Shown piece after piece: positions 1 through 64,000 of a stretch of DNA of 64,000 bases. Every line of letters begins with the position of its first letter. Position 1 is the first letter of the stretch. Under the pieces are notes generated by a model that had not been told where the DNA came from, searched no databases, and saw only the letters and a program-made list of their open reading frames with translations. The translations under genes were made by a program, and so were the position numbers. Source of the stretch: Candidatus Bathyarchaeota archaeon RBG_16_48_13 (GTDB lineage Archaea > Thermoproteota > Bathyarchaeia > RBG-16-48-13); the NCBI GenBank assembly GCA_001775995.1, contig MEZH01000007.1, forward strand, positions 43,451 to 107,450. The letters run 5' to 3'.

Positions 1-369
1 GTCCTTGCTGACGTATGGAAGATCACCCGACCTTTTTGCCTCCACGGCGAAGGTTTCGTTGTCGTTTATTACATGCGAAGAGTATTCGGCCATTTTCTTT
101 ATGACCATAGCGAAATCGGATGGCGTCTTGACAGCGGGCATAGACGAGAAGACACCGAACACTTTCGTTGCCTCAGTCGCGGCTTTCTCCATATCTGTGC
201 CCTCAACAACTATTCTGCCCCTCTTGCGGATGATCTTGTGATCAGATATTCCCGACCGTATGAGTCTGAAGCGAAGGTTATGGGCTAGCTTCTTTTCCAG
301 CATCCTCCTCACGGGCTCGCTCTTTAGAGCGATCTCAGACGATGATATTAGAACGGAGTCGTAATCCAT
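1..369 (-). CDS. thiI: tRNA 4-thiouridine synthase ThiI, N-terminal part (gene continues beyond window start)
   Basis: Not in the ORF track because there is no stop in the window. My translation from ATG (369..367): MDYDSVLISSSEIALKSEPVRRMLEKKLAHNLRFRLIRSG...RGRIVVEG...ATKVFGVFSSMPAV...FAVEAKRSG. This is the typical ThiI ferredoxin-like/THUMP N-terminus. Confidence 0.6.
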   Translation of the reverse strand, partial: MDYDSVLISSSEIALKSEPVRRMLEKKLAHNLRFRLIRSGISDHKIIRKRGRIVVEGTDMEKAATEATKVFGVFSSMPAVKTPSDFAMVIKKMAEYSSHVINDNETFAVEAKRSGDLPYVSKD

Positions 370-528
370 GACGGACCCACCATTGGTTGAACCCGTGTTA
401 AAGTATTGAGGCCCTAGCTAAAAAGGCAAACTGAGCCAGTCGAGAAAAAGGGATACGGTCGTCATCTCAACCGAAAACCATGTTTCAGTTGAAGCAAGTT
501 TACGCGCAGAGAGAGGAAGGGAACAAAG

Positions 529-1092
529 CTAGGTCGCTCTAGGCCCCAAAAACGGCTTTGTCGCAACGCGTAGGATCATGCCAATTATCACGAGCACCCC
601 GAGCGCTATGATCGCCACCGGGATCAGAGTAGTCCCTTGAATATGCCCACGATAGAATTCCGACAGAAGGTATGACAGTGTTAGCCAGAAGACGCCGGTC
701 ATTATGTCTCCCACCGCCTTACGTGGGAAGTGCATGAGCGCGAGTCGCAGCCCTCCGATGACGATGCCCCAAATTCCGATCGCATCAAGGAAGAACATTA
801 TCGGTTGTCCCAAAGTATATGGAGGCATCACAGGCCTTCCATAGGTCCCGAAACTGCTAAGATAGTCTATGACGATGTTGAAGAGGTTAGGATATACAAG
901 CCATGTCAGGGCTAGTATTATGAGGACCCCACCAGCTGATATAGCACCCAATATATCAAATTCGCTTCTCGTTGGAGGCCGTACATAAGACACAACGGTC
1001 GGCTGAACGGTTGCCTGCGTGGGTTTACCACACTTTGGACAGACGAGCGCCCCTTCGGGGAGCTCCGCGCCACATCTTGTACAGAAGGCCAT
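529..1092 (-). CDS. membrane protein with N-terminal zinc-ribbon (hypothetical)
   Basis: 187 aa. The N-terminus CTRCGAELPEGALVCPKCG is a CxxC...CxxC ribbon, followed by about 4 hydrophobic helices. TAG stop. Confidence 0.6.
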   Translation of the reverse strand: MAFCTRCGAELPEGALVCPKCGKPTQATVQPTVVSYVRPPTRSEFDILGAISAGGVLIILALTWLVYPNLFNIVIDYLSSFGTYGRPVMPPYTLGQPIMFFLDAIGIWGIVIGGLRLALMHFPRKAVGDIMTGVFWLTLSYLLSEFYRGHIQGTTLIPVAIIALGVLVIIGMILRVATKPFLGPRAT

Positions 1093-1256
1093 TTCTCAAC
1101 ACCTCGAGTTAATTGAAGCGTATACGAATAACGCTCTAACATTATCCAATTGGCTTATTAAAATTGTTTGTCAGACTCAATTAAGGAAATCGTTGCTAGA
1201 TCTCATCTAAACCGATCTTCGCCCTAACGCACCCGTCTTTTTGGATCAAGGATTAT

Positions 1257-2249
1257 TCAGCGAAAGGCTGGTAGCACATGCTCGCCAGCCAGTCTGAGTG
1301 TCTCTTCAGGCTTGTCGGCGGGCTTCGAGGGGATGTCGCACAGAAGGGTGGTTACGCCAGCTCCGGCGTAGGCCATTATGGTCCTTATGCAGTCCTCTGG
1401 TGTCCCTGCTACTGCGAATTTCTCTACGAAGTCTTCTGGAACCGCAGCTGAGGCTCGTATGTGGTCTTCGGGCGACTTCATGACCATGGGTTCGATATCT
1501 TTTCTACTTAGGCCGATCGCTTCGAGTTCTCGATCTGTTATCGAGATAAGATAAAAGGGCAGGAGCCTTTTCACCCTGAGCTTGGCCTCTTTTCGATCTT
1601 CTGAGACGGCGAACAGTTTCATGTTTGCTATCTCGAACCCCGAAGGGTCTCTTCGCGCCGATTTGAAGCCTATCTGGAGTCTCCTGTTGACATAGTTCAT
1701 GTATTCGAGGGTGGCGTTGTCCAATAAGACGCCGTCAGCAGTCTGGGCGGCCATCTTGAGCATCATGGGCCTTCTGCATCCCAGATAGATTGGGAAGACG
1801 CCCTTAGGATCGAAGCCTATCCTAAGTTTCTTGAGGGCAGCGGTTTCCCCAACGAAGTTCACCTCTCTTCCGCCCAACAATGCTTTCATGAGCTTGATAG
1901 CTTCTCTGCAGGTCTGAACCGGCTTTACCCAGTCATATCCGTAGACTCGTAACGCCTCGAGGCTGCCCGCCCCAAGTGCGAATAGTACTCGACCCTTGGA
2001 AAACTCGTTGACAGTGGCTAGGGCCAGGGCCGTCTTGGCTGGGTGGCGAAGATAGGGGTTGGTGCAACCCAAGCCGATCTTAATTTTTTTGGTGGATCTG
2101 GCCATGGTGATCATGGCCGGGATGAAGTCTCTCTGCTCCGCCCTTTCGGCAGACCAAATAGAATCGAATCCGCATTTTTCTATCATCTTGGCGAGTTTTG
2201 CGGTCCTCTTCAAGTCTATGTCAGGAGTTATTGTCACTCCAAATTTCAT
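1257..2249 (-). CDS. mer: F420-dependent methylene-H4MPT reductase (Mer)-like, luciferase-like monooxygenase (LLM) family
   Basis: 330 aa. MKFGVTI..., GLGCTNPYLRHP (Mer GPGITNPYTRHP), PIYLGCRRPMMLKMAAQTADGVLLDN, FAVAGTPEDCIRTI..AGAGVT. Length and motif order match Mer as I recall it. The exact substrate is not provable by eye. Confidence 0.6.
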   Translation of the reverse strand: MKFGVTITPDIDLKRTAKLAKMIEKCGFDSIWSAERAEQRDFIPAMITMARSTKKIKIGLGCTNPYLRHPAKTALALATVNEFSKGRVLFALGAGSLEALRVYGYDWVKPVQTCREAIKLMKALLGGREVNFVGETAALKKLRIGFDPKGVFPIYLGCRRPMMLKMAAQTADGVLLDNATLEYMNYVNRRLQIGFKSARRDPSGFEIANMKLFAVSEDRKEAKLRVKRLLPFYLISITDRELEAIGLSRKDIEPMVMKSPEDHIRASAAVPEDFVEKFAVAGTPEDCIRTIMAYAGAGVTTLLCDIPSKPADKPEETLRLAGEHVLPAFR

Positions 2250-2396
2250 GGTTGACTCCCTTCGTCACCGAGGTTCTTCAGGTGTCAGGGCATTTCAGAT
2301 TATTAAGCTTGCATGGAATAGTTGTTCGGATCTGTCGATCATCAAGATTTATTTACACGATAAATGCAGATATACTACGTGGTCAGGTGACCAAAA

Positions 2397-2510
2397 ATGG
2401 GAGAAGCTGAAAAGAAAAAGAAATATTATTACTACAAGGATAAGGAGAAAAAGGCTAAGGAAGTAACAAAGAAAAAACCAGCAAAAAAGAAGCCATCTAA
2501 GAAGAAGTAG
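2397..2510 (+). CDS. possible 37-aa Lys/Tyr-rich micro-protein (MGEAEKKKKYYYYKDKEKKAKEVTKKKPAKKKPSKKK)
   Basis: ATG preceded by AGGTGA with a 6-nt spacer (2385-2396). Below the ORF-track size cutoff. The A-richness is equally explained by the T-rich terminator of the opposite-strand primase gene. Confidence 0.25.
   Translation: MGEAEKKKKYYYYKDKEKKAKEVTKKKPAKKKPSKKK
2468..2490 (-). terminator. oligo-T terminator candidate downstream of the primase-like gene
   Basis: The minus strand reads ..cttcTTTTTTgctggTTTTTTcTTTg.., directly after the TAG stop at 2497-2499. It contains two T6 tracts, the usual archaeal termination signal. Confidence 0.45.
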
Positions 2511-3285
2511 AAACAACGAAACGCGGGATGCATCGAGCATCGTTCACAGGATCGAATTTCAGGACTTCATTCGGCTCCAGAGGTAGCACAATCCTTGAGA
2601 CCATGCCATGGAGGCTGTACGGCAACCGTATGAGCCGCATCCCACCGGTCGTGACCCATTCATCGATGAGATACCCTCGCTTCTTCAATTCCCTAGCCAA
2701 CTCCTTCTTTCTCCTGTAGCTCCAACTCATCGTGCCTCGGTCCAGGACGTGGATGTGGAATCCGCGACCAGAATACACTATTCTCATTTCGTCGAAGCGG
2801 TTCTCGAGTTCACCATAGAGTTTGACCGTCTCTCTCTTGACCATGTTTAGCTCTATTTTGCAGAAGCCCAGGCCCTGATGCCTTTTCATTTTTTCCGATA
2901 AAGTTCCGTGAACCGGACAGGTGAGGTTTTCGGGGTCCAGATCGAAGGCTATCTCTTGGCCTAATATTTTGCCATGTTCATCGTAGAAGTTTCGATCGTA
3001 GTAGACGGCTTCGGGCAGAAACCCAAGGATCTGTTTTTTAACGTCTCTCAGGTCTTGATATTCGTCTATGAGGATAGTCGTAGAGGCATCTTCTCGATAT
3101 TCTTCTGGAAATATCTTTGTGTGACGACCGATTATGACGGCAAAGATCGTCTTTCCATCGCGTTTTTCAAACCAATTCCCGACTTTATCCAAATCGAATT
3201 CAGTTCTGTAGAATTCTTCCCTCTCTTTCAGAGTGGAGTAACGCATACCTTTTGGAAACTTGTACATGCTACATGGCAGCCTCAC
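2497..3285 (-). CDS. priS: archaeo-eukaryotic primase catalytic (small) subunit, compact PriS-like
   Basis: AEP motifs in order: IAFDLDPEN (DxD), YSGRGFHIHV (motif II), LIDEWVTTGGMRLIRLPYSLHG (motif III). PEAVYYDRNFY lies upstream. 256-262 aa with an alternative ATG at 3267. A TATA-like tcttatattg at 3311-3320 (minus strand) lies 26-35 nt upstream of the ATG at 3285. Confidence 0.65.
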   Translation of the reverse strand: MRLPCSMYKFPKGMRYSTLKEREEFYRTEFDLDKVGNWFEKRDGKTIFAVIIGRHTKIFPEEYREDASTTILIDEYQDLRDVKKQILGFLPEAVYYDRNFYDEHGKILGQEIAFDLDPENLTCPVHGTLSEKMKRHQGLGFCKIELNMVKRETVKLYGELENRFDEMRIVYSGRGFHIHVLDRGTMSWSYRRKKELARELKKRGYLIDEWVTTGGMRLIRLPYSLHGMVSRIVLPLEPNEVLKFDPVNDARCIPRFVVSTSS

Positions 3286-3446
3286 AATGCAGCTAAGGTA
3301 TTGTCCAAAGCAATATAAGAAAAAAGTGCCCCCCGAACCTGATTAAAGGAACGCAACCTACAATTCTCGAGGTTGCCGCCACAATGTTGTGGAGGTCTCG
3401 GGACAAATAGCGTTGAGAACAAAACAGATGGAAGGGACAAATCAGG

Positions 3447-3746
3447 TTAGGGCAGAATGCCTATGATAGTTCTTGTGTCTGTCTTTGAGACCCCGTGGAC
3501 GTTTCTTATCTCGAAGATGATTTTGCTTAGTTCCTCCATGTCAACTGCGTTTATTATAGCTGTCATGTCTATGTCACCCGTCAACTCGTAGACCTTCTCA
3601 ACCCCTGGAACCGAAGCCACTTTGGCCGCTAGATCCCGTGGACTCCCGGTTAGAACGCTTATGAAGACAAGGGCCGAAACGTCTATTTCCTTTTCCATGA
3701 GTTCTTCTTCAATCTCTTTTTCGTTGTTCACCATCGGAGTTCTCAC
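3447..3746 (-). CDS. stand-alone Lrp/AsnC-type ligand-binding (RAM) domain protein
   Basis: 99 aa. ..ALVFISVLTGSPRDLAAKVASVPGVEKVYELTGDIDMTAIINAVDMEELSKIIFEIRNVHGV.. is the typical AsnC_trans_reg pattern, with no HTH part. Confidence 0.65.
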   Translation of the reverse strand: MRTPMVNNEKEIEEELMEKEIDVSALVFISVLTGSPRDLAAKVASVPGVEKVYELTGDIDMTAIINAVDMEELSKIIFEIRNVHGVSKTDTRTIIGILP

Positions 3747-4067
3747 CGAAGAGACTCTCTATGAAAATGATCTAATATAGGTTCCCATTTGACCGACGCA
3801 ATCAGAGCCTGACAAACAAACGATTTTTCCAGAATGAGTTTGACATATGTACTCTATCACCGAATACGACGCATTTCATTTCAATGTGATTGAAGGGTTG
3901 CAGCGACGGTATGGCAGAAAATTGGAAAGGGAGATGACTGATACTAGATCGTCCTCTATCATTTTGTATGTACTCGAGGACTATCAACGGCTGGTCTTTC
4001 AGTTCAGAGATTGTCTTATATTTTGAAGATGCCAAGATACCGAAAAACGTGATCGCGTTGAATCGAT

Positions 4068-5088
4068 GTGGTGATGGTTATGCCTAGAATGGGTTTGATG
4101 GTTGCCCCAGAAGCTGAGTTCAGCGTCTTGGCTAAAACCGCCAAGTCAGCCGAGGAGTGTGGATTTGATTCTCTATGGATTGCGGACAGAGCCTATGAAA
4201 GGGACTTCAACGTTGCCATGACCGTAGCAGCATACGCTACTAGGAGGATCAAGATTGCAGTCGGCGTCACGAACCCCTACACAAGGCATCCAGTCAAGAC
4301 CGCTTGCGCGATAGCATCACTCAACGAACTTCTTAACGGAAGGGCCATGTTGGGTATAGGCGCTGGTAGCCGAGATACTCTCAGATCATTTGGCGGAGAT
4401 TGGATCAAGCCGGTCAAGGCTTGCGAGGAGGCAATTCAGCTAATAAGATCGGTCTTGGACGGCGAGATGGTTCATCTTAAAAGGCGAATGCGTCACCGCG
4501 GACAGGGTTAGGATGCTCATCCCGAAGAGAAGCGAGATTTCGATAGTTGTGGGGTGTCGAAGGCCCAAGATGCTTCAAATGGCGGGGCGCGTAGCTGACG
4601 GCATCCTTCTGGACAATGTTCCGCTCAACTACATGAGGTATGCGATAGAGCAAGTGAAGAAGGGAGCTGCCTCTGTGGAGAGGAAGATTGATGATTTCGA
4701 ATACGGAGACCTTGTGGTTTCAGCCGTCTCGGAGGACCGCGCAGAGGCCAGGAACCGGGTCAGAAGACACATACCATATGACTTCATCACAATATCAGGC
4801 AGGGAACTCAGAACTGTTGGCCTGACTTTCAAGGACGTGGAACCCATACGTGCAGCCCTGAGAAGGCAACTGCCTGAAGACTTTGCAATAGCCCGAGCAG
4901 CGGTCACGGATAGATGGTGGACCAATTCTCCATTTCGGGTACGCCTGAGGACTGCATCAGGCAGATAAGGGCAATGGAGAGCGCCGGAATGACCCTTGTC
5001 ATATTGAGCATTCCGTCAAAACCGGAGGATGAACCTGAAAAAGATGATCAGGCTCTACGGAGAACAGGTTATCCCGGAATTCAAATAG
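4068..5088 (+). pseudogene. Mer-like LLM oxidoreductase paralog disrupted by three frameshifts
   Basis: Three ORF pieces (4068-4511, 4513-4968, 4914-5117) align end-to-end with the intact paralog at 1257-2249. The shift sites are: (1) an extra A in ttAAAAgg (4479-4482), where ..GEMVHLK|GECVTADRV.. rejoins; (2) one base missing near 4911-4913, where ..AAVTD|(E)MVDQFSISGTPEDC.. rejoins; (3) an extra A in gAAAAAg (5037-5043), restoring ..PEDEPEKMIRLYGEQVIPEFK* with TAG at 5086-5088. Confidence 0.75.
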
Positions 5089-5136
5089 GAAATCTTTTCT
5101 TCTTTCAGCTGGATTAGTTGAGATAGGGATCGGTTT

Positions 5137-6039
5137 ATGTTCAAGTTCAAGGCGGAACAGAAGGTCTACACGATAGGTGGCGTCAAGATAGGGGGACAAG
5201 CTGGAGTGAACCCTCCCGTCATATATGGCTCCATCTTCGGGGAAGGGCAAGAGAAACTCGTTGCGGACCATAAGAAAGGCGTCTTCGACAGGAAAAAAGC
5301 GGAGAGAATAATCAAGAGGCAGGAGGAGCTGTCCGACAGAACCGGATGCCCCGACGCCCTAGATGTTGTGGTAATCTACGCTGGAGCTGTTCCATCGTAC
5401 CTGGATTTCCTCGAGAAGGTGACCGACGCCCCGCTTAATGTCGGATCCATGACTTCCGAGATAAGAATGGCTGTCGCCAGATATGTGTCTGAGGTGGGCC
5501 TAATCAACCGAGTCACCTGCGGACCAATATCCTTGGAAACAAAGAAGGAAGAGTTGGAGGTTTTCAAGGAGGAAAGAATTCCATTCGTAGAGTTGAGCCT
5601 CTTCAACAAGGCGGATCCAACATCCCATGGCAGGGTTAAGATGTGGCGGAAGCTTTGGGAAAGGATCAAGGACTTGCCTTTCAAAGGATATCTCCTGGAC
5701 ACCGCTGTCCTTGACATGCCCAGCATTGCCCAGTCCTCCCTTTCGGTCCTCGAGGTCAAGGATAAACTCGGCTACCCAGTTGGATGCGCCCCTGACAACG
5801 GAATAGCCATCTGGAAGAGCATGACAGAGAAGAAGGGGACGAACGAATACATGAATGCCGCCAGCCTCGCTGCCGTAATTCCAATACTCTACGGGGCAGA
5901 CTGGATCGTGTACAACATAGACCATTTGGAGTGGGTATTCCCAGCTTGTGCCTTGGCCAGCGGCATTTTCGCTTACGGCGCGAGGGAACTGGGAGCCAAA
6001 CCCAGCCCAGAACACGCGCTATACAGAATTTTCAAGTGA
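5137..6039 (+). CDS. mtrH: MtrH-family methyltransferase (tetrahydromethanopterin S-methyltransferase subunit H homolog, stand-alone)
   Basis: 300 aa. [28 protein letters not shown]...GVFDRKKAE matches the MtrH N-terminus as I recall it ([28 protein letters not shown]..GIFDR). No other mtr subunits are nearby. Confidence 0.75.
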   Translation: [300 protein letters not shown]

Positions 6040-6042
6040 ATT

Positions 6043-7191
6043 CTATTTTCTCTTTCTTGGAAGGGCGCTCAAGAGTCCCAAGGCATCATAGACAACCAGC
6101 GACAGGAAGCTCAGGTTCCAAGAGCTGGTTGCGTCGTAGATCAATCCAAAGATGGGCGAGCTAGCCATAATCCCGATGTTGACCATCATCATTGAGATGG
6201 CCAACCCTACACTCGTGGCCTCAGGACCCGCGATCTCCGCTACCTCCGCCATCGCAGCGGGCGGAACAAGGTTGTTGAAGAAGCCGATGATGAGCATGAA
6301 GATAAGGAACAGAGAAAGGGGGACATAGGGAACTAAAGGGTAGAGGACAGCCAGCGCCAGCAACGGTAGGGCATAGACTATCTTCCTTGGCCGCACGCGA
6401 TCTGCCAGCCAGCCGCCGAGGGGGCTGATGGGGATAGCCATAAACATCGTCAAGCTGACAAGAAAACTGCCCACAGGTACGAGGACGCCTCTGGCAACGT
6501 TGAGATAGGTTGGACCCCAGTTCAGAATGCAGTTGCCCGGAGAACCAACCCCCATGTTGGCCATGGGCAAGAGCCACAGGAAGGGATTGGACAAAGCCCT
6601 CTTCATCGAGAACCCAGGTCTATGAACTACTTTCCTATCGCTTGATAGAGCCAGGAACACCAGCGAGATGATTGCGAAGACCGAACTGAGCCACCAAACG
6701 ATTCTCCAGCCGTAGCTCAGAGGAATAAGGGAGGAGAGGTTCATGCTGATCACGCTGCCTGCGGGATAGCAGGCCATGTATAGGCCCAACGCCAGACCCC
6801 TCTTCGCGGAGGGAGCAGAAAGAGAGATGATGGTGATAGCCGTCACGAGGGCAAAAGAAACGCCGACTCCTTCCACAGCTCTCCCGAAGAAGAGCAGATA
6901 TGCATTTGGCGATAAGGCCTGCACAGCCGCTCCGATTATCATCAAAGCGATAGCTGCAATCCCCATTCTCTTAGTTCCATATCGGGATATCAATATCCCA
7001 GCTGGTATGGCGGTGACCACCACCGAGGCTCCCACCAAACCCATGAATAGACCCGCCAACGTGTACGAAAGGTCGAAATCAGCTATGAGCGCTTGAAGGT
7101 GAGAGGGAACCTTGAAAACCGCCAGAGCCGCTGAGAATGACATTATGAAGGAGACGAACATTGAGAGAAGAACGTCTTGGCGTTTTTCCAT
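6043..7191 (-). CDS. MFS transporter
   Basis: 382 aa with about 12 hydrophobic segments. An MFS loop-like motif (ISRYGTKRMG) follows TM2. Confidence 0.75.
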   Translation of the reverse strand: MEKRQDVLLSMFVSFIMSFSAALAVFKVPSHLQALIADFDLSYTLAGLFMGLVGASVVVTAIPAGILISRYGTKRMGIAAIALMIIGAAVQALSPNAYLLFFGRAVEGVGVSFALVTAITIISLSAPSAKRGLALGLYMACYPAGSVISMNLSSLIPLSYGWRIVWWLSSVFAIISLVFLALSSDRKVVHRPGFSMKRALSNPFLWLLPMANMGVGSPGNCILNWGPTYLNVARGVLVPVGSFLVSLTMFMAIPISPLGGWLADRVRPRKIVYALPLLALAVLYPLVPYVPLSLFLIFMLIIGFFNNLVPPAAMAEVAEIAGPEATSVGLAISMMMVNIGIMASSPIFGLIYDATSSWNLSFLSLVVYDALGLLSALPRKRK

Positions 7192-7236
7192 AATCTACAG
7201 CCTTTAGGGTGAATGAGACAAAAGCCTAAAGAGTGA

Positions 7237-7276
7237 TTTATAAAAGTATTCAGGGCACAAAGCTTCATTTATATAC
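7237..7276. promoter_or_regulatory. two TATA-like boxes in the divergent MFS/RraA spacer
   Basis: tttataaaag (7237-7246) lies about 46-55 nt from the minus-strand ATG at 7191. catttatatac (7266-7276) lies about 60 nt from the plus-strand ATG at 7335. Assignment is by position only. Confidence 0.3.
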
Positions 7277-7325
7277 GAGCCACAATAGACGTTGAAACAT
7301 TAGGAGCCATTCAAGAAGGGAAGGT

Positions 7326-8006
7326 GTGTATCGGATGGTGTCGAAAGAAGAAAAGATCCTTATGGAATACAAGAAGCTATACGTCCCGGCCATTTCAGAC
7401 GCGATGGACAGGTTGGGACTGCGACAGGGGTTTATGTCCCAAGAAATAAGACCAATTTGCCCACTCAACTCCGTTGCGACCAAGATCGTGGGATACGCTT
7501 GCACCATAAAAGTAGCCGAATCACGGGAAGCAAAAGACTCCGACCTTCTGGAGGAGTTCAAGGCCTTCGAGAGCATCAAGAAGAATTCCGCGGTGGTCCT
7601 TGACGGAGGAGGGACCTGGGTCTCATCGCTGTGGGGTCAGCTCCTTTCCACCGAAGCCACCAGAAGGGGAGCAGCTGGAGCGGTGGTGGATGGGCCTGTC
7701 AGAGACACCCAGACCGTCACGCAGATCGGATTCCCGGTCTTTGCGAGGGGCTTTGTTCCATCTAGTTCCAGAAACAGAATGAAGTTCGTCGGATGCGATA
7801 TCACGGTGACCTGCGGTGGCGTGCGAGTCAGCCCCGGCGACCTGGTGATGGCCGACATCGATGGTGTTGTCGTTGTTCCCAAAGCTAGAATAGAGGCGGT
7901 CCTTGATGAGGCGAAGAAGGTGGCAGAAGATGACGTATGGGTTCTGGGACAGATAAAGTCGGGCAGGACTTTGGCGGAGATCGAACGGGAGAAACCCGTT
8001 CCGTGA
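7326..8006 (+). CDS. RraA-family protein (RraA / 4-hydroxy-4-methyl-2-oxoglutarate aldolase-like)
   Basis: ..YVPAISDAMDRLG.., WGQLLSTEATRRGAAGAVVDGPVRD, GFPVFARG, GDLVMADIDGVVVVP. The likely true start is the ATG at 7335, behind GGAAGGTG. Confidence 0.75.
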   Translation: MYRMVSKEEKILMEYKKLYVPAISDAMDRLGLRQGFMSQEIRPICPLNSVATKIVGYACTIKVAESREAKDSDLLEEFKAFESIKKNSAVVLDGGGTWVSSLWGQLLSTEATRRGAAGAVVDGPVRDTQTVTQIGFPVFARGFVPSSSRNRMKFVGCDITVTCGGVRVSPGDLVMADIDGVVVVPKARIEAVLDEAKKVAEDDVWVLGQIKSGRTLAEIEREKPVP

Positions 8007-8049
8007 TATCTCTTTTTGCCTATTGAAAAAGGTCGGCGGATGCACCCAT

Positions 8050-9216
8050 TCATCTGGGCGTGAGCGGAGAGATCGCCCTGAGCTTTGTCACTATCTTCGG
8101 CAGAACCTCTATCGCGTAGTCAACGTCCTCCCTTGCGTTGTACTTGCTCATCGTGAAGCTGAGGGAGCCATGAGCCTCTTCATGTTTGAGACCGATCGCC
8201 AGCAGAACGGGAGAGGGTTCCAAGGTCTTCGAAGTGCATGCCGAGCCCGACGATACTGCAATACCTTCCATGTCTAGGCTAAGGAGGAGCGATTCACCCT
8301 CGACGTAGCTGAACCGGAGGTTTGCGTTGCTCGGAAGCCTTTGCGTCGGGTGACCGTTGAGGTAGGTATCGGGGATTCCGAGGAGGCCGTTCATCAACCG
8401 ATCTCTAAGCGCGGTCATTTTTGAACCTTCTTCGACCATCTCGACCTTGGCAAGCTCTGCCGCCTTCCCCAATCCAACTATTCCGGGTATGTCCTCAGTC
8501 CCTGACCTCAGACCACGTTCCTGACCACCGCCGATGACCTGAGGTGACAGCTTAGTTCCCTCCTTGACGTAAAGGGCACCGACGCCTTTCGGTCCGTACA
8601 TGTCATTGGATGAGATTGTGACAAGGTCGACGTTGTCCTTCTGAACATCGATGGGTATCTTGCCAGCCGCCGCGACAGCATCTACGTGGAGATAAATGTT
8701 TTTCCTCCTGGTGAGTTCACCCATCTCTCTTATTGGCTCAATTGTCCCTATCTCGCCGTTGGCATAATTCATCGACACGAGTATTGTTTCATCAGTGATC
8801 TCCTTCTTGAGAACCTCTGGGTCCACCACGCCGCACTTGTCCACTGGGAGATAGGTTATCATGAAACCTTGCTTCTCGAGATGTTTACACAGGTTTCTGA
8901 TCGAGATGTGCTCTATCTTGGTGGTGATTATATGTCTCCCGCGATCCTTGTTTCGGTATGCCACGCCTAGCAATGCCAGGTTGTTACCCTCGGTTGCCCC
9001 TGAGTTGAAGATTATCTCTTCCTTCTTGTTGGCATTGACCAGCTCGGCAACTTTCATCCTTGCATTCTCCAGAGCCTTCCGCGGCGCCTCTCCTAGGAAG
9101 TGGATGGAGGACGGATTTCCAAAGAATTCGGTAAAATATGGGAGCATGACTTCGACGATTCTCTGGTCTGCGGGATAACCCGCCTGGTAGTCGAAGCAAA
9201 TCCTTTTCATAGCCAT
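8050..9216 (-). CDS. iscS: IscS/NifS-like class V fold protein lacking the PLP-binding lysine
   Basis: 388 aa, collinear with IscS (..FNSGATEGNNLA.., LHVDAVAAAG, SSGSACTS cysteine loop). The canonical S-G-H-K-IYGPKG reads S-S-N-D-MYGPKG. Confidence 0.8.
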   Translation of the reverse strand: MAMKRICFDYQAGYPADQRIVEVMLPYFTEFFGNPSSIHFLGEAPRKALENARMKVAELVNANKKEEIIFNSGATEGNNLALLGVAYRNKDRGRHIITTKIEHISIRNLCKHLEKQGFMITYLPVDKCGVVDPEVLKKEITDETILVSMNYANGEIGTIEPIREMGELTRRKNIYLHVDAVAAAGKIPIDVQKDNVDLVTISSNDMYGPKGVGALYVKEGTKLSPQVIGGGQERGLRSGTEDIPGIVGLGKAAELAKVEMVEEGSKMTALRDRLMNGLLGIPDTYLNGHPTQRLPSNANLRFSYVEGESLLLSLDMEGIAVSSGSACTSKTLEPSPVLLAIGLKHEEAHGSLSFTMSKYNAREDVDYAIEVLPKIVTKLRAISPLTPR

Positions 9217-9229
9217 CCTTGAACCCCCT

Positions 9230-9493
9230 TCACTTGACCTTTCTTATCAAGAACCTGATAACTTGGCCTTCCTTCTCCATTTTCAACATTTCTTGCCCTG
9301 TGATCTTCACTAAATATTGTATATCCGACTCCGCAGCGGGATCGTCTGCCACGAGCTCCAGGACCTCGCCAGCTTCCATCTTGTCGAGAGCCTCTCTGGT
9401 CTTGAGGACTGGGACAGGACAATACAAGCTTATGCAGTCGAGAAAACGGTTCTTCATGACTCTCTTTGTCATATAAACAGACCCCGAAGACAT
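9230..9493 (-). CDS. tusA: TusA/SirA-family sulfur carrier
   Basis: 87 aa. LDCISLYCPVPVLKTREAL..GEVLELVADDPAAESDI is the CPxP motif and fold signature. It lies 13 nt upstream of iscS on the same strand. Confidence 0.75.
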   Translation of the reverse strand: MSSGSVYMTKRVMKNRFLDCISLYCPVPVLKTREALDKMEAGEVLELVADDPAAESDIQYLVKITGQEMLKMEKEGQVIRFLIRKVK

Positions 9494-9708
9494 TCGAAGA
9501 TTGGAGGACTAAGCCTCTTCGAAGTATTTTTCACACGAACCCGTATAAACGCTTCTATCCGAGCGGCTTATCAAGAGTTGACGGGTCCAGACCAATGCTT
9601 TTAATTTTTCATGTATAAAACGACATCATTTCTCATCAAAATAATCAAAAAAACTTAAATATCCAGAGACCTAACGGTCTGCAGTATTGAGGCTCTGGGT
9701 GAATTGAA

Positions 9709-11001
9709 ATGTCCGGCCAACCTGGTTTGATTGAACTTCAATTCATAGATATGACGGGTCAGTTGAGGTCTATAGACATAGACACGGAACGCTTCAAGAA
9801 TGCAATAAGATTGGGGAAGATCGTTGACGGCTCCTCAATAAACATGAAACCGCTAGAAAAGAGTGACCTTCTCCTGAAACCCATTATGGAAACGTACTTC
9901 CAGCTCCCATGGAATTCAGACGTAGCCAGAGTGCTCTGCGATATGTACGAACCCGCACAAAAGGTTGAGGACTTCGGAAAAGAAAAAGAGTTTGAGATTA
10001 GTCCCCGCTATGCCTTGAAGAAAATGATCAAGAGGATAGAGGCGGAGGGCTACAGTTTCCATACCAGCTGTGAGATGGAGTTTTTTGCGATAACAGAGAA
10101 TAGGCCTTACGACCGGGCTGGCTACATGGCGCCCCCACCCATGGACAAGATCGCTCCCCTAAGAAGGGAGATCGTGAAAACGCTCTCCAAAGTGAACATT
10201 CAGGGCGAATACACCCACCACGAAGTGTCCACAGGACAATACGAGATCTGCTTCCGCCACAACGAGGCTTTGAGAACCGCGGACAACGTGATGACATTCA
10301 AATATATCGCAAAGAATTTGGCGTCCATGCAGAACTTGACCCTGAGCCTGATGCCCAAACCTTACACAGGCATCAATGGAAGCGGGATGCATATCCACAT
10401 GAGCCTTTTCGACTCGGAGGGGACGGAGAACCTCTTCTTCGGAGGGGGAGAGCTCCTTTCAAAGTTGGCTACCCACTTCATGGGGGGGATACTCAAGCAT
10501 GCGAGAGCGATTTCAGCGCTTGCCGCCTCAACGGTCAACTCATACAAGAGACTACTCGCAGGCTACGAAGCACCGGTCTATGTCTGCTGGGGCTACATGA
10601 ATCGCTCGGCTCTAATAAGAATCCCGAGTTTCAACTCCCCACAACTCGCGCGGTTAGAGCTAAGGATGCCGGACCCATGCTGCAACCCATATCTAGTCTT
10701 TGCTGCAATCCTTGCGGCAGGCCTTTGGGGAATATCTGAGAAGGTGGACCCAGGAGCACCATGGGACAAGAACGCATACTTCCACCACGAAGGCCTTGAT
10801 GTCATACCAGCAACTCTTAAGGAAGCCCTGGACGAGCTCGAGAAGGACAAGCTCATCAGAGAAGCTCTTGGTTCAAGCCTTATGGATCACTACCTCAAAA
10901 TCAAAAGAAGGGAATGGAGTGAGTATCAGAAACTCTATCCTGAGTGGAACCCCAACGAGATCACGGAGTGGGAGCGCAACAAGTACCTGGAGTTCTTTTA
11001 A
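9709..11001 (+). CDS. glnA: glutamine synthetase family protein
   Basis: 430 aa. IELQFIDMTGQLRSIDI (beta-grasp), HHEVSTGQYEI, PKPYTGINGSGMHIHMSLF, NSYKRL, MNRSALIRIP, LELRMPDPCCNPYL. Confidence 0.8.
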   Translation: MSGQPGLIELQFIDMTGQLRSIDIDTERFKNAIRLGKIVDGSSINMKPLEKSDLLLKPIMETYFQLPWNSDVARVLCDMYEPAQKVEDFGKEKEFEISPRYALKKMIKRIEAEGYSFHTSCEMEFFAITENRPYDRAGYMAPPPMDKIAPLRREIVKTLSKVNIQGEYTHHEVSTGQYEICFRHNEALRTADNVMTFKYIAKNLASMQNLTLSLMPKPYTGINGSGMHIHMSLFDSEGTENLFFGGGELLSKLATHFMGGILKHARAISALAASTVNSYKRLLAGYEAPVYVCWGYMNRSALIRIPSFNSPQLARLELRMPDPCCNPYLVFAAILAAGLWGISEKVDPGAPWDKNAYFHHEGLDVIPATLKEALDELEKDKLIREALGSSLMDHYLKIKRREWSEYQKLYPEWNPNEITEWERNKYLEFF

Positions 11002-11042
11002 AACCCTAAAAGCCACCTTTCGATAATCCCTAGTGGTCATCT

Positions 11043-11381
11043 TTGAAAGTGAAGATCCAATTCATCTCACCTCTCCAGAGCATGGTCGGCAAATCAGAGG
11101 AGATGGTAGCCCTACCCGGAGGAGCCACGGCGATCGAAGCGATAAGGGCTGCGACAATAGGTGAAAAGACCGCCTACGAGAGTATTTTCAACAATGACGG
11201 AACCTTGAAGCAGTATTTGGTGGTCATGAGGAACAGCCTGAACATAACGATGAGGGTTCAGGACGAGCCCCTGAAGGACGGCGACCTTCTCCAGCTCCTC
11301 CCGACAGCAAGCGGTGGCGGGCCAAAAGGAGTCGCTGAGCACAAAGTTATAAGGAAGGCTCACGGACTCTTGGGACAATAG
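11043..11381 (+). CDS. MoaD/ThiS-family ubiquitin-like beta-grasp protein with C-terminal extension after Gly-Gly
   Basis: 112 aa with a TTG start. ..LKDGDLLQLLPTASGG (residues 78-92) is the classic MoaD/ThiS terminus, but 20 more residues follow (GPKGVAEHKVIRKAHGLLGQ). Confidence 0.6.
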   Translation: MKVKIQFISPLQSMVGKSEEMVALPGGATAIEAIRAATIGEKTAYESIFNNDGTLKQYLVVMRNSLNITMRVQDEPLKDGDLLQLLPTASGGGPKGVAEHKVIRKAHGLLGQ

Positions 11382-11435
11382 AGTTAGTCGCCTAGGCATC
11401 TGTCACTTCGAGGACTATCCGAGAGGACAGCCGGA

Positions 11436-12326
11436 ATGCGTTATTCGAGGAACAGCTACTTATTCCTATTGAATACGATCATATTCTTCAGCACATACGA
11501 GGTCGTGAATAGGGCCATCGCTCAGGAAATTGACCTGATACAGGTAAATTTCTTGCGCTTCTTGATCGGCGGTCTCTTTCTTCTTCCATTCGCAGTCCTG
11601 TCGATGAGAGGCAGAAGACCGGACGTCAGATCGGTTCTCGCTGCGGTGCCAGTGGGTGTACTCAACGTGTGCATAAGCATGACTTTTCTCCAATTGAGCA
11701 TAATCTATTCCGGAGCAGCCATCGCCGCAGTGGTATTCTCCTGCAATCCAATCTTCGTGGCTACCTTTTCACAAGTGATCCTGGGGGAGAAGATGAGCAG
11801 AAACAAGACAGCTGGACTCGTCTTCGGAATCGCGGGAGTCACGGTGACTTTTCTCGATGGCCTCCTCTCTGGGAACATAATCTCCATGGGGGTGCTGTTC
11901 GCCATCTTGTCAGCTATAATCTTCGGTCTCTACACGGTCCTCGGAAAGAGGGTGAGCGAGCCATTGGGAAGCACAATGATGAACTCAGTCTCTTTCATAT
12001 CCGGAAGCCTAATCCTGATGCCGATACTCTACTTGACCAATAAGCCGATCTTCAACTTCAGCCAATCAGCCTTGGTTCCTCTGATCTACCTTTCGATATG
12101 CGTGACAGGGATTGCTTATCTCACGTACTTTGCGGCTCTCAGGGAGATGCCTGCGAACGTGGGATCCTCGGTCTTCTTCGTCAAGCCAATAGCAGCATCC
12201 CTGTTGGCTGTGGTCTTTCTCGGCGAGATGGTGACACCCTTCCTCCTTCTGGGGGGCTTATTGGTTTTGGCAGGAATATACCTCACGTTGTTCTTCGAAC
12301 GCGGAAGAAGAACGGCCAAGAGTTGA
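11436..12326 (+). CDS. EamA/DMT-family transporter
   Basis: 296 aa with 10 predicted TM segments in two EamA-like halves. Confidence 0.75.
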   Translation: MRYSRNSYLFLLNTIIFFSTYEVVNRAIAQEIDLIQVNFLRFLIGGLFLLPFAVLSMRGRRPDVRSVLAAVPVGVLNVCISMTFLQLSIIYSGAAIAAVVFSCNPIFVATFSQVILGEKMSRNKTAGLVFGIAGVTVTFLDGLLSGNIISMGVLFAILSAIIFGLYTVLGKRVSEPLGSTMMNSVSFISGSLILMPILYLTNKPIFNFSQSALVPLIYLSICVTGIAYLTYFAALREMPANVGSSVFFVKPIAASLLAVVFLGEMVTPFLLLGGLLVLAGIYLTLFFERGRRTAKS

Positions 12327-12446
12327 GCGACCCCGATTTCAGGGCAAAGGGAAAAAGATCGCAATCCGTATTGAGCACCCAATTTTAGAGGATCATAAGT
12401 TATAAGGTGGTAGTTCTAGGAATTGTATCAATTCGGAGGGAAGTCG

Positions 12447-13814
12447 ATGGCTTCAGTCGATTTAGTGATAAAGAATGGAAAGATAGCCACGTCCACTGGA
12501 ATCTTCGAAGGGGGCGTCGCCGTAAAAGATGGAAAGATCGCTGCAATTTCCAAGGATCCACTTCTTCCAAAGGCAGAGAAGAAGATAGATCTTAAGGGTC
12601 GTTTGCTGGTTCCGGGTGCAGTCGACGGCCACGTTCACGTGTACATACCGCCCTACACTGTCGAGAACTTCGAAACGGGCACAAGAGCGGCAGCGGTCGG
12701 AGGTGTGACCACGATCGTTGAGATGCCGTCGATTGGAGATTATTTGACGACCACGGTTAAGAATCTGAAATGGAAGATAAACGAGGGAAAAAAGAACGCG
12801 ATAACGGACTTTGCGCTCTACGGTGGCGAGATTATGGAGGACAAAGACACCGCGGAGATCCCCGAGCTTGTTTGCAATGGAGTCGTGGGATTCAAAATAA
12901 CGTTCGGCGGCGGTGACACAGCTGTCAAAAACGACGGCATAATCATGGACTCCTTCATGAAGATCGCCGAAACCGGCTCCTTGGCCACAATCCACGCGGA
13001 GAACGACCAGCTCTGGCAATACTTTAGGAAGAAACTCATGGATTCAGGTCGGAAGGATCCTGCAGCGCACTCTGAGTCCCGTCCAAACATCGTAGAGGCA
13101 GAAGCCTTATCCAAGGGAATCATGTTCTCCACGGAAGCTGGAAACAGGCTCCATGTAGCTCACCTCAGCACGATGGAGGGTACGGAGATGGTGCGAGAGT
13201 CAAAATTCCTGGGCGACATGGTCACAGCGGAAGTCTGTCCTCACCACCTCATCTTCAGCATCGAAGATTACAAGAAGCTGGGACCGTACATCGTGTGCAA
13301 CCCGCCTATCCGCTCCAAGGAAGACAATGAAGCACTCTGGGACGCACTCGCGGATGGAACGATTGACATGGTGGTCACAGACCATTGCGCATTCACCAAG
13401 AAGGAGAAAGAACCAGGCTGGAAGGATATCTGGAGCACGCCCTCCGGCATGGCGGGTCTAGAGACGAGCCTCTCGCTGATACTTAGCGAAGGCGTCAACA
13501 AAGGCAGATTCCCTCTCACCAGGTTTGTCCAAGTCATGTCCGAAGCGCCAGCGCGACTGATGGGGCTATACCCCAGAAAGGGGGCGATAAAGGTGGGCTC
13601 CGACGCGGACTTCGCTGTGTTAGATCTTAAACGGTCCCACACAATAAGAGCAGACCAACTGAGGTGCATCGGGGACTTCACGCCCTTCGAGGGGCGCAAA
13701 GTCAAAGGAAAACCCGTCTTGACCATCGTTAGGGGTGAAGTGGTAGCCGAGGAAGGCGAAGTCTTAGGGAAGCCCGGGTACGGCGAGTTCATACCATCAA
13801 CGGTCCCTGAGTGA
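12447..13814 (+). CDS. cyclic amidohydrolase (dihydroorotase/allantoinase/hydantoinase family)
   Basis: DLVIKNGKI...VKDGKIAAI, PGAVDGHVHVY (HxH), GFKITFG (carbamyl-Lys), ATIHAEN, LHVAHLST, VVTDHCAF. The ATG at 12447 lies behind GGAGGG. The ORF track starts at the TTG at 12423. Confidence 0.75.
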   Translation: MASVDLVIKNGKIATSTGIFEGGVAVKDGKIAAISKDPLLPKAEKKIDLKGRLLVPGAVDGHVHVYIPPYTVENFETGTRAAAVGGVTTIVEMPSIGDYLTTTVKNLKWKINEGKKNAITDFALYGGEIMEDKDTAEIPELVCNGVVGFKITFGGGDTAVKNDGIIMDSFMKIAETGSLATIHAENDQLWQYFRKKLMDSGRKDPAAHSESRPNIVEAEALSKGIMFSTEAGNRLHVAHLSTMEGTEMVRESKFLGDMVTAEVCPHHLIFSIEDYKKLGPYIVCNPPIRSKEDNEALWDALADGTIDMVVTDHCAFTKKEKEPGWKDIWSTPSGMAGLETSLSLILSEGVNKGRFPLTRFVQVMSEAPARLMGLYPRKGAIKVGSDADFAVLDLKRSHTIRADQLRCIGDFTPFEGRKVKGKPVLTIVRGEVVAEEGEVLGKPGYGEFIPSTVPE

Positions 13815-13823
13815 AGAGAAAGA

Positions 13824-14765
13824 ATGCCCCATTTCGCCTGCCTAGTGGGAGGGAAAGCCGCCAAGAGGAGCAGATTCGGCTCCATTTGGAAGAGCCATCA
13901 GATGGGAACCAAGCTGTCCGCTAAGGCCTGCCAAAAAGCACACCTGAGATTTCACGTCCTGGACTCGGAGTGGATATGGCATTATCTGTCCCCAGAAGAA
14001 GCAAAAGATCTTGTCACGAATTTCCCCAGCCTGACAATGGTCCTTTCATTCGCCTCCAGACACAATGGGGCGCTCAAGATCCTCAGAAAAACCCTCGAAA
14101 CAGGAATTGCAGATAAACTAGCATTGGACTTGGTGGTGGGCAACAACGCTTATCTAACCAGAAACGAGGCCAAGCGGGCGCCGGGAAGATCCTTAGTTGA
14201 AGCGGTAAAGTTCGCTCGTCGCCACTTTCAGGGCCCAGTGTTCGTGGGGACAGAGGGCATGTGGACGACCTCTGCGGAGCTCGCGGCTGAGTACGACTTG
14301 ATACCGTTCTTCCTCTTGGACCGAAACATGGAGGAGAACCTTGGCCAGATCAGGGACTCCATGGGCAAGGGAAGCGTGGCGATCTACGTGCCATTCATAA
14401 TATCTGAGAACTACCCCCGCTTGTTGGACGATGTCCTTCAGAGACTCTCCGGATACATCTTCAGGAGGAAATGGGTTCAGAAGGGCTTGAGAGACTTGGG
14501 AGTGAACCCCTCTCAGCCACAGATAAGAGCGATAACGCAGGACAAACAGAAGATGACACCAGAGTTCCTGAAGAGTGAGCTTGGCGACTTCTTGCGTTCG
14601 GCCGCCTCCACATTATCCCTGTTTGGGACGCCAGAGACCGTTACCGAAAGGATCAGGGAACTCCATAAAGTCGGGTTCGATGTGATAGTTGGATATCCCA
14701 TCAAAGAGAACGAGGAACAGGCGCTCGCTTTCGGCGATTGCATAAGGAAGGTCTCTGAGACATAG
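13824..14765 (+). CDS. hypothetical protein with LLM/Mer-like C-terminal signature
   Basis: Only the C-terminus is recognisable (LSLFGTPETVTERIRELHKVGFDVIVGYP). The N-terminal half has no LLM motif. The start is uncertain. Confidence 0.4.
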   Translation: MPHFACLVGGKAAKRSRFGSIWKSHQMGTKLSAKACQKAHLRFHVLDSEWIWHYLSPEEAKDLVTNFPSLTMVLSFASRHNGALKILRKTLETGIADKLALDLVVGNNAYLTRNEAKRAPGRSLVEAVKFARRHFQGPVFVGTEGMWTTSAELAAEYDLIPFFLLDRNMEENLGQIRDSMGKGSVAIYVPFIISENYPRLLDDVLQRLSGYIFRRKWVQKGLRDLGVNPSQPQIRAITQDKQKMTPEFLKSELGDFLRSAASTLSLFGTPETVTERIRELHKVGFDVIVGYPIKENEEQALAFGDCIRKVSET

Positions 14766-14771
14766 AAGGAC

Positions 14772-17432
14772 TTATTCAGCTTCCGCTCTCTGAATTATTC
14801 CCCTCAGATATTGACCGAAGTCTGCAAGCTCATTCCTCTTCTCGGTGCCGGCAAACCACGAAAAGATCAATCTCTGAATGGCCAACGCGAAGGCTATATG
14901 CACGTCTCCCCTCGAGATGTATATAACAGGTGAGTCTATCTCTTCTCGTACTTTGTCCACGGACCAGCCATCCTCTTTCAGGGCCACAATGAAACCCTTG
15001 AGGAAGCTCTCTGGATCCCTCCTGATGAAGCTCTGACCGTGCATAGTGTTCTGTTCTTGAACCTTCTTGAACTCTTCTCCGTAAACCCGTTTCAAAACGT
15101 TCATCTGGTGCTTCTTCAGCAGATCTTCCTCTACGTTGAGGATGGGGATTGACACGGATATCTCCTGATCCTCGGAAACGGGCATCTTCACCTGCGTAAG
15201 AGCCCTTTTCCTGAACTCTCCTCCTTTTCTCGTGGCTGGGACTATAATCGGGGGCGTTTCGAGGGTGTTGAGCACCTTTTCCTCCCGAGTCACCTTTTTC
15301 TTAACTACCAGCGCAATCTCAGGTGTCACCGCTCTTCCTGCGTGCTCACTGGTTCTGGGCCTCATTGTAGCGAGGAAGGCACGTTCGGTGAAGACAGAGT
15401 GGTCAGCTATGATTGCATCACCCACAGGGATTCTCCTAATGAATTGAGCATCACCTATCTCCTTGGGAAGGAAAGTGGGGGTCCTCGCCTTGAGAGCAGC
15501 TATGTCGTCAGCAAAGATGAGCGTGTGTGTGATCAGAAGGTCGAGTTGGGACAGGATTCGGGTGTCCATGGCAGCCGGCTGCTGAGTGCAGAGGATGAGA
15601 CCGCAGCCGGGCATCCTACCTCTCTTCGCGTATTCTATTAAAGGCTCCGAGGCGGCTGTCTTCCCAGCCGACGGGGCCAACACGTGGGCTTCGTCCACGA
15701 GCAGCCACGTCACTGGGACACTGATCTTCTTCTTTTCTATACTGTACTCCACCTTCGAAGCTTCAAACTCCCTAGATAGGCGGGTCCGTTCGTCCAGTAT
15801 CTTCCTTGCCAAGATTCCCACTACCAAGGCTCTCAGAGAGTCCCCCAGTTGGCTTACATCCAAAACCGAGACTTGGCCTTTGACAGATAGTGTCTCTAGA
15901 CGCAATCCTTCTTGGGAGAAGACCCCCCAATGTTTGGAGACTTCAAGTCGCATTTTTACAGCTCTGATTGTGTCTGGTTTGTACATGTTCACGAGCTTTC
16001 CATCAGTCTGGACACACCCTATCAGGTCGTCAATCGAGTAGTCTGATTTCCCCTCGACCAGATGGCCACGGCCTTCTCCATCTATTTCATAGCCCTCCCT
16101 GACCTCCTTGACGCTCTGCATCAGCAAACCACCGGAGGGACTTTCATAAGGGCTAATCCCAAACGTGGAGCACCAATCTTCCCCTGTCAGCTCACTTGGC
16201 TTTATGGCGAAGGCGAAATCTCTGGTCGCCTGAGGTACATCATCGTAAAATCCCACGGGAACAAAGACCTTGACGTTTTCGTAACCTCTTGGCTCAAGAC
16301 CCCATTCCTTGACCCTCGCCGCGTCTCTTTCGCCTTGCACGGGATATTTCATGCTCCAGAATGTTCCCATAGGATCGACAATTATCACGCCGATCCCCAA
16401 GTCGGATCTAGCCAGCTCCTCCACTATGACCCCAAGGGTATAGGACTTGCCTGAGCCGGTCTTTCCAGAGATGAATACTCGATGAGGCTGCATCACATCA
16501 AGCAAGATCTTCTTGCCGAAGCTAGAGTCCCCTGACTTCTCGCAGATCCTACCTATGTAGATGGTGCCGCTATCACCCAGTTTGGTTTGGTCTTCCTTGC
16601 TCCTGCCAATGAGTACACATTCACCCGAATCATCCCCTAAAATACTAAGAGGAACACTGAGCGAAGGTGTGAATTCACCAAAAAGGCTCGTTTCTGGATA
16701 ATCCCGCCGAACTTTGCCTTCTCCTTGGACATAGGCCAAAGCCTCCTTGATGGAAAGGGCGTCATTCAGCACGCCCATAGGCGAGGAAATGAGTTTTCTG
16801 ATCGTGATATCGATAGGGTAGTAGTCAGGGTCGAAGTTGGACAATCTCCAGAGATCAGTCACCAGCCCTTCATTGGAGTAGGCGGGCAGCTTCTCGGCAG
16901 CTTCATCTAAATGGCTTCTGTTTCCATCCAATAGGTACAGGACCGGAAGCATTTTCGACTTATCCTCTTCACTCAGGGTTGTGCCAGTCTTTTTAACTCT
17001 CTTCAGAAAATCAGCGTCCTTGGTAAGGAGGTACATCAGGCTCATCAAGTGAAAGGTCGAAAAGGATGCAACATTTGACTCGAAGAAGAAGAGGGCCTTG
17101 AAGAGAGCGTCCACAACTTTTTCATCTTGAAGAACCTTATAATATCTGATGAGGGATAGCACAACCGCCCCACTTGTATTCACATCGGCTTCGCCCATTT
17201 GATTAAACCATATCCCCTCGCTTGATTGAAGGGAAAGAAATTTCCGTGTGAGTTTTTGGGATTTTTCAAGGAACCGCGGCTTTCCCGTGATCTCATGAGC
17301 CAGCAGCAGGCCTTCAAGGTATTCAGTCTGGTCCTTCAGAGAGACGGGTTTGTAAGAGTCCAATGCAGCCAGGATTCGTACGAGGAACTCATGTAGAGGT
17401 CTCCCGAATTCGAAAACGTGCTGCTCCGCCAT
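14772..17432 (-). CDS. large HerA/DUF87 (FtsK-HerA superfamily) ATPase with helical N-domain and extra C-domain
   Basis: Walker A VFISGKTGSGKSYTLG. Walker B VTWLLVDEAHVLAP. GLILCTQQP. The likely start is the ATG at 17432, behind GGGAGGA, giving 886 aa. No NurA-like partner is adjacent. Confidence 0.75.
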   Translation of the reverse strand: MAEQHVFEFGRPLHEFLVRILAALDSYKPVSLKDQTEYLEGLLLAHEITGKPRFLEKSQKLTRKFLSLQSSEGIWFNQMGEADVNTSGAVVLSLIRYYKVLQDEKVVDALFKALFFFESNVASFSTFHLMSLMYLLTKDADFLKRVKKTGTTLSEEDKSKMLPVLYLLDGNRSHLDEAAEKLPAYSNEGLVTDLWRLSNFDPDYYPIDITIRKLISSPMGVLNDALSIKEALAYVQGEGKVRRDYPETSLFGEFTPSLSVPLSILGDDSGECVLIGRSKEDQTKLGDSGTIYIGRICEKSGDSSFGKKILLDVMQPHRVFISGKTGSGKSYTLGVIVEELARSDLGIGVIIVDPMGTFWSMKYPVQGERDAARVKEWGLEPRGYENVKVFVPVGFYDDVPQATRDFAFAIKPSELTGEDWCSTFGISPYESPSGGLLMQSVKEVREGYEIDGEGRGHLVEGKSDYSIDDLIGCVQTDGKLVNMYKPDTIRAVKMRLEVSKHWGVFSQEGLRLETLSVKGQVSVLDVSQLGDSLRALVVGILARKILDERTRLSREFEASKVEYSIEKKKISVPVTWLLVDEAHVLAPSAGKTAASEPLIEYAKRGRMPGCGLILCTQQPAAMDTRILSQLDLLITHTLIFADDIAALKARTPTFLPKEIGDAQFIRRIPVGDAIIADHSVFTERAFLATMRPRTSEHAGRAVTPEIALVVKKKVTREEKVLNTLETPPIIVPATRKGGEFRKRALTQVKMPVSEDQEISVSIPILNVEEDLLKKHQMNVLKRVYGEEFKKVQEQNTMHGQSFIRRDPESFLKGFIVALKEDGWSVDKVREEIDSPVIYISRGDVHIAFALAIQRLIFSWFAGTEKRNELADFGQYLRGIIQRAEAE

Positions 17433-17654
17433 CAACGATCCTCCCTTTACCGATCTTCTTGAAGTAATATTATCTCCCATTTCATATCTGTTTGTTCGAA
17501 CTAATCTCTGTTCCTAATAGACTCCAAGGAAAATTTCGAGGAAAATTATCGACCTGATGGTAGATGCAGCGGGCATGGGGGAGAATCCGAAGGAATATAT
17601 CATTTGCTGTAGATACTCCCAAGTAGAGAGTTCATCTAGCTGGAGTGATGAAAG

Positions 17655-18617
17655 ATGCCTAGCGTGAACAAGTTGGCTGCCAAGATCTGCGAGAAGATGA
17701 TTGAAGAGGCCGGGGAATTGAACATAGGATATGATCGCCTCAGGAATGGCAGCCACGTGATAGACACGGGGATAAGGGTCCCCGGTGGAATCCAAGCTGG
17801 GCTGCGCTCGATCACGTCATGCTTGGGCGGTCTTGGGAATGCATCGCTCGCCTCAATGGAGATCGATGGAATGATGGTGCCGGCAGTGAATGTCTACACG
17901 GATTTTCCAGTAGTCCCCCTACTATGCCAGGCAATGGGTGGATATCGAGAAGCCACTCGGGGGTGGCTCAACTTCAAGGCGGGCTCCTACAGAGCCATCG
18001 TCAGCGGTCCGGCCCGGGCTTTGGTTCATGAGCCCAAAGAACTGTTCGAGTTGATTGGATACAGTGATAACGCAGATGTGGCGGTATCGATCCTTCAATC
18101 CGAACAATACCCTGACGAGGTTGTGGCGGATGAACTGGCGAGAAGATGCAAGGTGAACCCAGAAAACTTGTACATGGTTCTTAGCCCCCTTTCGAGCATG
18201 GCAGGTTCGATACAAGTGATTGGCAGAAGCATCGAGAACGCGATGCTAAAGTTGCACAACCTGAACTTCGACGTAAGAAAAGTGAGGCACATCTATGGAA
18301 TTGCGCCTCTGCCTCCACTTAGATCACGCAGCATTAACGTTGACGACATGCTATCCTATGGCAGCGTTGTTTACCTTTACGTGGATCCTGCGGAAGGAAC
18401 AGATCTCAGGAAGCTAACCGGAAAGATCCCTTCAAGGTCGGCGAAATGCTATGGCAGACCCTTCTCGGAAATCCTCAAGGAAAGCGGCGGATTCGCAAAG
18501 ATAGATATAGATTTCTTCGCCCCGGCGGAAGTCTACGTCAACGATCTGAGTACCGGCGCTTTATATAGATCCGGATCAATCAACGGCAAGCTTCTGAGAA
18601 AGATGATGGCAATCTAG
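17655..18617 (+). CDS. mch: methenyl-H4MPT cyclohydrolase
   Basis: 320 aa. MPSVNKLAAKICEKMIEEAGELNIGYDRLRNGSHVIDTGI.. is collinear with the Mch N-terminus as I recall it (MLSVNEIAAEIVEDML..ENGAIVVDCGV). Full-length size matches. Confidence 0.85.
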   Translation: MPSVNKLAAKICEKMIEEAGELNIGYDRLRNGSHVIDTGIRVPGGIQAGLRSITSCLGGLGNASLASMEIDGMMVPAVNVYTDFPVVPLLCQAMGGYREATRGWLNFKAGSYRAIVSGPARALVHEPKELFELIGYSDNADVAVSILQSEQYPDEVVADELARRCKVNPENLYMVLSPLSSMAGSIQVIGRSIENAMLKLHNLNFDVRKVRHIYGIAPLPPLRSRSINVDDMLSYGSVVYLYVDPAEGTDLRKLTGKIPSRSAKCYGRPFSEILKESGGFAKIDIDFFAPAEVYVNDLSTGALYRSGSINGKLLRKMMAI

Positions 18618-18864
18618 CCAACACACGATTTCTTATGTTCTTTGCCAAATACAAATTTCCTGGGATAGATATGACCAAATGGGGTTGGCCCCCAAGGTCA
18701 GGCGAGCAGCTAGCGGCGGACCCCGAATGTTCGCGTTGCTGGCGCGGCCCTTCACAGAGCGATTCTTGGATCAAACAACGTTCACGAAGCTGACGCCCCG
18801 CGGTGATCCCCTTTGTGAGTGGTTCGATGAAATCGAAGAGTAGCACCTCGTTTCAAAGTACAAT

Positions 18865-20073
18865 ATGTTAATAAACGCAAATAGGTCAACATCCATCACG
18901 CTTACATCCAATTGGATATATGTGGCGAAACTAGGAAAGGTGAAATACTTGGATATTAGCAGAGCCCGACAGCTTTTTCCGATGCTCAGAACACATGTTT
19001 ACCTAAACAATGCCTCCACTTCACCCTGCCCAACTCCCGTGAGAAGCGCTATGGCTGAGGCCATGGAAAAGTGGACCACGGACGCTCATGTATATGAGTC
19101 TTGGATGGACAACTTGCAAGAGACCAAAGCACTTTTCTCTGAATTGATCGGCGCGAAGAAAGAGGAGATAGCGGGCATCACCAATACATCCACCGGATTG
19201 AGCATCGTGGCCAACATGTTACCCTACAAAAAGGGATCAAATGTGGTCATAAACGACATGGAATTTCCAGCCAACACCTATCCATGGCTCAACCTCAAGA
19301 GAAGGGGCGTCGAGGTCCGGGTCGTCAAGAACGTCGGAGGAAGGATACGGCTCAAAGATCTGGAGGAGGCTGTGGACGACCACACGGCAGCGCTATCAAT
19401 AAGCCACGTGGAGTTCTCCAATGGCTTCCGCAACGATCTCAAGGCCATCTCGGAGATAGTGCATCGGCACGGCGCGACATTTGTGGTCGATGCGATCCAA
19501 TCTGCCGGAGCCCTGGAAATCGACGTGAGGCGGCAGGGAGTTGACTTCCTAGCGACATCCTTCCACAAGTGGCTTTTGGGCCCGGAAGGGACTGGCTTCC
19601 TCTACGTTAGGGAGGAGCTGATCGACGAGTTCGATCCTTGGGCGACAGGTTGGCTCGCAGTGGAGAACCCTGAAGACTTCGATAGCATGAACCTCAACTT
19701 CTCCAAAACAGCCCAGAAGTTCGAAACAGGTACTCATAACCTCTTGGGCTATGTGGGCGCAAAGGCCGCACTAGAGATATTTCACGATATCGGGATGAGC
19801 GACGTGGAGAGGCGCATCCTGGATCTATCAGGAAGACTTCTGGAAGAACTCGAGGGATTGAAAGTGGATATTGTAACCACGAAGGAGGAGAGGTATCGTT
19901 CTGGGATAGTCAACTTCAAGGTACCAGAAGTGGACAGAGTCCTGGAGGGGTTGGCGAGGAGAAACATAGTGGTTTCCAAGAGGACAGGAGGGATAAGAGT
20001 CTCCCCCCACTTCTTCAACGTCGAGGACGAATTGCAGCAGCTATGTCGAGCGGTCAAGGAGCTCTCTGAATAG
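18865..20073 (+). CDS. class V aminotransferase (cysteine desulfurase/selenocysteine lyase-like), PLP lysine present
   Basis: ..RQLFPML..VYLNNAS.., FVVDAIQSAG, ATSFHKWLLGPEGTGFLYV. The true start is probably an internal GTG or TTG near 18940-18955. Confidence 0.7.
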   Translation: MLINANRSTSITLTSNWIYVAKLGKVKYLDISRARQLFPMLRTHVYLNNASTSPCPTPVRSAMAEAMEKWTTDAHVYESWMDNLQETKALFSELIGAKKEEIAGITNTSTGLSIVANMLPYKKGSNVVINDMEFPANTYPWLNLKRRGVEVRVVKNVGGRIRLKDLEEAVDDHTAALSISHVEFSNGFRNDLKAISEIVHRHGATFVVDAIQSAGALEIDVRRQGVDFLATSFHKWLLGPEGTGFLYVREELIDEFDPWATGWLAVENPEDFDSMNLNFSKTAQKFETGTHNLLGYVGAKAALEIFHDIGMSDVERRILDLSGRLLEELEGLKVDIVTTKEERYRSGIVNFKVPEVDRVLEGLARRNIVVSKRTGGIRVSPHFFNVEDELQQLCRAVKELSE

Positions 20074-20109
20074 CCACCAATCTCATTCAGGCTGGAAAAC
20101 GGAGAGACC

Positions 20110-21282
20110 TCAGTTCAGAAGATCAAGCGCGGAAAGAGCCATGACTTTGGCGGCTGTGATCACCTGGTCCAATTCAATGTATTCGTTTGCAACGTGATCA
20201 ATTTTCTCGTCACCCGGGCCATACATCAGTGCTGGAATTCCATAGGAGAGATAGGATTTCGCGACGGTGGCTCCGCCAATTCCGATAAGTTTCGGCTCCT
20301 TCCCAAGGACAGACCTTACGGCACCGGAAACGACCTTCACAAAACCATTATCCGAGGAGACCTCGGTCGGAATCTGAGACGAGACTTTCTCGACGACAAC
20401 ATCTATCTTCGGGTCTTGCTTCCTCAGGGATTCGATGAAGGCATTTAGCTCTTTCATGATGCCCTCTGGGGTCTGGCTCGGAAGATATCTTATATCTAAT
20501 ATAGCCTCCGCCTCTCCAGCCACCACGTTCGGGGCTATTCCTCCCTTTATGGTACCTATATTGATGGTGGGTCCACTCAGCAGCGGATGAGGAGAGTAGC
20601 TCATTTTGAATTCGCCTATGGCGCTCAGGACCTTGGAGAGCTTCTGGATTGCATTTACCCCCAGATTGGGCATGCTACCGTGTGCCTGAACCCCTCTGCA
20701 CCTAAGCTTTAGCCAAAGGGTCCCCTTCTCCGCTATCTCCAGAGATTCGGAGAGAGTCTGTTCAGCGACCATGGCGAAGTCCGGTCTCAGCCCCACCACC
20801 TTCAAGAGATAGTCGACACCATAGGTGCTGCCCTTCTCCTCGTCTGCAGCAGCTATGATCATCAGCTTTCCCTTCAGCTTCGCCTTGGTTTCCTTCAGGG
20901 CCTTCAGGGCGAGTACGGCCGAGACAAGAGGCCCCTTATCGTCGGCTGCGCCTCGACCGTAGACTCGGCCATCCTTAAGCGTGGCCTTGAAGGGCGGAAA
21001 AGTCCATCCATCCCCAGCAGGGACGGTGTCGGAATGGCAGACTATCGCGAAAACGGGTCGGTTTTTTTCGCCGATGCTGCAGGATATGTTGGTCCTACCC
21101 TTGGCTTTCTCATAGCTCGAAGATTTTAAGCCCAGTTCCTCGAATTCCTCTGAGAGGACCTGGGCGACATTGTGCTCATTGCCGGGCGGATTTACAGAGT
21201 CAACCTCTATTAGGCGCCCTAGGAGCCGGAAAGCTTCGTCTCGATATCTATCTATAATCCCGAAAATCCCTTTGCTGGACAT
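20110..21282 (-). CDS. M20-family metallopeptidase (ArgE/DapE-like deacylase)
   Basis: 390 aa. VCHSDTVP, GRGAADDKG, AADEEKGS, with a dimerisation insert. Confidence 0.8.
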   Translation of the reverse strand: MSSKGIFGIIDRYRDEAFRLLGRLIEVDSVNPPGNEHNVAQVLSEEFEELGLKSSSYEKAKGRTNISCSIGEKNRPVFAIVCHSDTVPAGDGWTFPPFKATLKDGRVYGRGAADDKGPLVSAVLALKALKETKAKLKGKLMIIAAADEEKGSTYGVDYLLKVVGLRPDFAMVAEQTLSESLEIAEKGTLWLKLRCRGVQAHGSMPNLGVNAIQKLSKVLSAIGEFKMSYSPHPLLSGPTINIGTIKGGIAPNVVAGEAEAILDIRYLPSQTPEGIMKELNAFIESLRKQDPKIDVVVEKVSSQIPTEVSSDNGFVKVVSGAVRSVLGKEPKLIGIGGATVAKSYLSYGIPALMYGPGDEKIDHVANEYIELDQVITAAKVMALSALDLLN

Positions 21283-21487
21283 TCCACAACACTCTGCATG
21301 GTTTTGACCTGCAAGCTCTGTTGACCAAGTCTGAGTTTTATAAGGTTAGTGCCGATCCGCCTCATTTGCCATCCCGATGGGGTTCAGCTGTTTTAGCTGA
21401 AGTCCCTCTGATCGCATAGTGCTAATTGACTTGATTTCAGCTGCAGATAGACAAATAATGTGAGTCACTGAATATGATATTGTTCAA

Positions 21488-22309
21488 GTGGGTTGGATCT
21501 TCATGTCTGGCAAGCTTTCTTTGGATTTTGATATGCCTAAATCCATAGCGATGGGTGAAGAATTCGTAAGGGAACATGTCAAGAGTGCGGCAGTGGACGG
21601 AGTTGCCATTGGATTAAGCGGTGGCCTAGACTCGTCATTGCTCGCTGCCTTGTGCGTCAGGGCGGTGGGACCCAACAAAGTACACGGATTCATAATGCCT
21701 GTTCGTGGCATCACGCCTTCAGGCGATGTTCGGGACGCAAGGGAATTGTCCAGACTCCTCGGAATAGAACATGCTTACGTGGAGATCGGGAAGATCGTCA
21801 AGGCTTTCATGGAGGCCAACCCCCTCAAGGATACTAATGTCGGCATAGCTCGCGGAAATGTCATGGCTAGAACCCGAATGACCCTCCTCTACTACGTCGC
21901 CAACCTCAAAAACCTTCTTGTGGCGGGCAGCGGTGACCGTAGCGAGATCCTCATAGGCTACTTCACGAAATATGGCGACGGGGGGGCAGACATCTTCCCC
22001 CTGGGCAACCTGTACAAGACGCAGGTTCGGGAATTGGCAAAGTACCTAGAGTTGCCGTCATCCATAGTCAACAAGCCGAGCAGCCCAAGGTTTTGGAAAG
22101 GCCATATTGCGGAGAACGAGATAGGTCTAGGGTACGGGAAGGTGGATTTGATCCTCCATGGCCTTCTAGACCTTAACCTCCAACCAAAAGATGTCGCTTC
22201 GAAGGCAGATGTCTCGTTGGACGACATCGTGAAGGTATTGAAGATGGTTCAGCACTCAGAGCACAAACGGATGATGCCTCCTCTCCCACCTCCCATAACG
22301 TTGATGTAG
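21488..22309 (+). CDS. nadE: NH3-dependent NAD+ synthetase
   Basis: PP-loop GLSGGLDSS, GNVMARTRM, TKYGDGGADIFPLGNLYKTQV. The start is probably the ATG at 21503. Confidence 0.85.
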   Translation: MGWIFMSGKLSLDFDMPKSIAMGEEFVREHVKSAAVDGVAIGLSGGLDSSLLAALCVRAVGPNKVHGFIMPVRGITPSGDVRDARELSRLLGIEHAYVEIGKIVKAFMEANPLKDTNVGIARGNVMARTRMTLLYYVANLKNLLVAGSGDRSEILIGYFTKYGDGGADIFPLGNLYKTQVRELAKYLELPSSIVNKPSSPRFWKGHIAENEIGLGYGKVDLILHGLLDLNLQPKDVASKADVSLDDIVKVLKMVQHSEHKRMMPPLPPPITLM

Positions 22310-22345
22310 GAGCAAAAACAGCCCAAGATTGGTGTTGCGAACCCT

Positions 22346-22600
22346 TTGGTCAATGTCGTCGCCAGGAAGGGAATCGCGACTGACATGGAACTGTACGAGG
22401 AGATCTGCGATAGTCCCGGTCTTTCATGTTACGAGCTCGCCAAGAAAACGGGCTGGTTGGTAGGGGGATCTGGACCCTTTCAAGAGGCTGGCGAGGGTCA
22501 GCTAATAACGGTGGAGAAGATCCGGGAAGGGCCAAAGAGGTTGGTTTATCCCATGAACTGGACCGAGCTGGGCGAGGGTAAGCCCAAGAAGAAGTGCTGA
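22346..22600 (+). CDS. small winged-helix-like protein (hypothetical)
   Basis: 84 aa. ..LYEEICDSPGLSCYELAKKTGW.. resembles an HTH, but the recognition-helix region is atypical. Confidence 0.3.
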   Translation: MVNVVARKGIATDMELYEEICDSPGLSCYELAKKTGWLVGGSGPFQEAGEGQLITVEKIREGPKRLVYPMNWTELGEGKPKKKC

Positions 22601-22661
22601 CTAGACTAGATGGGGCATTTAAATAATCACTTGCCCTAAACTGGAATGGAGGGGTCATGAT

Positions 22662-23723
22662 TTGGATTTTGAGAAGGTCAAGTTCGGCGTGCTTTTGAGT
22701 CCCATGGCAATCAATAGAATGATAGAAGACACAATCCTCTGTGAGAAGTATGGGTACGATTCAGTCTGGTGGATCGACCATCTCATCAGCTACTTCCCCG
22801 AACATATTGTCCCTGAGCTCTTCACGACGATGGCCCTAATGGGCGACCAGACACGGAGGATAGCAATAGGTTCCTGCGTCGCGGACGTCCTGAGGAGACA
22901 CCCCGCTTCCATAGCCGCATCGGTAGCGACGATTGATAGCATGTTCAACGGTCGCACAATACTTGGTCTTGGCGCCGGTGAGGCCATGAACCTCGAACCC
23001 TTTGGAATACCGACCGACAACCTCTACGGAAAATTGAGGGAGGCCATACTGGTCATTAGGCTGCTTTGGGCTTCAAGCAAGTTGAAACCGGCCAACTTCA
23101 AAGGAAAATTTTTCAAGCTAACCAAGGCATATGTCCAGATTCAGCCAAAGACGAAACCGAGCCCGCCCATATGGGTCGGTGCCTTCGGGCCAAAGATGCT
23201 CGAGATGACGGGTGAACTGGCCGACGGTTGGTTACCATTCTCCCACTCCCCAGAATCCTATAAGGCATGCATGGATGGTCCCATAAGGAAGGGCGCCGAG
23301 AAGGCGAAGAGAACCCTAGCAAGATTCGTCCCTGCCATGAAACCCATAGCGACCGTGGCGAAGGACCTGGAGGAGGCTAGGAATACCGTTCTGCCCCAGG
23401 CCAAGTACGTGTTGATGATACTACCAGACGTCCTGAAGATGGTCGCCCCTCATGTCTCTCACCCTGGGAGAGAAGCCCTCTCAGTGTCCAGGGAACCCAC
23501 TGACGACGAATCAACCAGCAAGATAGCGCAGATGTCTAAGGCCATCCCGGACGAGTCAGCTCTCAAGACAGTCATCTGGGGAAACCCAGATCAATGCATA
23601 GGACAGATAGAGGCATTCATCAAGGCGGGCTGTCAACACTTTGTTTTGGACTTCAGAGGTCCAGACGTGCAGCAGATTATTTCGACCTACGCAAAGAGAG
23701 TCATACCCTACTTCAGAAAATAG
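22662..23723 (+). CDS. LLM-class F420-dependent oxidoreductase
   Basis: 353 aa. The TTG start lies 7 nt after GGAGGGG. GYDSVWWIDHL, RIAIGSCVADVLRRHPA, GRTILGLGAGE, PPIWVGAFGPKMLEMTGELADGWL. Confidence 0.75.
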   Translation: MDFEKVKFGVLLSPMAINRMIEDTILCEKYGYDSVWWIDHLISYFPEHIVPELFTTMALMGDQTRRIAIGSCVADVLRRHPASIAASVATIDSMFNGRTILGLGAGEAMNLEPFGIPTDNLYGKLREAILVIRLLWASSKLKPANFKGKFFKLTKAYVQIQPKTKPSPPIWVGAFGPKMLEMTGELADGWLPFSHSPESYKACMDGPIRKGAEKAKRTLARFVPAMKPIATVAKDLEEARNTVLPQAKYVLMILPDVLKMVAPHVSHPGREALSVSREPTDDESTSKIAQMSKAIPDESALKTVIWGNPDQCIGQIEAFIKAGCQHFVLDFRGPDVQQIISTYAKRVIPYFRK

Positions 23724-23767
23724 AACTGAACGCCTGAGACCGCTAGTAAGAAAAAGCTTCGGGGAAC

Positions 23768-25219
23768 CTAAGTTATGGTTCTCACAAGATGCTTTTCTCT
23801 GTCATAAATGTTGATTACCAAGGCGTTTCTTCCATCTATCAGGTGAGTGGCGCAGGCGAAGCAGGGGTCGTAGGCCCTGAAGGCCATTTCAACCATATTC
23901 AATAAGCCGTCGTCGACCATCCCATTCTTTATGAGACCTGAAGCCGCTGTCTTCACGGAGGTGCAGATGGCGGGGTAGTTGTTCGTCGTGGCGACAATAA
24001 GGTTCACGTCCTTTATCAATCCTTCTTCATCAAGTTTGTAGTGATGTATCAGAGTTCCTCGAGCCGCCTCGACCACCCCCACGCCCTCTCCAGACTTGGT
24101 CGGGAATCTCCTTATGTCTGTGCTGGTTATTTCAGGGTCCCTACTCAGTTCGAGGGTTCTCTCCGCCGCGTAGAGGAGCTCCACGAGCCGGGCCCAGTGG
24201 TAAGCTAAGGTCGAGTGCAGAGGCTTGCCGCCGAGGGTCTCGTACATTCGCAGGTATTCCTGCTGGGCTAGGGGAGTTGCCATGCTTTCCGAGGCGTTGA
24301 GCCTCGCCAAGGGGCCGACCCTGTATATCCCGCTCTCCGATCCGTCAACGTAGCCTCTCCAGCCCACGTTCTTCAGGTACGGTAGCTTGGAGTATGTCCA
24401 CTCTTCAACTCTCTCCTCCACAACGTCGAAGTAGTCCCCTGGGTTGAACCTTAGATACTCCTTTCCGCTTTGATTGACAACTCTGATCTTCCCGTCATAA
24501 AAGTTGACCTTGTTCTTCTCGTCAACCATACCCATGTAGTAGGTCTCGAGGTTGTAGGCATTGCTCTTGATCAGCTTCATGAACTCCTCGTTTCCCAAGA
24601 CCACCTTCTCGAAGACCCCGAGGGAGAGTTTGGCGAATTCCACGCAAGACTCGGCCATCTCCTCTATCTCTTGCTGCTCCTTGTCGGTGATGGGTTTAGA
24701 CATGCCGCCGGGAAGGGCACATACGGGGTGAGTTGCTTTCCCTCCGATTATGGCGGTGATCTTCTGGCCGTAAGCCCTGTGCTTAATGACATCTTTCCCG
24801 ATTTCCAGGCCAAGCTTGTTGATAACGCCTATCACGTTTCTATCGGAGGCTGGCGCCTTCGGTCCTACGATGAAGTCGGGGCCGCCTAAGAAGTAGAAGT
24901 GGAGTATGTGATCGTAGATATAGTAGGCGTTGAACATGAGCTCCCGGAGCCTCTTGGCTGCTGGTGGAGCCTCGACCCCGAAGGCTTGATCAAGAGCCTT
25001 TGCCGAGGCCATGTGGTGCGCCACGGGGCACACCCCACATATCCGTGTGGTTAGCTGGGGCATCTCCTCTGCCTTTCTCCCTATGCAGAATTTCTCGAAG
25101 CCCCGGAGTTCAGGTACTTGGAGGTAGGCGTTCTGGACGTTTCCAGCATCGTCGAGGAAGATCTCTATCTTTCCATGACCTTCCAACCTTGTCACTGGAT
25201 CTATAGTGATTTTCTTCAT
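23768..25219 (-). CDS. mvhA: [NiFe] hydrogenase large subunit, F420-non-reducing (Mvh/Vhu-type)
   Basis: RLEGHGKIEI, RICGVCPVAHH (N-terminal Ni ligands), DPCFACATH (C-terminal ligands) followed by a 24-aa cleavable tail. Confidence 0.9.
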   Translation of the reverse strand: MKKITIDPVTRLEGHGKIEIFLDDAGNVQNAYLQVPELRGFEKFCIGRKAEEMPQLTTRICGVCPVAHHMASAKALDQAFGVEAPPAAKRLRELMFNAYYIYDHILHFYFLGGPDFIVGPKAPASDRNVIGVINKLGLEIGKDVIKHRAYGQKITAIIGGKATHPVCALPGGMSKPITDKEQQEIEEMAESCVEFAKLSLGVFEKVVLGNEEFMKLIKSNAYNLETYYMGMVDEKNKVNFYDGKIRVVNQSGKEYLRFNPGDYFDVVEERVEEWTYSKLPYLKNVGWRGYVDGSESGIYRVGPLARLNASESMATPLAQQEYLRMYETLGGKPLHSTLAYHWARLVELLYAAERTLELSRDPEITSTDIRRFPTKSGEGVGVVEAARGTLIHHYKLDEEGLIKDVNLIVATTNNYPAICTSVKTAASGLIKNGMVDDGLLNMVEMAFRAYDPCFACATHLIDGRNALVINIYDREKHLVRTIT

Positions 25220-26187
25220 TACTTGACTCTCCTATTTATGATGGAAGAAGGCAAAGTGTACTTATAGAAGGTGCCAACGGGGTCCTTGATCTCGCCAACA
25301 AGCTGATCCATGTCATTCTCGGATTTTTCTTTCTCATTCTCTATCCCGAGGATGGAAGAGAGGGCGCCGATCATGGCCGCCCCTTGGTCCGAGGCGCCTG
25401 GTATTGGCCCCATACAACCTGTGCAGGGCATGTTAGCGTCTAGACACGGCTCGCCGCATCCTGATCGTGTTGCCGGACCCATGCAGATGATCCCTTGGTC
25501 TAGGAAACACTTCTTCGGGTCGAGTGCTGTTTCGTGGAAGCGTTTCACTTTTGCGATTTTCTTGTTTCCCTTTTCTCTCTTGCAGCTCTCACAAAGGGAG
25601 ATCTCCGGTGCAAGAACTGAACCCTTCTTCGGATTTGTTCCCGAAGAAAAGGATTGAAGAACCTTGGCTATCAAGTCAACTGGAGGCGGGCAGCCGGGCA
25701 AGTAGAAATCTACATTCACCACTTGATCTAAGGTCTTGACGGTATCGTAAAACTCAGGCAAGGTAAGCTCGCCCTCCTTAGCTTCGGAGCAAGTCCTAGG
25801 AATCACACCAGGGAGGTTTTTGGTGGAGACACTTTCCCGGTAGACTTTCTCGAACACTGTCCTCCTATTGTGCAGGTTAGCCAATCCCGGAACTCCGCCG
25901 CCACAGGCGCAAGAACCGAAGGAGATTAGAATTCTCGATTTCTTCCTAAGCAGCTTGGCTAAGAGTTCATTTTCCCCATTTCTTATGGAGCCGTTAAAGA
26001 AGCAGATATCGACGCTCTTGTCGCCCATTGCCTTTATATCTTTGTATTTGATGTCCATGACCACAGGCCAGAACACTATGTCAGCGACCTTCAACGTGTC
26101 TAGGATCTTCTCGTTGACATCGAGGACTGCCACTTCGCAGCCTCCACAGGTCGAAGCCCAGTAGAAGCCAATCTTCAATTTACTCAT
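25219..26187 (-). CDS. mvhG: [NiFe] hydrogenase small subunit (Mvh-type)
   Basis: MSKLKIGFYWASTCGGCEVAVLD plus multiple Cys clusters. The ATG at 26187 lies 7 nt after GGGAGGC. The ORF track starts at 26202. Confidence 0.85.
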   Translation of the reverse strand: MSKLKIGFYWASTCGGCEVAVLDVNEKILDTLKVADIVFWPVVMDIKYKDIKAMGDKSVDICFFNGSIRNGENELLAKLLRKKSRILISFGSCACGGGVPGLANLHNRRTVFEKVYRESVSTKNLPGVIPRTCSEAKEGELTLPEFYDTVKTLDQVVNVDFYLPGCPPPVDLIAKVLQSFSSGTNPKKGSVLAPEISLCESCKREKGNKKIAKVKRFHETALDPKKCFLDQGIICMGPATRSGCGEPCLDANMPCTGCMGPIPGASDQGAAMIGALSSILGIENEKEKSENDMDQLVGEIKDPVGTFYKYTLPSSIINRRVK

Positions 26188-26201
26188 CAATGTGCCTCCC
26201 A

Positions 26202-26699
26202 TTATGCCTGTGAAGTAGAAGTGACCCGGGACGCTACCCTTTCAAGCTCTCTTAAGGAGGACCCAGCGAATTCTCCTCCCGTCTTCGTCAGCGGGTTGGG
26301 CCCAAGCCTCTTTATCTCGTCCGTCATCTCCTTTACGACATCAGCGAATCTCGCACCTTCCGAAGCCGAGACCCATTCAACCCTGAGCCGCTGGGGCTCG
26401 AAACCCAACTGTTGTAGGAGCTTCCTCAGGGCAGCGATCCTCCTATAGGTCTTGAAGTTGCCCGAGACATAATGACAGTCGGAAGGCAAGTGACAGCCCG
26501 CCACCAGCACCCCATCCGCTCCGCTCTTGAAGGCCTCAAGCACGAAAGCTGGGTCAATTCTCCCGCTACACATGACCCTTATTATTCTGAGGTTCGGCGG
26601 GTATTGCATACGGCTTATTCCAGCTAGATCCGCGCCCGCGTAGGAACACCAGTTGCATAAGAATCCCAAGATTTTCGGCTGAAATTCGTCTACGGCCAT
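26202..26699 (-). CDS. mvhD: methyl-viologen-reducing hydrogenase delta subunit
   Basis: KILGFLCNWCSYAGADLAG..VMCSGRIDP..GADGVLVAGC. Confidence 0.85.
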   Translation of the reverse strand: MAVDEFQPKILGFLCNWCSYAGADLAGISRMQYPPNLRIIRVMCSGRIDPAFVLEAFKSGADGVLVAGCHLPSDCHYVSGNFKTYRRIAALRKLLQQLGFEPQRLRVEWVSASEGARFADVVKEMTDEIKRLGPNPLTKTGGEFAGSSLRELERVASRVTSTSQA

Positions 26700-26700
26700 T

Positions 26701-28674
26701 TCAATCCCTCAGAACTGCTTTGACCTGAGCTAGGATGGCATCATCTGTGAAGTGGCACATCTTGATTGACTTGGTAGGGCAAGCTGATCCGCAGACGCCA
26801 CATCCCTTGCACAAGACTTCAATGACGCTCGACACCTGTTTGCCTGACTTCTCTTTCATCTTTATGGCGCCGTACTCGCAGACGGATTCGCATATTCTGC
26901 ATCCGGAACATAGATCCTCATCGACGCTCGCTATGATCCCTTCTAACTCAACCTTGCCCATCGATAAAGGCACGGCGGCTCTGGAGGCCGCTGCGCCAGC
27001 CTGAGCCACAGCATCGGGTATATCCTTTGGGCCTTGAGCCGCACCGCCCAAGAAGACGCCATCGATGTTGGTCTCGACGGGTCTCAGCTTCGGGTGTGCT
27101 TCCAAGAAGAAGCCGTCAGGTCCCCTCGAAAGCTTCAGAATGCTTTGGAGCTCCGAAGTGTCGGCCCTGGGGATGACACCCGTGGCCAACACAGCCAGAT
27201 CGAACTCCCTCTCTGCGACTTCGCCCAGTAATGTATCTTCGAACCTTAGGACTAGATTCTTGTCATCGGGATTCTCCAGAATCTCGCCGACCCGACCTCT
27301 GATGAATCGCACACCTTCCTGCTGAACGCGTTCATAGAACTCCTCATAGCCTTTACCGAAGCACCTCATGTCTATGTAGAATATCGAGACCTCCGCACCA
27401 GGGAACTTCTCCTTGATCTGGTGCGCTTGCTTCAAGGAGGCCATGCAACAAACCCTTGAACAGTAGAGGTTGGCGTTCTTGTCTCTGGAACCAACGCATT
27501 GAACGAATGCGACACTTCGCGGCGCCTTGCCATCGGAAGGCCTCAACACTTTCCCGCTAGTAGGTCCTGAGGCGTTCACCAATCTCTCAAATTCCAACCC
27601 GTTTATTACATTTCGGTAGATTCCGTAACCGTACTCGGCTTTATGACCCGCGTCGTATAGGTCATAGCCAGTGGCGATGATTATCGCCCCCACCTCGAGC
27701 TCCACTTCCGCGGGCAGCTGACCGAAGTCTATTGCCCCTGAGGTGCAGAACTTCTCACAAGCCCTGCAGATGTTCTTCTTGAAGTAGAGGCAGTTTTCTC
27801 TGTCAATGGTGTACCTCAACGGGACGGCTTGAGGGAAAGGAACGTATATCGCCTTTCTAGTGCCCAGGCCCAGGTCGAACTCGCTGGGGACATTGACCGG
27901 GCACTTTTCAGCGCACAAGCCACACCCGGTGCACTTGGATTCATCAACGTATCTCGGCTTCTTCAAGACCCTGGCCTTGAAGTTGCCTATGTAACCATCT
28001 ATAGCCTTGACCTCAGAGTAGGCGAGCAAGCTGATGTTGGGGTGTCTAGAAATGTCCACCATCTTCGGCGTCAGGATGCATGCCGAGCAATCTAGAGTTG
28101 GAAAAGTCTTGTCGAGCTGAGCCATGTGGCCTCCAATGGATGGGGTCTTTTCCACTAGATGGACCTTGAAGCCTTGATCTGCAAGGTCCAAGGAAGACTG
28201 GATCCCAGCTATGCCGCCACCTATCACGAGGGCTGCAGGGGTCACTGGCACTTCACGCATCTGTAGGGGCTCGTCGAAGACTGATTTGGCCACGGCCGCA
28301 GCTACGAGGGCGATGGCCTTTACCGTGGCTTTTTCCGGCTCCTTCATGTGGACCCAGGAGCACTGTTCTCTTATGTTAGCCATCTCTACCAGATAGGGGT
28401 TTAAGCCGGCTTCTTGAGCGGCCTTTCTGAAAGTGGGCTCATGCATGCGGGGTGAACATGAGGCAACTATGACTCGGTTCAACTTCCTGTCTCGGATGTC
28501 CTGTTTTATCATCGCCTGGCCCGGCTCCGAACACATGTACTTGTAGTCCTTGGCAAGCACAACATTCGGCAGACCTGCAATTCGCTGGGCGACCTTCTCT
28601 ACGTCGACTGTACCCGCTATGTTGGTTCCACAGTGACAGATGTAGACGCCTATTCTCTCGTCAGCCATACTCAC
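26701..28674 (-). CDS. hdrA: heterodisulfide reductase subunit A
   Basis: 657 aa. IGVYICHCGTNIAG, the FAD motif VIGGGIAGIQSSLDLA, several CxxCxxCxxxCP ferredoxin motifs, and an inserted thioredoxin-like part. All positions are Cys and there is no in-frame TGA. Confidence 0.9.
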   Translation of the reverse strand: MSMADERIGVYICHCGTNIAGTVDVEKVAQRIAGLPNVVLAKDYKYMCSEPGQAMIKQDIRDRKLNRVIVASCSPRMHEPTFRKAAQEAGLNPYLVEMANIREQCSWVHMKEPEKATVKAIALVAAAVAKSVFDEPLQMREVPVTPAALVIGGGIAGIQSSLDLADQGFKVHLVEKTPSIGGHMAQLDKTFPTLDCSACILTPKMVDISRHPNISLLAYSEVKAIDGYIGNFKARVLKKPRYVDESKCTGCGLCAEKCPVNVPSEFDLGLGTRKAIYVPFPQAVPLRYTIDRENCLYFKKNICRACEKFCTSGAIDFGQLPAEVELEVGAIIIATGYDLYDAGHKAEYGYGIYRNVINGLEFERLVNASGPTSGKVLRPSDGKAPRSVAFVQCVGSRDKNANLYCSRVCCMASLKQAHQIKEKFPGAEVSIFYIDMRCFGKGYEEFYERVQQEGVRFIRGRVGEILENPDDKNLVLRFEDTLLGEVAEREFDLAVLATGVIPRADTSELQSILKLSRGPDGFFLEAHPKLRPVETNIDGVFLGGAAQGPKDIPDAVAQAGAAASRAAVPLSMGKVELEGIIASVDEDLCSGCRICESVCEYGAIKMKEKSGKQVSSVIEVLCKGCGVCGSACPTKSIKMCHFTDDAILAQVKAVLRD

Positions 28675-29567
28675 TTATTGCCTCCAGTTATGCCTAGTCT
28701 CTCCAAGTATGCGGGCGGGACGCTGTTGTCGTAGAGCCCGAGCTTCTCTGGAGACAGACCCATGGCTAGGCCCAGAAGTTGGGTAATATATAGAACAGGT
28801 ACCCTTTCCTTCAACCTCCCTTTATCCCTGAGCTCGGTCTGGCCCAGATCGAACTGAAGGTGACAGAAGACGCAGGGCGTCACGATGCAATCAACCCCTG
28901 CAGCGGTCATGTTCTGGACCTTTTCGAGCGTGAAGTCCAAGGCGACTAGCGGCTCGCCAGACCTGACGCCGCCGCCTGCCCCACAGCAAATATTCTTGTC
29001 TTTGTATGGGACGCTCTCAGCCCCGACGAGGCTGACCAAGTCGTCCAAGAAGACGGGTCTCTCAGAGGAGCCGTGAGCCCTGATCTTGGTGGGTTTTAAG
29101 TAATGACACCCGTAATGGGCCGCAACCCTCAGGCCTTTCAATTGCCGTGTTATATGGTTTTTCAGGGTTTCCGAGCCCACATCCTTGTCCAAGACCTCAA
29201 CTACGTGTTTCACTTGAGTGCCGCCGCCGTAGCTTCGCTTTACCTTTTCCAAGAGTGCGTTTACTCTTCCTCGTCTTTCTTTGTCATTCAGTATGACGGA
29301 GGCTTCTTGAAGAGAGGCGTAGCAACCGTTGCAGGTGAGGGTTATGTCCAGCCCCAGCTGCTCTGCAATGGAGAGGTTTCTGGCACCTATGACTAGCCAG
29401 TTCTCAAGGTCGAAGCTCCCCAAGACACCTGGGGCCGGGCAGCAAGTGGCGCCGTTCATCTCTAGTAGGTCTATCTGAAATTCATTCATTACGAGTCTCG
29501 TGGCGGCCTCGATGCCTGGATAGCGAAGGGGCATTATGCACCCTAGAAAGAAGGCGTATTTCTTCAT
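28671..29567 (-). CDS. hdrB: heterodisulfide reductase subunit B
   Basis: 298 aa with two CCG domains (..GATCCPAPG.. and ..NICCGAGGG..). Confidence 0.9.
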   Translation of the reverse strand: MKKYAFFLGCIMPLRYPGIEAATRLVMNEFQIDLLEMNGATCCPAPGVLGSFDLENWLVIGARNLSIAEQLGLDITLTCNGCYASLQEASVILNDKERRGRVNALLEKVKRSYGGGTQVKHVVEVLDKDVGSETLKNHITRQLKGLRVAAHYGCHYLKPTKIRAHGSSERPVFLDDLVSLVGAESVPYKDKNICCGAGGGVRSGEPLVALDFTLEKVQNMTAAGVDCIVTPCVFCHLQFDLGQTELRDKGRLKERVPVLYITQLLGLAMGLSPEKLGLYDNSVPPAYLERLGITGGNK

Positions 29568-30130
29568 TTCTTATCCCTAATTACCTTGTTGTAGAAGCCG
29601 TCAGTTCTCATGATCTCTTGGATCTCTGCTAGGGCCTCTGGAAACAGTAATGAGGTCGGAGGAACCGGGCTCAGACCAAGCTTGACGCGGGTCTTCTTCC
29701 CTTCCTCGTTGAGTGGTATCGTGTGACCGGTTTTTATGAAGTTGTTAGCAACGACGAGGTGGCGCTCCTTTGCTCTACCCTCCTCGAAGGCAATATTCCT
29801 GACGATCTTCACAATCTCGGTCACTCTCACGTCTCTGGGGCACCTTTCTTGGCAGGTATAGCAGGTAGTGCAAGACCAGAGATCATTAGTATCCAGGACT
29901 TCTTCCCTATATCCCATCTGGATTCCCCTTATCATGGAGCGAATCCTCAAGGCGGTTCTCCTTCCTGAGGGACAGCTCCCAACGCACGTTCCACATTGGA
30001 CACATTCGTACAGGGTATTCAAATCTTCCAGCGGGTAGATTCTCGCTCCCCTACTCATCACTTCTTTGGCCAGATTCCAGGAGGGAACGCGGTTCGCTTT
30101 CGAGTCTTTCAAAGTGGACAGATCTGCCAC
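29564..30130 (-). CDS. hdrC: heterodisulfide reductase subunit C
   Basis: 188 aa with two 4Fe-4S motifs, CVQCGTCVGSCP and CTTCYTCQERCP. GTG start. Confidence 0.85.
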   Translation of the reverse strand: MADLSTLKDSKANRVPSWNLAKEVMSRGARIYPLEDLNTLYECVQCGTCVGSCPSGRRTALRIRSMIRGIQMGYREEVLDTNDLWSCTTCYTCQERCPRDVRVTEIVKIVRNIAFEEGRAKERHLVVANNFIKTGHTIPLNEEGKKTRVKLGLSPVPPTSLLFPEALAEIQEIMRTDGFYNKVIRDKK

Positions 30131-30133
30131 CTC

Positions 30134-30174
30134 TAAGGGGAAAAGTATTGTTTACAAGGACTACTTAAGGGGAA
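30134..30174. repeat. 9-bp direct repeat TAAGGGGAA x2 immediately upstream of hdrC
   Basis: The copies lie at 30134-30142 and 30166-30174, 32 bp apart centre to centre, in the 78-bp spacer between the protease gene and hdrC. Confidence 0.4.
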
Positions 30175-30208
30175 GCTATTAAAACATAACGCAGTTATAA
30201 TTAAGGCA

Positions 30209-30691
30209 TTAAAGCCGGCTTCCAAGGAGACTGGCGATCTCTTTTTCGACGAGCCGAGCAACCTCGGAGGCCCCTCGCCTTACATTTGAGTTTAAGCCCA
30301 TCCTCATCTCGCTTACTTCAGCGACCTCGACACCTAATATCTTGACTTTGCTGGAAATGTTACCGTACAAAGCTTCGCTGAGTTTCAAGACCGTGGGTAG
30401 ACCCAAGTCATGTAGGGTCAACATAGGAGAAGCTGGAAAATACTGTAACTCACCATAATCAAGGACTCGAATGCCCCCGACTTTTCCCCCAGATTTGAAG
30501 GCATCAACTATCAGGACCTTGTCAAACTTCCCGATGAGATCCACAAGATCTATTCCTCTCACACCCAACTCTATCAATTCAACTTCGGGTGGTATACGCT
30601 TACGCTTCCTTAGCTTCTCCAGGACGAATGGTCCGACCCCATCATCCCCCAACAAGAGGTTGCCACAACTCACGACAGCGATCTTCAGCAG
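30209..30691 (-). CDS. hydrogenase maturation endopeptidase (HycI/HybD family)
   Basis: ..SCGNLLLGDDGVGPFV.. The conserved first beta-strand (LKIAVV) lies upstream of the first canonical start (GTG at 30673). An in-frame TAG at 30692-30694 bounds the ORF. I place the start at CTG 30691 or 30688, behind GAGG (30697-30700). Confidence 0.75.
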   Translation of the reverse strand: MLKIAVVSCGNLLLGDDGVGPFVLEKLRKRKRIPPEVELIELGVRGIDLVDLIGKFDKVLIVDAFKSGGKVGGIRVLDYGELQYFPASPMLTLHDLGLPTVLKLSEALYGNISSKVKILGVEVAEVSEMRMGLNSNVRRGASEVARLVEKEIASLLGSRL

Positions 30692-30801
30692 CTAAGCCTC
30701 GCGTTTTATTGATGTGTCATCTTTCCCGATGAACATTTTTTTATATTAAGAAACGAAAACATAATAAGATTGCGTGAAAACCGATTGGAGCGCGCCATAG
30801 G

Positions 30802-32208
30802 TTGAACATTTTAATAAAAAACGGGTATGTCATAACGGTCGATCCGAAGAGAAGGATGATCAAGGACGGAGCGATTGTGATAGAAGGCAACAAAATAGTC
30901 GCTATCGGCAAGACGGATGACATTCAGAAGAAGTACAAGGCTGAGGAAGTCATAGACGCGAAGAACATGGCAGTCCTGCCTGGCCTAATCAACACCCACA
31001 CCCACCTCTTCCAAGTTCTCCTGAGGAGTCTTGGCGACGACATGAAGCTCTTCGATTGGTGGCCCAAGATGGTTGGTCCTGCCTCGGTCCACCTCAAAAA
31101 GGAAGATGTTTATTGGAGCGCCCTTACGGGCTCCTTGGAACTTCTCAAGAGCGGGTGTACTACCACCATGGACAACTATTATCCTCATCCAGTTTGGGGT
31201 CTAACCGACGAGTGCTTGAAAGCCTTCATAAAGATAGGCATACGCGGCATAGAGGCAGTAGGAGGCACCGATAAGTCGGAGCCATACTTCCCCCCGCCGG
31301 AGGTCCTTGTGAAGAACACTGACGACATAATAAGGGAGATAGTGAGGCTCATCAAGAAATGGAATGGAAAGGCCAACGACAGGGTCCATGTCTGGTTCGG
31401 ATGTGGAGCGCCATTTGCCAATACCGATGAGCTGGTTGAGAAGGAGCATGACAATGCTGAGAAATACGGCGTGGGCATGTGCGACCACCTTCACGAAACT
31501 CAAGACGAGGTCAACCAATGGAAGAAGGAAAACGGGGGCCTAACACCCATTCAATACTACTACAAGAAGGGCATCCGCTTCCTCGGCAGCAACCTCGTTG
31601 GAATTCACTGCGTGTGGATGGATGATGAGGACCTCAAGATCATGGCGAAGACCGATACGAAAGTGTCTCACAACCCCGTCAGCAACATGTATCTGGCAAG
31701 CGGCGTCTGTCCTGTCCCGAAAATGCTCGACATGGGAATAACTGTGAGCTTGGGAGTCGACGGCCCAGCCAGCAACAACGATCAAGACATGTTCGAATTG
31801 ATGAAATCCACCGCCCTGCTCCAAAAGGTGGCGACCTGCAACCCAACAGCAATAACCGCGGAAAAGGTTCTAGAGCTGGCAACTATAGACGGAGCCAGAG
31901 CCTTGAGAATGGAGAAAGAGATCGGTTCCATAGAGCCGGGCAAGAAGGCTGACATCATACTGGTTGACCTGAAAGCAGCGAACATAGCCCCTGTCAATAG
32001 AGTGGCGTCCCAACTAGTCTATTGTGCAAAGTCAAGCAATGTCCACACAGTCATAGTGGACGGAAAAGTCGTGATCAGAAAGGGTTCGCTGAGAACAATG
32101 AAAGAAGAGGAGATTCTAAAGAACGTTCAAGAAACCACAGACAAATTGGTCGAAAGGGCGGGGATGACAAAACTAAGAGAGAGGCCCTGGATAACGAAAG
32201 TGCAGTAA
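30802..32208 (+). CDS. amidohydrolase-superfamily deaminase/chlorohydrolase-like (MtaD/SsnA/TRZ-ATZ group)
   Basis: 468 aa. ILIKNGYVITVD...GAIVIEGNKIVAIG, LPGLINTHTHLFQ, GIHCVWM, SLGVDGPASNN. Confidence 0.7.
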   Translation: MNILIKNGYVITVDPKRRMIKDGAIVIEGNKIVAIGKTDDIQKKYKAEEVIDAKNMAVLPGLINTHTHLFQVLLRSLGDDMKLFDWWPKMVGPASVHLKKEDVYWSALTGSLELLKSGCTTTMDNYYPHPVWGLTDECLKAFIKIGIRGIEAVGGTDKSEPYFPPPEVLVKNTDDIIREIVRLIKKWNGKANDRVHVWFGCGAPFANTDELVEKEHDNAEKYGVGMCDHLHETQDEVNQWKKENGGLTPIQYYYKKGIRFLGSNLVGIHCVWMDDEDLKIMAKTDTKVSHNPVSNMYLASGVCPVPKMLDMGITVSLGVDGPASNNDQDMFELMKSTALLQKVATCNPTAITAEKVLELATIDGARALRMEKEIGSIEPGKKADIILVDLKAANIAPVNRVASQLVYCAKSSNVHTVIVDGKVVIRKGSLRTMKEEEILKNVQETTDKLVERAGMTKLRERPWITKVQ

Positions 32209-32229
32209 GTCATCTTCCCTCTTTCTATT

Positions 32230-33351
32230 TTACATCATCTTCCAGTTTCCGCATTTTCCACAGGTTCTGCAGACGAACATTTTTTGGAAGAGCTCATCAA
32301 CATATTCAAAGCCTCCTTTGGATTCCCTTATGGGACCATAATAAAGGACCATGTTCTTGAGGTAACGCCTCACAAGGTCTTCCTTTCCGCGGAAAAGACG
32401 CATTACATCACCTTCAGTCAGCCACCGTTTCTCCATGAAAACCGTGACGATGGTTTCTGGGAGGTCTTTGTCTATGTCGAAAGGCCTCTTCACGGCACTT
32501 ATTTTCTCTCCGACCACATCTAACTTTTGGAGGTCAGCATTGCCTAGACCTCTATCCTGTCCTCGAGCAATGGGGTTCTTTTGAACAATCTTCTTGTAGT
32601 TGAAACCCATGATCGACGCGGCCACCGAGTCAGTTGCCACGACGTCGGAACCAGCCACAATAAGGTTGGCTTCTGCTGGAGCCCCGAAACAAGGGCTGTA
32701 CCCACCCTCCATTCCTATCGTGCCATCTATTACCGTGAGGACGGGTGGAAATAGTTCCACTAAGTCGCATATGGCATCATCAATGACCTTGTGAAGTCTA
32801 CCTCGGACTTGGGGGAATGGGATGAGCCCATAGAGGTTTTTCATGCCTAGAGTTACCCCAGTGATGTCATGCACCTTCATCACAGGAATACTGATTATGG
32901 CGTCGGCCTCTGCAAGGATTGAAGGAAGCTCATGGGATGCCAACACCCTGAGATTCGGGTTCTCGTATCTAATCATCTTCTCGGCCGAGAGATTGAGGAG
33001 TTCGACGTCGAGGTCTCGGAAGATATCGAATTGAGGTCTTCTGTAGATTCTATCGAGAGAAGGCTCGATTTGAATTGGTGCACCATCAACTGTGGGAACG
33101 TTGTAGTTTGAATCGATTATGGTTATGTCATCAGTCAGCTCCTTAAGAGCATTTATGATTGTAACCGTGACTGTTGGATTTGTGCTGACTCCGCTCTCAG
33201 GCGCCCCTCCGCCCAGCAAGTTGGGCTTGACGAAAACCTTCCATCCCTTCTTGACGAATTTGCCCATGCCGCCAAGAAGATTGAGGGCCTTCTTCGTCGC
33301 AATGATCTCATCGCCCTCGACCTTGACAACTGAGACAAGAGGTTTAGCCAT
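32230..33351 (-). CDS. DUF362-domain protein with C-terminal Cys-rich tail
   Basis: ..GWKVFVKPNLLGG.., ..VMKVHDITGVTLGMKNL.. (DUF362-like). The tail reads CRTCGKCGNW. Confidence 0.6.
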   Translation of the reverse strand: MAKPLVSVVKVEGDEIIATKKALNLLGGMGKFVKKGWKVFVKPNLLGGGAPESGVSTNPTVTVTIINALKELTDDITIIDSNYNVPTVDGAPIQIEPSLDRIYRRPQFDIFRDLDVELLNLSAEKMIRYENPNLRVLASHELPSILAEADAIISIPVMKVHDITGVTLGMKNLYGLIPFPQVRGRLHKVIDDAICDLVELFPPVLTVIDGTIGMEGGYSPCFGAPAEANLIVAGSDVVATDSVAASIMGFNYKKIVQKNPIARGQDRGLGNADLQKLDVVGEKISAVKRPFDIDKDLPETIVTVFMEKRWLTEGDVMRLFRGKEDLVRRYLKNMVLYYGPIRESKGGFEYVDELFQKMFVCRTCGKCGNWKMM

Positions 33352-33427
33352 AAATATGCCTCGAAGTCTAATTAGTTTGAAAGAATAGCTTTAAGCTATC
33401 TCTGTCAGATCAATTGAGGGATTCTTC

Positions 33428-34210
33428 CTGGGTGAACTCATTTTCATAGGATTGGGCTTGCATGATGAGAGCGGAGTATCCCTAAGAGGGATAACAGATG
33501 CCAAGGAATCGGAGGTAGCATATATTGAGCTCTACACGAATTCTATGCCCGAGCTCTCCCTGAAGAGGCTTGAGGACCTGATCGGTAAGAGACCGCAGAT
33601 GCTGAGCAGGGATGATCTGGAGGAGAGAAGCAACGAGAGCATATTGAAGGAAGCTTCTAGGAAGAGAGTCGCGTTGCTGGTCCCTGGCGACCCCATGATA
33701 GCCACAACTCACATCACTTTGAGGATAGCAGCAGAAAGAATGGGTATTAAGACAAGAGTCGTTCACGGCGCCTCAATAATTTCCGCCGCCATAGGACTCT
33801 CGGGACTGCAGAATTACAAGTTTGGCAGGAGTGTGACGATCCCTTTCCCCGGTAATGACAAACCTTCCGAGACCCCTTACGAGGTATTGAGAGAGAACAG
33901 ATCTCTGGGGCTTCATACCCTCGTATTTCTTGATGTTAGAGTAGAGGAAGGACGCTCCATGAGGATCCACGAGGGTCTGGAGATACTTTCATCCATTGAG
34001 AGCAAAAGAATGGAAGAAGTCATTTCCAATGTCATGATAGTCGTTGGGATTGCGAGAGCCGGCTCAGACCGACCAGTTGTGAAGGCGGGAAGATTGAGGG
34101 AGTTATTGACCTTTGAGTTTGGGGATGCGCCCCATATTCTTATCTTTCCAGGAAGACTCCACTTCATGGAAGAGGAAGCGCTAAAGGTTCTGGGGGGCTA
34201 TCAAAAATGA
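33428..34210 (+). CDS. dphB: diphthine synthase
   Basis: LVPGDPMIATTHITLRIAAERMGIKTRVVHGASI, LQNYKFGRSVTIPF. The conserved N-terminal ELIFIGLGLHDE lies upstream of the first canonical start (TTG at 33452). No ATG, GTG or TTG occurs after the stop at 33392-33394. I place the start at the CTG at 33428, 6 nt after GAGGGA. Confidence 0.8.
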   Translation: MGELIFIGLGLHDESGVSLRGITDAKESEVAYIELYTNSMPELSLKRLEDLIGKRPQMLSRDDLEERSNESILKEASRKRVALLVPGDPMIATTHITLRIAAERMGIKTRVVHGASIISAAIGLSGLQNYKFGRSVTIPFPGNDKPSETPYEVLRENRSLGLHTLVFLDVRVEEGRSMRIHEGLEILSSIESKRMEEVISNVMIVVGIARAGSDRPVVKAGRLRELLTFEFGDAPHILIFPGRLHFMEEEALKVLGGYQK

Positions 34211-34479
34211 AAGAGGACAGAGACCTAGAGATCGAAGCACGAACGAAGAAGTATATTCTCACGACTGAGAAAGCGCTGAGCAACATGAAAATGCTCGATA
34301 AGTCCTTGGTGAGTGAAATAGACGTTCGGATGGTCTTGAATTCCGCTAAGAACTACTACAGAGACGCTCAGCATTACATGGAGGAGGAGGATTTCACGAC
34401 AGCATTAGCGTCCATAGCTTATTGTGAAGGACTCATGGATGCCTTGAAATTCATGGGTTTCGTGGATCTTTCTTGGTAA
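34207..34479 (+). CDS. DUF357-family protein
   Basis: 90 aa. ..AKNYYRDAQHYMEEEDFTTALASIAYCEGLMDAL.. fits the family pattern. It overlaps dphB by 4 nt. Confidence 0.55.
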   Translation: MKEDRDLEIEARTKKYILTTEKALSNMKMLDKSLVSEIDVRMVLNSAKNYYRDAQHYMEEEDFTTALASIAYCEGLMDALKFMGFVDLSW

Positions 34480-34545
34480 AACAAGAAAAGGGAAAGAAGC
34501 TTGAAAGGGTTACGACATCCCCAAAAGTAGAACGGAGGTCTTGCC

Positions 34546-35520
34546 CTAACTTGAGATCTCCTTCACTGCTCTGACTATCTTTTCTTCGTCAGGCAACAGG
34601 CTGTCCTCAAGGATCGGACAGAAAGGTATCGGTGTATCGGGCGTCGCGACTCGCTTGATCGGTGCGTCTAGATAGTCAAAGGCTTCTTCGGCCAGGATAG
34701 CCGCCACCTCACTGCCGAAGCCGCCCTTCTTCCACGCCTCGTGGACTATCACTACTCTACCGGTTTTCTTCACCGATTCCAAGATGGTGTCCTTATCCAA
34801 GGGTGCTATGGTTCTCGGATCGATGACCTCAACACTTATGCCCTGCCCCTTGAGTTTGTCTGCCGCGGCCAATGCCCTGTGAACCATAAGCGAGGTCGCT
34901 ATGAGTGTGACGTCATCGCCACTTCTCTTGATATCGGCTTTTCCGAAGGGAATCAGATATTCCTCTTCTGGGACTTGATTCTTGACGAAGTAAAGGAGCT
35001 TGTGCTCCAAGTACAGGACCGGATTATTTCCCCTTATGGCAGTCTTCAATAGACCCTTGGCGTCGTATGCCGTCGAGGGCATGACCACTTGGAGGCCCGG
35101 AATGTGCATGAAGATGGCTTCGAGGCTTTGGGTGTGTTGAGAGCTTGAGCGCGTTCCTGCCCCTGTGGCCGTTCTGACCACCATGGGCAGCGTCCATTGT
35201 CCTGCCGACATGTACCTTATCTTCGAAGCTTGGTTGAGGAGCATGTCCATGCACACGCCCAAAAAGTCGGAGAACATTATCTCGGCCACAGGTCTTAATC
35301 CCATGGCAGCGCTTCCTACGGCGGTCCCCAAGATGGCGGATTCTGAGATCGGAGTGTCCCTGACTCGGTCGGCTCCGAAGCGGGCCATCAATCCTCTGGT
35401 GACACCGAAATCTCCTCCGATGAGCCCTATGTCTTCGCCCAGAACGAAGACGTTCTCATCACGAGCCATCTCCTCACCTAACGCTTCGCGAATCGCTTCA
35501 CTGATGTTTATTTCTCTCAT
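34546..35520 (-). CDS. 2-oxoacid dehydrogenase E1 component, beta subunit
   Basis: REAL..EM..DENVFVLGEDIG..GG.FGVTRGL, RVRDTPISE, PGLQVVMPSTAYDAKGLL. Confidence 0.85.
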   Translation of the reverse strand: MREINISEAIREALGEEMARDENVFVLGEDIGLIGGDFGVTRGLMARFGADRVRDTPISESAILGTAVGSAAMGLRPVAEIMFSDFLGVCMDMLLNQASKIRYMSAGQWTLPMVVRTATGAGTRSSSQHTQSLEAIFMHIPGLQVVMPSTAYDAKGLLKTAIRGNNPVLYLEHKLLYFVKNQVPEEEYLIPFGKADIKRSGDDVTLIATSLMVHRALAAADKLKGQGISVEVIDPRTIAPLDKDTILESVKKTGRVVIVHEAWKKGGFGSEVAAILAEEAFDYLDAPIKRVATPDTPIPFCPILEDSLLPDEEKIVRAVKEISS

Positions 35521-35538
35521 TGCATCTGGCCTCCCGAT

Positions 35539-36498
35539 TTAACCATAAACGTCTCTAAGCGCCTCTTCTGGCTCCGGGTATGGGCTTTCCTTGGCGTACC
35601 TAACGGCGTCTTCGACCTCCGCCACGCCGTCCTTGCGTATCATCTCGTCGTCACCTTCCTTTAGGGCACCAGATTTCATCAATCTGGCTTTGAGGAGACT
35701 GATCGGATCCCGCCTCGCAGCTTCTTCGATATCCTCTTTAGGTCTGTATGATTGAGAATCGGCTGCGTAGGAACCATACAATCTGGCTGATTTGCATTCG
35801 ACCAATGATGGCCCATTTCCATCCCTTGCCCTGTCAACAGCTTCCTTGACAGCCTCGTAGACCGCTTCAACATCTTGCCCGTCGACGGTGACGCCTGGGA
35901 TATTGTATGCCTTTGCCCTCCCAGATACATTGGCTATCGGCGTTGATCTGGAGACATGGGTTGAAATCGCGTATTGATTGTTATCACAGACGAAGACCGC
36001 TGGAAGCTTCCATAAGGCTGCCAAGTTGATCCCCTCGTGGAATGCCCCCGTGTTATTCGCACCATCACCGAAGACAGTTACTGCTACCCGGTTCTCGCCT
36101 CTCAACTTGAATGAAAACGCTATTCCATCAGCGATTGGGATGGATGATCCGACTATTCCCGTTGTGAGAAAAAGACATAGATCGCGATCGGATAGGTGCA
36201 TAGAACCGCCCTTTCCCTTGCAGCAACCGCTCTCTTTGGCAAACAGTTCAGCCATGATCTTACGCATGGGAATACCTTTGGCGATAGCGTGTCCATGGGC
36301 TCGGTGACCACCCAGCAGCATGTCATCCTTCAGCAACGCTCCAGTTGAGCCTACCGCCACCGCTTCCTGCCCCATGCAAAGATGAAGAAAGCCTGGCAAC
36401 TCCCCTTTCCGAAAGAGCTCCTGAACTTTCTCTTCGAATAGCCTGATCCTAATCATGGTTTTATAGAATTCGACCAATTCTGTGTCGGAGAGAACCAT
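35539..36498 (-). CDS. 2-oxoacid dehydrogenase E1 component, alpha subunit (TPP-binding)
   Basis: GFLHLCMGQEA, GKGGSMH, the TPP motif VFGDGANNTGAFHEGINLAALWKLPAVFVCDNNQYAIST. Confidence 0.85.
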   Translation of the reverse strand: MVLSDTELVEFYKTMIRIRLFEEKVQELFRKGELPGFLHLCMGQEAVAVGSTGALLKDDMLLGGHRAHGHAIAKGIPMRKIMAELFAKESGCCKGKGGSMHLSDRDLCLFLTTGIVGSSIPIADGIAFSFKLRGENRVAVTVFGDGANNTGAFHEGINLAALWKLPAVFVCDNNQYAISTHVSRSTPIANVSGRAKAYNIPGVTVDGQDVEAVYEAVKEAVDRARDGNGPSLVECKSARLYGSYAADSQSYRPKEDIEEAARRDPISLLKARLMKSGALKEGDDEMIRKDGVAEVEDAVRYAKESPYPEPEEALRDVYG

Positions 36499-36681
36499 CC
36501 CAAAACCCCTAAGACTATAAATCCTATGGGGTTAATTAGAATTTGCATTGAGCAGAAAGGGACAAGCGAGTTCAGTTATTTGATCGAAAATAGACAACCA
36601 CCGTGAGGTTAGTTTGAAAAGACATAGTTAAGATAATTCTGATCAGAAAGAAAAAGGGTCTCTTGAAATGGAGAATCTTTT

Positions 36682-37131
36682 ATGAGAAAAAGAAAGACCG
36701 TCTTGGCCTCGGGCGCCTTCGACCTACTTCATTACGGTCACGTTCGCTTTCTGGAGGAGAGCAAGAAAGCGGGTGGGGACGGGGCACGCCTAGTCGTGGT
36801 CGTGGCCAGGGATCTAACAATCAAAAGAAGGAAGGGAAGGCCACCAGTGATCCCCGAAGACCAGAGGAGGGCCTTGGTAGAAGCACTGAAGCCTGTGGAC
36901 AGGGCAGTCCTAGGATCTGAAGTATTTGATGTGAGAAGAATCCTAAAGCGGATCAAGCCGGATGTCGTTACAGTGGGGCACGACCAAGGATCGCTTGAAG
37001 GGGAGCTGACAAATCTGATAACTCGAGAAGGGATGAAGACAAAGGTTGTCAAGATAGGAAAGTTCGGTCTCGAAGAATTGGCCAGCTCATCCAAGATCAA
37101 ACGGAGGATTGTTGAGGGCTCGAAACAGTAA
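36682..37131 (+). CDS. ribL: archaeal FAD synthetase (FMN adenylyltransferase) RibL
   Basis: 149 aa. VLASGAFDLLHYGHVRFLEESKKAG is a cytidylyltransferase-fold HxGH motif, and the size is typical of RibL. ATG behind GGAG. Confidence 0.75.
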   Translation: MRKRKTVLASGAFDLLHYGHVRFLEESKKAGGDGARLVVVVARDLTIKRRKGRPPVIPEDQRRALVEALKPVDRAVLGSEVFDVRRILKRIKPDVVTVGHDQGSLEGELTNLITREGMKTKVVKIGKFGLEELASSSKIKRRIVEGSKQ

Positions 37132-37825
37132 CTTTGACCTCCACCTTATCGCCCTCCTTCAAGCTCAACTGCTGCCTTATATACACTGGCGCTATGAGCT
37201 CGATTACGTCTGCGACATAATGGGTTCGCATCGCAGTTATTAGGGCGCCTTCCACTTTACCTCCCATGATGACTTTGTAGCATCTTGCCCCACCGTAGGT
37301 CCTCGAACCGTCCTCGAAGCCCTCCAGAGTTATCGCAGGATAGGCCTCTATCTCTTTTCTTACCTGGATGTTGGTCGGATCCTTCAGTTTGAGGTTCAAG
37401 GTTCCAGGATAGGGATCGAAGCCAAGCTTCCTCATTATTTGTCGCCGATAGCCCCTGAGACTGAGGTAATAGGCACCTTCCCCGAGACCATCGAAGACAT
37501 ACCCCTCGAGGGTGATCGTAGTAGGCGGGACTTCAAAAATAGATTTCAAGCTTAGGAAAACCCGCCTGATCTCTTCCAAGCCAAGATCCGAGATCTTGAT
37601 AACCCCGCCTTTTCGGGTGATCTGGCGCTGGATATAGCCAACGCGCTCCAGCTCCATCAGGTGGCGAGAAACCGTCTGCTGGGAAACCTTGAGTCGATCA
37701 GCTAGCTCAGTGGTCGATATCTGGATAGCCCTGTCCTTTGCGCCAAGCTCGGCAAGTTTGACGAGCGTAAAGAAGAGGATTCTTGTCTGATCTTCTCCCC
37801 GATCCATTTCAGGCAAAGCCAACAA
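37097..37825 (-). CDS. ribK: wHTH-fused CTP-dependent riboflavin kinase (RbkR-type)
   Basis: The N-terminal HTH is ISTTELADRLKVSQQTVSRHLMELERVGYI. The C-terminal archaeal riboflavin kinase part reads PYPGTLNLKL, GGARCYKV, HYVADVIELIAP. Confidence 0.8.
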   Translation of the reverse strand: MLALPEMDRGEDQTRILFFTLVKLAELGAKDRAIQISTTELADRLKVSQQTVSRHLMELERVGYIQRQITRKGGVIKISDLGLEEIRRVFLSLKSIFEVPPTTITLEGYVFDGLGEGAYYLSLRGYRRQIMRKLGFDPYPGTLNLKLKDPTNIQVRKEIEAYPAITLEGFEDGSRTYGGARCYKVIMGGKVEGALITAMRTHYVADVIELIAPVYIRQQLSLKEGDKVEVKVTVSSPQQSSV

Positions 37826-37850
37826 CCGACCCTGGGATATTTGTTATTGG

Positions 37851-38510
37851 TCACGCGCGCTCTTTAAATAACGTTTTCTCGGCAAGCGCTTTGGCCATCC
37901 ACAAAGGCTCCGGAAGTCGATGACCGGTTATCAGTTTCGACACGACTTCCAGCGAGCTCCTGAGCCTCGTTCCGTGTCCTACGCTGATATAGAGCGGAGC
38001 GGAGTGAGGTGCATATCTCAGGATTGAGCCCACGACTTCCCCAGAATCGATTATGGACGATTGAAGGGACGAATTTTCTACAACTTTACCGCAGAGAAGG
38101 CTCTTCGCGACCCCCACCGTGGGCATTGCTGTCAGGACACCCACCTAGCTGGCAAGACCCATCCTGCGCGGATGAGCCACCCCATGACAGTTTATCAAAT
38201 AGAGGTCTGCTTTTCTTTCCGCATCTCTGATTAGTTCTATCATCGGGGGACCTTCCCTGAGTGACAACAAAGTTGGAATATATGGAAAATTGATCCTCAC
38301 ACTCCTTAATTGGGAGTGAAGTAGTTCTAAAGAACCATAATCGTACATGGCGCATGCAACAGCTGCGTCTTCCCCGTTGTATGCTATGCCGAGACCAGCC
38401 ACATTTCTAATGGGGCTGGAGAAGGTGTCTTCGGCGATCACGTTCCTTGCCAGTTCGGTTTGAAACCTTCGCACTTCAACCATGTCGAAGGGTTTCTGAG
38501 GATCTTTCAA
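37851..38510 (-). pseudogene. nfi: endonuclease V interrupted by a single in-frame TAG
   Basis: The two ORF pieces are in the same frame. ..INFPYIPTLLSLREGPP..INCHGVAHPRRMGLAS-TAG(38147-38145)-VGVLTAMPTVGVAKSLLCG.. The consensus at this position is ..AHPRR.G.ASH.G....PT.GVAK, so the stop sits at the conserved His. Confidence 0.75.
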
Positions 38511-38568
38511 ATAGGTCCCCTTAGGCAGAGAACTGTGGAAGAGACACTTTAGATCAGATGCCCCCCAG

Positions 38569-40167
38569 TCAGGTCTTTCTCAGTGTGGCCCTTATCCCTA
38601 TGAAGACAGGCCCTCGGATATCTATCTTCTTCTTCTTGCCTGTAATGTAGCGTTCAGCGACGTCGTTTATTCGGATGTTGATGTCACTCGGAAGTTTCGC
38701 CATTCTCACCCGAAGGGAAAAGTCATCGGTTTGCTCTTTATATAGCATCTTTTCTATTTGCGATGCAGCTTGAGAGGCCACCGCCTCCAAGTATCGAATG
38801 TTTGTGGTGATGCCATTCTCTCTAGCTTCTTTCACTATCGTAACGTGCTCCATGCCCCTTTCAGGGATTCCTAGGAGGTTGCCATCATAAGCGTATATTG
38901 TGTTCAGAGCGGCTGGACCTAGAAGTTTGGTGTTAGGGTCGTGCTCATAGACATAGACTGTCAAATTTCCCTCCTCGAAAACTTTGAATTCGCAGGGACT
39001 CCTGGCCTCAGCGTTTTTCATAGCCACGTCAATTATGGCATCTTTGACTCTCTCTCCCAGTTTTGACTGCGGGGTTTCGAGAGGTTGGACGGCTCGGGCG
39101 AGTTCTTCATCTGTTAGTGCCAACTCTTTGTGGAATTGAGGATAGACGAGTTTTCGAATGTCTTTTTCACCACGAAGGAGCATAGTCATCCGCTCCACTC
39201 CTAGCCCGATGTTAAGGACAGGATATTCTAGGCCGTAATTGGCCAAGGCCACGGGGCTGTATAAGCCCAGTTCAAGCACCTCCACCCATCTATCTGCACT
39301 TTTCTGGTGGACAAAACATTCGTGGTCGGTCCCCGGGGCGTAGTACTTCGGGGTGATCTCCTTGTTCTCGAATCTCACTTCCTCGAAGTTCATAGCATTG
39401 CAGATGTTTGAAGCGATGAGTTTGCCTCTCTCAACAGTAGCTTCGGACCCCATGACAACGCAACTGGCTACGGTGTGGGCTCGGAGGTGAGTCTGGTCTT
39501 CTGTCTGTTCCCGTCTCAAACGGAGGCCTATTGAGAATAGTTTCATTGGCAACTCAACTTTGTACTGAAGAGCTTTCAGTGTCTCAAACCAAGCGCTCGT
39601 CATGTGAGATCGCACGGTTAGGTTTGTAGGTACGGGTTTGAGAGTTGTGAACTCAGGGAAGACCTCCCGAATGATCTGGAGTGCCTTTTCGTCGGGTATT
39701 TGCAGCTTCTTAGCGACTTCCTCCACCAGATCGTCGGCAGCTATGTTGCCTTTCTTATAATCCCTGAGGACCGTCTGAAGGTTGGCGATCTTAGTCCGAT
39801 CCAATTCGACGCCCAACTCCTCGATCTTCTGGCATCTGTCTTTGCCCAAACCTATGTCAGGCCTAGGAAGAGTTGCTAGGTAATAGCATCTATCGAGGAT
39901 GATAGGTGCTTCTGGCCCATACTGTTTGTATATTTCTTCCTCTTCAACAACGAAGGGGTTGATTATTTCATTGAATCCCAACTTCAAGAAAGTTTGGCGG
40001 AGAAGTTCAGCGGTATCTACAACGGGATGGGATTTGCCCTTCAGAGGCCATATGATCTTGGCGTCCTCCGACGCCGAGCGAAGCAGTTCGTTGCCGTCGG
40101 CCCAGACTTTTTCGAACCCTTCCTTTCGGACCCTTGCCAGTATCCCCTGAGTATCAAGCTTTTTCAT
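38569..40167 (-). CDS. sepS: O-phosphoserine--tRNA(Cys) ligase (SepRS)
   Basis: 532 aa. RSHMTSAWF, class II core LGLGVERMTMLL, YAPGTDHE. The length and domain order match SepRS. Confidence 0.8.
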   Translation of the reverse strand: MKKLDTQGILARVRKEGFEKVWADGNELLRSASEDAKIIWPLKGKSHPVVDTAELLRQTFLKLGFNEIINPFVVEEEEIYKQYGPEAPIILDRCYYLATLPRPDIGLGKDRCQKIEELGVELDRTKIANLQTVLRDYKKGNIAADDLVEEVAKKLQIPDEKALQIIREVFPEFTTLKPVPTNLTVRSHMTSAWFETLKALQYKVELPMKLFSIGLRLRREQTEDQTHLRAHTVASCVVMGSEATVERGKLIASNICNAMNFEEVRFENKEITPKYYAPGTDHECFVHQKSADRWVEVLELGLYSPVALANYGLEYPVLNIGLGVERMTMLLRGEKDIRKLVYPQFHKELALTDEELARAVQPLETPQSKLGERVKDAIIDVAMKNAEARSPCEFKVFEEGNLTVYVYEHDPNTKLLGPAALNTIYAYDGNLLGIPERGMEHVTIVKEARENGITTNIRYLEAVASQAASQIEKMLYKEQTDDFSLRVRMAKLPSDINIRINDVAERYITGKKKKIDIRGPVFIGIRATLRKT

Positions 40168-40807
40168 CTTCGGGCATCGTCCTTTTCAAGGTCCTTTCTA
40201 AGCTCTTTATGGAATGCTCAAGGTGATCTCTGCGCAACTCCATAGTCACGTCTCCACGAGTGGCCTCGATTAGCTTCCTGTCGACGTCGAGCTTCCTTCT
40301 CATACCGGGAGCTATGGCGTCGGCGCACTCCACTGTCATCAGCTCCGTGTATATTTTCTCCATGAGTGCCAGGGATTTCTCTGCGGTCTTCATTTCGCCT
40401 CTTCTCAGGTTATCCAGAATTCCACGTCTAATTTCCCCTACTAGATCCGCCAGTCCCAAAGCATACATGATGGGGGGGACGCCTATCTCTTTGGGAGATG
40501 GAAAACGGTCTTCCTCCACAATGCATTGGAATACCTTTGCCTCGGTATACTCTTGATAGGCTGTTACGACATAGCCCACGTCTTGGAATTGCGGGTTCTT
40601 TTCAAGGACAACTGCGAGCTTTTCTAGGCTTTGGCCAGCTTCTTTGAGCCTCTTTTCCGCCTCTACCTTGTCTCCGCGGTGGATGGAGAGTATGGCTTGA
40701 TCGGAGAGCTTGGTGATGACCTTGGTATCGATCAGCATTTTTTCTCTTACTTGGTCCTTCTCTTTGGCTTCTCTTCTAATATTGTCCACTATCTTCTTCA
40801 GAGACAT
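40154..40807 (-). CDS. translin-family protein
   Basis: 217 aa, helical. YALGLADLVGEIRRGILDNLRRGE matches the translin/TRAX signature Y.LG.ADL.GEL.R. It overlaps sepS by 14 nt. Confidence 0.65.
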   Translation of the reverse strand: MSLKKIVDNIRREAKEKDQVREKMLIDTKVITKLSDQAILSIHRGDKVEAEKRLKEAGQSLEKLAVVLEKNPQFQDVGYVVTAYQEYTEAKVFQCIVEEDRFPSPKEIGVPPIMYALGLADLVGEIRRGILDNLRRGEMKTAEKSLALMEKIYTELMTVECADAIAPGMRRKLDVDRKLIEATRGDVTMELRRDHLEHSIKSLERTLKRTMPEDEKA

Positions 40808-40862
40808 ATCATCACCATAATCAGACCATATTAACTCAGGGTAAAGAATATCTAAAGATTAT

Positions 40863-41819
40863 CTAGGGGGCCGTCAACTTAATGGGCTTCTCTAGTCTAC
40901 TCATAAGAATCACCTTGCTCTCTCGACATTCATCGATCAGATTATAGCCGGTTTCATTGGCTAAATCTTTCGAGAAGTCCTTGATCTCTTCGTGTGTTGG
41001 CATGTTCTCAAACTTCAACCTGCGCCGAGATGACCCGACGTACACATAGCCCTTGGGTTCTACGTACGTTGGATTCGCCCTCTTTATCAAGTTGGCAAAA
41101 CCCTTCGGATCACGCATGTTCAGGCCACGGACCAAGGTCAGCCTGAGGACGGTGGGGCAGCTGAAGGACGGGAGGAGATCAAGGGTTCTGATTAGGTTTG
41201 GCCAAAGATTTGGAAGTTGCGGCCTGCAGACTTCCTTGAAGATGTTTTCATCAGGTCCGTATACCGAGACGTAAAGTTGTGAGGGTGCCTTGATTTTCTC
41301 CAAGGCTTTCGGGATCGTGCCATTCGTGACCAAGAAGGTTGTGAAGCCTCTTTTATGGAAAATCTCCAAAAGAGAGCTCAGTTTTGGGTAAAGGGTGGGC
41401 TCTCCGTCAAGGCTGATGGCTGCGTGTTTTGGGTTGAGGGCCTCATTATAGATCTTCATATCGAGGTTCGTGTGGCTTTTGTAGCCGCTCAGTATCTTGC
41501 GATGAGCTAGTATGGATTCATCCACGATCGTTTCAGGGTCATCCATCAAGGGCAGCTTCGTTTCTACCCAAGATATTTTGAGGTCGCTTGGTTGCACCCT
41601 CCAGCAGAACTGGCATTGCATGGTGCAGTGCGCGACTGTGGGGGTCATCTGAAGACAACGGTGTGTTTGGATTCCGTAGAATTTCTGTTTGTAGCATGCT
41701 CTATTTTCAGTCAATTTCATGTGAAGCCATCGACATTTTTTCACAGCCGAGTGGTGACCCACTAGTTGATATTTCTGGCTTCTGAGCGTCGTCCGAAGCT
41801 CGGCGGGCAGGATTGACAT
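40863..41819 (-). CDS. taw1: tRNA 4-demethylwyosine synthase (Taw1/TYW1), radical SAM
   Basis: QLVGHHSAVKKCRW....CYKQKFYGI.THRCLQMTP....C...C.FCWR. The Taw1 N-terminal Cys pattern is followed by a radical-SAM core. Confidence 0.8.
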   Translation of the reverse strand: MSILPAELRTTLRSQKYQLVGHHSAVKKCRWLHMKLTENRACYKQKFYGIQTHRCLQMTPTVAHCTMQCQFCWRVQPSDLKISWVETKLPLMDDPETIVDESILAHRKILSGYKSHTNLDMKIYNEALNPKHAAISLDGEPTLYPKLSSLLEIFHKRGFTTFLVTNGTIPKALEKIKAPSQLYVSVYGPDENIFKEVCRPQLPNLWPNLIRTLDLLPSFSCPTVLRLTLVRGLNMRDPKGFANLIKRANPTYVEPKGYVYVGSSRRRLKFENMPTHEEIKDFSKDLANETGYNLIDECRESKVILMSRLEKPIKLTAP

Positions 41820-41893
41820 AATCGTCTAGCCCTTTTTCCTGAAGAAAGTTGCCCACAAAGAGAAAATGGGGATGGTCTGAGGAAGGCATCTGC

Positions 41894-42508
41894 CTACTTT
41901 ATTGGAGCAGACTCCTCTTCGATGCCGTTGTTGGTTATCACCAATATGTCCGCGCCTTCGCCGCTGGCTATGTCCCGGGCCACAGCAGATTTGAGGCTTC
42001 TCATGACTAGATCTCTGGCTTCCTTCAGAGACATATTGTCCTTGTAGTCAGCTTCCAGCATCCCTATTGCGATCTCCGCACCAGATCCAACACAGGCAAA
42101 CTTGTCGGGAATAACTGAACCGAGAGGATCTAGGACGTGTAGACTTGGACCGCCCTCATCTACTCCTCCGATGATTGTCTGAGTCAGCATGGGATAAAGG
42201 CGTCTCTCGAAGAGGAGGCTAGACATCAACTTAGCCACAGACTTCACTGACATCGGTCGGTTGTGCTCTAGGATGTACAGACTCGAGTAGGCTGAGACCT
42301 CTCGGATGAGTACCTGCATATCAGAGATTAACCCTGCGCAGGCAGCACCCACGTTATCGGTGAGTTTGAACACCTTTCTACCTGATTTGCTCATTATGAA
42401 GTAACCGTAGGAAACCCTTCGCTCAGAGGCCAATATGACGCCCTCTTTGAAGAGGAGCCCGATGGTTGTGGCGCCAGGAATCGCGAACTGTTCACCCAAG
42501 GATGACAC
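41894..42508 (-). CDS. psmB: proteasome beta subunit (copy 1)
   Basis: Propeptide followed by GATTIGLLFKEGVILASERR. 204 aa. Confidence 0.85.
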   Translation of the reverse strand: MSSLGEQFAIPGATTIGLLFKEGVILASERRVSYGYFIMSKSGRKVFKLTDNVGAACAGLISDMQVLIREVSAYSSLYILEHNRPMSVKSVAKLMSSLLFERRLYPMLTQTIIGGVDEGGPSLHVLDPLGSVIPDKFACVGSGAEIAIGMLEADYKDNMSLKEARDLVMRSLKSAVARDIASGEGADILVITNNGIEEESAPIK

Positions 42509-42597
42509 TCCAATGACTTAAAGGGTTAATAAAACCGTGTTTATTAAAGGTTACATATAGCGGTTTACCGCCCTCCGAATTTCCTAGGAAAGTTCTT

Positions 42598-42876
42598 ATG
42601 GCAACAAAATTGACGAATCGAGCCTTCTTGAACAAGATATTCTGGGATACCAGGGAAGACCCGAGAGATTACCTATTAGCCTTCGTTCATAGAGGAGACC
42701 TGATGGATAGAAGGATTATACCGCTGGAAAGGATCAAGCACCTGGAGCCATCTGGCTTCATCTACGAGGGCGATGAGGGAGAGACATTTATTCCATATCA
42801 TCGAATTATCGAGGTCAAAGACATTAGGGATGGCAAAGTAGTTTGGTTCAGCAGAAGGACGCAAACAAAGAGATGA
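42598..42876 (+). CDS. stand-alone DUF504 / MJ1316-type domain protein (predicted RNA cyclic-phosphate-end recognition)
   Basis: 92 aa. ..KIFWDTREDPRDY...IPLERI....FIPYHRIIEV.. fits the family pattern. Confidence 0.55.
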   Translation: MATKLTNRAFLNKIFWDTREDPRDYLLAFVHRGDLMDRRIIPLERIKHLEPSGFIYEGDEGETFIPYHRIIEVKDIRDGKVVWFSRRTQTKR

Positions 42877-43883
42877 GACAGCCCTTTGCGGGATTGAGGA
42901 CAATCCTCTCGAGCAAGGAGTTGTTGGACTTCGCCTTTAGCCGGGCGAAGAAGGAGGCTATGAAGGTCTCCGCGAAATTGCCTAAGGAGATCATGGTAAG
43001 AAGAAAAGAGACAACACGGATAGAGACCGCGGGCAAAGCCCTCGTGGAGAAGCTCCAGAGCGTGTTGGAGGATATGCCGCAGCTCGATGACCTGCCGCCC
43101 CTTTATAGGGAGCTGGCTGACACTGTGGTCGGCGTTCAGTCCTTAAAGAAGAATCTTGGAGCGTTGAAGTGGGCCGCGATTACCGTGGGGAACATAGCCA
43201 AATCATATTCACGAAGAACCAGAGTCGCTGATGGAATTGATGAAGCATCAAACGCAAGGAGGAGCGCATACGGTCGAATATCCTCGGTAATAAAGCAGAT
43301 CTCGGGGAACCTTGATTACCTCAGGGATTCGAGATCAAAGCTGGCGAAGCTGCCAACGTTCTCCACAGACGTTCACACTTTGGTGGTGGCGGGATATGCA
43401 AATGTGGGGAAAAGTAGCTTGGTTAAACAGATCTCTTCAGCCAAACCAGAGGTCGACTCATACCCGTTTACAACCAAGGAGATAATGGTGGGTCACGGCA
43501 GAGTTGGGGAAAGGCTGTACCAAGTGGTTGACACCCCTGGCCTCTTGGATCGGCCGCTGAAGAACAGAAACAAGATCGAGCTTCAGGCTATCTTAGCTCT
43601 AAGATACCTCGCCAATTGCATAATCTTCCTGCTAGACCCAAGTGAGACCTGTGGTTATTCAATGGAGAAACAGTTAAACCTCTTCAAGGAGATAGATGAG
43701 GAGTTCCCTGATACCCCGAAGATAGTCGCCATGAACAAAATAGATCTTGCTGAGAAGGAGGCGTTGGAGAAGATAAAAGCCATGTTCCCTGAGGTTTACC
43801 CACTATCAGCTCTTACGAATGAGGGAGTAAGGAATGTACTGGAGGCAGCTTTGTCGAAGGCGGGTAACATAAATCTAGGCTAG
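42873..43883 (+). CDS. NOG1-family GTPase
   Basis: NOG1 N-domain (TILSSKELLDFAFSRAKK), G1 GYANVGKSSL, G3 VVDTPGLLDR, G4 MNKIDL. The ATG at 42873 overlaps the upstream stop (ATGA). Confidence 0.8.
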   Translation: MRQPFAGLRTILSSKELLDFAFSRAKKEAMKVSAKLPKEIMVRRKETTRIETAGKALVEKLQSVLEDMPQLDDLPPLYRELADTVVGVQSLKKNLGALKWAAITVGNIAKSYSRRTRVADGIDEASNARRSAYGRISSVIKQISGNLDYLRDSRSKLAKLPTFSTDVHTLVVAGYANVGKSSLVKQISSAKPEVDSYPFTTKEIMVGHGRVGERLYQVVDTPGLLDRPLKNRNKIELQAILALRYLANCIIFLLDPSETCGYSMEKQLNLFKEIDEEFPDTPKIVAMNKIDLAEKEALEKIKAMFPEVYPLSALTNEGVRNVLEAALSKAGNINLG

Positions 43884-44954
43884 TGTAGAGAGATTTTTTA
43901 TTCCTTTTCCCTCAATTCTGATGGTGGCTGGTTCGCCTTCCCTCCCCTCGATCTGAAATTCGATGCCGAGAATTTTCTTGCTTATTTCAAGGCAGGTCAC
44001 AGTGTGAAGGGTCAGTTGGGTTGTTCGCAAGACTGATACACCGTCAGCCATGGCTGCCCAAACGATCAATTGATCTGCCAAGTGCAAGTCAACAGCCGCT
44101 CCTGTAGAGAATTGGCTCAAGAGTCCTTCTGCGACATCCATTCCAGTCTTCTGATCAGAGGCTCCTTTTCTTCCTAAGGCGTCGTTGGCGAACAGCATGC
44201 CAGAGGTGGTCTCAGCAAATAAGAAGATACCGCTCCCTTCGTTCAAGGCACATTGCGATTCCCAAGATTTTCGGCTCTCATTTTCAATGGATATGTCTTG
44301 GTATCCCGCGCGTCTCAGAACGGCCTCGGCACCACTGGTCAAACCCTCGGTCACACTTGGAGGAAGCCTAGAACTAAACGAGAACCCTCTGATCTTGATG
44401 ACCCTACCCAGGTCCGTCAGCGTCAGGGGGCTTAATCTCCTGATTGGCTTTGATATTGCCTTGATTATACCTCCACCCTTCGGATAAAACCCTCTCTTCG
44501 TCATCCCCACGGATGCCTCGTACCCCAGCCTCTTGAGGGTTGGCACAAGAACGCATTGCATGAACTCAACGGGAGGAGCGAATGGATTATTCGTGCCTCC
44601 TTTAACCCGGATAGTGACTTCTCCAGGTGTGTAGGCTAGGGAGGGCATGAGAGCTTGGAGGACGAGAGTGGTGCTGCCAGCAGTCCCAATGTCGAAGAAG
44701 AAGTCGCCTTCTCGGAGTTGATGCGGGACAAATTCTAATTCTTTCGAACCCAGTTGGAGACCTTTAACCTCGGCATTTGAGATTTGTGCGACGGCCTTCA
44801 CGGCGACGAAGTGCTGAGGTTGTAGGCCGGGCCGCGTCCTCTTAGATCTTATGTTGATGATTTTCACGGGCTTTCCGGTGGCAGCTGAAAGGGCAACTGA
44901 AACCCTTAGAATCTGACCCCCACCTTCCAAGATGCTACCGTCGATGACTTTCAG
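43875..44954 (-). CDS. rtcA: RNA 3'-terminal phosphate cyclase
   Basis: EGGGQILRVSVALSAATGKPVKIINIR. The conserved IDGS strand (KVIDGSILEGGGQ) lies upstream of the first canonical start (TTG at 44930). I place the start at the CTG at 44954, 6 nt after GGAGGG (44966-44961). Confidence 0.8.
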   Translation of the reverse strand: MKVIDGSILEGGGQILRVSVALSAATGKPVKIINIRSKRTRPGLQPQHFVAVKAVAQISNAEVKGLQLGSKELEFVPHQLREGDFFFDIGTAGSTTLVLQALMPSLAYTPGEVTIRVKGGTNNPFAPPVEFMQCVLVPTLKRLGYEASVGMTKRGFYPKGGGIIKAISKPIRRLSPLTLTDLGRVIKIRGFSFSSRLPPSVTEGLTSGAEAVLRRAGYQDISIENESRKSWESQCALNEGSGIFLFAETTSGMLFANDALGRKGASDQKTGMDVAEGLLSQFSTGAAVDLHLADQLIVWAAMADGVSVLRTTQLTLHTVTCLEISKKILGIEFQIEGREGEPATIRIEGKGIKNLSTLA

Positions 44955-45069
44955 GTTGAACCCTCCTTGAGAAAAACCAGACCTTTTCTCGCGCTTATGA
45001 CCTTTCTTGGAAAGGATAAATATCTGTTTTCCAGGATAATTGACATTAAAGTATTACGCAGAGGTTTAG

Positions 45070-46011
45070 ATGTTGGAATCCTTAGATAAAGCCGTGTTGA
45101 AGAAGGCCATAAGAAAGGCGGCCAGGTGGTCGTGGAGACTTCGGAACAAAGATTTTGGGTGGGGAAACGACGCCGTTGTGATAAGGGATTCATACGTGCT
45201 GGATGGCGCTGAACTCATGGCTGGACTCATGAAGGCGGGAATCAGTCCGCGCAGCAGCAAGATGAAGCAGAGCTTAGAATGGGTCAAGAAGGAGCTGACT
45301 GCCAAGGACAAGTGGTGGATAAAGAGTCCTGAGGCATCCAAGTTCTTCTTATGGCCTGTGTTCGTATTATTGCTAGCTAAGGAGCCTGCCAGCTCGCCAG
45401 TGATCTCCCAAGCATTGTCAGAACTGAGGCAGTTTAAGGTCTCAGGAAGAGGTTGGAATAATGCTCTTGGAGGTGACAGCAATATCTACGTCACAGCTCT
45501 GGCCTTGATCTGCCTGCCAAATATTTCGGCCACAGCCGAAGACCTGAAGGAGGCGAAAGCCTGGCTTATGTCGGTCCAGAACCAAGATGGCAGTTGGGGA
45601 TACTATCCAACGTGGAGGGGGGAGAACATATGCACTTCAATTTCTACTTGGGGTTTGATTGAGGCTGGTGAGAAGGACTCCAAAGCTGTAAAGAAGGCGA
45701 CCCAATGGCTTCTCGCCTCCCAGAGGAGAGACGGCCACTGGCAACTTAACTATGAGGTGGGTGCTATGGATGGCCACGGCGACGCTTATATTCACTTCAG
45801 CACGCCATGGACTCTGACGGCTCTCCTGAAGAGCGGGATGAAGGCCACGGACGAACCCATAGTAAGAGGAATGAAGTATCTTATGAGCTTCCAAGACAAG
45901 AATGGTGGATGGCCTGCCACAGATATATCAATCTTAGCAGAGAGGTTGACCCGCACGACCTGGGCAACTGGAAACGCTCTAATGGCCATAGCAGCGTATC
46001 TCAAAGCCTGA
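45070..46011 (+). CDS. prenyltransferase/squalene-cyclase-repeat (alpha/alpha-toroid) protein
   Basis: Repeated motifs RNKDFGWG, VSGRGWN, QNQDGSWGYY, QRRDGHWQ, QDKNGGWP, each spaced about 45-50 aa apart. Confidence 0.6.
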   Translation: MLESLDKAVLKKAIRKAARWSWRLRNKDFGWGNDAVVIRDSYVLDGAELMAGLMKAGISPRSSKMKQSLEWVKKELTAKDKWWIKSPEASKFFLWPVFVLLLAKEPASSPVISQALSELRQFKVSGRGWNNALGGDSNIYVTALALICLPNISATAEDLKEAKAWLMSVQNQDGSWGYYPTWRGENICTSISTWGLIEAGEKDSKAVKKATQWLLASQRRDGHWQLNYEVGAMDGHGDAYIHFSTPWTLTALLKSGMKATDEPIVRGMKYLMSFQDKNGGWPATDISILAERLTRTTWATGNALMAIAAYLKA

Positions 46012-46056
46012 GAGGATCCAGTGGGTCCTTTCTCACATCCCTTTTCTCCTGACGCC

Positions 46057-46575
46057 TCATATATTCTCCATTTGATAAATCCCTGAGTAAGTCTCCTTGA
46101 CAGGCTTCGTCGTCTTGAAGAAGATGAGCTGAACGATTCTAGCGTTTCTTTTTATCTTTAGTCCATTAGGGTTGAAGACGGTGAGGAGGGACGTGCTTCT
46201 TCCTGTGTAGCCGCTGTCCCAGATCGCGCTCTTCGCTGAGGCGCCACATCTGAGGAGGGTGGAACGGGGAAAGGCGAAAGCGATCAAGTCGTTTGGGATG
46301 TTTACCACTTCGTTGAACACTATTTTATAGGCTCCCTGATTTAGGAAGACGTAGTCGTCCTGCTCGAATTCCATCTTTTCTGTCTGAGCCAACACCCTGG
46401 AGGCATTGTTGAAGTCGATTACCCCCGCGGACCTGAATTCTTCCACCATTCTAACGGTGAGGTCTATGCCGTCCGGACCGACCTGCAAATATGGATCTAT
46501 CATTCCCTCTACCAAAGGTGGTTGCTTTCTTAGGAGCTCAGCCAGGTCTTCCTTCGTCAAAAGGCTTCCAGACAT
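46057..46575 (-). CDS. dUTPase/dCTP-deaminase-superfamily protein
   Basis: PDGIDLTV, AIWDSGYTGRSTSLL, ARIVQLIFF. The ATG at 46575 gives MSGSLLTKEDL. The ORF track starts at 46644. Confidence 0.7.
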   Translation of the reverse strand: MSGSLLTKEDLAELLRKQPPLVEGMIDPYLQVGPDGIDLTVRMVEEFRSAGVIDFNNASRVLAQTEKMEFEQDDYVFLNQGAYKIVFNEVVNIPNDLIAFAFPRSTLLRCGASAKSAIWDSGYTGRSTSLLTVFNPNGLKIKRNARIVQLIFFKTTKPVKETYSGIYQMENI

Positions 46576-46625
46576 TTTGATCAACGGTACTAAAAGATAA
46601 GAGCCACAAATATAATTCTTATAGT

Positions 46626-47204
46626 ATGTCGAGGCGAGGAGCAATGTTCACCATTCTCTTGGACAAGGTCGGCAAGGTCGTTGTCGGGGCGTTAGTTGAT
46701 GACAGGGGCAGGGTTTGGTCAACGACCATGACAGAAAAAGGGAGAAAGGAGGCGAGCGACTCCCTTCTGCGAAGTCTGCCCATAGGGGCATACTTCAGAG
46801 AAGAAAGGAACGAGATGAATGAGAAGATTCTGGATAGCCTGAAACGGGCCGTAATGGGACGTGAATTTGTTAACGAGTACGAGCTGGTGATGGATCGAAT
46901 ACCAAGTTTCCACAGGAAGGTCTACGAGACCTTGCGAAAAATCCCTCGAGGAAGGGTAATATCCTATGGAGAGCTTGCCAGAGCATCAGGTTCGGAGGGA
47001 GCAGCCCGTGCCGTTGGGAACGCAATGCGTGACAATCCTTTTCCTCTGATAGTCCCGTGTCATAGAGTCATAAAATCCAACCTTGAACTCGGAGGATTTG
47101 GGGGAGGAGAGGATCTGAAAAAGAGGATCCTCGCGAGCGAGGGGATAGTCTTTAAGGAGAGAATGGCTGATAAAGCCTCTTTGATCAAACATGGAGAAGT
47201 GTAG
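46626..47204 (+). CDS. ogt: methylated-DNA--protein-cysteine methyltransferase
   Basis: ISYGELA...G...AARAVGNAMRDNPFPLIVPCHRVI, the PCHR active site. Confidence 0.8.
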   Translation: MSRRGAMFTILLDKVGKVVVGALVDDRGRVWSTTMTEKGRKEASDSLLRSLPIGAYFREERNEMNEKILDSLKRAVMGREFVNEYELVMDRIPSFHRKVYETLRKIPRGRVISYGELARASGSEGAARAVGNAMRDNPFPLIVPCHRVIKSNLELGGFGGGEDLKKRILASEGIVFKERMADKASLIKHGEV

Positions 47205-47733
47205 TAAGACGAAGATGAGAAGAGGTCTCTATGTTGGTCGTTTTCAGCCCTTCCACAAGGGCCATCTGAAGGTCGTAGAACTTCTTCTAAGAAAAGTGAA
47301 CGAGTTGGTGATAGTCATTGGAAGCGCTCAGTATAGCCACCAACTCGATAACGTCTTTACCGCTGGGGAACGTATCACAATGATCAAGGAGGCTCTGGAT
47401 GAGGCAAAGCTTGACTCGTGCAGATGCTACATAGTTCCCCTGATTGACACTATGGTTCACAGCATATGGGTATCCCACGTCGTGTCTTACGTGCCAAGGT
47501 TCGACGTTGTGTTCACCAACGAATCCCTTACGAGGAGACTCTTCAAGGAAGCTGGCTTCGATGTTAAGGCGATACCAAAGTACGAACGGAACGTTTACTC
47601 CTCCACCGAAGTCAGGCGACGCCTTGTCAAGGCCGAAAACTGGGAGGAGCTAGTGCCAAAGGCCGTGGCCAGGTATATCAAAAGCATAGATGGCGTTGAG
47701 AGGCTGAGAGACCTCCTCAAGTCTGACAAGTAA
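47191..47733 (+). CDS. nadM: archaeal nicotinamide-nucleotide adenylyltransferase
   Basis: RGLYVGRFQPFHKGHL, IVIGSAQ, ERNVYSSTEVRR. Confidence 0.8.
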   Translation: MEKCSKTKMRRGLYVGRFQPFHKGHLKVVELLLRKVNELVIVIGSAQYSHQLDNVFTAGERITMIKEALDEAKLDSCRCYIVPLIDTMVHSIWVSHVVSYVPRFDVVFTNESLTRRLFKEAGFDVKAIPKYERNVYSSTEVRRRLVKAENWEELVPKAVARYIKSIDGVERLRDLLKSDK

Positions 47734-47766
47734 CAAACTTAACTTAAAGAAGCGCATGATGTACAA

Positions 47767-48582
47767 TTGGCTGAGAAGAGTAGACTGATAGTCGCGATTT
47801 TGACCGATTTTGGCCAACAGAGTTGGTACGTGCCGGCAATCAAAGGCGTCCTCCTCACCATCTGTCCCGATGCGAGAATAGTTGACTTGAGCCTCCAGGT
47901 GCCGCGCCAAGACGTGCTAGCTGGTGCGTTCATTTTGGGTTTTTCCTCAGTATATTATCCGAGAGGCACGGTTTTTCTCTGCATCGTGGATCCCAGCGTC
48001 GGCACTGATAGGAATCTGATCATTATGGAAAGCGATGAGAGACACTATTTTGTCGCGCCCGACAATGGCCTTCTGACATTCGTTGCTAAACGGGAGGGGA
48101 TCAGAAAAATCGTGAAGATAACGAACCGGAAATATATGCTCAGAGAGATCTCTCGGACATTTCATGGAAGAGACATTTTGGCTCCCGCTGCAGCTTATCT
48201 AACTAGGGGAGAACCGTTAGAGAAATTTGGGCCCAAAGTAAAGAAAATTGTCAGGCTTGACATTGAGGAGCCGCGTGTCGAGAATGGAACAGTTAGAGGC
48301 AAAATTATCTTCGTAGACGACTTCGGCAATATGATCACCAACATAGGTGAAGCTATTCTGAAGAAGGCGGACATAAAATCTGGGACAGAGATCTCAGTGA
48401 TGTTCACCCCTTTCAGTGAGATGATGCTCTTCTGCCAAACCTACGATGATGTGAAGGCGGATAAACCTCTGGGCCTCATAGGAAGCACGGGCTTCTTTGA
48501 GATTTCCGTGAATCATGGAGACGCGGCCAAGAGATACCACGCATATCCGGGATCTGATGTGATAATTGCTGTCAAAGTCTGA
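47767..48582 (+). CDS. SAM hydrolase / SAM hydroxide adenosyltransferase family (DUF62)
   Basis: IVAILTDFGQQSWYVPAIKGVL, VDPSVGT, FHGRDILAPAAAYL, IIFVDDFGN. TTG start. Confidence 0.75.
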   Translation: MAEKSRLIVAILTDFGQQSWYVPAIKGVLLTICPDARIVDLSLQVPRQDVLAGAFILGFSSVYYPRGTVFLCIVDPSVGTDRNLIIMESDERHYFVAPDNGLLTFVAKREGIRKIVKITNRKYMLREISRTFHGRDILAPAAAYLTRGEPLEKFGPKVKKIVRLDIEEPRVENGTVRGKIIFVDDFGNMITNIGEAILKKADIKSGTEISVMFTPFSEMMLFCQTYDDVKADKPLGLIGSTGFFEISVNHGDAAKRYHAYPGSDVIIAVKV

Positions 48583-48891
48583 TTTCTGCTTCGGAATGAC
48601 CCACAATCTGATGCTTATGTCAAGAAAAGGCAGGTGAAACGTAATCTCAATTCCACTCTTGGTGGATTCCAACGTCTTTTTTGAGGGATTATCTCTAAGG
48701 AGTTGGATTGTTTCTCAAAACACAACACAATCTCAACAGGACTATATCGACGAGTTGCCATTGAGATACTTTCTGATCAATTCACCATCAATTGGGAGAA
48801 TCGATTCAACTTCTAGTCTCCGATCGTTGTTAGGCATATCTCTTAAATAGCTTTCACATAGTATTTGTTTACAAAATCTGAGGGGTTTGGT

Positions 48892-50079
48892 ATGAGCTCT
48901 CAATCGCAGCAAAGAGGAGAACTTGAGTCAGCGCTCGCAAAGAGACAGCTGATCATGCTACCCGGACCAACGAATGTCCCTGACAGAATCCTAAGCGCAA
49001 TGTCTAAGCCAATGATAAACCATAGAGGACCCGAGTTTAGGGAGCTCCTCACCCGGATTTCCCAGAATGCCCAATACGCCTTCCAGACTAAGAAGGACGT
49101 TTTCGTCTTCTCCTCCTCGGGGACAGGGGGGGTAGAGGCAGCATTTCAAAACATAATATCGCCCGGCGACAAGGTCCTGGTGCCGGTCTTCGGCCTCTTC
49201 AGCCAGAGGATGAAGGAGATCATAGAGGTTTGTGGGGGTGTTCCCGTGGAAATCACCTGTGAATGGGGCAGCGGACCGACTCCAAGCCAAGTTGAAGAGA
49301 AGATCAAGAAAGAGAAGGTGAAGGCAGTAGGACTTGTCTACAATGAGACGTCTACGGGTACCACCGTAAGGGGCTTGAAAGAGATAGCGAAGATAGCCAA
49401 GGACAATGGCGCGTTGATCGTTGTGGATGCCATCTCTATACTAGCTGGGGACGAGTGCCCCGTCGACAAATGGAACATAGATATTTGCATCACCGGCAGT
49501 CAGAAGTGCCTGGCTGCACCCCCTGGAGTGGCACTGGTCTCAGTGAGCGAGGACGCCTGGAACACGGTAAGAAGGACAAAGATAGGCTCGGTTTACTTCA
49601 GCCTGATTAATATGAAGGAATCTTTGGATAAGGGAGAGACCCCATTCACCCCCGCGATACCCGTATTCTATGCATTGGATGAAGCCCTATGCATGTTGAT
49701 TGAGGAGGGGCTGGGGAACAGGATCAGGAGACATAGAATCTGCGCCGAAGCCTTTTATGCGGGGCTTCCGGCAATGGGGTTGAAGCTCTTCGCAGAAGAT
49801 GCGTTCCGATCCAATATGGTCATAGCGGTAAGGAACCCGGATGGATTGGACGACAAGACATTCCTTACGAACCTCCGGAGGAAATACAGAGTCATAATAT
49901 CCGGGGGAATGGGGAAATTGAAAGGCCAGACCTACAGGATAGGAAACATGGGTTCCATATCGCCGGACGAAGTCATAACCACAATAGGATGTATGGGAAG
50001 CGCTTTGATGGACGCTGGGATCAAAGCGGACGTTGGAGCAGGAATCTTGGCAGCCCGGGAAAAGTTCACGAATTACTAA
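48892..50079 (+). CDS. class V aminotransferase (serine-pyruvate/alanine-glyoxylate type)
   Basis: LMLPGPTNVPDRIL, NETSTGT, VVDAISILAG, ITGSQKCLAAPPG (PLP Lys). The ATG at 48892 lies 7 nt after GAGGGG. Confidence 0.8.
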   Translation: MSSQSQQRGELESALAKRQLIMLPGPTNVPDRILSAMSKPMINHRGPEFRELLTRISQNAQYAFQTKKDVFVFSSSGTGGVEAAFQNIISPGDKVLVPVFGLFSQRMKEIIEVCGGVPVEITCEWGSGPTPSQVEEKIKKEKVKAVGLVYNETSTGTTVRGLKEIAKIAKDNGALIVVDAISILAGDECPVDKWNIDICITGSQKCLAAPPGVALVSVSEDAWNTVRRTKIGSVYFSLINMKESLDKGETPFTPAIPVFYALDEALCMLIEEGLGNRIRRHRICAEAFYAGLPAMGLKLFAEDAFRSNMVIAVRNPDGLDDKTFLTNLRRKYRVIISGGMGKLKGQTYRIGNMGSISPDEVITTIGCMGSALMDAGIKADVGAGILAAREKFTNY

Positions 50080-50117
50080 TGCGATTGGTTTCCTTTTTCC
50101 CTTCTTGGAGATTTCAT

Positions 50118-50780
50118 ATGAAGGTTCTGGTGGCGTCAGACCTCCACGGGAATACGCGATTTGCCGCCAAATTAGTGAAGAGAGCTCTGGACGAAGAGAT
50201 TGGGCTATTTGTCATTTGCGGCGACGTTACGAACTTTGGCACAGTGAACTTAGCCCTTAAAGTGTTGGACGTTTTTGCGGAGACGAAGCTGCCAATCCTT
50301 TTCGTGCCTGGAAACTGCGACCCCAAAGAATTGGCTAATACGAAGACCAGAGATGGAATTCAATGCATACATCGCAGTAGTCAAGAATTCGGAGGCTACG
50401 AGTTCATGGGTCTGGGAGGATCCTCAACGACCCCATTTCGTACTCCCTTCGAACTGAGCGAGCCAGAGATCGAAGTAATGCTGGAAGACGCATACAACAA
50501 CACGAACAGGCAGAAACCGCTAGTGTTGGTTAGCCACACCCCGCCCAGAGATACCTTGCTCGATAGAACGAAGTTTGGAATCTCCGCAGGAAGCGCTTCG
50601 GTTAGAAGGTTCATCCAAGAAAAGAAACCCGCAGCCGTCTTTTGTGGACACATACACGAATCTCGGAGTGTCGATTACTTGGATTCGATACCCATGGTCA
50701 ACCCAGGTCCAGCTTTTGATGGTTATTTCGCCATAGCTTGGCTTAAAGATGGGGTGCGGATCGAGTTGGAATGTCTCTGA
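50118..50780 (+). CDS. metallophosphoesterase
   Basis: MKVLVASDLHGN, VICGDVTNFG, VPGNCD, VSHTPP, CGHIHE. ATG behind GGAG. Confidence 0.75.
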   Translation: MKVLVASDLHGNTRFAAKLVKRALDEEIGLFVICGDVTNFGTVNLALKVLDVFAETKLPILFVPGNCDPKELANTKTRDGIQCIHRSSQEFGGYEFMGLGGSSTTPFRTPFELSEPEIEVMLEDAYNNTNRQKPLVLVSHTPPRDTLLDRTKFGISAGSASVRRFIQEKKPAAVFCGHIHESRSVDYLDSIPMVNPGPAFDGYFAIAWLKDGVRIELECL

Positions 50781-50798
50781 ACTGGCGACAAAACAAAG

Positions 50799-50808
50799 AA
50801 TATATATT
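50799..50808 (+). promoter_or_regulatory. TATA box candidate for tRNA-Val
   Basis: aatatatatt is preceded by the A-rich stretch caaaacaaag. It ends 25 nt before the first tRNA nucleotide (50834). Confidence 0.45.
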
Positions 50809-50833
50809 TGGTTCATTTCAAGTTCTTGACCGT

Positions 50834-50933
50834 GGGCTGGTCGTCTAGTCTGGTTAGGATATCCGCCTGACAGACCTTTTCTAGGTCCAAGAGACGCGGA
50901 AGGTCGCCGGTCCGAATCCGGCCCGGCCCACCA
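50834..50933 (+). tRNA. tRNA-Val(GAC) with an intron of about 22 nt at the canonical 37/38 position, CCA encoded
   Basis: Manual cloverleaf: GGGCTGG/CCGGCCC acceptor, GTCT/GGAT D-stem, TCCGC/GCGGA anticodon stem, loop CTGACA + intron GACCTTTTCTAGGTCCAAGAGA (internal hairpin GACCT/AGGTC), GCCGG-TCCGAAT-CCGGC T-arm, A73, CCA. Confidence 0.8.
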
Positions 50934-51145
50934 CTGTTAGGGCATAGAACCTCAATAATCTTACATGCCTAGACGAGACACTCCAAGCGCGCGCCACACC
51001 AATTGCTCGCTCATAGCCTAGCTTTAGATCTTGCCGGGAGTCTTGTTCATTGTTTTGACTTAAATTCACGTTGACCGGATTATACAGCAAACGTTTGGTC
51101 GAGATGCCAGGATTCATGTTCCGTAGGAATCCCTGAGGTGAAGAA

Positions 51146-51916
51146 ATGAGCTTTCAAGAGAGGATCAGACAGAAGAAGGGCAAAGAAAAGATCATAATGC
51201 TGACGGCCTACGACTTTCAGATGGCGAGAATACTGGCTCGGACTGGTATCGACTTGATCCTTGTGGGCGATAGTCTAGCGATGGTAGTGCAAGGCCGAAG
51301 CGACACCAAGAGCGTCACGATGTCTGACATGATATATCACATAAAGGCGGCAGCAAGAGGAGCTGAGAACACCCCCATCATCGGGGACTTGCCAAGGGAC
51401 AGCTGCAACTCTGTGGAGGATGGCTTACGGAATGCCAAGCTGTTCATCAAGGCGGGTGCACATGGAGTCAAGATTGAGGGGAAGAAAGCGGAGGTCATAA
51501 AAGCCCTGGCAAGCGGGGGAATCCCGGTTATGGGCCATATTGGAATGCTTCCCCAGACTGCAGAATCCTACCACGTGAAGGGAAAAAAGCCCGAAGAGGC
51601 CGAACAGATCCTCCAAGACGCTCGAGCCCTGGACAGGCTCGGCGTGTTTTCCATGGTGCTGGAGTGCATCCCCGAAGACCTGGCAAAGATGATAACAGAA
51701 ACCGTCGATGTGCCGACGATAGGCATCGGAGCGGGCAAATACTGTGACGGACAGGTGCTGGTCACGAATGACATGCTCGGTTTCGACGATGACTTCAAAC
51801 CAAAATACGTGAAAGTATACGCCAACTTCAACAAAGCGACAAAGGATGCTGTTTCCAAGTTCATCGAAGAAGTCTTCGAAGGCAAGTTTCCCGACGATGA
51901 ACACACCTACCATTGA
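51146..51916 (+). CDS. panB: 3-methyl-2-oxobutanoate hydroxymethyltransferase (ketopantoate hydroxymethyltransferase)
   Basis: IIMLTAYDFQMA, LILVGDSLAMVVQG, GAHGVKIEG, IPVMGHIGMLPQ, VPTIGIGAG..CDGQVLV. Confidence 0.9.
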   Translation: MSFQERIRQKKGKEKIIMLTAYDFQMARILARTGIDLILVGDSLAMVVQGRSDTKSVTMSDMIYHIKAAARGAENTPIIGDLPRDSCNSVEDGLRNAKLFIKAGAHGVKIEGKKAEVIKALASGGIPVMGHIGMLPQTAESYHVKGKKPEEAEQILQDARALDRLGVFSMVLECIPEDLAKMITETVDVPTIGIGAGKYCDGQVLVTNDMLGFDDDFKPKYVKVYANFNKATKDAVSKFIEEVFEGKFPDDEHTYH

Positions 51917-52014
51917 ATCCTAGAGAAAACGTTGGCGCCGCGAGCGCTCAACATGTCGTAGAGTCGCTCTCTGTCACCTCTCGAGGACGATCTATCGGTC
52001 GTAGGGTTAAGCGG

Positions 52015-52221
52015 TCAACGGGTTACACGATGTCCCTGATCTACATGAGCCTGCGATTCGCATATCTGCCCCAGCGTGAGGCTGGTCGCCCTCAATACCT
52101 TCAAACCAGAGACTTCGCCTTGATCGTGCGCCGGATAGGACTTGCACATTAGGTGCGGATAACGCGTGACCTGCCACGCATTTGATTTCAGTGTGATTAG
52201 GCACAGGAAGAAATGATTCAC
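52015..52221 (-). pseudogene. possible relic of a tyrosine-recombinase (integrase) C-terminus
   Basis: The 68-aa ORF ..VTRYPHLMCKSYPAHDQGEVSGLKVLRATSLTLGQICESQAHVDQGH.. loosely parallels the integrase pattern ..TPH.LRH(S/T)(F/Y)A.H......L..I...LGH......Y.HV. The catalytic positions are altered (R to C, H to Q, Y to Q/S). The similarity is weak. Confidence 0.3.
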
Positions 52222-52368
52222 TCAAATGTTGAACTGAATACCTCCAGACCTGCTACATCATTTTGGCTTCTTGCCAGCAAATTGACGTCAAAACCGGTCC
52301 CGACGCCTTGGTTTGCGCTTCCTAGCCAATCCTAGCTACAGGTTTGCTGCAGACTCAGACCCTTCTGG

Positions 52369-52393
52369 GGTTTTAATCCGGCCCGGCCTACTA
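52369..52393 (+). repeat. partial copy of the tRNA-Val 3' end (att-like)
   Basis: GGTTTTAATCCGGCCCGGCCTACTA versus tRNA-Val 50909-50933 GGTCCGAATCCGGCCCGGCCCACCA. 20 of 25 positions are identical, with a perfect 14-mer (52375-52388 = 50915-50928), in the same orientation. No 5' tRNA half or T-stem partner is present. Confidence 0.55.
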
Positions 52394-52564
52394 TTCTTTC
52401 TGAAGGCGAGTTCTGGTGATTATCCTATACCCTTAGAAAGTTGATGACTTTTTCATCGGCTGTGGCCCTTAGGATCCCGTCCTTCATGGGCTTCCACTTG
52501 TAAGTCCCATTGTTTGATCAGGATTCGACTTGGTTTCTAGTTCTTGCCAATAATATCGGGTTAT

Positions 52565-52866
52565 AGGAGAAGGGATAACAAGGGATATCTAGGTGGGACA
52601 ATCGTGGATAATCAGCGGTGATGATTGAGTCAATAGAGGATACCAAGGGATATTGAAGGACAATCAGTACCAAAGGGTCTTGCTGGTTTCTTGATAGCTG
52701 GCTTCGCTCAGACAACTAGTGTGTTGGAGCCTCTGCCAGGTGGTTGAGGCTCATCTGCCGAGGAATCGCAACCAACACTAAGCCCTGGATATCTTGGACT
52801 ACGCTCATTGTCCCTTATGATAGCCATTCTGCGCGTCCCTGTTATCCCGCATTATCCCTTACTCCT
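52565..52866. repeat. family of imperfect repeat modules (two direct, one inverted) in ORF-poor DNA
   Basis: A1 (52565-52603): AGGAGAAGGGATAACAAGGGATATCTAGGTGGGACAATC. A2 (52635-52665): AGAGGATACCAAGGGATATTGAAGGACAATC. A3, the reverse complement of 52807-52866: AGGAGTAAGGGATAATGCGGGATAACAGGGAC...AAGGGACAAT. Confidence 0.5.
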
Positions 52867-53202
52867 CTTATGCCATCGGCCAACTTGGAGATGCGGCTTT
52901 CTCAATTTCCATTCTGCTTGTGGGATGCGAACTGAGCCGAATGGAGAATACATAGATGGGATTCGAGTTTCGTTCCAGCGCCTTATGTGCTTTCCGCGGA
53001 ATAATTTCACCCGTTGGGAGTATTCTGGAAATTCTGAAAACGGGGAAGGCGGGACCTGAGGATCTTGACAGGCCCAATCAATCTGGCGTTAGAGGCATCC
53101 ATTAATCTAGTAGTTCAAGATGATCGGGGAGACATGAGAAGAATCGAATCAGCACTCAACTTTCTAATTAGCTCCAGGAATGACACCTGCTCCAAGACCC
53201 AC

Positions 53203-53388
53203 CTATATGACTCTGAGTCTCTGGATGCTGTGAGTTTGCCAAGAATAGTGGCGGAGCTTCTTGGAGGCACCATATCCGCAAGCGGAGCATTTCTTCTCTC
53301 TCTTGTGGTAGGAATGCCTCCCACACCGTCTACAGCGGATGTGCACAGTCTGGTTTTTCTTTCCGAAAGATGGCGTTCCCTTGCCCAT
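53203..53388 (-). CDS. rpl37e: ribosomal protein L37e (eL37)
   Basis: [39 protein letters not shown] is the L37e zinc-ribbon signature. Confidence 0.9.
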
Positions 53389-53397
53389 GATCTAGAT

Positions 53398-53625
53398 TCA
53401 CCTTGCAGGAGGCGATATTATTATTACGTTGTCCCCTCTGACGATTATGACGCCGAGCTTCTGGATGTTTTCAGTGTTCGAGACATCCTCAGCGTCTTCC
53501 AAGACCAAGTTCATGTGTTGGTCGAAGGATTGAAGTTTCCCTCTGAGACTCTTTCCACCCTTCAGCCTTACCAGTACCTGTTTGCTGAGGCTTTCGTTCA
53601 GTATCTTTGTCGCCGCTTCGGTCAA
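53398..53625 (-). CDS. Sm-like archaeal protein (LSm/SmAP)
   Basis: VLVRLKGGKSLRGKLQSFDQHMNLVLEDAE....LGVIIVRGDNVIIIS contains the Sm1 and Sm2 motifs. The LSm-L37e gene pair is conserved in archaea. Confidence 0.9.
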   Translation of the reverse strand: MTEAATKILNESLSKQVLVRLKGGKSLRGKLQSFDQHMNLVLEDAEDVSNTENIQKLGVIIVRGDNVIIISPPAR

Positions 53626-53732
53626 ATTCGATCAACCTTTGTTGGAGCTTGAACACATCCTGAACATCTATTGGGTGACCCCTTAATGATTTAAATCTAT
53701 CGCGCTCCCTAAGGAGATGCCGGGAAGACAGT

Positions 53733-54230
53733 TTGAAGGGCAGACGCAGGCGCCTCCTTAGCAGCAAGGAGATAAGAGACTTCTTAACAGATATCTCTTC
53801 AGCACTTGGAAGCGAATACGATGACCTCTTTGACCGGATCTCCAAGATCGAATTGATCGAGACCGACGAAGGTGACATATATTACTTCGACGAGAGACCC
53901 GTTTTGATCAAGATCGGCGAGAAGCGTATACCCACACTCCTCTTCGATGAACTCCTGAACCGTCTGCCATGGGTTTTTGTCGATCGAGGCGCTATCCCGC
54001 ATGTGTGCAACGGCGCCGATGTCATGGCGCCAGGGATCAAGGAGATAAAAGGATTCTTCAAGGAGGGGGCATTGGTAGTCGTTGGCGACTCAGAACATAA
54101 GAAAGCCTTGGCCGTGGGTCTGGCTGTGCTTGGGGATGGCGATGCCCGGCAAACAAGAAAAGGGAAAGTGGTGAAAAATCTTCACTACGTCGGAGATCCC
54201 ATTTGGGGTAGGATCAGAGAAACTCAATAA
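53733..54230 (+). CDS. PUA-domain RNA-binding protein (pre-PUA + PUA, MCT-1/Tma20-like)
   Basis: ..VFVDRGAIPHVCNGADVMAPGI....GALVVV......KALAVGLA.. is the PUA pattern. Confidence 0.7.
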   Translation: MKGRRRRLLSSKEIRDFLTDISSALGSEYDDLFDRISKIELIETDEGDIYYFDERPVLIKIGEKRIPTLLFDELLNRLPWVFVDRGAIPHVCNGADVMAPGIKEIKGFFKEGALVVVGDSEHKKALAVGLAVLGDGDARQTRKGKVVKNLHYVGDPIWGRIRETQ

Positions 54231-54276
54231 TATCGAATTTTGAAACAAAGCATAATGGCGTATTGGTGGCGGTTGA

Positions 54277-54633
54277 TTGGGTTTAGTGGAAAGGTTCAAG
54301 CGCAAGAAAGAGGAGGAACCTTGTGAAACCACAGCACTCAGACATGCCTTGATATATGTCAAAGCTCTATCCATACAAGATCTCTCTGATCTGAATCATA
54401 TAAAGGCAGAATTCAACCAAGGAAATATCATAATATTGAAGGTTACACCCCTCGCCAAGAAGAATTTGGATGATGTCAAGAAGGCGATATCATATTTGAC
54501 GAGTTGCGTAAGGGAGGCGGGTGGAGATATCGCTCGCTTGGGAGAAGAGAGGGTATTAATCACCCCACCGAGCGTCAAGATCTGGAAGAAAGATAGCCAG
54601 CCTCGAGAATCCTCCGGATCTATTTCAATCTAA
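54277..54633 (+). CDS. sepF: archaeal SepF-like cell-division protein
   Basis: 118 aa. YVKALSIQDLSDLNHIKAEFNQGNIIILKVTPL....L..A...L......GGDIARLGEERVLITPPSVKI. Confidence 0.7.
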   Translation: MGLVERFKRKKEEEPCETTALRHALIYVKALSIQDLSDLNHIKAEFNQGNIIILKVTPLAKKNLDDVKKAISYLTSCVREAGGDIARLGEERVLITPPSVKIWKKDSQPRESSGSISI

Positions 54634-56539
54634 TTGTCTCCAGATTCTGTGGTGCAATGGCATTTATCTTCAGCACCTTCTTGAAGGTGTTGGCCACGCC
54701 CAAGCATTTCTTGCTCTCTCCATGATTGACTATTATTAGGTCCGGATGGGGCATTATCTTTCTAGCATAACCGAAGATTTGATTACGATCACTGTGACCG
54801 CTGAAGCCCTCAACTGCATCCACCCCGCATTCCACTTTAAAAGCCTCCGTTCTACCCTCATTGTTGAGCATATTGAAATCTCGATTTCCTCTGAGAAGGC
54901 GCCGACCTGTTGTGCCTTCAATCTGATAGGAGACGAAGATGACAGTGTTCAATGGGCTTGGGGCCAACATCTTGAACCATTCTATCGAAGGGCCGCCCTC
55001 GAGCATACCAGAAGTGGCTAGGGTTATGCTTGGACTTGACCCGTCGATCTGAGCTCTGGCATTTGAGCTCTCTATGACAGTGAAGTAGTCAGACTGGAAT
55101 GGATTTATGCCTTCCTTTATTATCCTGTCTCTCACCTCCCTAGAAAGGTATTCAGGATATGCTGTATGTATCGCAGTTGCTTCTGAGATCATGCCTTCAA
55201 TATAGACTGGAACTTCCCTCATGAGACCCTGCCTCATATAGCTATCAAGCACAAGCATGATCTCCTGCGCCCTGCCTACCGCCGGAACAGGGATAAGGAC
55301 TCGACCGCCGCCTTCAATTGTCTTATTCACTATGAAGGCGAGCTTCTCCTCAACCTCCTTTCTGGATGGCATTATGTCTTCCGGTGCGCCGTAGGTGCTT
55401 TCAGTAATCAGGGTTTCAATTCTTGGAAAAGTCATGACGGCCGGTTCGAGGAGCATTGTGTGACCGAATTTCAGGTCTCCCGTGTAGACGATATTGTGCA
55501 AGCCTTCACCTATATGAAGATGAACTATGGATGATCCCAGGATATGCCCTGCGTTATGAAGAGTCAACCTCATGTCGGGGGATATGTCGGTGACCGTGCC
55601 GTACTTGAGCGGGATCGTGTGGAGGACGGTCTCCCTCACGTCCTTCTGATCGTAGGGAGTCTGACGGCCACTCTTAGTGAGCACATCGAGGCTGTCAAGT
55701 TGAAGGAGGGTCATTAGGCTCGATGTAGGCTCTGAGCAATATACTGGACCATCAAACCCGTACTTGTAGAGAAAAGGCAGGAGTCCACAATGGTCCAGGT
55801 GGGCATGAGATATTATTACAGCGTCTAGAGTGTCAAGATCGAACTCGTCGATGTTAAACTTGGGGAAAGCATCAGAGGAGTCCATATAGGCAGGGTTCAT
55901 ACCACAATCGAGGAGGACTGAGCTTTCTTTGGTTCGGACCAGCATGGATGATCTACCGACCTCCCTGAAACCGCCTAAGGTAGTAAGCAGGACCTCATTG
56001 CTCCTAAGGAAAGTTGGCCTGAAGATCCTCTCGCCAACGTCTCTCATGATCCTTTCGCGTTCTTTGGCTTCAGAATGCAAGTAGTGGCGGATGTGAGCTA
56101 TTATCATGGATGGAAGAGGTGGTGACCGAAGGACCCTTGGTCTCCATCTAGTGGCACTTACTATCTTCTGGAGGGTAATACCATCTTTGCCGATGACAAG
56201 ACCTGGTTTCTTCGCCTCTATGACAACTTCGCCCACGGTTGGATCGAATGTCACATTTGTAACCTCAGCCTCAGGCGGAACCAGTTGCTTGACAGCGTTC
56301 TCGGTTTCTCTCTCCTCGAGACGAACAGAAGGGTCGGACCTTATTACAACTCTCTTCCTTATTCGATTAACCATATCGGTAACGATGTAGCTCTGTTCGA
56401 AGAGAATTTCAGGTCTCTTGGCATAAATAGCCAGTTTTGGACCCTCAAACTCGATCCTGGTGATCTCAGCTTCCTTGGGAACATATCCGAGGATGGCTTC
56501 ACGTATTCTAGTTTGTATCTCGTTAAATGAAGTCCCCAC
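54620..56539 (-). CDS. beta-CASP ribonuclease aCPSF1 (KH-KH-MBL-beta-CASP; transcription termination factor FttA)
   Basis: 639 aa. The N-terminal KH region (ITRIEFEGPKLAIYAK.., VVIEAKKPGLVIGKDG) is followed by the MBL motif ISHAHLDHCG and beta-CASP motifs. Confidence 0.9.
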   Translation of the reverse strand: MGTSFNEIQTRIREAILGYVPKEAEITRIEFEGPKLAIYAKRPEILFEQSYIVTDMVNRIRKRVVIRSDPSVRLEERETENAVKQLVPPEAEVTNVTFDPTVGEVVIEAKKPGLVIGKDGITLQKIVSATRWRPRVLRSPPLPSMIIAHIRHYLHSEAKERERIMRDVGERIFRPTFLRSNEVLLTTLGGFREVGRSSMLVRTKESSVLLDCGMNPAYMDSSDAFPKFNIDEFDLDTLDAVIISHAHLDHCGLLPFLYKYGFDGPVYCSEPTSSLMTLLQLDSLDVLTKSGRQTPYDQKDVRETVLHTIPLKYGTVTDISPDMRLTLHNAGHILGSSIVHLHIGEGLHNIVYTGDLKFGHTMLLEPAVMTFPRIETLITESTYGAPEDIMPSRKEVEEKLAFIVNKTIEGGGRVLIPVPAVGRAQEIMLVLDSYMRQGLMREVPVYIEGMISEATAIHTAYPEYLSREVRDRIIKEGINPFQSDYFTVIESSNARAQIDGSSPSITLATSGMLEGGPSIEWFKMLAPSPLNTVIFVSYQIEGTTGRRLLRGNRDFNMLNNEGRTEAFKVECGVDAVEGFSGHSDRNQIFGYARKIMPHPDLIIVNHGESKKCLGVANTFKKVLKINAIAPQNLETIRLK

Positions 56540-56581
56540 TAGACTAGCTCCTTTTTTTACAAAAGCAATTGTGAAGACGAC

Positions 56582-57217
56582 TTACTGAGCGAGTCTCTTC
56601 TTCTCTTCATCCGACAACTCGTGATAGCCTTCTTCTGTAATTATCGCCACATCGAAACTATCCCCGCTGGCACTGTCCCTCTTCATAGAGGAGTGGATTG
56701 CTCTTACAATCAGATTCACACCATCATCTATAGACAGGTTTTCCCGGTATTCGCTCTCGAGAAGTCCGTAGGCTATAGGCGAACCAGAACCAGTTGAAAC
56801 ACATTTCTCTTCAGTCACGGAACCGAATGGATCTAGCGCATAAATGTGCGATCCACTTTCGTCGACACCAGCTACGAGTGCTTGAAGGGAGAGGGGAATG
56901 TACCGAGACGAGAACAGGAGATTAGCAACCAATCTAGCTGCTGACTTGACTGGCATGGCCCTGCCTTTCTCGAGATAGTAGAGCTGGGCGTTAGCCTTAA
57001 GAGTCTCCACGACAGCCTGAGCGTCTGCCACGGTCCCGGCAATAGTCATAGCCAATTTGTCATAGATTTTGTATACCTTCTTGGCTTTCTTGTGGGCCAC
57101 AAAATATCCCATGGTAGCTCTCGTATCTGTAGCAAGGACCACCCCATTACTGCAAACTATTCCTATGGTAGTGGTTCCCTTAAGTATCATGTCTGCTGGT
57201 TTGGTTTCATGAATCAT
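56582..57217 (-). CDS. psmB: proteasome beta subunit (copy 2)
   Basis: Propeptide MIHETKPADMILKG followed by TTTIGIVCSNGVVLATDTR. The ATG at 57217 lies behind GGAGGA. The ORF track starts at 57256. Confidence 0.85.
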   Translation of the reverse strand: MIHETKPADMILKGTTTIGIVCSNGVVLATDTRATMGYFVAHKKAKKVYKIYDKLAMTIAGTVADAQAVVETLKANAQLYYLEKGRAMPVKSAARLVANLLFSSRYIPLSLQALVAGVDESGSHIYALDPFGSVTEEKCVSTGSGSPIAYGLLESEYRENLSIDDGVNLIVRAIHSSMKRDSASGDSFDVAIITEEGYHELSDEEKKRLAQ

Positions 57218-57417
57218 GTAATAGCATCCTCCGAGAAGAAAAACCCATGAAAGCAATTCTTTGCTCGAAGTGGAATACTAGATATAACAACTACGATGTG
57301 AGACAGCAGATGCTTAAAAATATTTCGAGTGGAGAGCACAATAGGGATACAACATTTATAGAACGGGCACTAGGAAAGAGGGTTAGTGACGTCCAAGTGG
57401 CTCAAAAAGTCCATCGA

Positions 57418-58455
57418 ATGGAACTTCCCCGAGAAGTTCTGATCGGAAGCAACATACTTCCTTTGGTTGGCCCGGCCCTAAAGAAACTGGGGTTCGCATC
57501 AACAGCTGTGACATTCACAGGTTCCATAACAAGGAAGGTCGCAGCCGAACCCGTAGCTGATTCTATGAGGGAAAACGGCATAGGCACGACTTTTGAGCTG
57601 GTAGGTGGGTCCTCAACAGAGGATTTGACCCTAGCTCAAGATGCGATAAGAGAGATCAGGCCTGAAGTTGCTCTGGCGGTGGGTGGCGGACGAGTTATTG
57701 ACATAACGAAATTGGCATCCTTCAATGAGAACATTCCATTTATCAGTATACCCACGACCGCTTCTCACGACGGAATAGCCAGTCCTTGGGCCTCTATCAA
57801 GGGCTTGGAAAAGCCTTTTTCCATAAGAGCTCAGGCGCCTCTCGCTATAATTGCAGATATCGCTAAGATCAATGAGGCACCCTACAGATTTACGGAAAGC
57901 GGATGCGGAGACATCATATCAAAATACACTGCAGTGAGAGACTGGAGATTAGTCCACAAGCTTAGGGACGAGTACTACGGAGACTACGCCGCCAATCTTG
58001 CTCTTATGAGCGCCAAACTGATCATGAAAAACACCGACATCATTAGGAGAAATAATGAGGAGGGCGTTCAAATCGTCCTCGAAGCCCTCATTAGCTGCGG
58101 AGTAGCTATGAGCATAGCCGGAAGTAGCAGACCGTGCAGTGGCTCAGAACATCTCTTCAGTCACGCCCTCGATATTGCAGCGTCCAGACCGGCTCTTCAC
58201 GGAGAACAGTGTGGGGTCGGAACGATCATGATGGCTTACCTCTACGGTGCGGATTGGAAGATGATAAGGGACTCGTTGAAAGCTTTGGGTGCTCCGACTA
58301 ATGCTAAGGAGTTGCAGACAGAACCTGAATTTATAATACAGGCTTTGACTCAAGCTCATCTGATTAGGCGCGAGAGATTTACCATCCTGGGGGAAAATGG
58401 CCTCTCGAGGGATGCAGCTGAGAAATTGGCTAGGGCGACAGGAGTCATAGAATAA
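57418..58455 (+). CDS. egsA: sn-glycerol-1-phosphate dehydrogenase
   Basis: MELPREVLIGSN.., AVGGGRVIDITK, SIPTTASHDGIASP, GSEHLFSHAL, LHGEQCGVGT. About 345 aa from the ATG at 57418. The ORF track extends to 57247. Confidence 0.85.
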   Translation: MELPREVLIGSNILPLVGPALKKLGFASTAVTFTGSITRKVAAEPVADSMRENGIGTTFELVGGSSTEDLTLAQDAIREIRPEVALAVGGGRVIDITKLASFNENIPFISIPTTASHDGIASPWASIKGLEKPFSIRAQAPLAIIADIAKINEAPYRFTESGCGDIISKYTAVRDWRLVHKLRDEYYGDYAANLALMSAKLIMKNTDIIRRNNEEGVQIVLEALISCGVAMSIAGSSRPCSGSEHLFSHALDIAASRPALHGEQCGVGTIMMAYLYGADWKMIRDSLKALGAPTNAKELQTEPEFIIQALTQAHLIRRERFTILGENGLSRDAAEKLARATGVIE

Positions 58456-58917
58456 ATGGCTGAGCAGAAGCGAATTATCACCATAGTTGGGGAGAGACAA
58501 GCAAGACCGAAATTCGCCTTCTTGTACAATGGCCCCAGCCGAGCATGTAAAGACTGCAATTATTTTAAAGTCTGTCAGGAGAAACTGGATCAAGGCAGCG
58601 TATATGAGATTGTTAAAGTCAGGGATAAGGAAATTCCCTGCAATATCCACGACGACAAAGCCAGGGTGGTAGAGGTCGTGGAGGCCGATCTTTCTGTGGC
58701 TGTTAACCGAAGGGAAACCTTTGAGGGGGCAACAGTAACAATAAAGTCCTCGGATTGCGACAACAAGAGTTGCCCCAGTTTCGGTATATGCATGCCCCTG
58801 GGTCTCCAAAAGAAGGGAAAATACAGGATCGTTGGTGTCTTAGGACCTATTTCTTGCCCTCTTCGGCGGCCTTTGGTTGAGGTTCGGGCTCGGCGGGTTC
58901 CAAAGCCTTCTTCTTAA
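58456..58917 (+). CDS. UPF0179-family protein
   Basis: ITIVGERQARPKFAFLYNGPSRACKDCNYFKVC..L..G.VYEIVKVRD.E.PC.IH. The Cys pattern is typical of archaeal UPF0179. The 3' end overlaps the FKBP gene by 71 nt, convergently. Confidence 0.6.
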   Translation: MAEQKRIITIVGERQARPKFAFLYNGPSRACKDCNYFKVCQEKLDQGSVYEIVKVRDKEIPCNIHDDKARVVEVVEADLSVAVNRRETFEGATVTIKSSDCDNKSCPSFGICMPLGLQKKGKYRIVGVLGPISCPLRRPLVEVRARRVPKPSS

Positions 58918-59608
58918 AGGACTCAATAAAGGACAATTCTTCTACCTCAGGGAAGAATCTTTGGATATCCATGTTTATACCACGTTTGGCTAATTGAAGC
59001 CCTTCGAGAAAGAAAACCTCTTCAGGTAAGTGCACCTTTACGTTCTTGCCCTCGACATTCAGGTCCAGCTTCTCAGTAGCAATAGCGGGTATGCGTCTCT
59101 CTATGAGCGCTTTGATCTTATCGGTTTTCTTCTTCAAAACCTTCTTCACAGTGACCTGGTAGAGCAAATTCTTTCCAGCAAGGGAAGGGTTAAAGTCGAC
59201 CTGAACTCTGCCTGCGCCGACGCTTCTGATGACGGCCGGTTTCCCGTCCATCTCCAGCTTCATCCCAGGGAACGGCGCAACCCGCTCGTCCTTGAATTTT
59301 CTGAACGGTACCATCTTGACTTTGCTTGGATCTCTGTTTCCAAATCCTTTATCTGGAGGTATCTCGATCGTAGCTGTCTCCCCTTCTTTCAAGCCTTTCA
59401 GGCCTTCGTCAAGGCCTTTAAGGACCCAACCTTCACCAACAACTACAAGGTCGGGGTTATATACGGAACCTTCCTTATGTAGGCCTTCCTTCTTCGCCAC
59501 CTCTTCCAAAGTGGTGGAGAACGTTTCGCCAGTTTCTTTCACCTTACCCATGTAATCGATGAATATGAAATCGCCCTTCTTCGTCATTTCTTCCTTCTTT
59601 TCGGACAC
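58847..59608 (-). CDS. long-type archaeal FKBP peptidyl-prolyl isomerase
   Basis: KGDFIFIDYMGKVKETGETF, VVVGEGWVLKGLDEGL..LKEGE, PPDKGFGNRDP, followed by IF/C-terminal domains. Confidence 0.85.
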   Translation of the reverse strand: MSEKKEEMTKKGDFIFIDYMGKVKETGETFSTTLEEVAKKEGLHKEGSVYNPDLVVVGEGWVLKGLDEGLKGLKEGETATIEIPPDKGFGNRDPSKVKMVPFRKFKDERVAPFPGMKLEMDGKPAVIRSVGAGRVQVDFNPSLAGKNLLYQVTVKKVLKKKTDKIKALIERRIPAIATEKLDLNVEGKNVKVHLPEEVFFLEGLQLAKRGINMDIQRFFPEVEELSFIESFKKKALEPAEPEPQPKAAEEGKK

Positions 59609-59838
59609 TAAAATATCCTCCGACTAACTTCTTAGCATGGTTATTTGGAGTTGCCTTTAACCTTTATCTTTCTTGCGACCTGATATGCATTCAAGAATCA
59701 TCAGACTATATGGGTATTATTCGTCAGCTCAGGGTAAATTTCCTTGGAATTTTCGATGTTGAGAGCCTCTTTAAGTTTAAATAAAGTGTCTGGCAACTTG
59801 GTTTTATGATCGGCACAAATGCGGTTGATCACTGGAAA

Positions 59839-59934
59839 GCGGTCGTAGTCTAGTTTGGTCTAGGACGTCAGCCTGCCAACCGGATCTAGGGCGGAGCGCT
59901 GGTGACCCGGGTTCAAATCCCGGCGACCGCACCA
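59839..59934 (+). tRNA. tRNA-Gly(GCC) with an intron of about 18 nt at or next to position 37/38, CCA encoded
   Basis: GCGGTCG/CGACCGC acceptor, GTCT/GGAC D-stem, TCAGC/GCTGG anticodon stem, loop CTGCCA + intron ACCGGATCTAGGGCGGAG, CCGGG-TTCAAAT-CCCGG T-arm. Confidence 0.8.
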
Positions 59935-59959
59935 CCAATCTCTAGGGAGCATAGCATCG

Positions 59960-60379
59960 TTGAAAGTCGTCACCCGAGATTTGGAACTTCACACAAAGGG
60001 CGAGTCAGACATTTTGAATATCACTGAAGAAATTGCAAATGAAATTGAATCATCAAAAATCGGGAACGGCGTCGTCACCATATTTGTTAAGGGTTCCACC
60101 GCTGCCCTGACGACAATCGAATATGAACCTGGCCTCAAGCAGGATTTCCCAGCGTTTTTGGAGAGGATAGCTCCACGGAATATCGAATACCAACATGAGC
60201 GGACTTGGCATGATGGTAATGGCCACTCTCACGTGAGGGCTTCCCTTATTGGACCGAGCCTCACTGTCCCTATTGTGGACGGTAGACTCACCTTGGGGGT
60301 GTGGCAGCAGATAGTTGTCTTGGAGTTTGACACCCGAAGCCGCGTGAGAACCTTGGTGACTATGATAATGGGTGAATGA
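59960..60379 (+). CDS. YjbQ/UPF0047 family (secondary thiamine-phosphate synthase-like)
   Basis: ILNITEEI, GVVTIFVKGSTAALTTIEYEPG, DGNGHSHVRASLIGPSLTVPI..G.L.LG.WQ.I. Confidence 0.8.
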   Translation: MKVVTRDLELHTKGESDILNITEEIANEIESSKIGNGVVTIFVKGSTAALTTIEYEPGLKQDFPAFLERIAPRNIEYQHERTWHDGNGHSHVRASLIGPSLTVPIVDGRLTLGVWQQIVVLEFDTRSRVRTLVTMIMGE

Positions 60380-60435
60380 GAGCAACCCTTAAGTTACTTT
60401 CCCATTCCTAAATGAGAAATATTGCTCTGCTTAGA

Positions 60436-60534
60436 GCGGCTGTGGTCTAGTCTGGTCTAGGACTTCAAGTCCCTCAAGGGGCGAGCAAGCCTTCCAAGCT
60501 GACTACCCGGGCTCAAATCCCGGCAGCCGCACCA
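60436..60534 (+). tRNA. tRNA-Gly(UCC) with an intron of about 21 nt inside the 5' strand of the anticodon stem (non-canonical), CCA encoded
   Basis: GCGGCTG/CAGCCGC acceptor and GTCT/GGAC D-stem. The 3' anticodon-stem strand GCTGA needs TCAGC, which exists only as TCA[AGTCCCTCAAGGGGCGAGCAA]GC. Loop CTTCCAA, CCGGG-CTCAAAT-CCCGG T-arm. The exact junction is ambiguous by 1-2 nt. Confidence 0.7.
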
Positions 60535-60539
60535 GACAC

Positions 60540-61529
60540 GTGGTCTCAGATTCAAAAAGGACGGGCGCAACACAAGTGGAAACCTACAGCCCCGACGATC
60601 TCAGGGAAAAGTACAAGGAAACAAAGTGGATCTCGCCGTACCAGAAGATAGTGGCTGTCCATGATGAGAAATTAAGCCAAATAGAAGTCCACGAGTATCA
60701 CGCCAGGGGGAAATGCGTTGGTGGGGCTGCTTGGGAAACATATCATTATCCCAGGGTCAGTCCTCTCGTCCTGGAGGCTCGAAGAGAAGGCCCAAAGAAC
60801 ATCTTTCGAGTCAAGACAGGGTCAACCAACTTGCATCTGGTTCCTGGAATAGCAGGTGCTGGCATCGAACAGGCTTGCGTCGACGGAGAAGAGATAAAAC
60901 TTACCTACGCCGGTCTGGCTGGAGGGGGCATAGCTGCAACAATATGCAGGGGTCTAGCTTCAGGCGTAAAGAGGATAGAGATCAAGGAAAGAGGTGGAGG
61001 GAACCAACTTGGCAGAGCTACTCTCATCCTCCCGCTGAAGCACAGATTGGTCGTTGGGATAGACGATACAGACAGCCCTTCAGGAGGCGCCACTTGGTCC
61101 CTCTCGAACGAATTGGGCTACTTTCTCGAGAAACATAGGCAGGCGGACTACCTTAACCACACCATCGTCCAGCTCTACACAGGGAACCCCTGGAAGACCA
61201 CCAATGGCGTCAGCATAGCTTTGACCTTCGCCGTTTTGCCGCAGAAAAAAGAAAAGTTGATCCAAATCATAAAACGCCAACTGAGGCAGAATTCCCAATC
61301 ATCGGAAACGGCCATCGCCCTATTTGACGGGATAAAGCCGCCGGACTCCATCAAGGTATTCGCTCTTCACGCTAAGACGCGCCTCATTGAGATGGAGGAA
61401 GCCCAAACAACGGCCCGAGGAGAAAATGTGTCTCTTGTTCCAATCACTGGTCAGCGTGGGGTCATAGGAGCTTTGGCAGCTATTGGGTACGCCGATGAGC
61501 CTGATGAAGCCGTAAAGATCATAAAATGA
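60540..61529 (+). CDS. fusion protein: unknown Gly/Ala-rich N-domain + TiaS-N-terminal (ATP-using kinase-like, DUF1743-type) domain
   Basis: Residues from about 168: LVVGIDDTDSPSGGATW...NPWKTTNGVSIALTF...ITGQRGVIGALAAIGY. These parallel the TiaS N-terminus as I recall it (VGIDDTDSSRGMCTTY, NPTIPYKTRGNGAVSF, GRGLIGALAAVG). The start codon is uncertain (GTG at 60540 lies 6 nt after the tRNA; alternative GTG at 60573). Confidence 0.55.
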   Translation: MVSDSKRTGATQVETYSPDDLREKYKETKWISPYQKIVAVHDEKLSQIEVHEYHARGKCVGGAAWETYHYPRVSPLVLEARREGPKNIFRVKTGSTNLHLVPGIAGAGIEQACVDGEEIKLTYAGLAGGGIAATICRGLASGVKRIEIKERGGGNQLGRATLILPLKHRLVVGIDDTDSPSGGATWSLSNELGYFLEKHRQADYLNHTIVQLYTGNPWKTTNGVSIALTFAVLPQKKEKLIQIIKRQLRQNSQSSETAIALFDGIKPPDSIKVFALHAKTRLIEMEEAQTTARGENVSLVPITGQRGVIGALAAIGYADEPDEAVKIIK

Positions 61530-61544
61530 TAACAGGCGATCACC

Positions 61545-62624
61545 ATGGACCCTACTCTCCTTAAAGTGAGTTTACTATGCTATGGCGCACGATCCCCGCC
61601 AGATTTTGACAAAGGAAGATGTGGGGGTGCGGGTCCGGCTGGTGGAGGATATCTCGTTTTGGATGGCACCGCGACGCCGTCCACGAACGTGGCGTTTCAG
61701 GGCCATCATGTGAGGAATTCCCCCTTTTCCATTGAGAAAGTTGGAGAAGAATGCTTGCTTTGCCAAGATAACGCCCCGTCGATTGCGGTTCGGTTAGTCG
61801 AAAGACCGGCTTTTCTCGACAACAGAACCTCTGAGGGTATTCCTGTTTGGAAAATCGCGTCTTTTCACGGGAGCGATGCAATAGGCGTTACGATAGACAA
61901 GAACTGCTATTACTGGAGAAACAAACAGCAGTGCAAATTCTGCGCCATAGAGCAGAAAATCAAGACCCACTCCGGAAAGAGCCTTGCTATCAAGACACCT
62001 CAGCAAGTGAGTGACGCGATTGAGGCAGCGGTCGAATCAGGGTTCTGCCACCACGTGACCCTTACCACAGGCATCGCTGAGACACCTGACAGAGGAGCTA
62101 CCCCCTATATACCAATACTTAGAGAAATTAGAAGGAACCTAAAAACTCCAGTTCATGTTCAGCTCGAGCCTCCTCAGGATCTTGAGATGCTGGGGAGACT
62201 ATACGAAGAAGGAGCGGACACCGTTGGGCTCCACATTGAGAGCCTTGACGAGAAGGTCAAGAGAAGAGTCTGCCCGGGAAAGCCGCCAGATAGAGTATAT
62301 TTTCGGGCTTGGAAATATGCTGAAAAGACTTTTGGCCAAAATCAGGTCAGCACGTTCATTCTGGTCGGACTTGGTGAGGACCCAAAGCTGACAGATAGAA
62401 GATTGGAGAATGTGACATCGGCCGGCGCGATTCCATTTGTAACGCCCTTTAGACCCCTTCTAGGGACAGAATTGGAAAATGAGGATCCACCAAATCCTTC
62501 GTATCTTCTGGGAATCACGGAAAAGGCCGTAGTCAAAATGAAAGACAGTGGTATGAAACCCAATGAGAACAGAGCGGGTTGTGTGAGGTGCGGAGCCTGC
62601 TCCGCCATAATGGAAGTTTTTTGA
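61545..62624 (+). CDS. radical-SAM-like enzyme with CX8CX2C cluster motif and extra N-domain
   Basis: C121YYWRNKQQC130KFC133AIE. Downstream barrel-like elements are HVTLTTG, EEGADTVGLHIESLDEKV and STFILVGLGED. The C-terminal Cys motif is GCVRCGAC. Confidence 0.6.
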   Translation: MDPTLLKVSLLCYGARSPPDFDKGRCGGAGPAGGGYLVLDGTATPSTNVAFQGHHVRNSPFSIEKVGEECLLCQDNAPSIAVRLVERPAFLDNRTSEGIPVWKIASFHGSDAIGVTIDKNCYYWRNKQQCKFCAIEQKIKTHSGKSLAIKTPQQVSDAIEAAVESGFCHHVTLTTGIAETPDRGATPYIPILREIRRNLKTPVHVQLEPPQDLEMLGRLYEEGADTVGLHIESLDEKVKRRVCPGKPPDRVYFRAWKYAEKTFGQNQVSTFILVGLGEDPKLTDRRLENVTSAGAIPFVTPFRPLLGTELENEDPPNPSYLLGITEKAVVKMKDSGMKPNENRAGCVRCGACSAIMEVF

Positions 62625-62648
62625 GAACTACCTTGAGGCTTAAGGGTA

Positions 62649-63482
62649 TTGGACATTCTCAAGAGAATTCAAGAACTCCAGCGAAATAGTCATCGAATAG
62701 GGTTTGGGGTCAGGGTTGAAGACAGGACTCACCCAGACAAGATCATAGAGGTCGCGGAAAAAGTGGAGTCCATGCATTTTGGGAGGGTCATCTATGTGGG
62801 ACAAATGTGTTCATCGCCAATGAGGGATGCAATCTATACCGAGGAACCTGAGAGAATGCTATTAGATCTCCTGTGTATGGGGGATATCGATGCCGCGGTT
62901 AGGGGGACTGCAAAGGCATCCGTTATTTTGAGATTAATAAAAGAAAAACTTGGGCAACGGTCTTTCTTTAGGATTGCTCTCCTAGAAACAAGTATGGGTC
63001 ATCAGTTCCTCTTAGCACCAGTGGGGATTGATGAAGGTAGCTCGATAAATGAGAGACTGACGATTATCACGTCTGGGGCTCAACTGCTGAAGCAGCTTGG
63101 GGTCGAACCTAGGATTGGTGTACTTTCAGGTGGCAGGATGGAGGACATAGGTAGAAGTCCCGATATTGACAAGACTATAGAAGAGAGCCAGGAGCTGACG
63201 AGCAAAGCGCGGGAACAACTGCCTTACATAATAGAGCATTATGGAATACTGGTCGAAGACGCCATACAGGCGAGAGCAAATCTTATCCTTGCACCTAACG
63301 GCATGATTGGTAACTTCGTCTACCGGACGCTCATCCATCTGGGTTCTGGCAAGTCCCATGGTGCTATCTACGTCGGCATTAACGAAATACTGGTAGACAC
63401 GTCACGATCTGCTCCCCCAGAGGAATATTTACATGCCATTCGCCTTGCAAATGCGCTGACCACGATAGCAAAAAGAATCTGA
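62649..63482 (+). CDS. PTA/PTB/PlsX-fold protein, MtxX-like (methanogen-marker-4-like)
   Basis: 277 aa. DAAVRGTAKAS, PRIGVLSGGR, ANLILAPNGMIGNFVYRTL parallel the PTA-family pattern (..A.LS.., ..DvlvvPdleaGNi.YK.l). The size fits MtxX. TTG start. Confidence 0.55.
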   Translation: MDILKRIQELQRNSHRIGFGVRVEDRTHPDKIIEVAEKVESMHFGRVIYVGQMCSSPMRDAIYTEEPERMLLDLLCMGDIDAAVRGTAKASVILRLIKEKLGQRSFFRIALLETSMGHQFLLAPVGIDEGSSINERLTIITSGAQLLKQLGVEPRIGVLSGGRMEDIGRSPDIDKTIEESQELTSKAREQLPYIIEHYGILVEDAIQARANLILAPNGMIGNFVYRTLIHLGSGKSHGAIYVGINEILVDTSRSAPPEEYLHAIRLANALTTIAKRI

Positions 63483-63526
63483 AAGAAAGCCATTTAAGGA
63501 ACCAGCTCCGAGACCTTACAACTTGA

Positions 63527-63623
63527 GGGCCGGTAGCTCAGCCTGGTATGAGCGCTGCGTTGGCATCGCAGAGACCCATTGTAGGGCTGTAAGTCACGGG
63601 TCCGAATCCCGCCCGGTCCACCA
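63527..63623 (+). tRNA. tRNA-Ala(GGC) with an insertion of about 19 nt (intron) in the variable region (about 45/46, non-canonical), CCA encoded
   Basis: GGGCCGG/CCGGTCC acceptor with the G3:U70 Ala identity pair, GCTC/GAGC D-stem, CTGCG-TTGGCAT-CGCAG intact anticodon arm. The next 24 nt, AG[ACCCATTGTAGGGCTGTAA]GTC, sit where 5 are expected. T-arm ACGGG-TCCGAAT-CCCGC. Confidence 0.75.
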
Positions 63624-63737
63624 CCGTTTTCCTTATTGTATTTCTGGGCGACGAAGGAAACGAATCTGAACACATTGTAAACAAAACCGAAACACTATAA
63701 AATGTCTAGTAGGAATAATGAAAATGGAGGCACGAGA

Positions 63738-64000
63738 TTGCCCATAGATCCAGATTTTATGAAGAAGCGCAACGTGACTGGAAATCATGCGGGCCACGCT
63801 GTCTGGGGAGAGGTCGAACCACCATCCAAACTGGGCATACACGGCACCCAGGTGGCTTTGGACCAAGACGTCTGTGATGGAGATGGTATTTGCATATCAG
63901 TGTGTCCCGTTAGTGTCTTCGATTGGGTTGATTCCCCGGGTCACCCTCTCTCAGACAGAAAATCAGATCCGACCAATGAGCCAGCGTGCATCCAGTGCCT
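63738..64000 (+). CDS. zfx: zinc-containing (Sulfolobus-type) ferredoxin, 3'-truncated by window end
   Basis: Not in the ORF track. The TTG at 63738 lies 7 nt after GGAGG. The translation MPIDPDFMKKRNVTGNHAGHAVWGEVEPPSKLGIHGTQVALDQDVCDGDGICISVCPVSVFDWVDSPGHPLSDRKSDPTNEPACIQC parallels the Sulfolobus Zn-ferredoxin (..[60 protein letters not shown]..C). Confidence 0.8.
   Translation, partial: MPIDPDFMKKRNVTGNHAGHAVWGEVEPPSKLGIHGTQVALDQDVCDGDGICISVCPVSVFDWVDSPGHPLSDRKSDPTNEPACIQC

Follow-up and report, generated by a model that had tools for sequence, protein, structure and literature searches.

Organization of the locus

Three genes encoding methanogenesis marker protein 11 (Mmp11), a variant radical SAM enzyme (rSAM) and methanogenesis marker protein 4 (Mmp4/MtxX) are arrayed on the forward strand of the window, that is, the whole stretch of 64,000 nt that was analyzed. 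Each of the three families has a name but remains uncharacterised. The ORF coordinates confirm the gaps of 15 nt (genes 1 and 2) and 24 nt (genes 2 and 3) that had led the initial annotation to describe the genes as operon-like, and the trio is a genuine operon. The interval originally annotated, 60436-63623, does hold the three enzyme genes; both of its ends are tRNA genes, which lie outside the enzyme module (Table 1). The first of these, which was missed by ARAGORN, is separated from the likely start of gene 1 by 44 nt.

Table 1. Coordinates of the features discussed, numbered from the first nucleotide of the window
Feature	Position	Strand	Description
Flanking tRNA gene	60436..60531	+	96 nt, presumably with intron; Rfam RF00005 39.1 bits, full model 1-71
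ORFs of the cluster	60540-61529, 61545-62624, 62649-63482	+	ORF listing
Gene 1, Mmp11	60576..61529	+	317 aa; TIGR03280; longest ORF from 60540
Mmp11 N-terminal domain	60576..61037	+	aa 13-166; invariant motifs, alignment A1
Mmp11 C-terminal TiaS-type kinase domain (TCKD)	61038..61526	+	Pfam PF22641, Foldseek, profile alignment
Gene 2, variant radical SAM, MSMEG_0568 (Nit1C NitD) family	61545..62624	+	359 aa; profile scores, homologues, AF2
Radical-SAM cluster motif C121-x8-C130-x2-C133	61905..61943	+	invariant, alignments A2 and A3
C-terminal C346-x2-C349-x2-C352	62580..62600	+	invariant, alignments A2 and A3
Gene 3, Mmp4/MtxX, PTA/PlsX-type fold	62649..63482	+	277 aa; TIGR03270, PDB 9nzy
Flanking tRNA-Ala(GGC)	63527..63623	+	97 nt, presumably with intron; ARAGORN, Rfam 45.7 bits
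Mch	17655-18617		
MtrH-like gene	5137-6039		

The immediate neighbours of the trio are housekeeping genes and tRNAs. A link to the H4MPT and methyl-transfer genes of the window had also been proposed and is unsupported: Mch and the MtrH-like gene are both more than 40 kb away, and the informative contexts in other genomes involve thiol-cofactor or 2-oxoacid-elongation genes rather than H4MPT. The window codes for HdrABC and MvhADG-like proteins, with HdrB scoring above the cut-off of the CoB-CoM heterodisulfide reductase equivalog.

Families, folds and conserved residues

Profile and Foldseek searches returned what the initial annotation had read from the letters: an unrecognised N-terminal domain joined to a TiaS-kinase-like domain without the tRNA-binding parts of TiaS in gene 1, a radical-SAM-like protein with C-x8-C-x2-C and a terminal CxxCxxC in gene 2, and an MtxX-like protein with the PTA fold in gene 3. 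Gene 1 matches TIGR03280 (methanogenesis marker 11) with 343 bits against a cut-off of 256. Its ORF stands as annotated at 60540-61529. The start is most likely the in-frame GTG at 60576 rather than 60540, because the closest homologues (P0121-P0124) have 317 aa and their alignment begins at V13; members of the family range from about 309 to 342 aa.

The C-terminal half of Mmp11 (AF2 model, pLDDT 90.4) is related to the tRNA(Ile2) agmatidine synthetase TiaS. Pfam TiaS_TCKD (PF22641) matches aa 171-242 with 1.6e-15, and Foldseek aligns only this half of the protein with TiaS (3u02, 1.9e-9; 3amt, 2e-8; rmsd 2.5-3.7). Profile alignment to TiaS supports conservation of its motifs GxDDTD, T185 (equivalent to Thr18), PxKT and RGxIGALAA, and this conservation of fold and motifs suggests ATP-dependent phosphorylation chemistry. 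Gene 1 was rejected as TiaS itself, with 49 bits to the TiaS equivalog against a cut-off of 600. Mmp11 differs from TiaS in the absence of the OB fold and the Zn ribbon and in a weakly matched FLD domain, and bears in their place a 150-aa N-terminal domain. Several polar and Gly-rich motifs of this domain are invariant (HARGxCxGGAAWE, AGAGIE, YAGLAGGGIAATxCRG and GGGxxLGRA); it displays no similarity to the C-terminal half of the same protein, and among the loci examined is always joined to the TCKD. No significant Foldseek match to the PDB was found for the N-terminal half, and its predicted fold, not represented there, is novel.

The tRNA genes on both sides of the trio bring RNA modification to mind, in which Mmp11, as a TiaS paralogue, would phosphorylate the carbonyl of a nucleobase, with the rSAM completing a hypermodification. 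The conserved TCKD with its Thr18 equivalent would fit such a role, tRNA modification is common among radical SAM enzymes, and a two-gene module would be workable in any host. Nevertheless, Mmp11 lacks every RNA-binding part of TiaS, the tRNA flanks are not conserved at other loci, and the conserved neighbours are metabolic and not related to translation, which makes this reading quite improbable.

Gene 2 passes the cut-offs of Pfam Radical_SAM (47 bits against 29.5) and NF045502 variant_rSAM (186 against 125), and falls narrowly below that of TIGR04043 (287 against 304). A total of 1045 homologues were found, and the AF2 model has a pLDDT of 93.6. The N-terminal GRxGGAGP, C121/C130/C133 and C346/C349/C352 are invariant across 27-30 homologues; the spacer in the radical-SAM Cys motif of the family is 6-8 residues. 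The C-terminal triad is probably the site of an auxiliary Fe-S cluster, as judged from its conservation.

The solved structures nearest to gene 2 by fold are LipA, HydE and PylB, the best being lipoyl synthase 5exj (4.8e-8), and the best profile match to solved proteins is LIAS (6.7e-6). A weak match to the archaeal LipS2 model of NCBIfam was also found (4e-10; 40 bits, cut-off 270), and in one Thermoplasmata locus a LipS1-family gene follows Mmp11. The second conserved Cys triad, suggestive of an auxiliary cluster, adds to the resemblance to LipA, and by analogy we hypothesise that gene 2 might insert sulfur. However, TM-scores to lipoyl synthase are only about 0.5-0.6, and the spacing of the radical SAM motif is not the same. 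Moreover, the auxiliary Cys of LipA form an N-terminal CX4CX5C, whereas those of gene 2 are at the C-terminus.

A closer kinship is to the rSAM of the Nit1C clusters (MSMEG_0565-0572, sll0783-0787), which belongs to the same family, shares the variant Cys motif, the N-terminal GRxGGAGP and the C-terminal CxxCxxC, and is represented by Kineococcus proteins with 37-40% identity to gene 2. In both systems the rSAM is partnered with an ATP-dependent enzyme of a carbonyl-oxygen-phosphorylating type; it is the AIR-synthase-like sll0787 in Nit1C, but the TiaS-kinase-like Mmp11, together with the PTA-fold Mmp4, in the window. For the trio, a part in nitrogen scavenging or nitrile metabolism, which has been put forward for the bacterial MSMEG_0568 clusters, is very improbable. 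A Kineococcus homologue does have a GNAT-AIRS fusion, nitrilase and flavoprotein around it in the classic arrangement, but nitrilase, GNAT and the Nit1C flavoprotein are absent near the trio and near every Mmp11-linked copy of the rSAM, and a FAD enzyme beside Mmp11 in Methanomethylicia has no homology to the Nit1C flavoprotein past the dinucleotide motif.

Gene 3 is an orthologue-level match to Methanothermobacter MtxX/Mmp4, with 224 bits to TIGR03270 (cut-off 190) and 2.4e-43 to the MtxX crystal structure 9nzy, both being members of the PTA-like fold family. The function of MtxX was unresolved as of 2026; its cleft is basic and bound a carboxylate terminus (protein C-terminus) in the crystal (PMC12978539). 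In that study mtxX is syntenic with uppS, mmp12, mmp2 and mtxAH, and linkage to Mmp11 or the rSAM is not reported (PMC12978539).

Linkage across genomes

A total of 79 GTDB species-level loci were screened for an rSAM within 400 nt of Mmp11, which was found in 37 of them. The lineages include Archaeoglobi, Korarchaeia, Methanocellales, Methylarchaceae and Actinomycetota bacteria, and the two genes frequently overlap by 4-8 nt. The order Mmp11-rSAM-Mmp4 is maintained in other genomes at 43-59% identity; Mmp4 is directly beside Mmp11 in at least six named lineages and is added to the Mmp11-rSAM pair in at least six. Gene identities, conserved motifs, folds and gene linkage of the trio are established. 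The earlier suggestion of an undescribed cofactor or modification pathway remains a reasonable reading, because the trio is co-localised in many distant genomes and none of the three maps to a characterised family with an independent role. Our literature search found no mention of marker 11 or TIGR04043.

Mcr has not been reported from the Bathyarchaeia order of Ca. Bathyarchaeota RBG_16_48_13 (PMC10321748), MCR is apparently absent from the organism, and such markers have been termed 'remnants' (PMC9635834). That the trio is adjacent by chance, or a decaying leftover of methanogenesis without shared function, is still extremely improbable, as the ORFs are intact with all family-invariant residues present, and the order is kept at the above identities and across phyla.

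Two other readings draw on the wider neighbourhood. The rSAM is found most often with an AIR-synthase-like protein (PurM/HypE superfamily, Mmp2-like), of which two copies frequently flank it, and these pairs cluster with FmdE, DUF1893, a CbiA/NifH/ParA-type ATPase, DUF362 and DUF2148. HydE is among the top fold matches of the rSAM, the AIRS-like Mmp2 is a published neighbour of mtxX (PMC12978539), and Mmp11-rSAM is a stand-alone two-gene operon in Actinomycetota and Geoglobus. The trio may hence follow HydE/HydG/HypE-type logic, with rSAM chemistry and ATP-dependent carbonyl activation yielding a different small molecule or metal-centre ligand unrelated to CoB/CoM. We consider this possible but unlikely: neither Mmp11 nor Mmp4 occurs in the maturase-like clusters, the trio has no linked candidate metalloenzyme, and the interleaving of Mmp4 and Mmp11 with 2-oxoacid elongation genes and the ComDE-like neighbours would be left unaccounted for.

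Posttranslational modification of a protein (MCR where present, otherwise another conserved protein) is suggested by Mmp11 lying immediately 5' of mcrBDGA in two Methanonatronarchaeia-like genomes, and by an island (locus L001) of the trio with mcrBDGA, McrC, the A2 ATPase and marker DUFs. In this scheme the carbonyl activated by Mmp11, in the manner of YcaO, would be one of the backbone or of a side chain, and the rSAM would then modify it. YcaO/TfuA genes occur within about 3 kb of the module at 7-8 loci from two phyla, and the protein C-terminus in the MtxX cleft would also fit. On the other hand, the module is present in MCR-less organisms (that of the window, Geoglobus and Actinomycetota), neither a precursor-peptide gene nor one for a recognition domain recurs as a conserved neighbour, the Aks-like operon is unexplained, and Mmp4 and Mmp11 are outside the solved MCR activation complex and unmentioned with it. 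This reading is rather doubtful.

A tentative role in thiol-cofactor biosynthesis

From gene context we infer, tentatively, that the trio is one operon for a small-molecule pathway, the late sulfur-related steps of CoB/CoM-type thiol-cofactor biosynthesis being our first choice. We count for it the operon gaps, the Mmp11-rSAM linkage, the Mmp4-Mmp11 adjacency, the contexts in Methanomethylicia, Thermoplasmata and Geoglobus, the sulfur-related neighbours, the lipoyl-synthase likeness, the basic MtxX cleft with its carboxylate terminus and the Hdr/Mvh genes of the window. Enzymes for the late part of CoB synthesis are still to be found (PMC12068725); they are expected to be near-universal in MCR-bearing archaea, and Mmp4 and Mmp11 are defined by that same distribution. 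The trio provides testable candidates for the missing steps of CoB synthesis.

The substrate and each step proposed here are our suggestions, and the chemistry (ATP use, SAM cleavage, acyl/phosphoryl transfer) is deduced from the folds. The TiaS-type kinase domain of Mmp11 would use ATP to phosphorylate an oxygen, of the carbonyl or hydroxyl type, in an intermediate newly released by a TPP-dependent 2-oxoacid decarboxylase; this intermediate may be 7-oxoheptanoate or a derivative, or sulfoacetaldehyde in Geoglobus; the threonine hydroxyl of 7-mercaptoheptanoyl-threonine is an alternative target. The LipA-like rSAM, with its variant motif and C-terminal Cys triad, would carry out a C-S bond-forming or reductive step, which in other lineages might be taken over by a FAD/Fe-S oxidoreductase (Methanomethylicia) or by COG1900 proteins such as Mmp16. 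Mmp4/MtxX, with its PTA fold and conserved basic cleft, would act on the anionic product by acyl or phosphoryl transfer, perhaps coupling the acyl group to threonine.

Several observations count against a CoB/CoM role. Geoglobus and Actinomycetota are without MCR, mcr is not reported for the order of the window organism, and in such hosts the role would need an unproven use of these thiols, for example with Hdr. The mtxX gene has no aks linkage in cultured class I/II methanogens (PMC12978539), and in most of these the rSAM is apparently absent beside Mmp11. The aldehyde-to-thiol step already has the candidates Mmp16 and L-ASST (PMC12068725). Most members of the rSAM family are partnered with AIR-synthase-like proteins or belong to Nit1C nitrilase clusters, which are unlinked to CoB.

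One informative context for CoB/CoM-type biosynthesis is a Methanomethylicia operon of seven genes with overlapping starts and stops: AksA-like, Mmp4, HacA-like, HacB-like, ALS-like TPP enzyme, Mmp11 and FAD/Fe-S oxidoreductase. The AksA- and HacA/B-like set is the putative carbon-skeleton pathway of CoB. The HacA-like protein has 549 bits to HacA (cut-off 550) versus 472 to LEU2 (cut-off 611). Since the AksA-, HacAB- and ALS-like genes score just under their equivalog cut-offs, they could instead be leucine or branched-chain amino-acid genes. In two Thermoplasmata species a short AksA-like synthase gene is immediately 5' of Mmp11.

In three Geoglobus species, two of them the cultured G. acetivorans and G. 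ahangari, the genes that come after Mmp11-rSAM in the same orientation encode cysteate-synthase-like, fused ComDE-like and SsuA-like proteins. The cs-comDE set precedes MMP16 in M. acetivorans (PMC12068725), and Mmp11-rSAM of Geoglobus may serve a thiol-forming step analogous to that of ComF/Mmp16 and L-ASST, the COG1900 aldehyde-to-thiol enzymes of CoM and homocysteine synthesis (PMC12068725). This analogy is drawn from gene position alone, the proteins having no sequence kinship with Mmp11-rSAM. The ComDE context is confined to Geoglobus, and those of LplB, LipS1 and homoserine dehydrogenase to one locus or one genus each. Other sulfur-related neighbours, besides the YcaO/TfuA genes noted above, are a SufS-like gene divergent to the rSAM in both Mnemosynella and Hadarchaeales, in the latter also FdhD and a COG1900 gene close by, and SsuA-type ABC transporters flanking the rSAM at 14 metagenome loci.

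Protein families and layout of the cluster

The cluster consists of three closely spaced genes on the forward strand, separated by gaps of 15 nt (genes 1 and 2) and 24 nt (genes 2 and 3). The tight same-strand spacing described in the initial annotation was confirmed, and its account of all three genes proved accurate, with matches to TIGR03280, a variant radical SAM family and TIGR03270. The start of gene 1 was taken as position 60576, since the nearest homologues (P0121-P0124) are 317 aa long, the homologue alignments begin at residue 13 of the longest ORF, and a GTG at 60576 lies in frame at that residue. The outer ends of the interval first flagged are tRNA genes and do not code for protein. 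Each of the three tRNA genes (94-97 nt) aligns with the full 71-position Rfam model, so introns are presumably present. Between the end of the middle tRNA gene and gene 1 there are 8 nt if the longest ORF is used and 44 nt if the likely start is; because of this proximity, the gene 1 promoter may lie upstream of the tRNA gene or be shared with it. A scan for sigma-70 promoters and terminators, by a tool without archaeal promoter models, returned matches at chance level only. The neighbouring genes are housekeeping genes (aCPSF1-type nuclease, proteasome subunit, G1P dehydrogenase, UPF0179, FKBP and YjbQ). The tRNA flanks were considered as marks of a mobile island; this was rejected, and the cluster is not a mobile insert, because the same gene order, including the trio and its housekeeping flanks, is kept in a relative at 59% identity.

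Coordinates of features in the window and in the homologous loci compared
Feature	Location	Coordinates	Strand	Remarks
Two luciferase-like (Mer-like) genes	window	1257-2249, 22662-23723
MtrH-like methyltransferase subunit	window	5137-6039
Mch (methenyl-H4MPT cyclohydrolase)	window	17655-18617
HdrA, HdrB, HdrC-like and Mvh/Vhu-type [NiFe] hydrogenase subunits	window	23768-30130	-
2-oxoacid dehydrogenase E1 alpha and beta subunits	window	34546-36498	-	in an anaerobic Bathyarchaeon
O-phosphoseryl-tRNA ligase (SepRS)	window	38569-40167
Short protein with squalene-cyclase-type repeats	window	45070-46011
(R)-SAM hydrolase/fluorinase-family protein	window	47767-48582		scores under its cut-offs
tRNA Gly(GCC)	window	59839-59934		ARAGORN; whole 71-position Rfam tRNA model
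Middle tRNA	window	60436-60531		missed by ARAGORN; whole 71-position Rfam tRNA model
Gene 1 (Mmp11), longest ORF	window	60540-61529	+	ORF call
Gene 2 (variant radical SAM)	window	61545-62624	+	ORF call
Gene 3 (Mmp4/MtxX)	window	62649-63482	+	ORF call
tRNA Ala(GGC)	window	63527-63623		ARAGORN; whole 71-position Rfam tRNA model
Genes after Mmp11, Thermoplasmata	L043; L050	2328-3206; 10925-11311
Geoglobus locus	L167 (Geoglobus acetivorans CP087714.1); also L168, L012	10001-15840 (L167)
FmdE/AIRS-like/rSAM cluster	L094-L113 and similar metagenome loci	5242-12167 (L113)		L113 given as example
AIRS-like gene adjoining the trio	L001 (GCA_024256265.1)	5822-6760	-	L069 also cited
Actinomycetota Mmp11 loci	L025-L028, L030, L034, L047, L051, L053, L058, L061, L063, L069, L077, L081

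Gene 1 is identified by its sequence as methanogenesis marker protein 11 (Mmp11; TIGR03280, 343.1 bits against a cut-off of 255.8, ORF residues 33-326, model positions 1-291 of 292). Despite its name the family is not confined to methanogens, and proteins of the same architecture were found in Geoglobus/Ferroglobus, in Mnemosynella, in the Bathyarchaeon of the window and at 15 Actinomycetota species loci. An AlphaFold model was built with 18 homologues as input (pLDDT 90). The C-terminal half matches the TiaS-type kinase domain (TCKD; PF22641, 1.6e-15), and Foldseek placed it on the TCKD of TiaS (3u02, 1.9e-9; 3amt, 2e-8, rmsd 2.5 Å). In a profile alignment, the GxDDTD motif of the family (GvDDTD here) falls over D8/D9/D11 of TiaS and the invariant T185 over Thr18, which is the autophosphorylation site of TiaS; PxKT and RGxIGALAA are also kept. 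Although the TCKD with its DDxD motif and Thr18 equivalent is shared, Mmp11 stops at this domain and has neither the OB fold nor the zinc ribbon that bind tRNA in TiaS, and the TiaS equivalog NF040849 scores only 48.9 bits against a cut-off of 600, over model positions 2-153 of 422. The absence of the tRNA-binding parts thus stands as first described. A function of the module in RNA modification, to which the TiaS-like kinase domain might point, is very unlikely.

The 150-residue N-domain of Mmp11 is strongly conserved and contains numerous invariant residues (His, Glu, Arg and Cys) as well as Gly-rich motifs; it gave no significant match in a Foldseek search of the PDB. An internal duplication was rejected, as hhalign found no similarity between the two halves of the protein. 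A free-standing form of the N-domain was likewise rejected, since half-length HMMs run against all ORFs of 165 loci recovered full-length Mmp11 only.

Both sequence and predicted fold place gene 2 in the radical SAM superfamily. It scores 47.2 bits against PF04055 (gathering score 29.5, residues 129-280) and passes the cut-off of NF045502 variant_rSAM (186.1 against 125). Its 286.9 bits against TIGR04043, the MSMEG_0568 family, fall below the cut-off of 303.7, a near miss given that the match is full length (model positions 6-351 of 354). The canonical C-x3-C-x2-C motif is absent and replaced by C121-x8-C130-x2-C133. The family-wide form is C-x6-8-C-x2-C, and this triad, C346-x2-C349-x2-C352 and an N-terminal GRxGGAGP are invariant in 27-30 archaeal and bacterial homologues. 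The AF2 model (pLDDT 93.6) is closest in fold to the solved structures of lipoyl synthase (LipA), HydE, PylB and BioB, with TM-scores of about 0.5-0.6, and the sequence profile is nearest to human lipoyl synthase and ThiH. The likeness to lipoyl synthase and the other solved relatives is moderate, and the LipS2 lipoyl synthase equivalog is not reached (NF053743, 39.6 bits against 270).

Gene 3 belongs to TIGR03270, Mmp4/MtxX (224.3 bits against a cut-off of 190), and matches the MtxX crystal structure 9nzy_A at 2.4e-43. The 2026 paper on that structure calls the function of MtxX unresolved, describes a conserved basic cleft that holds an acidic C-terminus in the crystal, and reports synteny of mtxX with uppS, mmp12, mmp2 or mtxAH, not with mmp11 (PMC12978539). 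Against PTA/PTB, gene 3 scores at best 34.6 bits (cut-off 399), over the C-terminal 60-70 residues only; the fold class is common to both, the enzyme identity is not.

Conservation of the module and its radical SAM partner

A total of 79 loci were obtained by scanning GTDB species representatives with the Mmp11 profile, and neighbours were identified by tblastn and ORF clustering. The radical SAM gene (rSAM) lies within 400 nt of Mmp11 at 37 of them. The pair is found in named Archaeoglobi (Geoglobus, Mnemosynella and others; 11 of 16 loci, 11 of the 16 having at least 1.1 kb on both sides of Mmp11), in all seven loci of unnamed archaea with Archaeoglobi-like gene order, in Actinomycetota (Geothermincolia, Anoxymicrobiaceae and Acidimicrobiales; 11 of 15), and in single lineages (8 of 13), which include Methanocellales, Methylarchaceae, Methanodesulfokora and NM3. 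No pair was seen in Methanomethylicia (0 of 21), Thermoplasmata (0 of 3) or Methanonatronarchaeia-like genomes (0 of 2). The bacterial and Geoglobus pairs are lone two-gene operons with a 4-8 nt overlap. Mmp4 directly adjoins Mmp11 in Methanocellales, NM3, a 'Methanomicrobia' MAG, MAGs labelled 'Thermococci' and 'Halobacteria', and Methanofastidiosia. The synteny check proposed earlier for archaeal genomes and MAGs recovered the complete trio at loci L001/L002, L008, L087 and L144; none was found among the Archaeoglobi or Actinomycetota loci. At L001 the trio adjoins mcrBDGA, McrC, an A2 ATPase and marker DUFs, and in two Methanonatronarchaeia-like genomes Mmp11 stands directly upstream of mcr, the genes of methyl-coenzyme M reductase (MCR). 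That the three genes are adjacent by chance is extremely improbable.

Mmp11 was observed in 15 species-level genomes of Actinomycetota, almost always in a two-gene operon with rSAM; a so-called methanogenesis marker is here a bacterial operon gene. The contigs carry bacterial sigma-factor and DnaK genes, and the pair looks like an inter-domain transfer. A gene resembling the alpha subunit of ADP-forming acyl-CoA synthetase occurs one to three ORFs upstream of the pair, at one locus directly upstream of a divergent small ORF.

Members of the rSAM family number more than 1000 and come from bacteria as well as from archaea (Asgard, Bathyarchaeia, Hadarchaeales, Theionarchaea and Methanocellales). 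Among 80 metagenome loci examined, its commonest neighbour is an AIR-synthase-like (AIRS-like) protein, often flanking it on both sides, with scores between Mmp2 and the sll0787 family. These pairs cluster with FmdE, DUF1893, a CbiA/NifH/ParA-type ATPase, DUF362 and DUF2148. A recurrent archaeal order is FmdE, DUF1893, CbiA/NifH/ParA-type ATPase, (DUF362), AIRS-like, rSAM, AIRS-like, DUF2148. The arrangement resembles a system for metallocofactor maturation or ligand synthesis; no published description of it was found. Such AIRS/FmdE/CooC-like clusters would suit a module acting in a different small-molecule or metal-ligand pathway, which we consider unlikely.

In a second type of rSAM locus, an FMN reductase accompanies an SsuA-type ABC transporter; a third type carries CoA-binding or ADP-forming acyl-CoA-synthetase-like proteins. 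A copy in Kineococcus lies inside a classic Nit1C cluster, with a GNAT-AIRS fusion, a nitrilase and a flavoprotein; the window contains no Nit1C-type neighbourhood of GNAT/AIRS, nitrilase and flavoprotein genes, and a function in Nit1C-type nitrogen scavenging is hardly to be expected. The enigmatic Nit1C radical SAM family has an archaeal branch with other partners. The recurrence of AIRS and Mmp11 shows that rSAM is regularly paired with an ATP-dependent enzyme, either PurM-like or TiaS-kinase-like, and both of these families activate carbonyl oxygens by phosphorylation. Compared with the MSMEG_0568-type cassette of rSAM and an ATP-dependent activating enzyme, the cluster in the window is the TiaS-kinase version of the pairing, with Mmp11 as the partner and the PTA-fold enzyme Mmp4 added.

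An AIRS-like gene also adjoins the trio in the MCR island of L001. The score of its product is intermediate between those for Mmp2 and the Nit1C sll0787 family, and the gene joins the Mmp2-like, Mmp4, Mmp11 and rSAM families in one neighbourhood network. Another AIRS-like candidate near Mmp11 in Archaeoglobaceae (ORF cluster F15) was rejected, being HypE of a hypCDEF cluster and an unrelated neighbour.

Gene contexts and a possible role in thiol-cofactor synthesis

Several contexts point to thiol or sulfur cofactors. A single operon of seven genes, whose starts and stops overlap, is present in Methanomethylicia and encodes an AksA-like short synthase, Mmp4, HacA-like and HacB-like proteins, an ALS-like TPP enzyme, Mmp11 and an FAD enzyme. 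For the HacA-like protein the methanogen homoaconitase model gives 549 bits (cut-off 550) and LEU2 gives 472 (cut-off 611); the TPP enzyme is below the ALS cut-off, and the FAD enzyme is GMC-like with a 4Fe-4S motif. Aks and Hac enzymes make 2-oxosuberate, the precursor of coenzyme B (CoB), and the next step of that route needs a TPP decarboxylase. F21 was considered as the missing AksF of this lineage and rejected, because by eye it is an NAD-dependent epimerase. Homology of the FAD enzyme to the Nit1C flavoprotein was also rejected, because only the dinucleotide-binding motif matches. In two species of Thermoplasmata a short AksA-like synthase immediately precedes Mmp11 and the genes that follow are lipoate-related, in one case a lipoyl synthase of the LipS1 family that passes its cut-off, in the other an LplB-like small subunit that narrowly misses its own.

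In Geoglobus acetivorans, G. ahangari and a Geoglobus MAG, three same-strand genes lie about 700 nt after Mmp11-rSAM. They encode a cysteate-synthase-like protein (251 bits, cut-off 325), a fused sulfopyruvate-decarboxylase-like (ComDE-like) protein whose alpha part passes its cut-off, and an SsuA-like protein. In G. acetivorans, neither an Rfam family nor a plausible ORF was detected in the 715-nt spacer that separates rSAM from the cysteate-synthase-like gene. The cs and comDE genes of M. acetivorans precede MMP16, the coenzyme M (CoM) synthase (PMC12068725). The genes suggest that the non-methanogenic Geoglobus makes a sulfoacetaldehyde-derived compound. Other neighbours are a BASS-family organic-anion transporter before Mmp4-Mmp11-rSAM in several MAGs and, in a single case from Methanocellales, a homoserine dehydrogenase overlapping rSAM. 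Genes for sulfur handling recur as well: a TrxB-like gene lies upstream in Geoglobus, rSAM has a divergent SufS-like neighbour in Mnemosynella and Hadarchaeales, and in the latter a COG1900 gene and FdhD are also close to it. YcaO/TfuA genes lie within about 3 kb at 7-8 loci of Archaeoglobaceae and Korarchaeia. Together with mcr they would suit a protein-modification system, which fits poorly with MCR-less hosts and with the Aks operon and is quite improbable.

Of the readings considered, we tentatively favour one in which the module would serve late, sulfur-related steps in the synthesis of CoB/CoM-type thiol cofactors. We infer each step of this mechanism as follows. Mmp11 would act after a TPP-dependent 2-oxoacid decarboxylase and phosphorylate, with ATP, an aldehyde-derived or acyl-threonine oxygen. 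The rSAM enzyme would then form a C-S bond or carry out a reduction, a part taken elsewhere by the FAD/Fe-S enzyme or COG1900 proteins, and Mmp4 would transfer an acyl or phosphoryl group on an anionic product.

CoB is a substrate in the reaction that yields nearly all biological methane. To our knowledge, the last steps of its synthesis have had no assigned genes since the pathway was outlined around 1990. A 2025 paper still terms the late pathway unknown (PMC12068725). A CoB function is attractive since these late enzymes are unassigned (PMC12068725) and are expected to be near-universal in MCR-bearing archaea. It is rather doubtful that Mmp11, Mmp4 and, where present, the MSMEG_0568-type rSAM are the missing enzymes, including a lipoyl-synthase-like radical route to the thiol. 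The evidence for conversion of 7-oxoheptanoate, or of 7-mercaptoheptanoate and threonine, to HS-HTP is gene context. Several points weigh against a CoB function: organisms without MCR, among them the source of the window, also have the module; cultured class I and II methanogens show no linkage to aks; thiol formation already has candidates in Mmp16 and L-ASST; a number of the supportive contexts come from one locus or one genus; and the Aks-like genes, with scores close to their cut-offs, might be leucine genes. If the CoB assignment were true, MCR-less Bathyarchaeia, Geoglobus and Actinomycetota would make and use CoB/CoM-like thiols, for example in Hdr complexes, and such thiols would be used far beyond methane metabolism.

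The searchable literature yielded no reference to marker protein 11, TIGR03280 or TIGR04043 and no description of an Mmp11-rSAM(-Mmp4) module. All three families are catalogued but uncharacterised, and the module is not categorically new. It exceeds routine annotation because it ties three orphan families into one conserved module, found in operons with CoB carbon-skeleton genes and beside CoM-type genes, and offers a testable answer to an old question, with Geoglobus and model methanogens as cultured hosts. Even should the CoB assignment prove mistaken, a radical SAM protein paired with an ATP-dependent enzyme would remain, a combination that is widespread and uncharacterised.

Source organism and other genes of the window

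Exact protein matches assign the window to Ca. Bathyarchaeota archaeon RBG_16_48_13. It is the type of a Bathyarchaeia order, and mcr/acr genes were reported in 3 of 304 Bathyarchaeia MAGs, this one not among them (PMC10321748). The HdrB of the window scores above the cut-off of the CoB-CoM heterodisulfide reductase equivalog. A suggested link of the trio to the H4MPT and methyl-transfer genes of the window (Mch, the MtrH-like gene and the two luciferase-like genes) was not borne out: over 40 kb separate Mch and the MtrH-like gene from the trio, and no H4MPT gene recurs beside the module in the compared loci. TYW1 is also encoded in the window. The presence of SepRS indicates that the tRNA-dependent cysteine pathway is used, as is typical of methanogens and Archaeoglobus.
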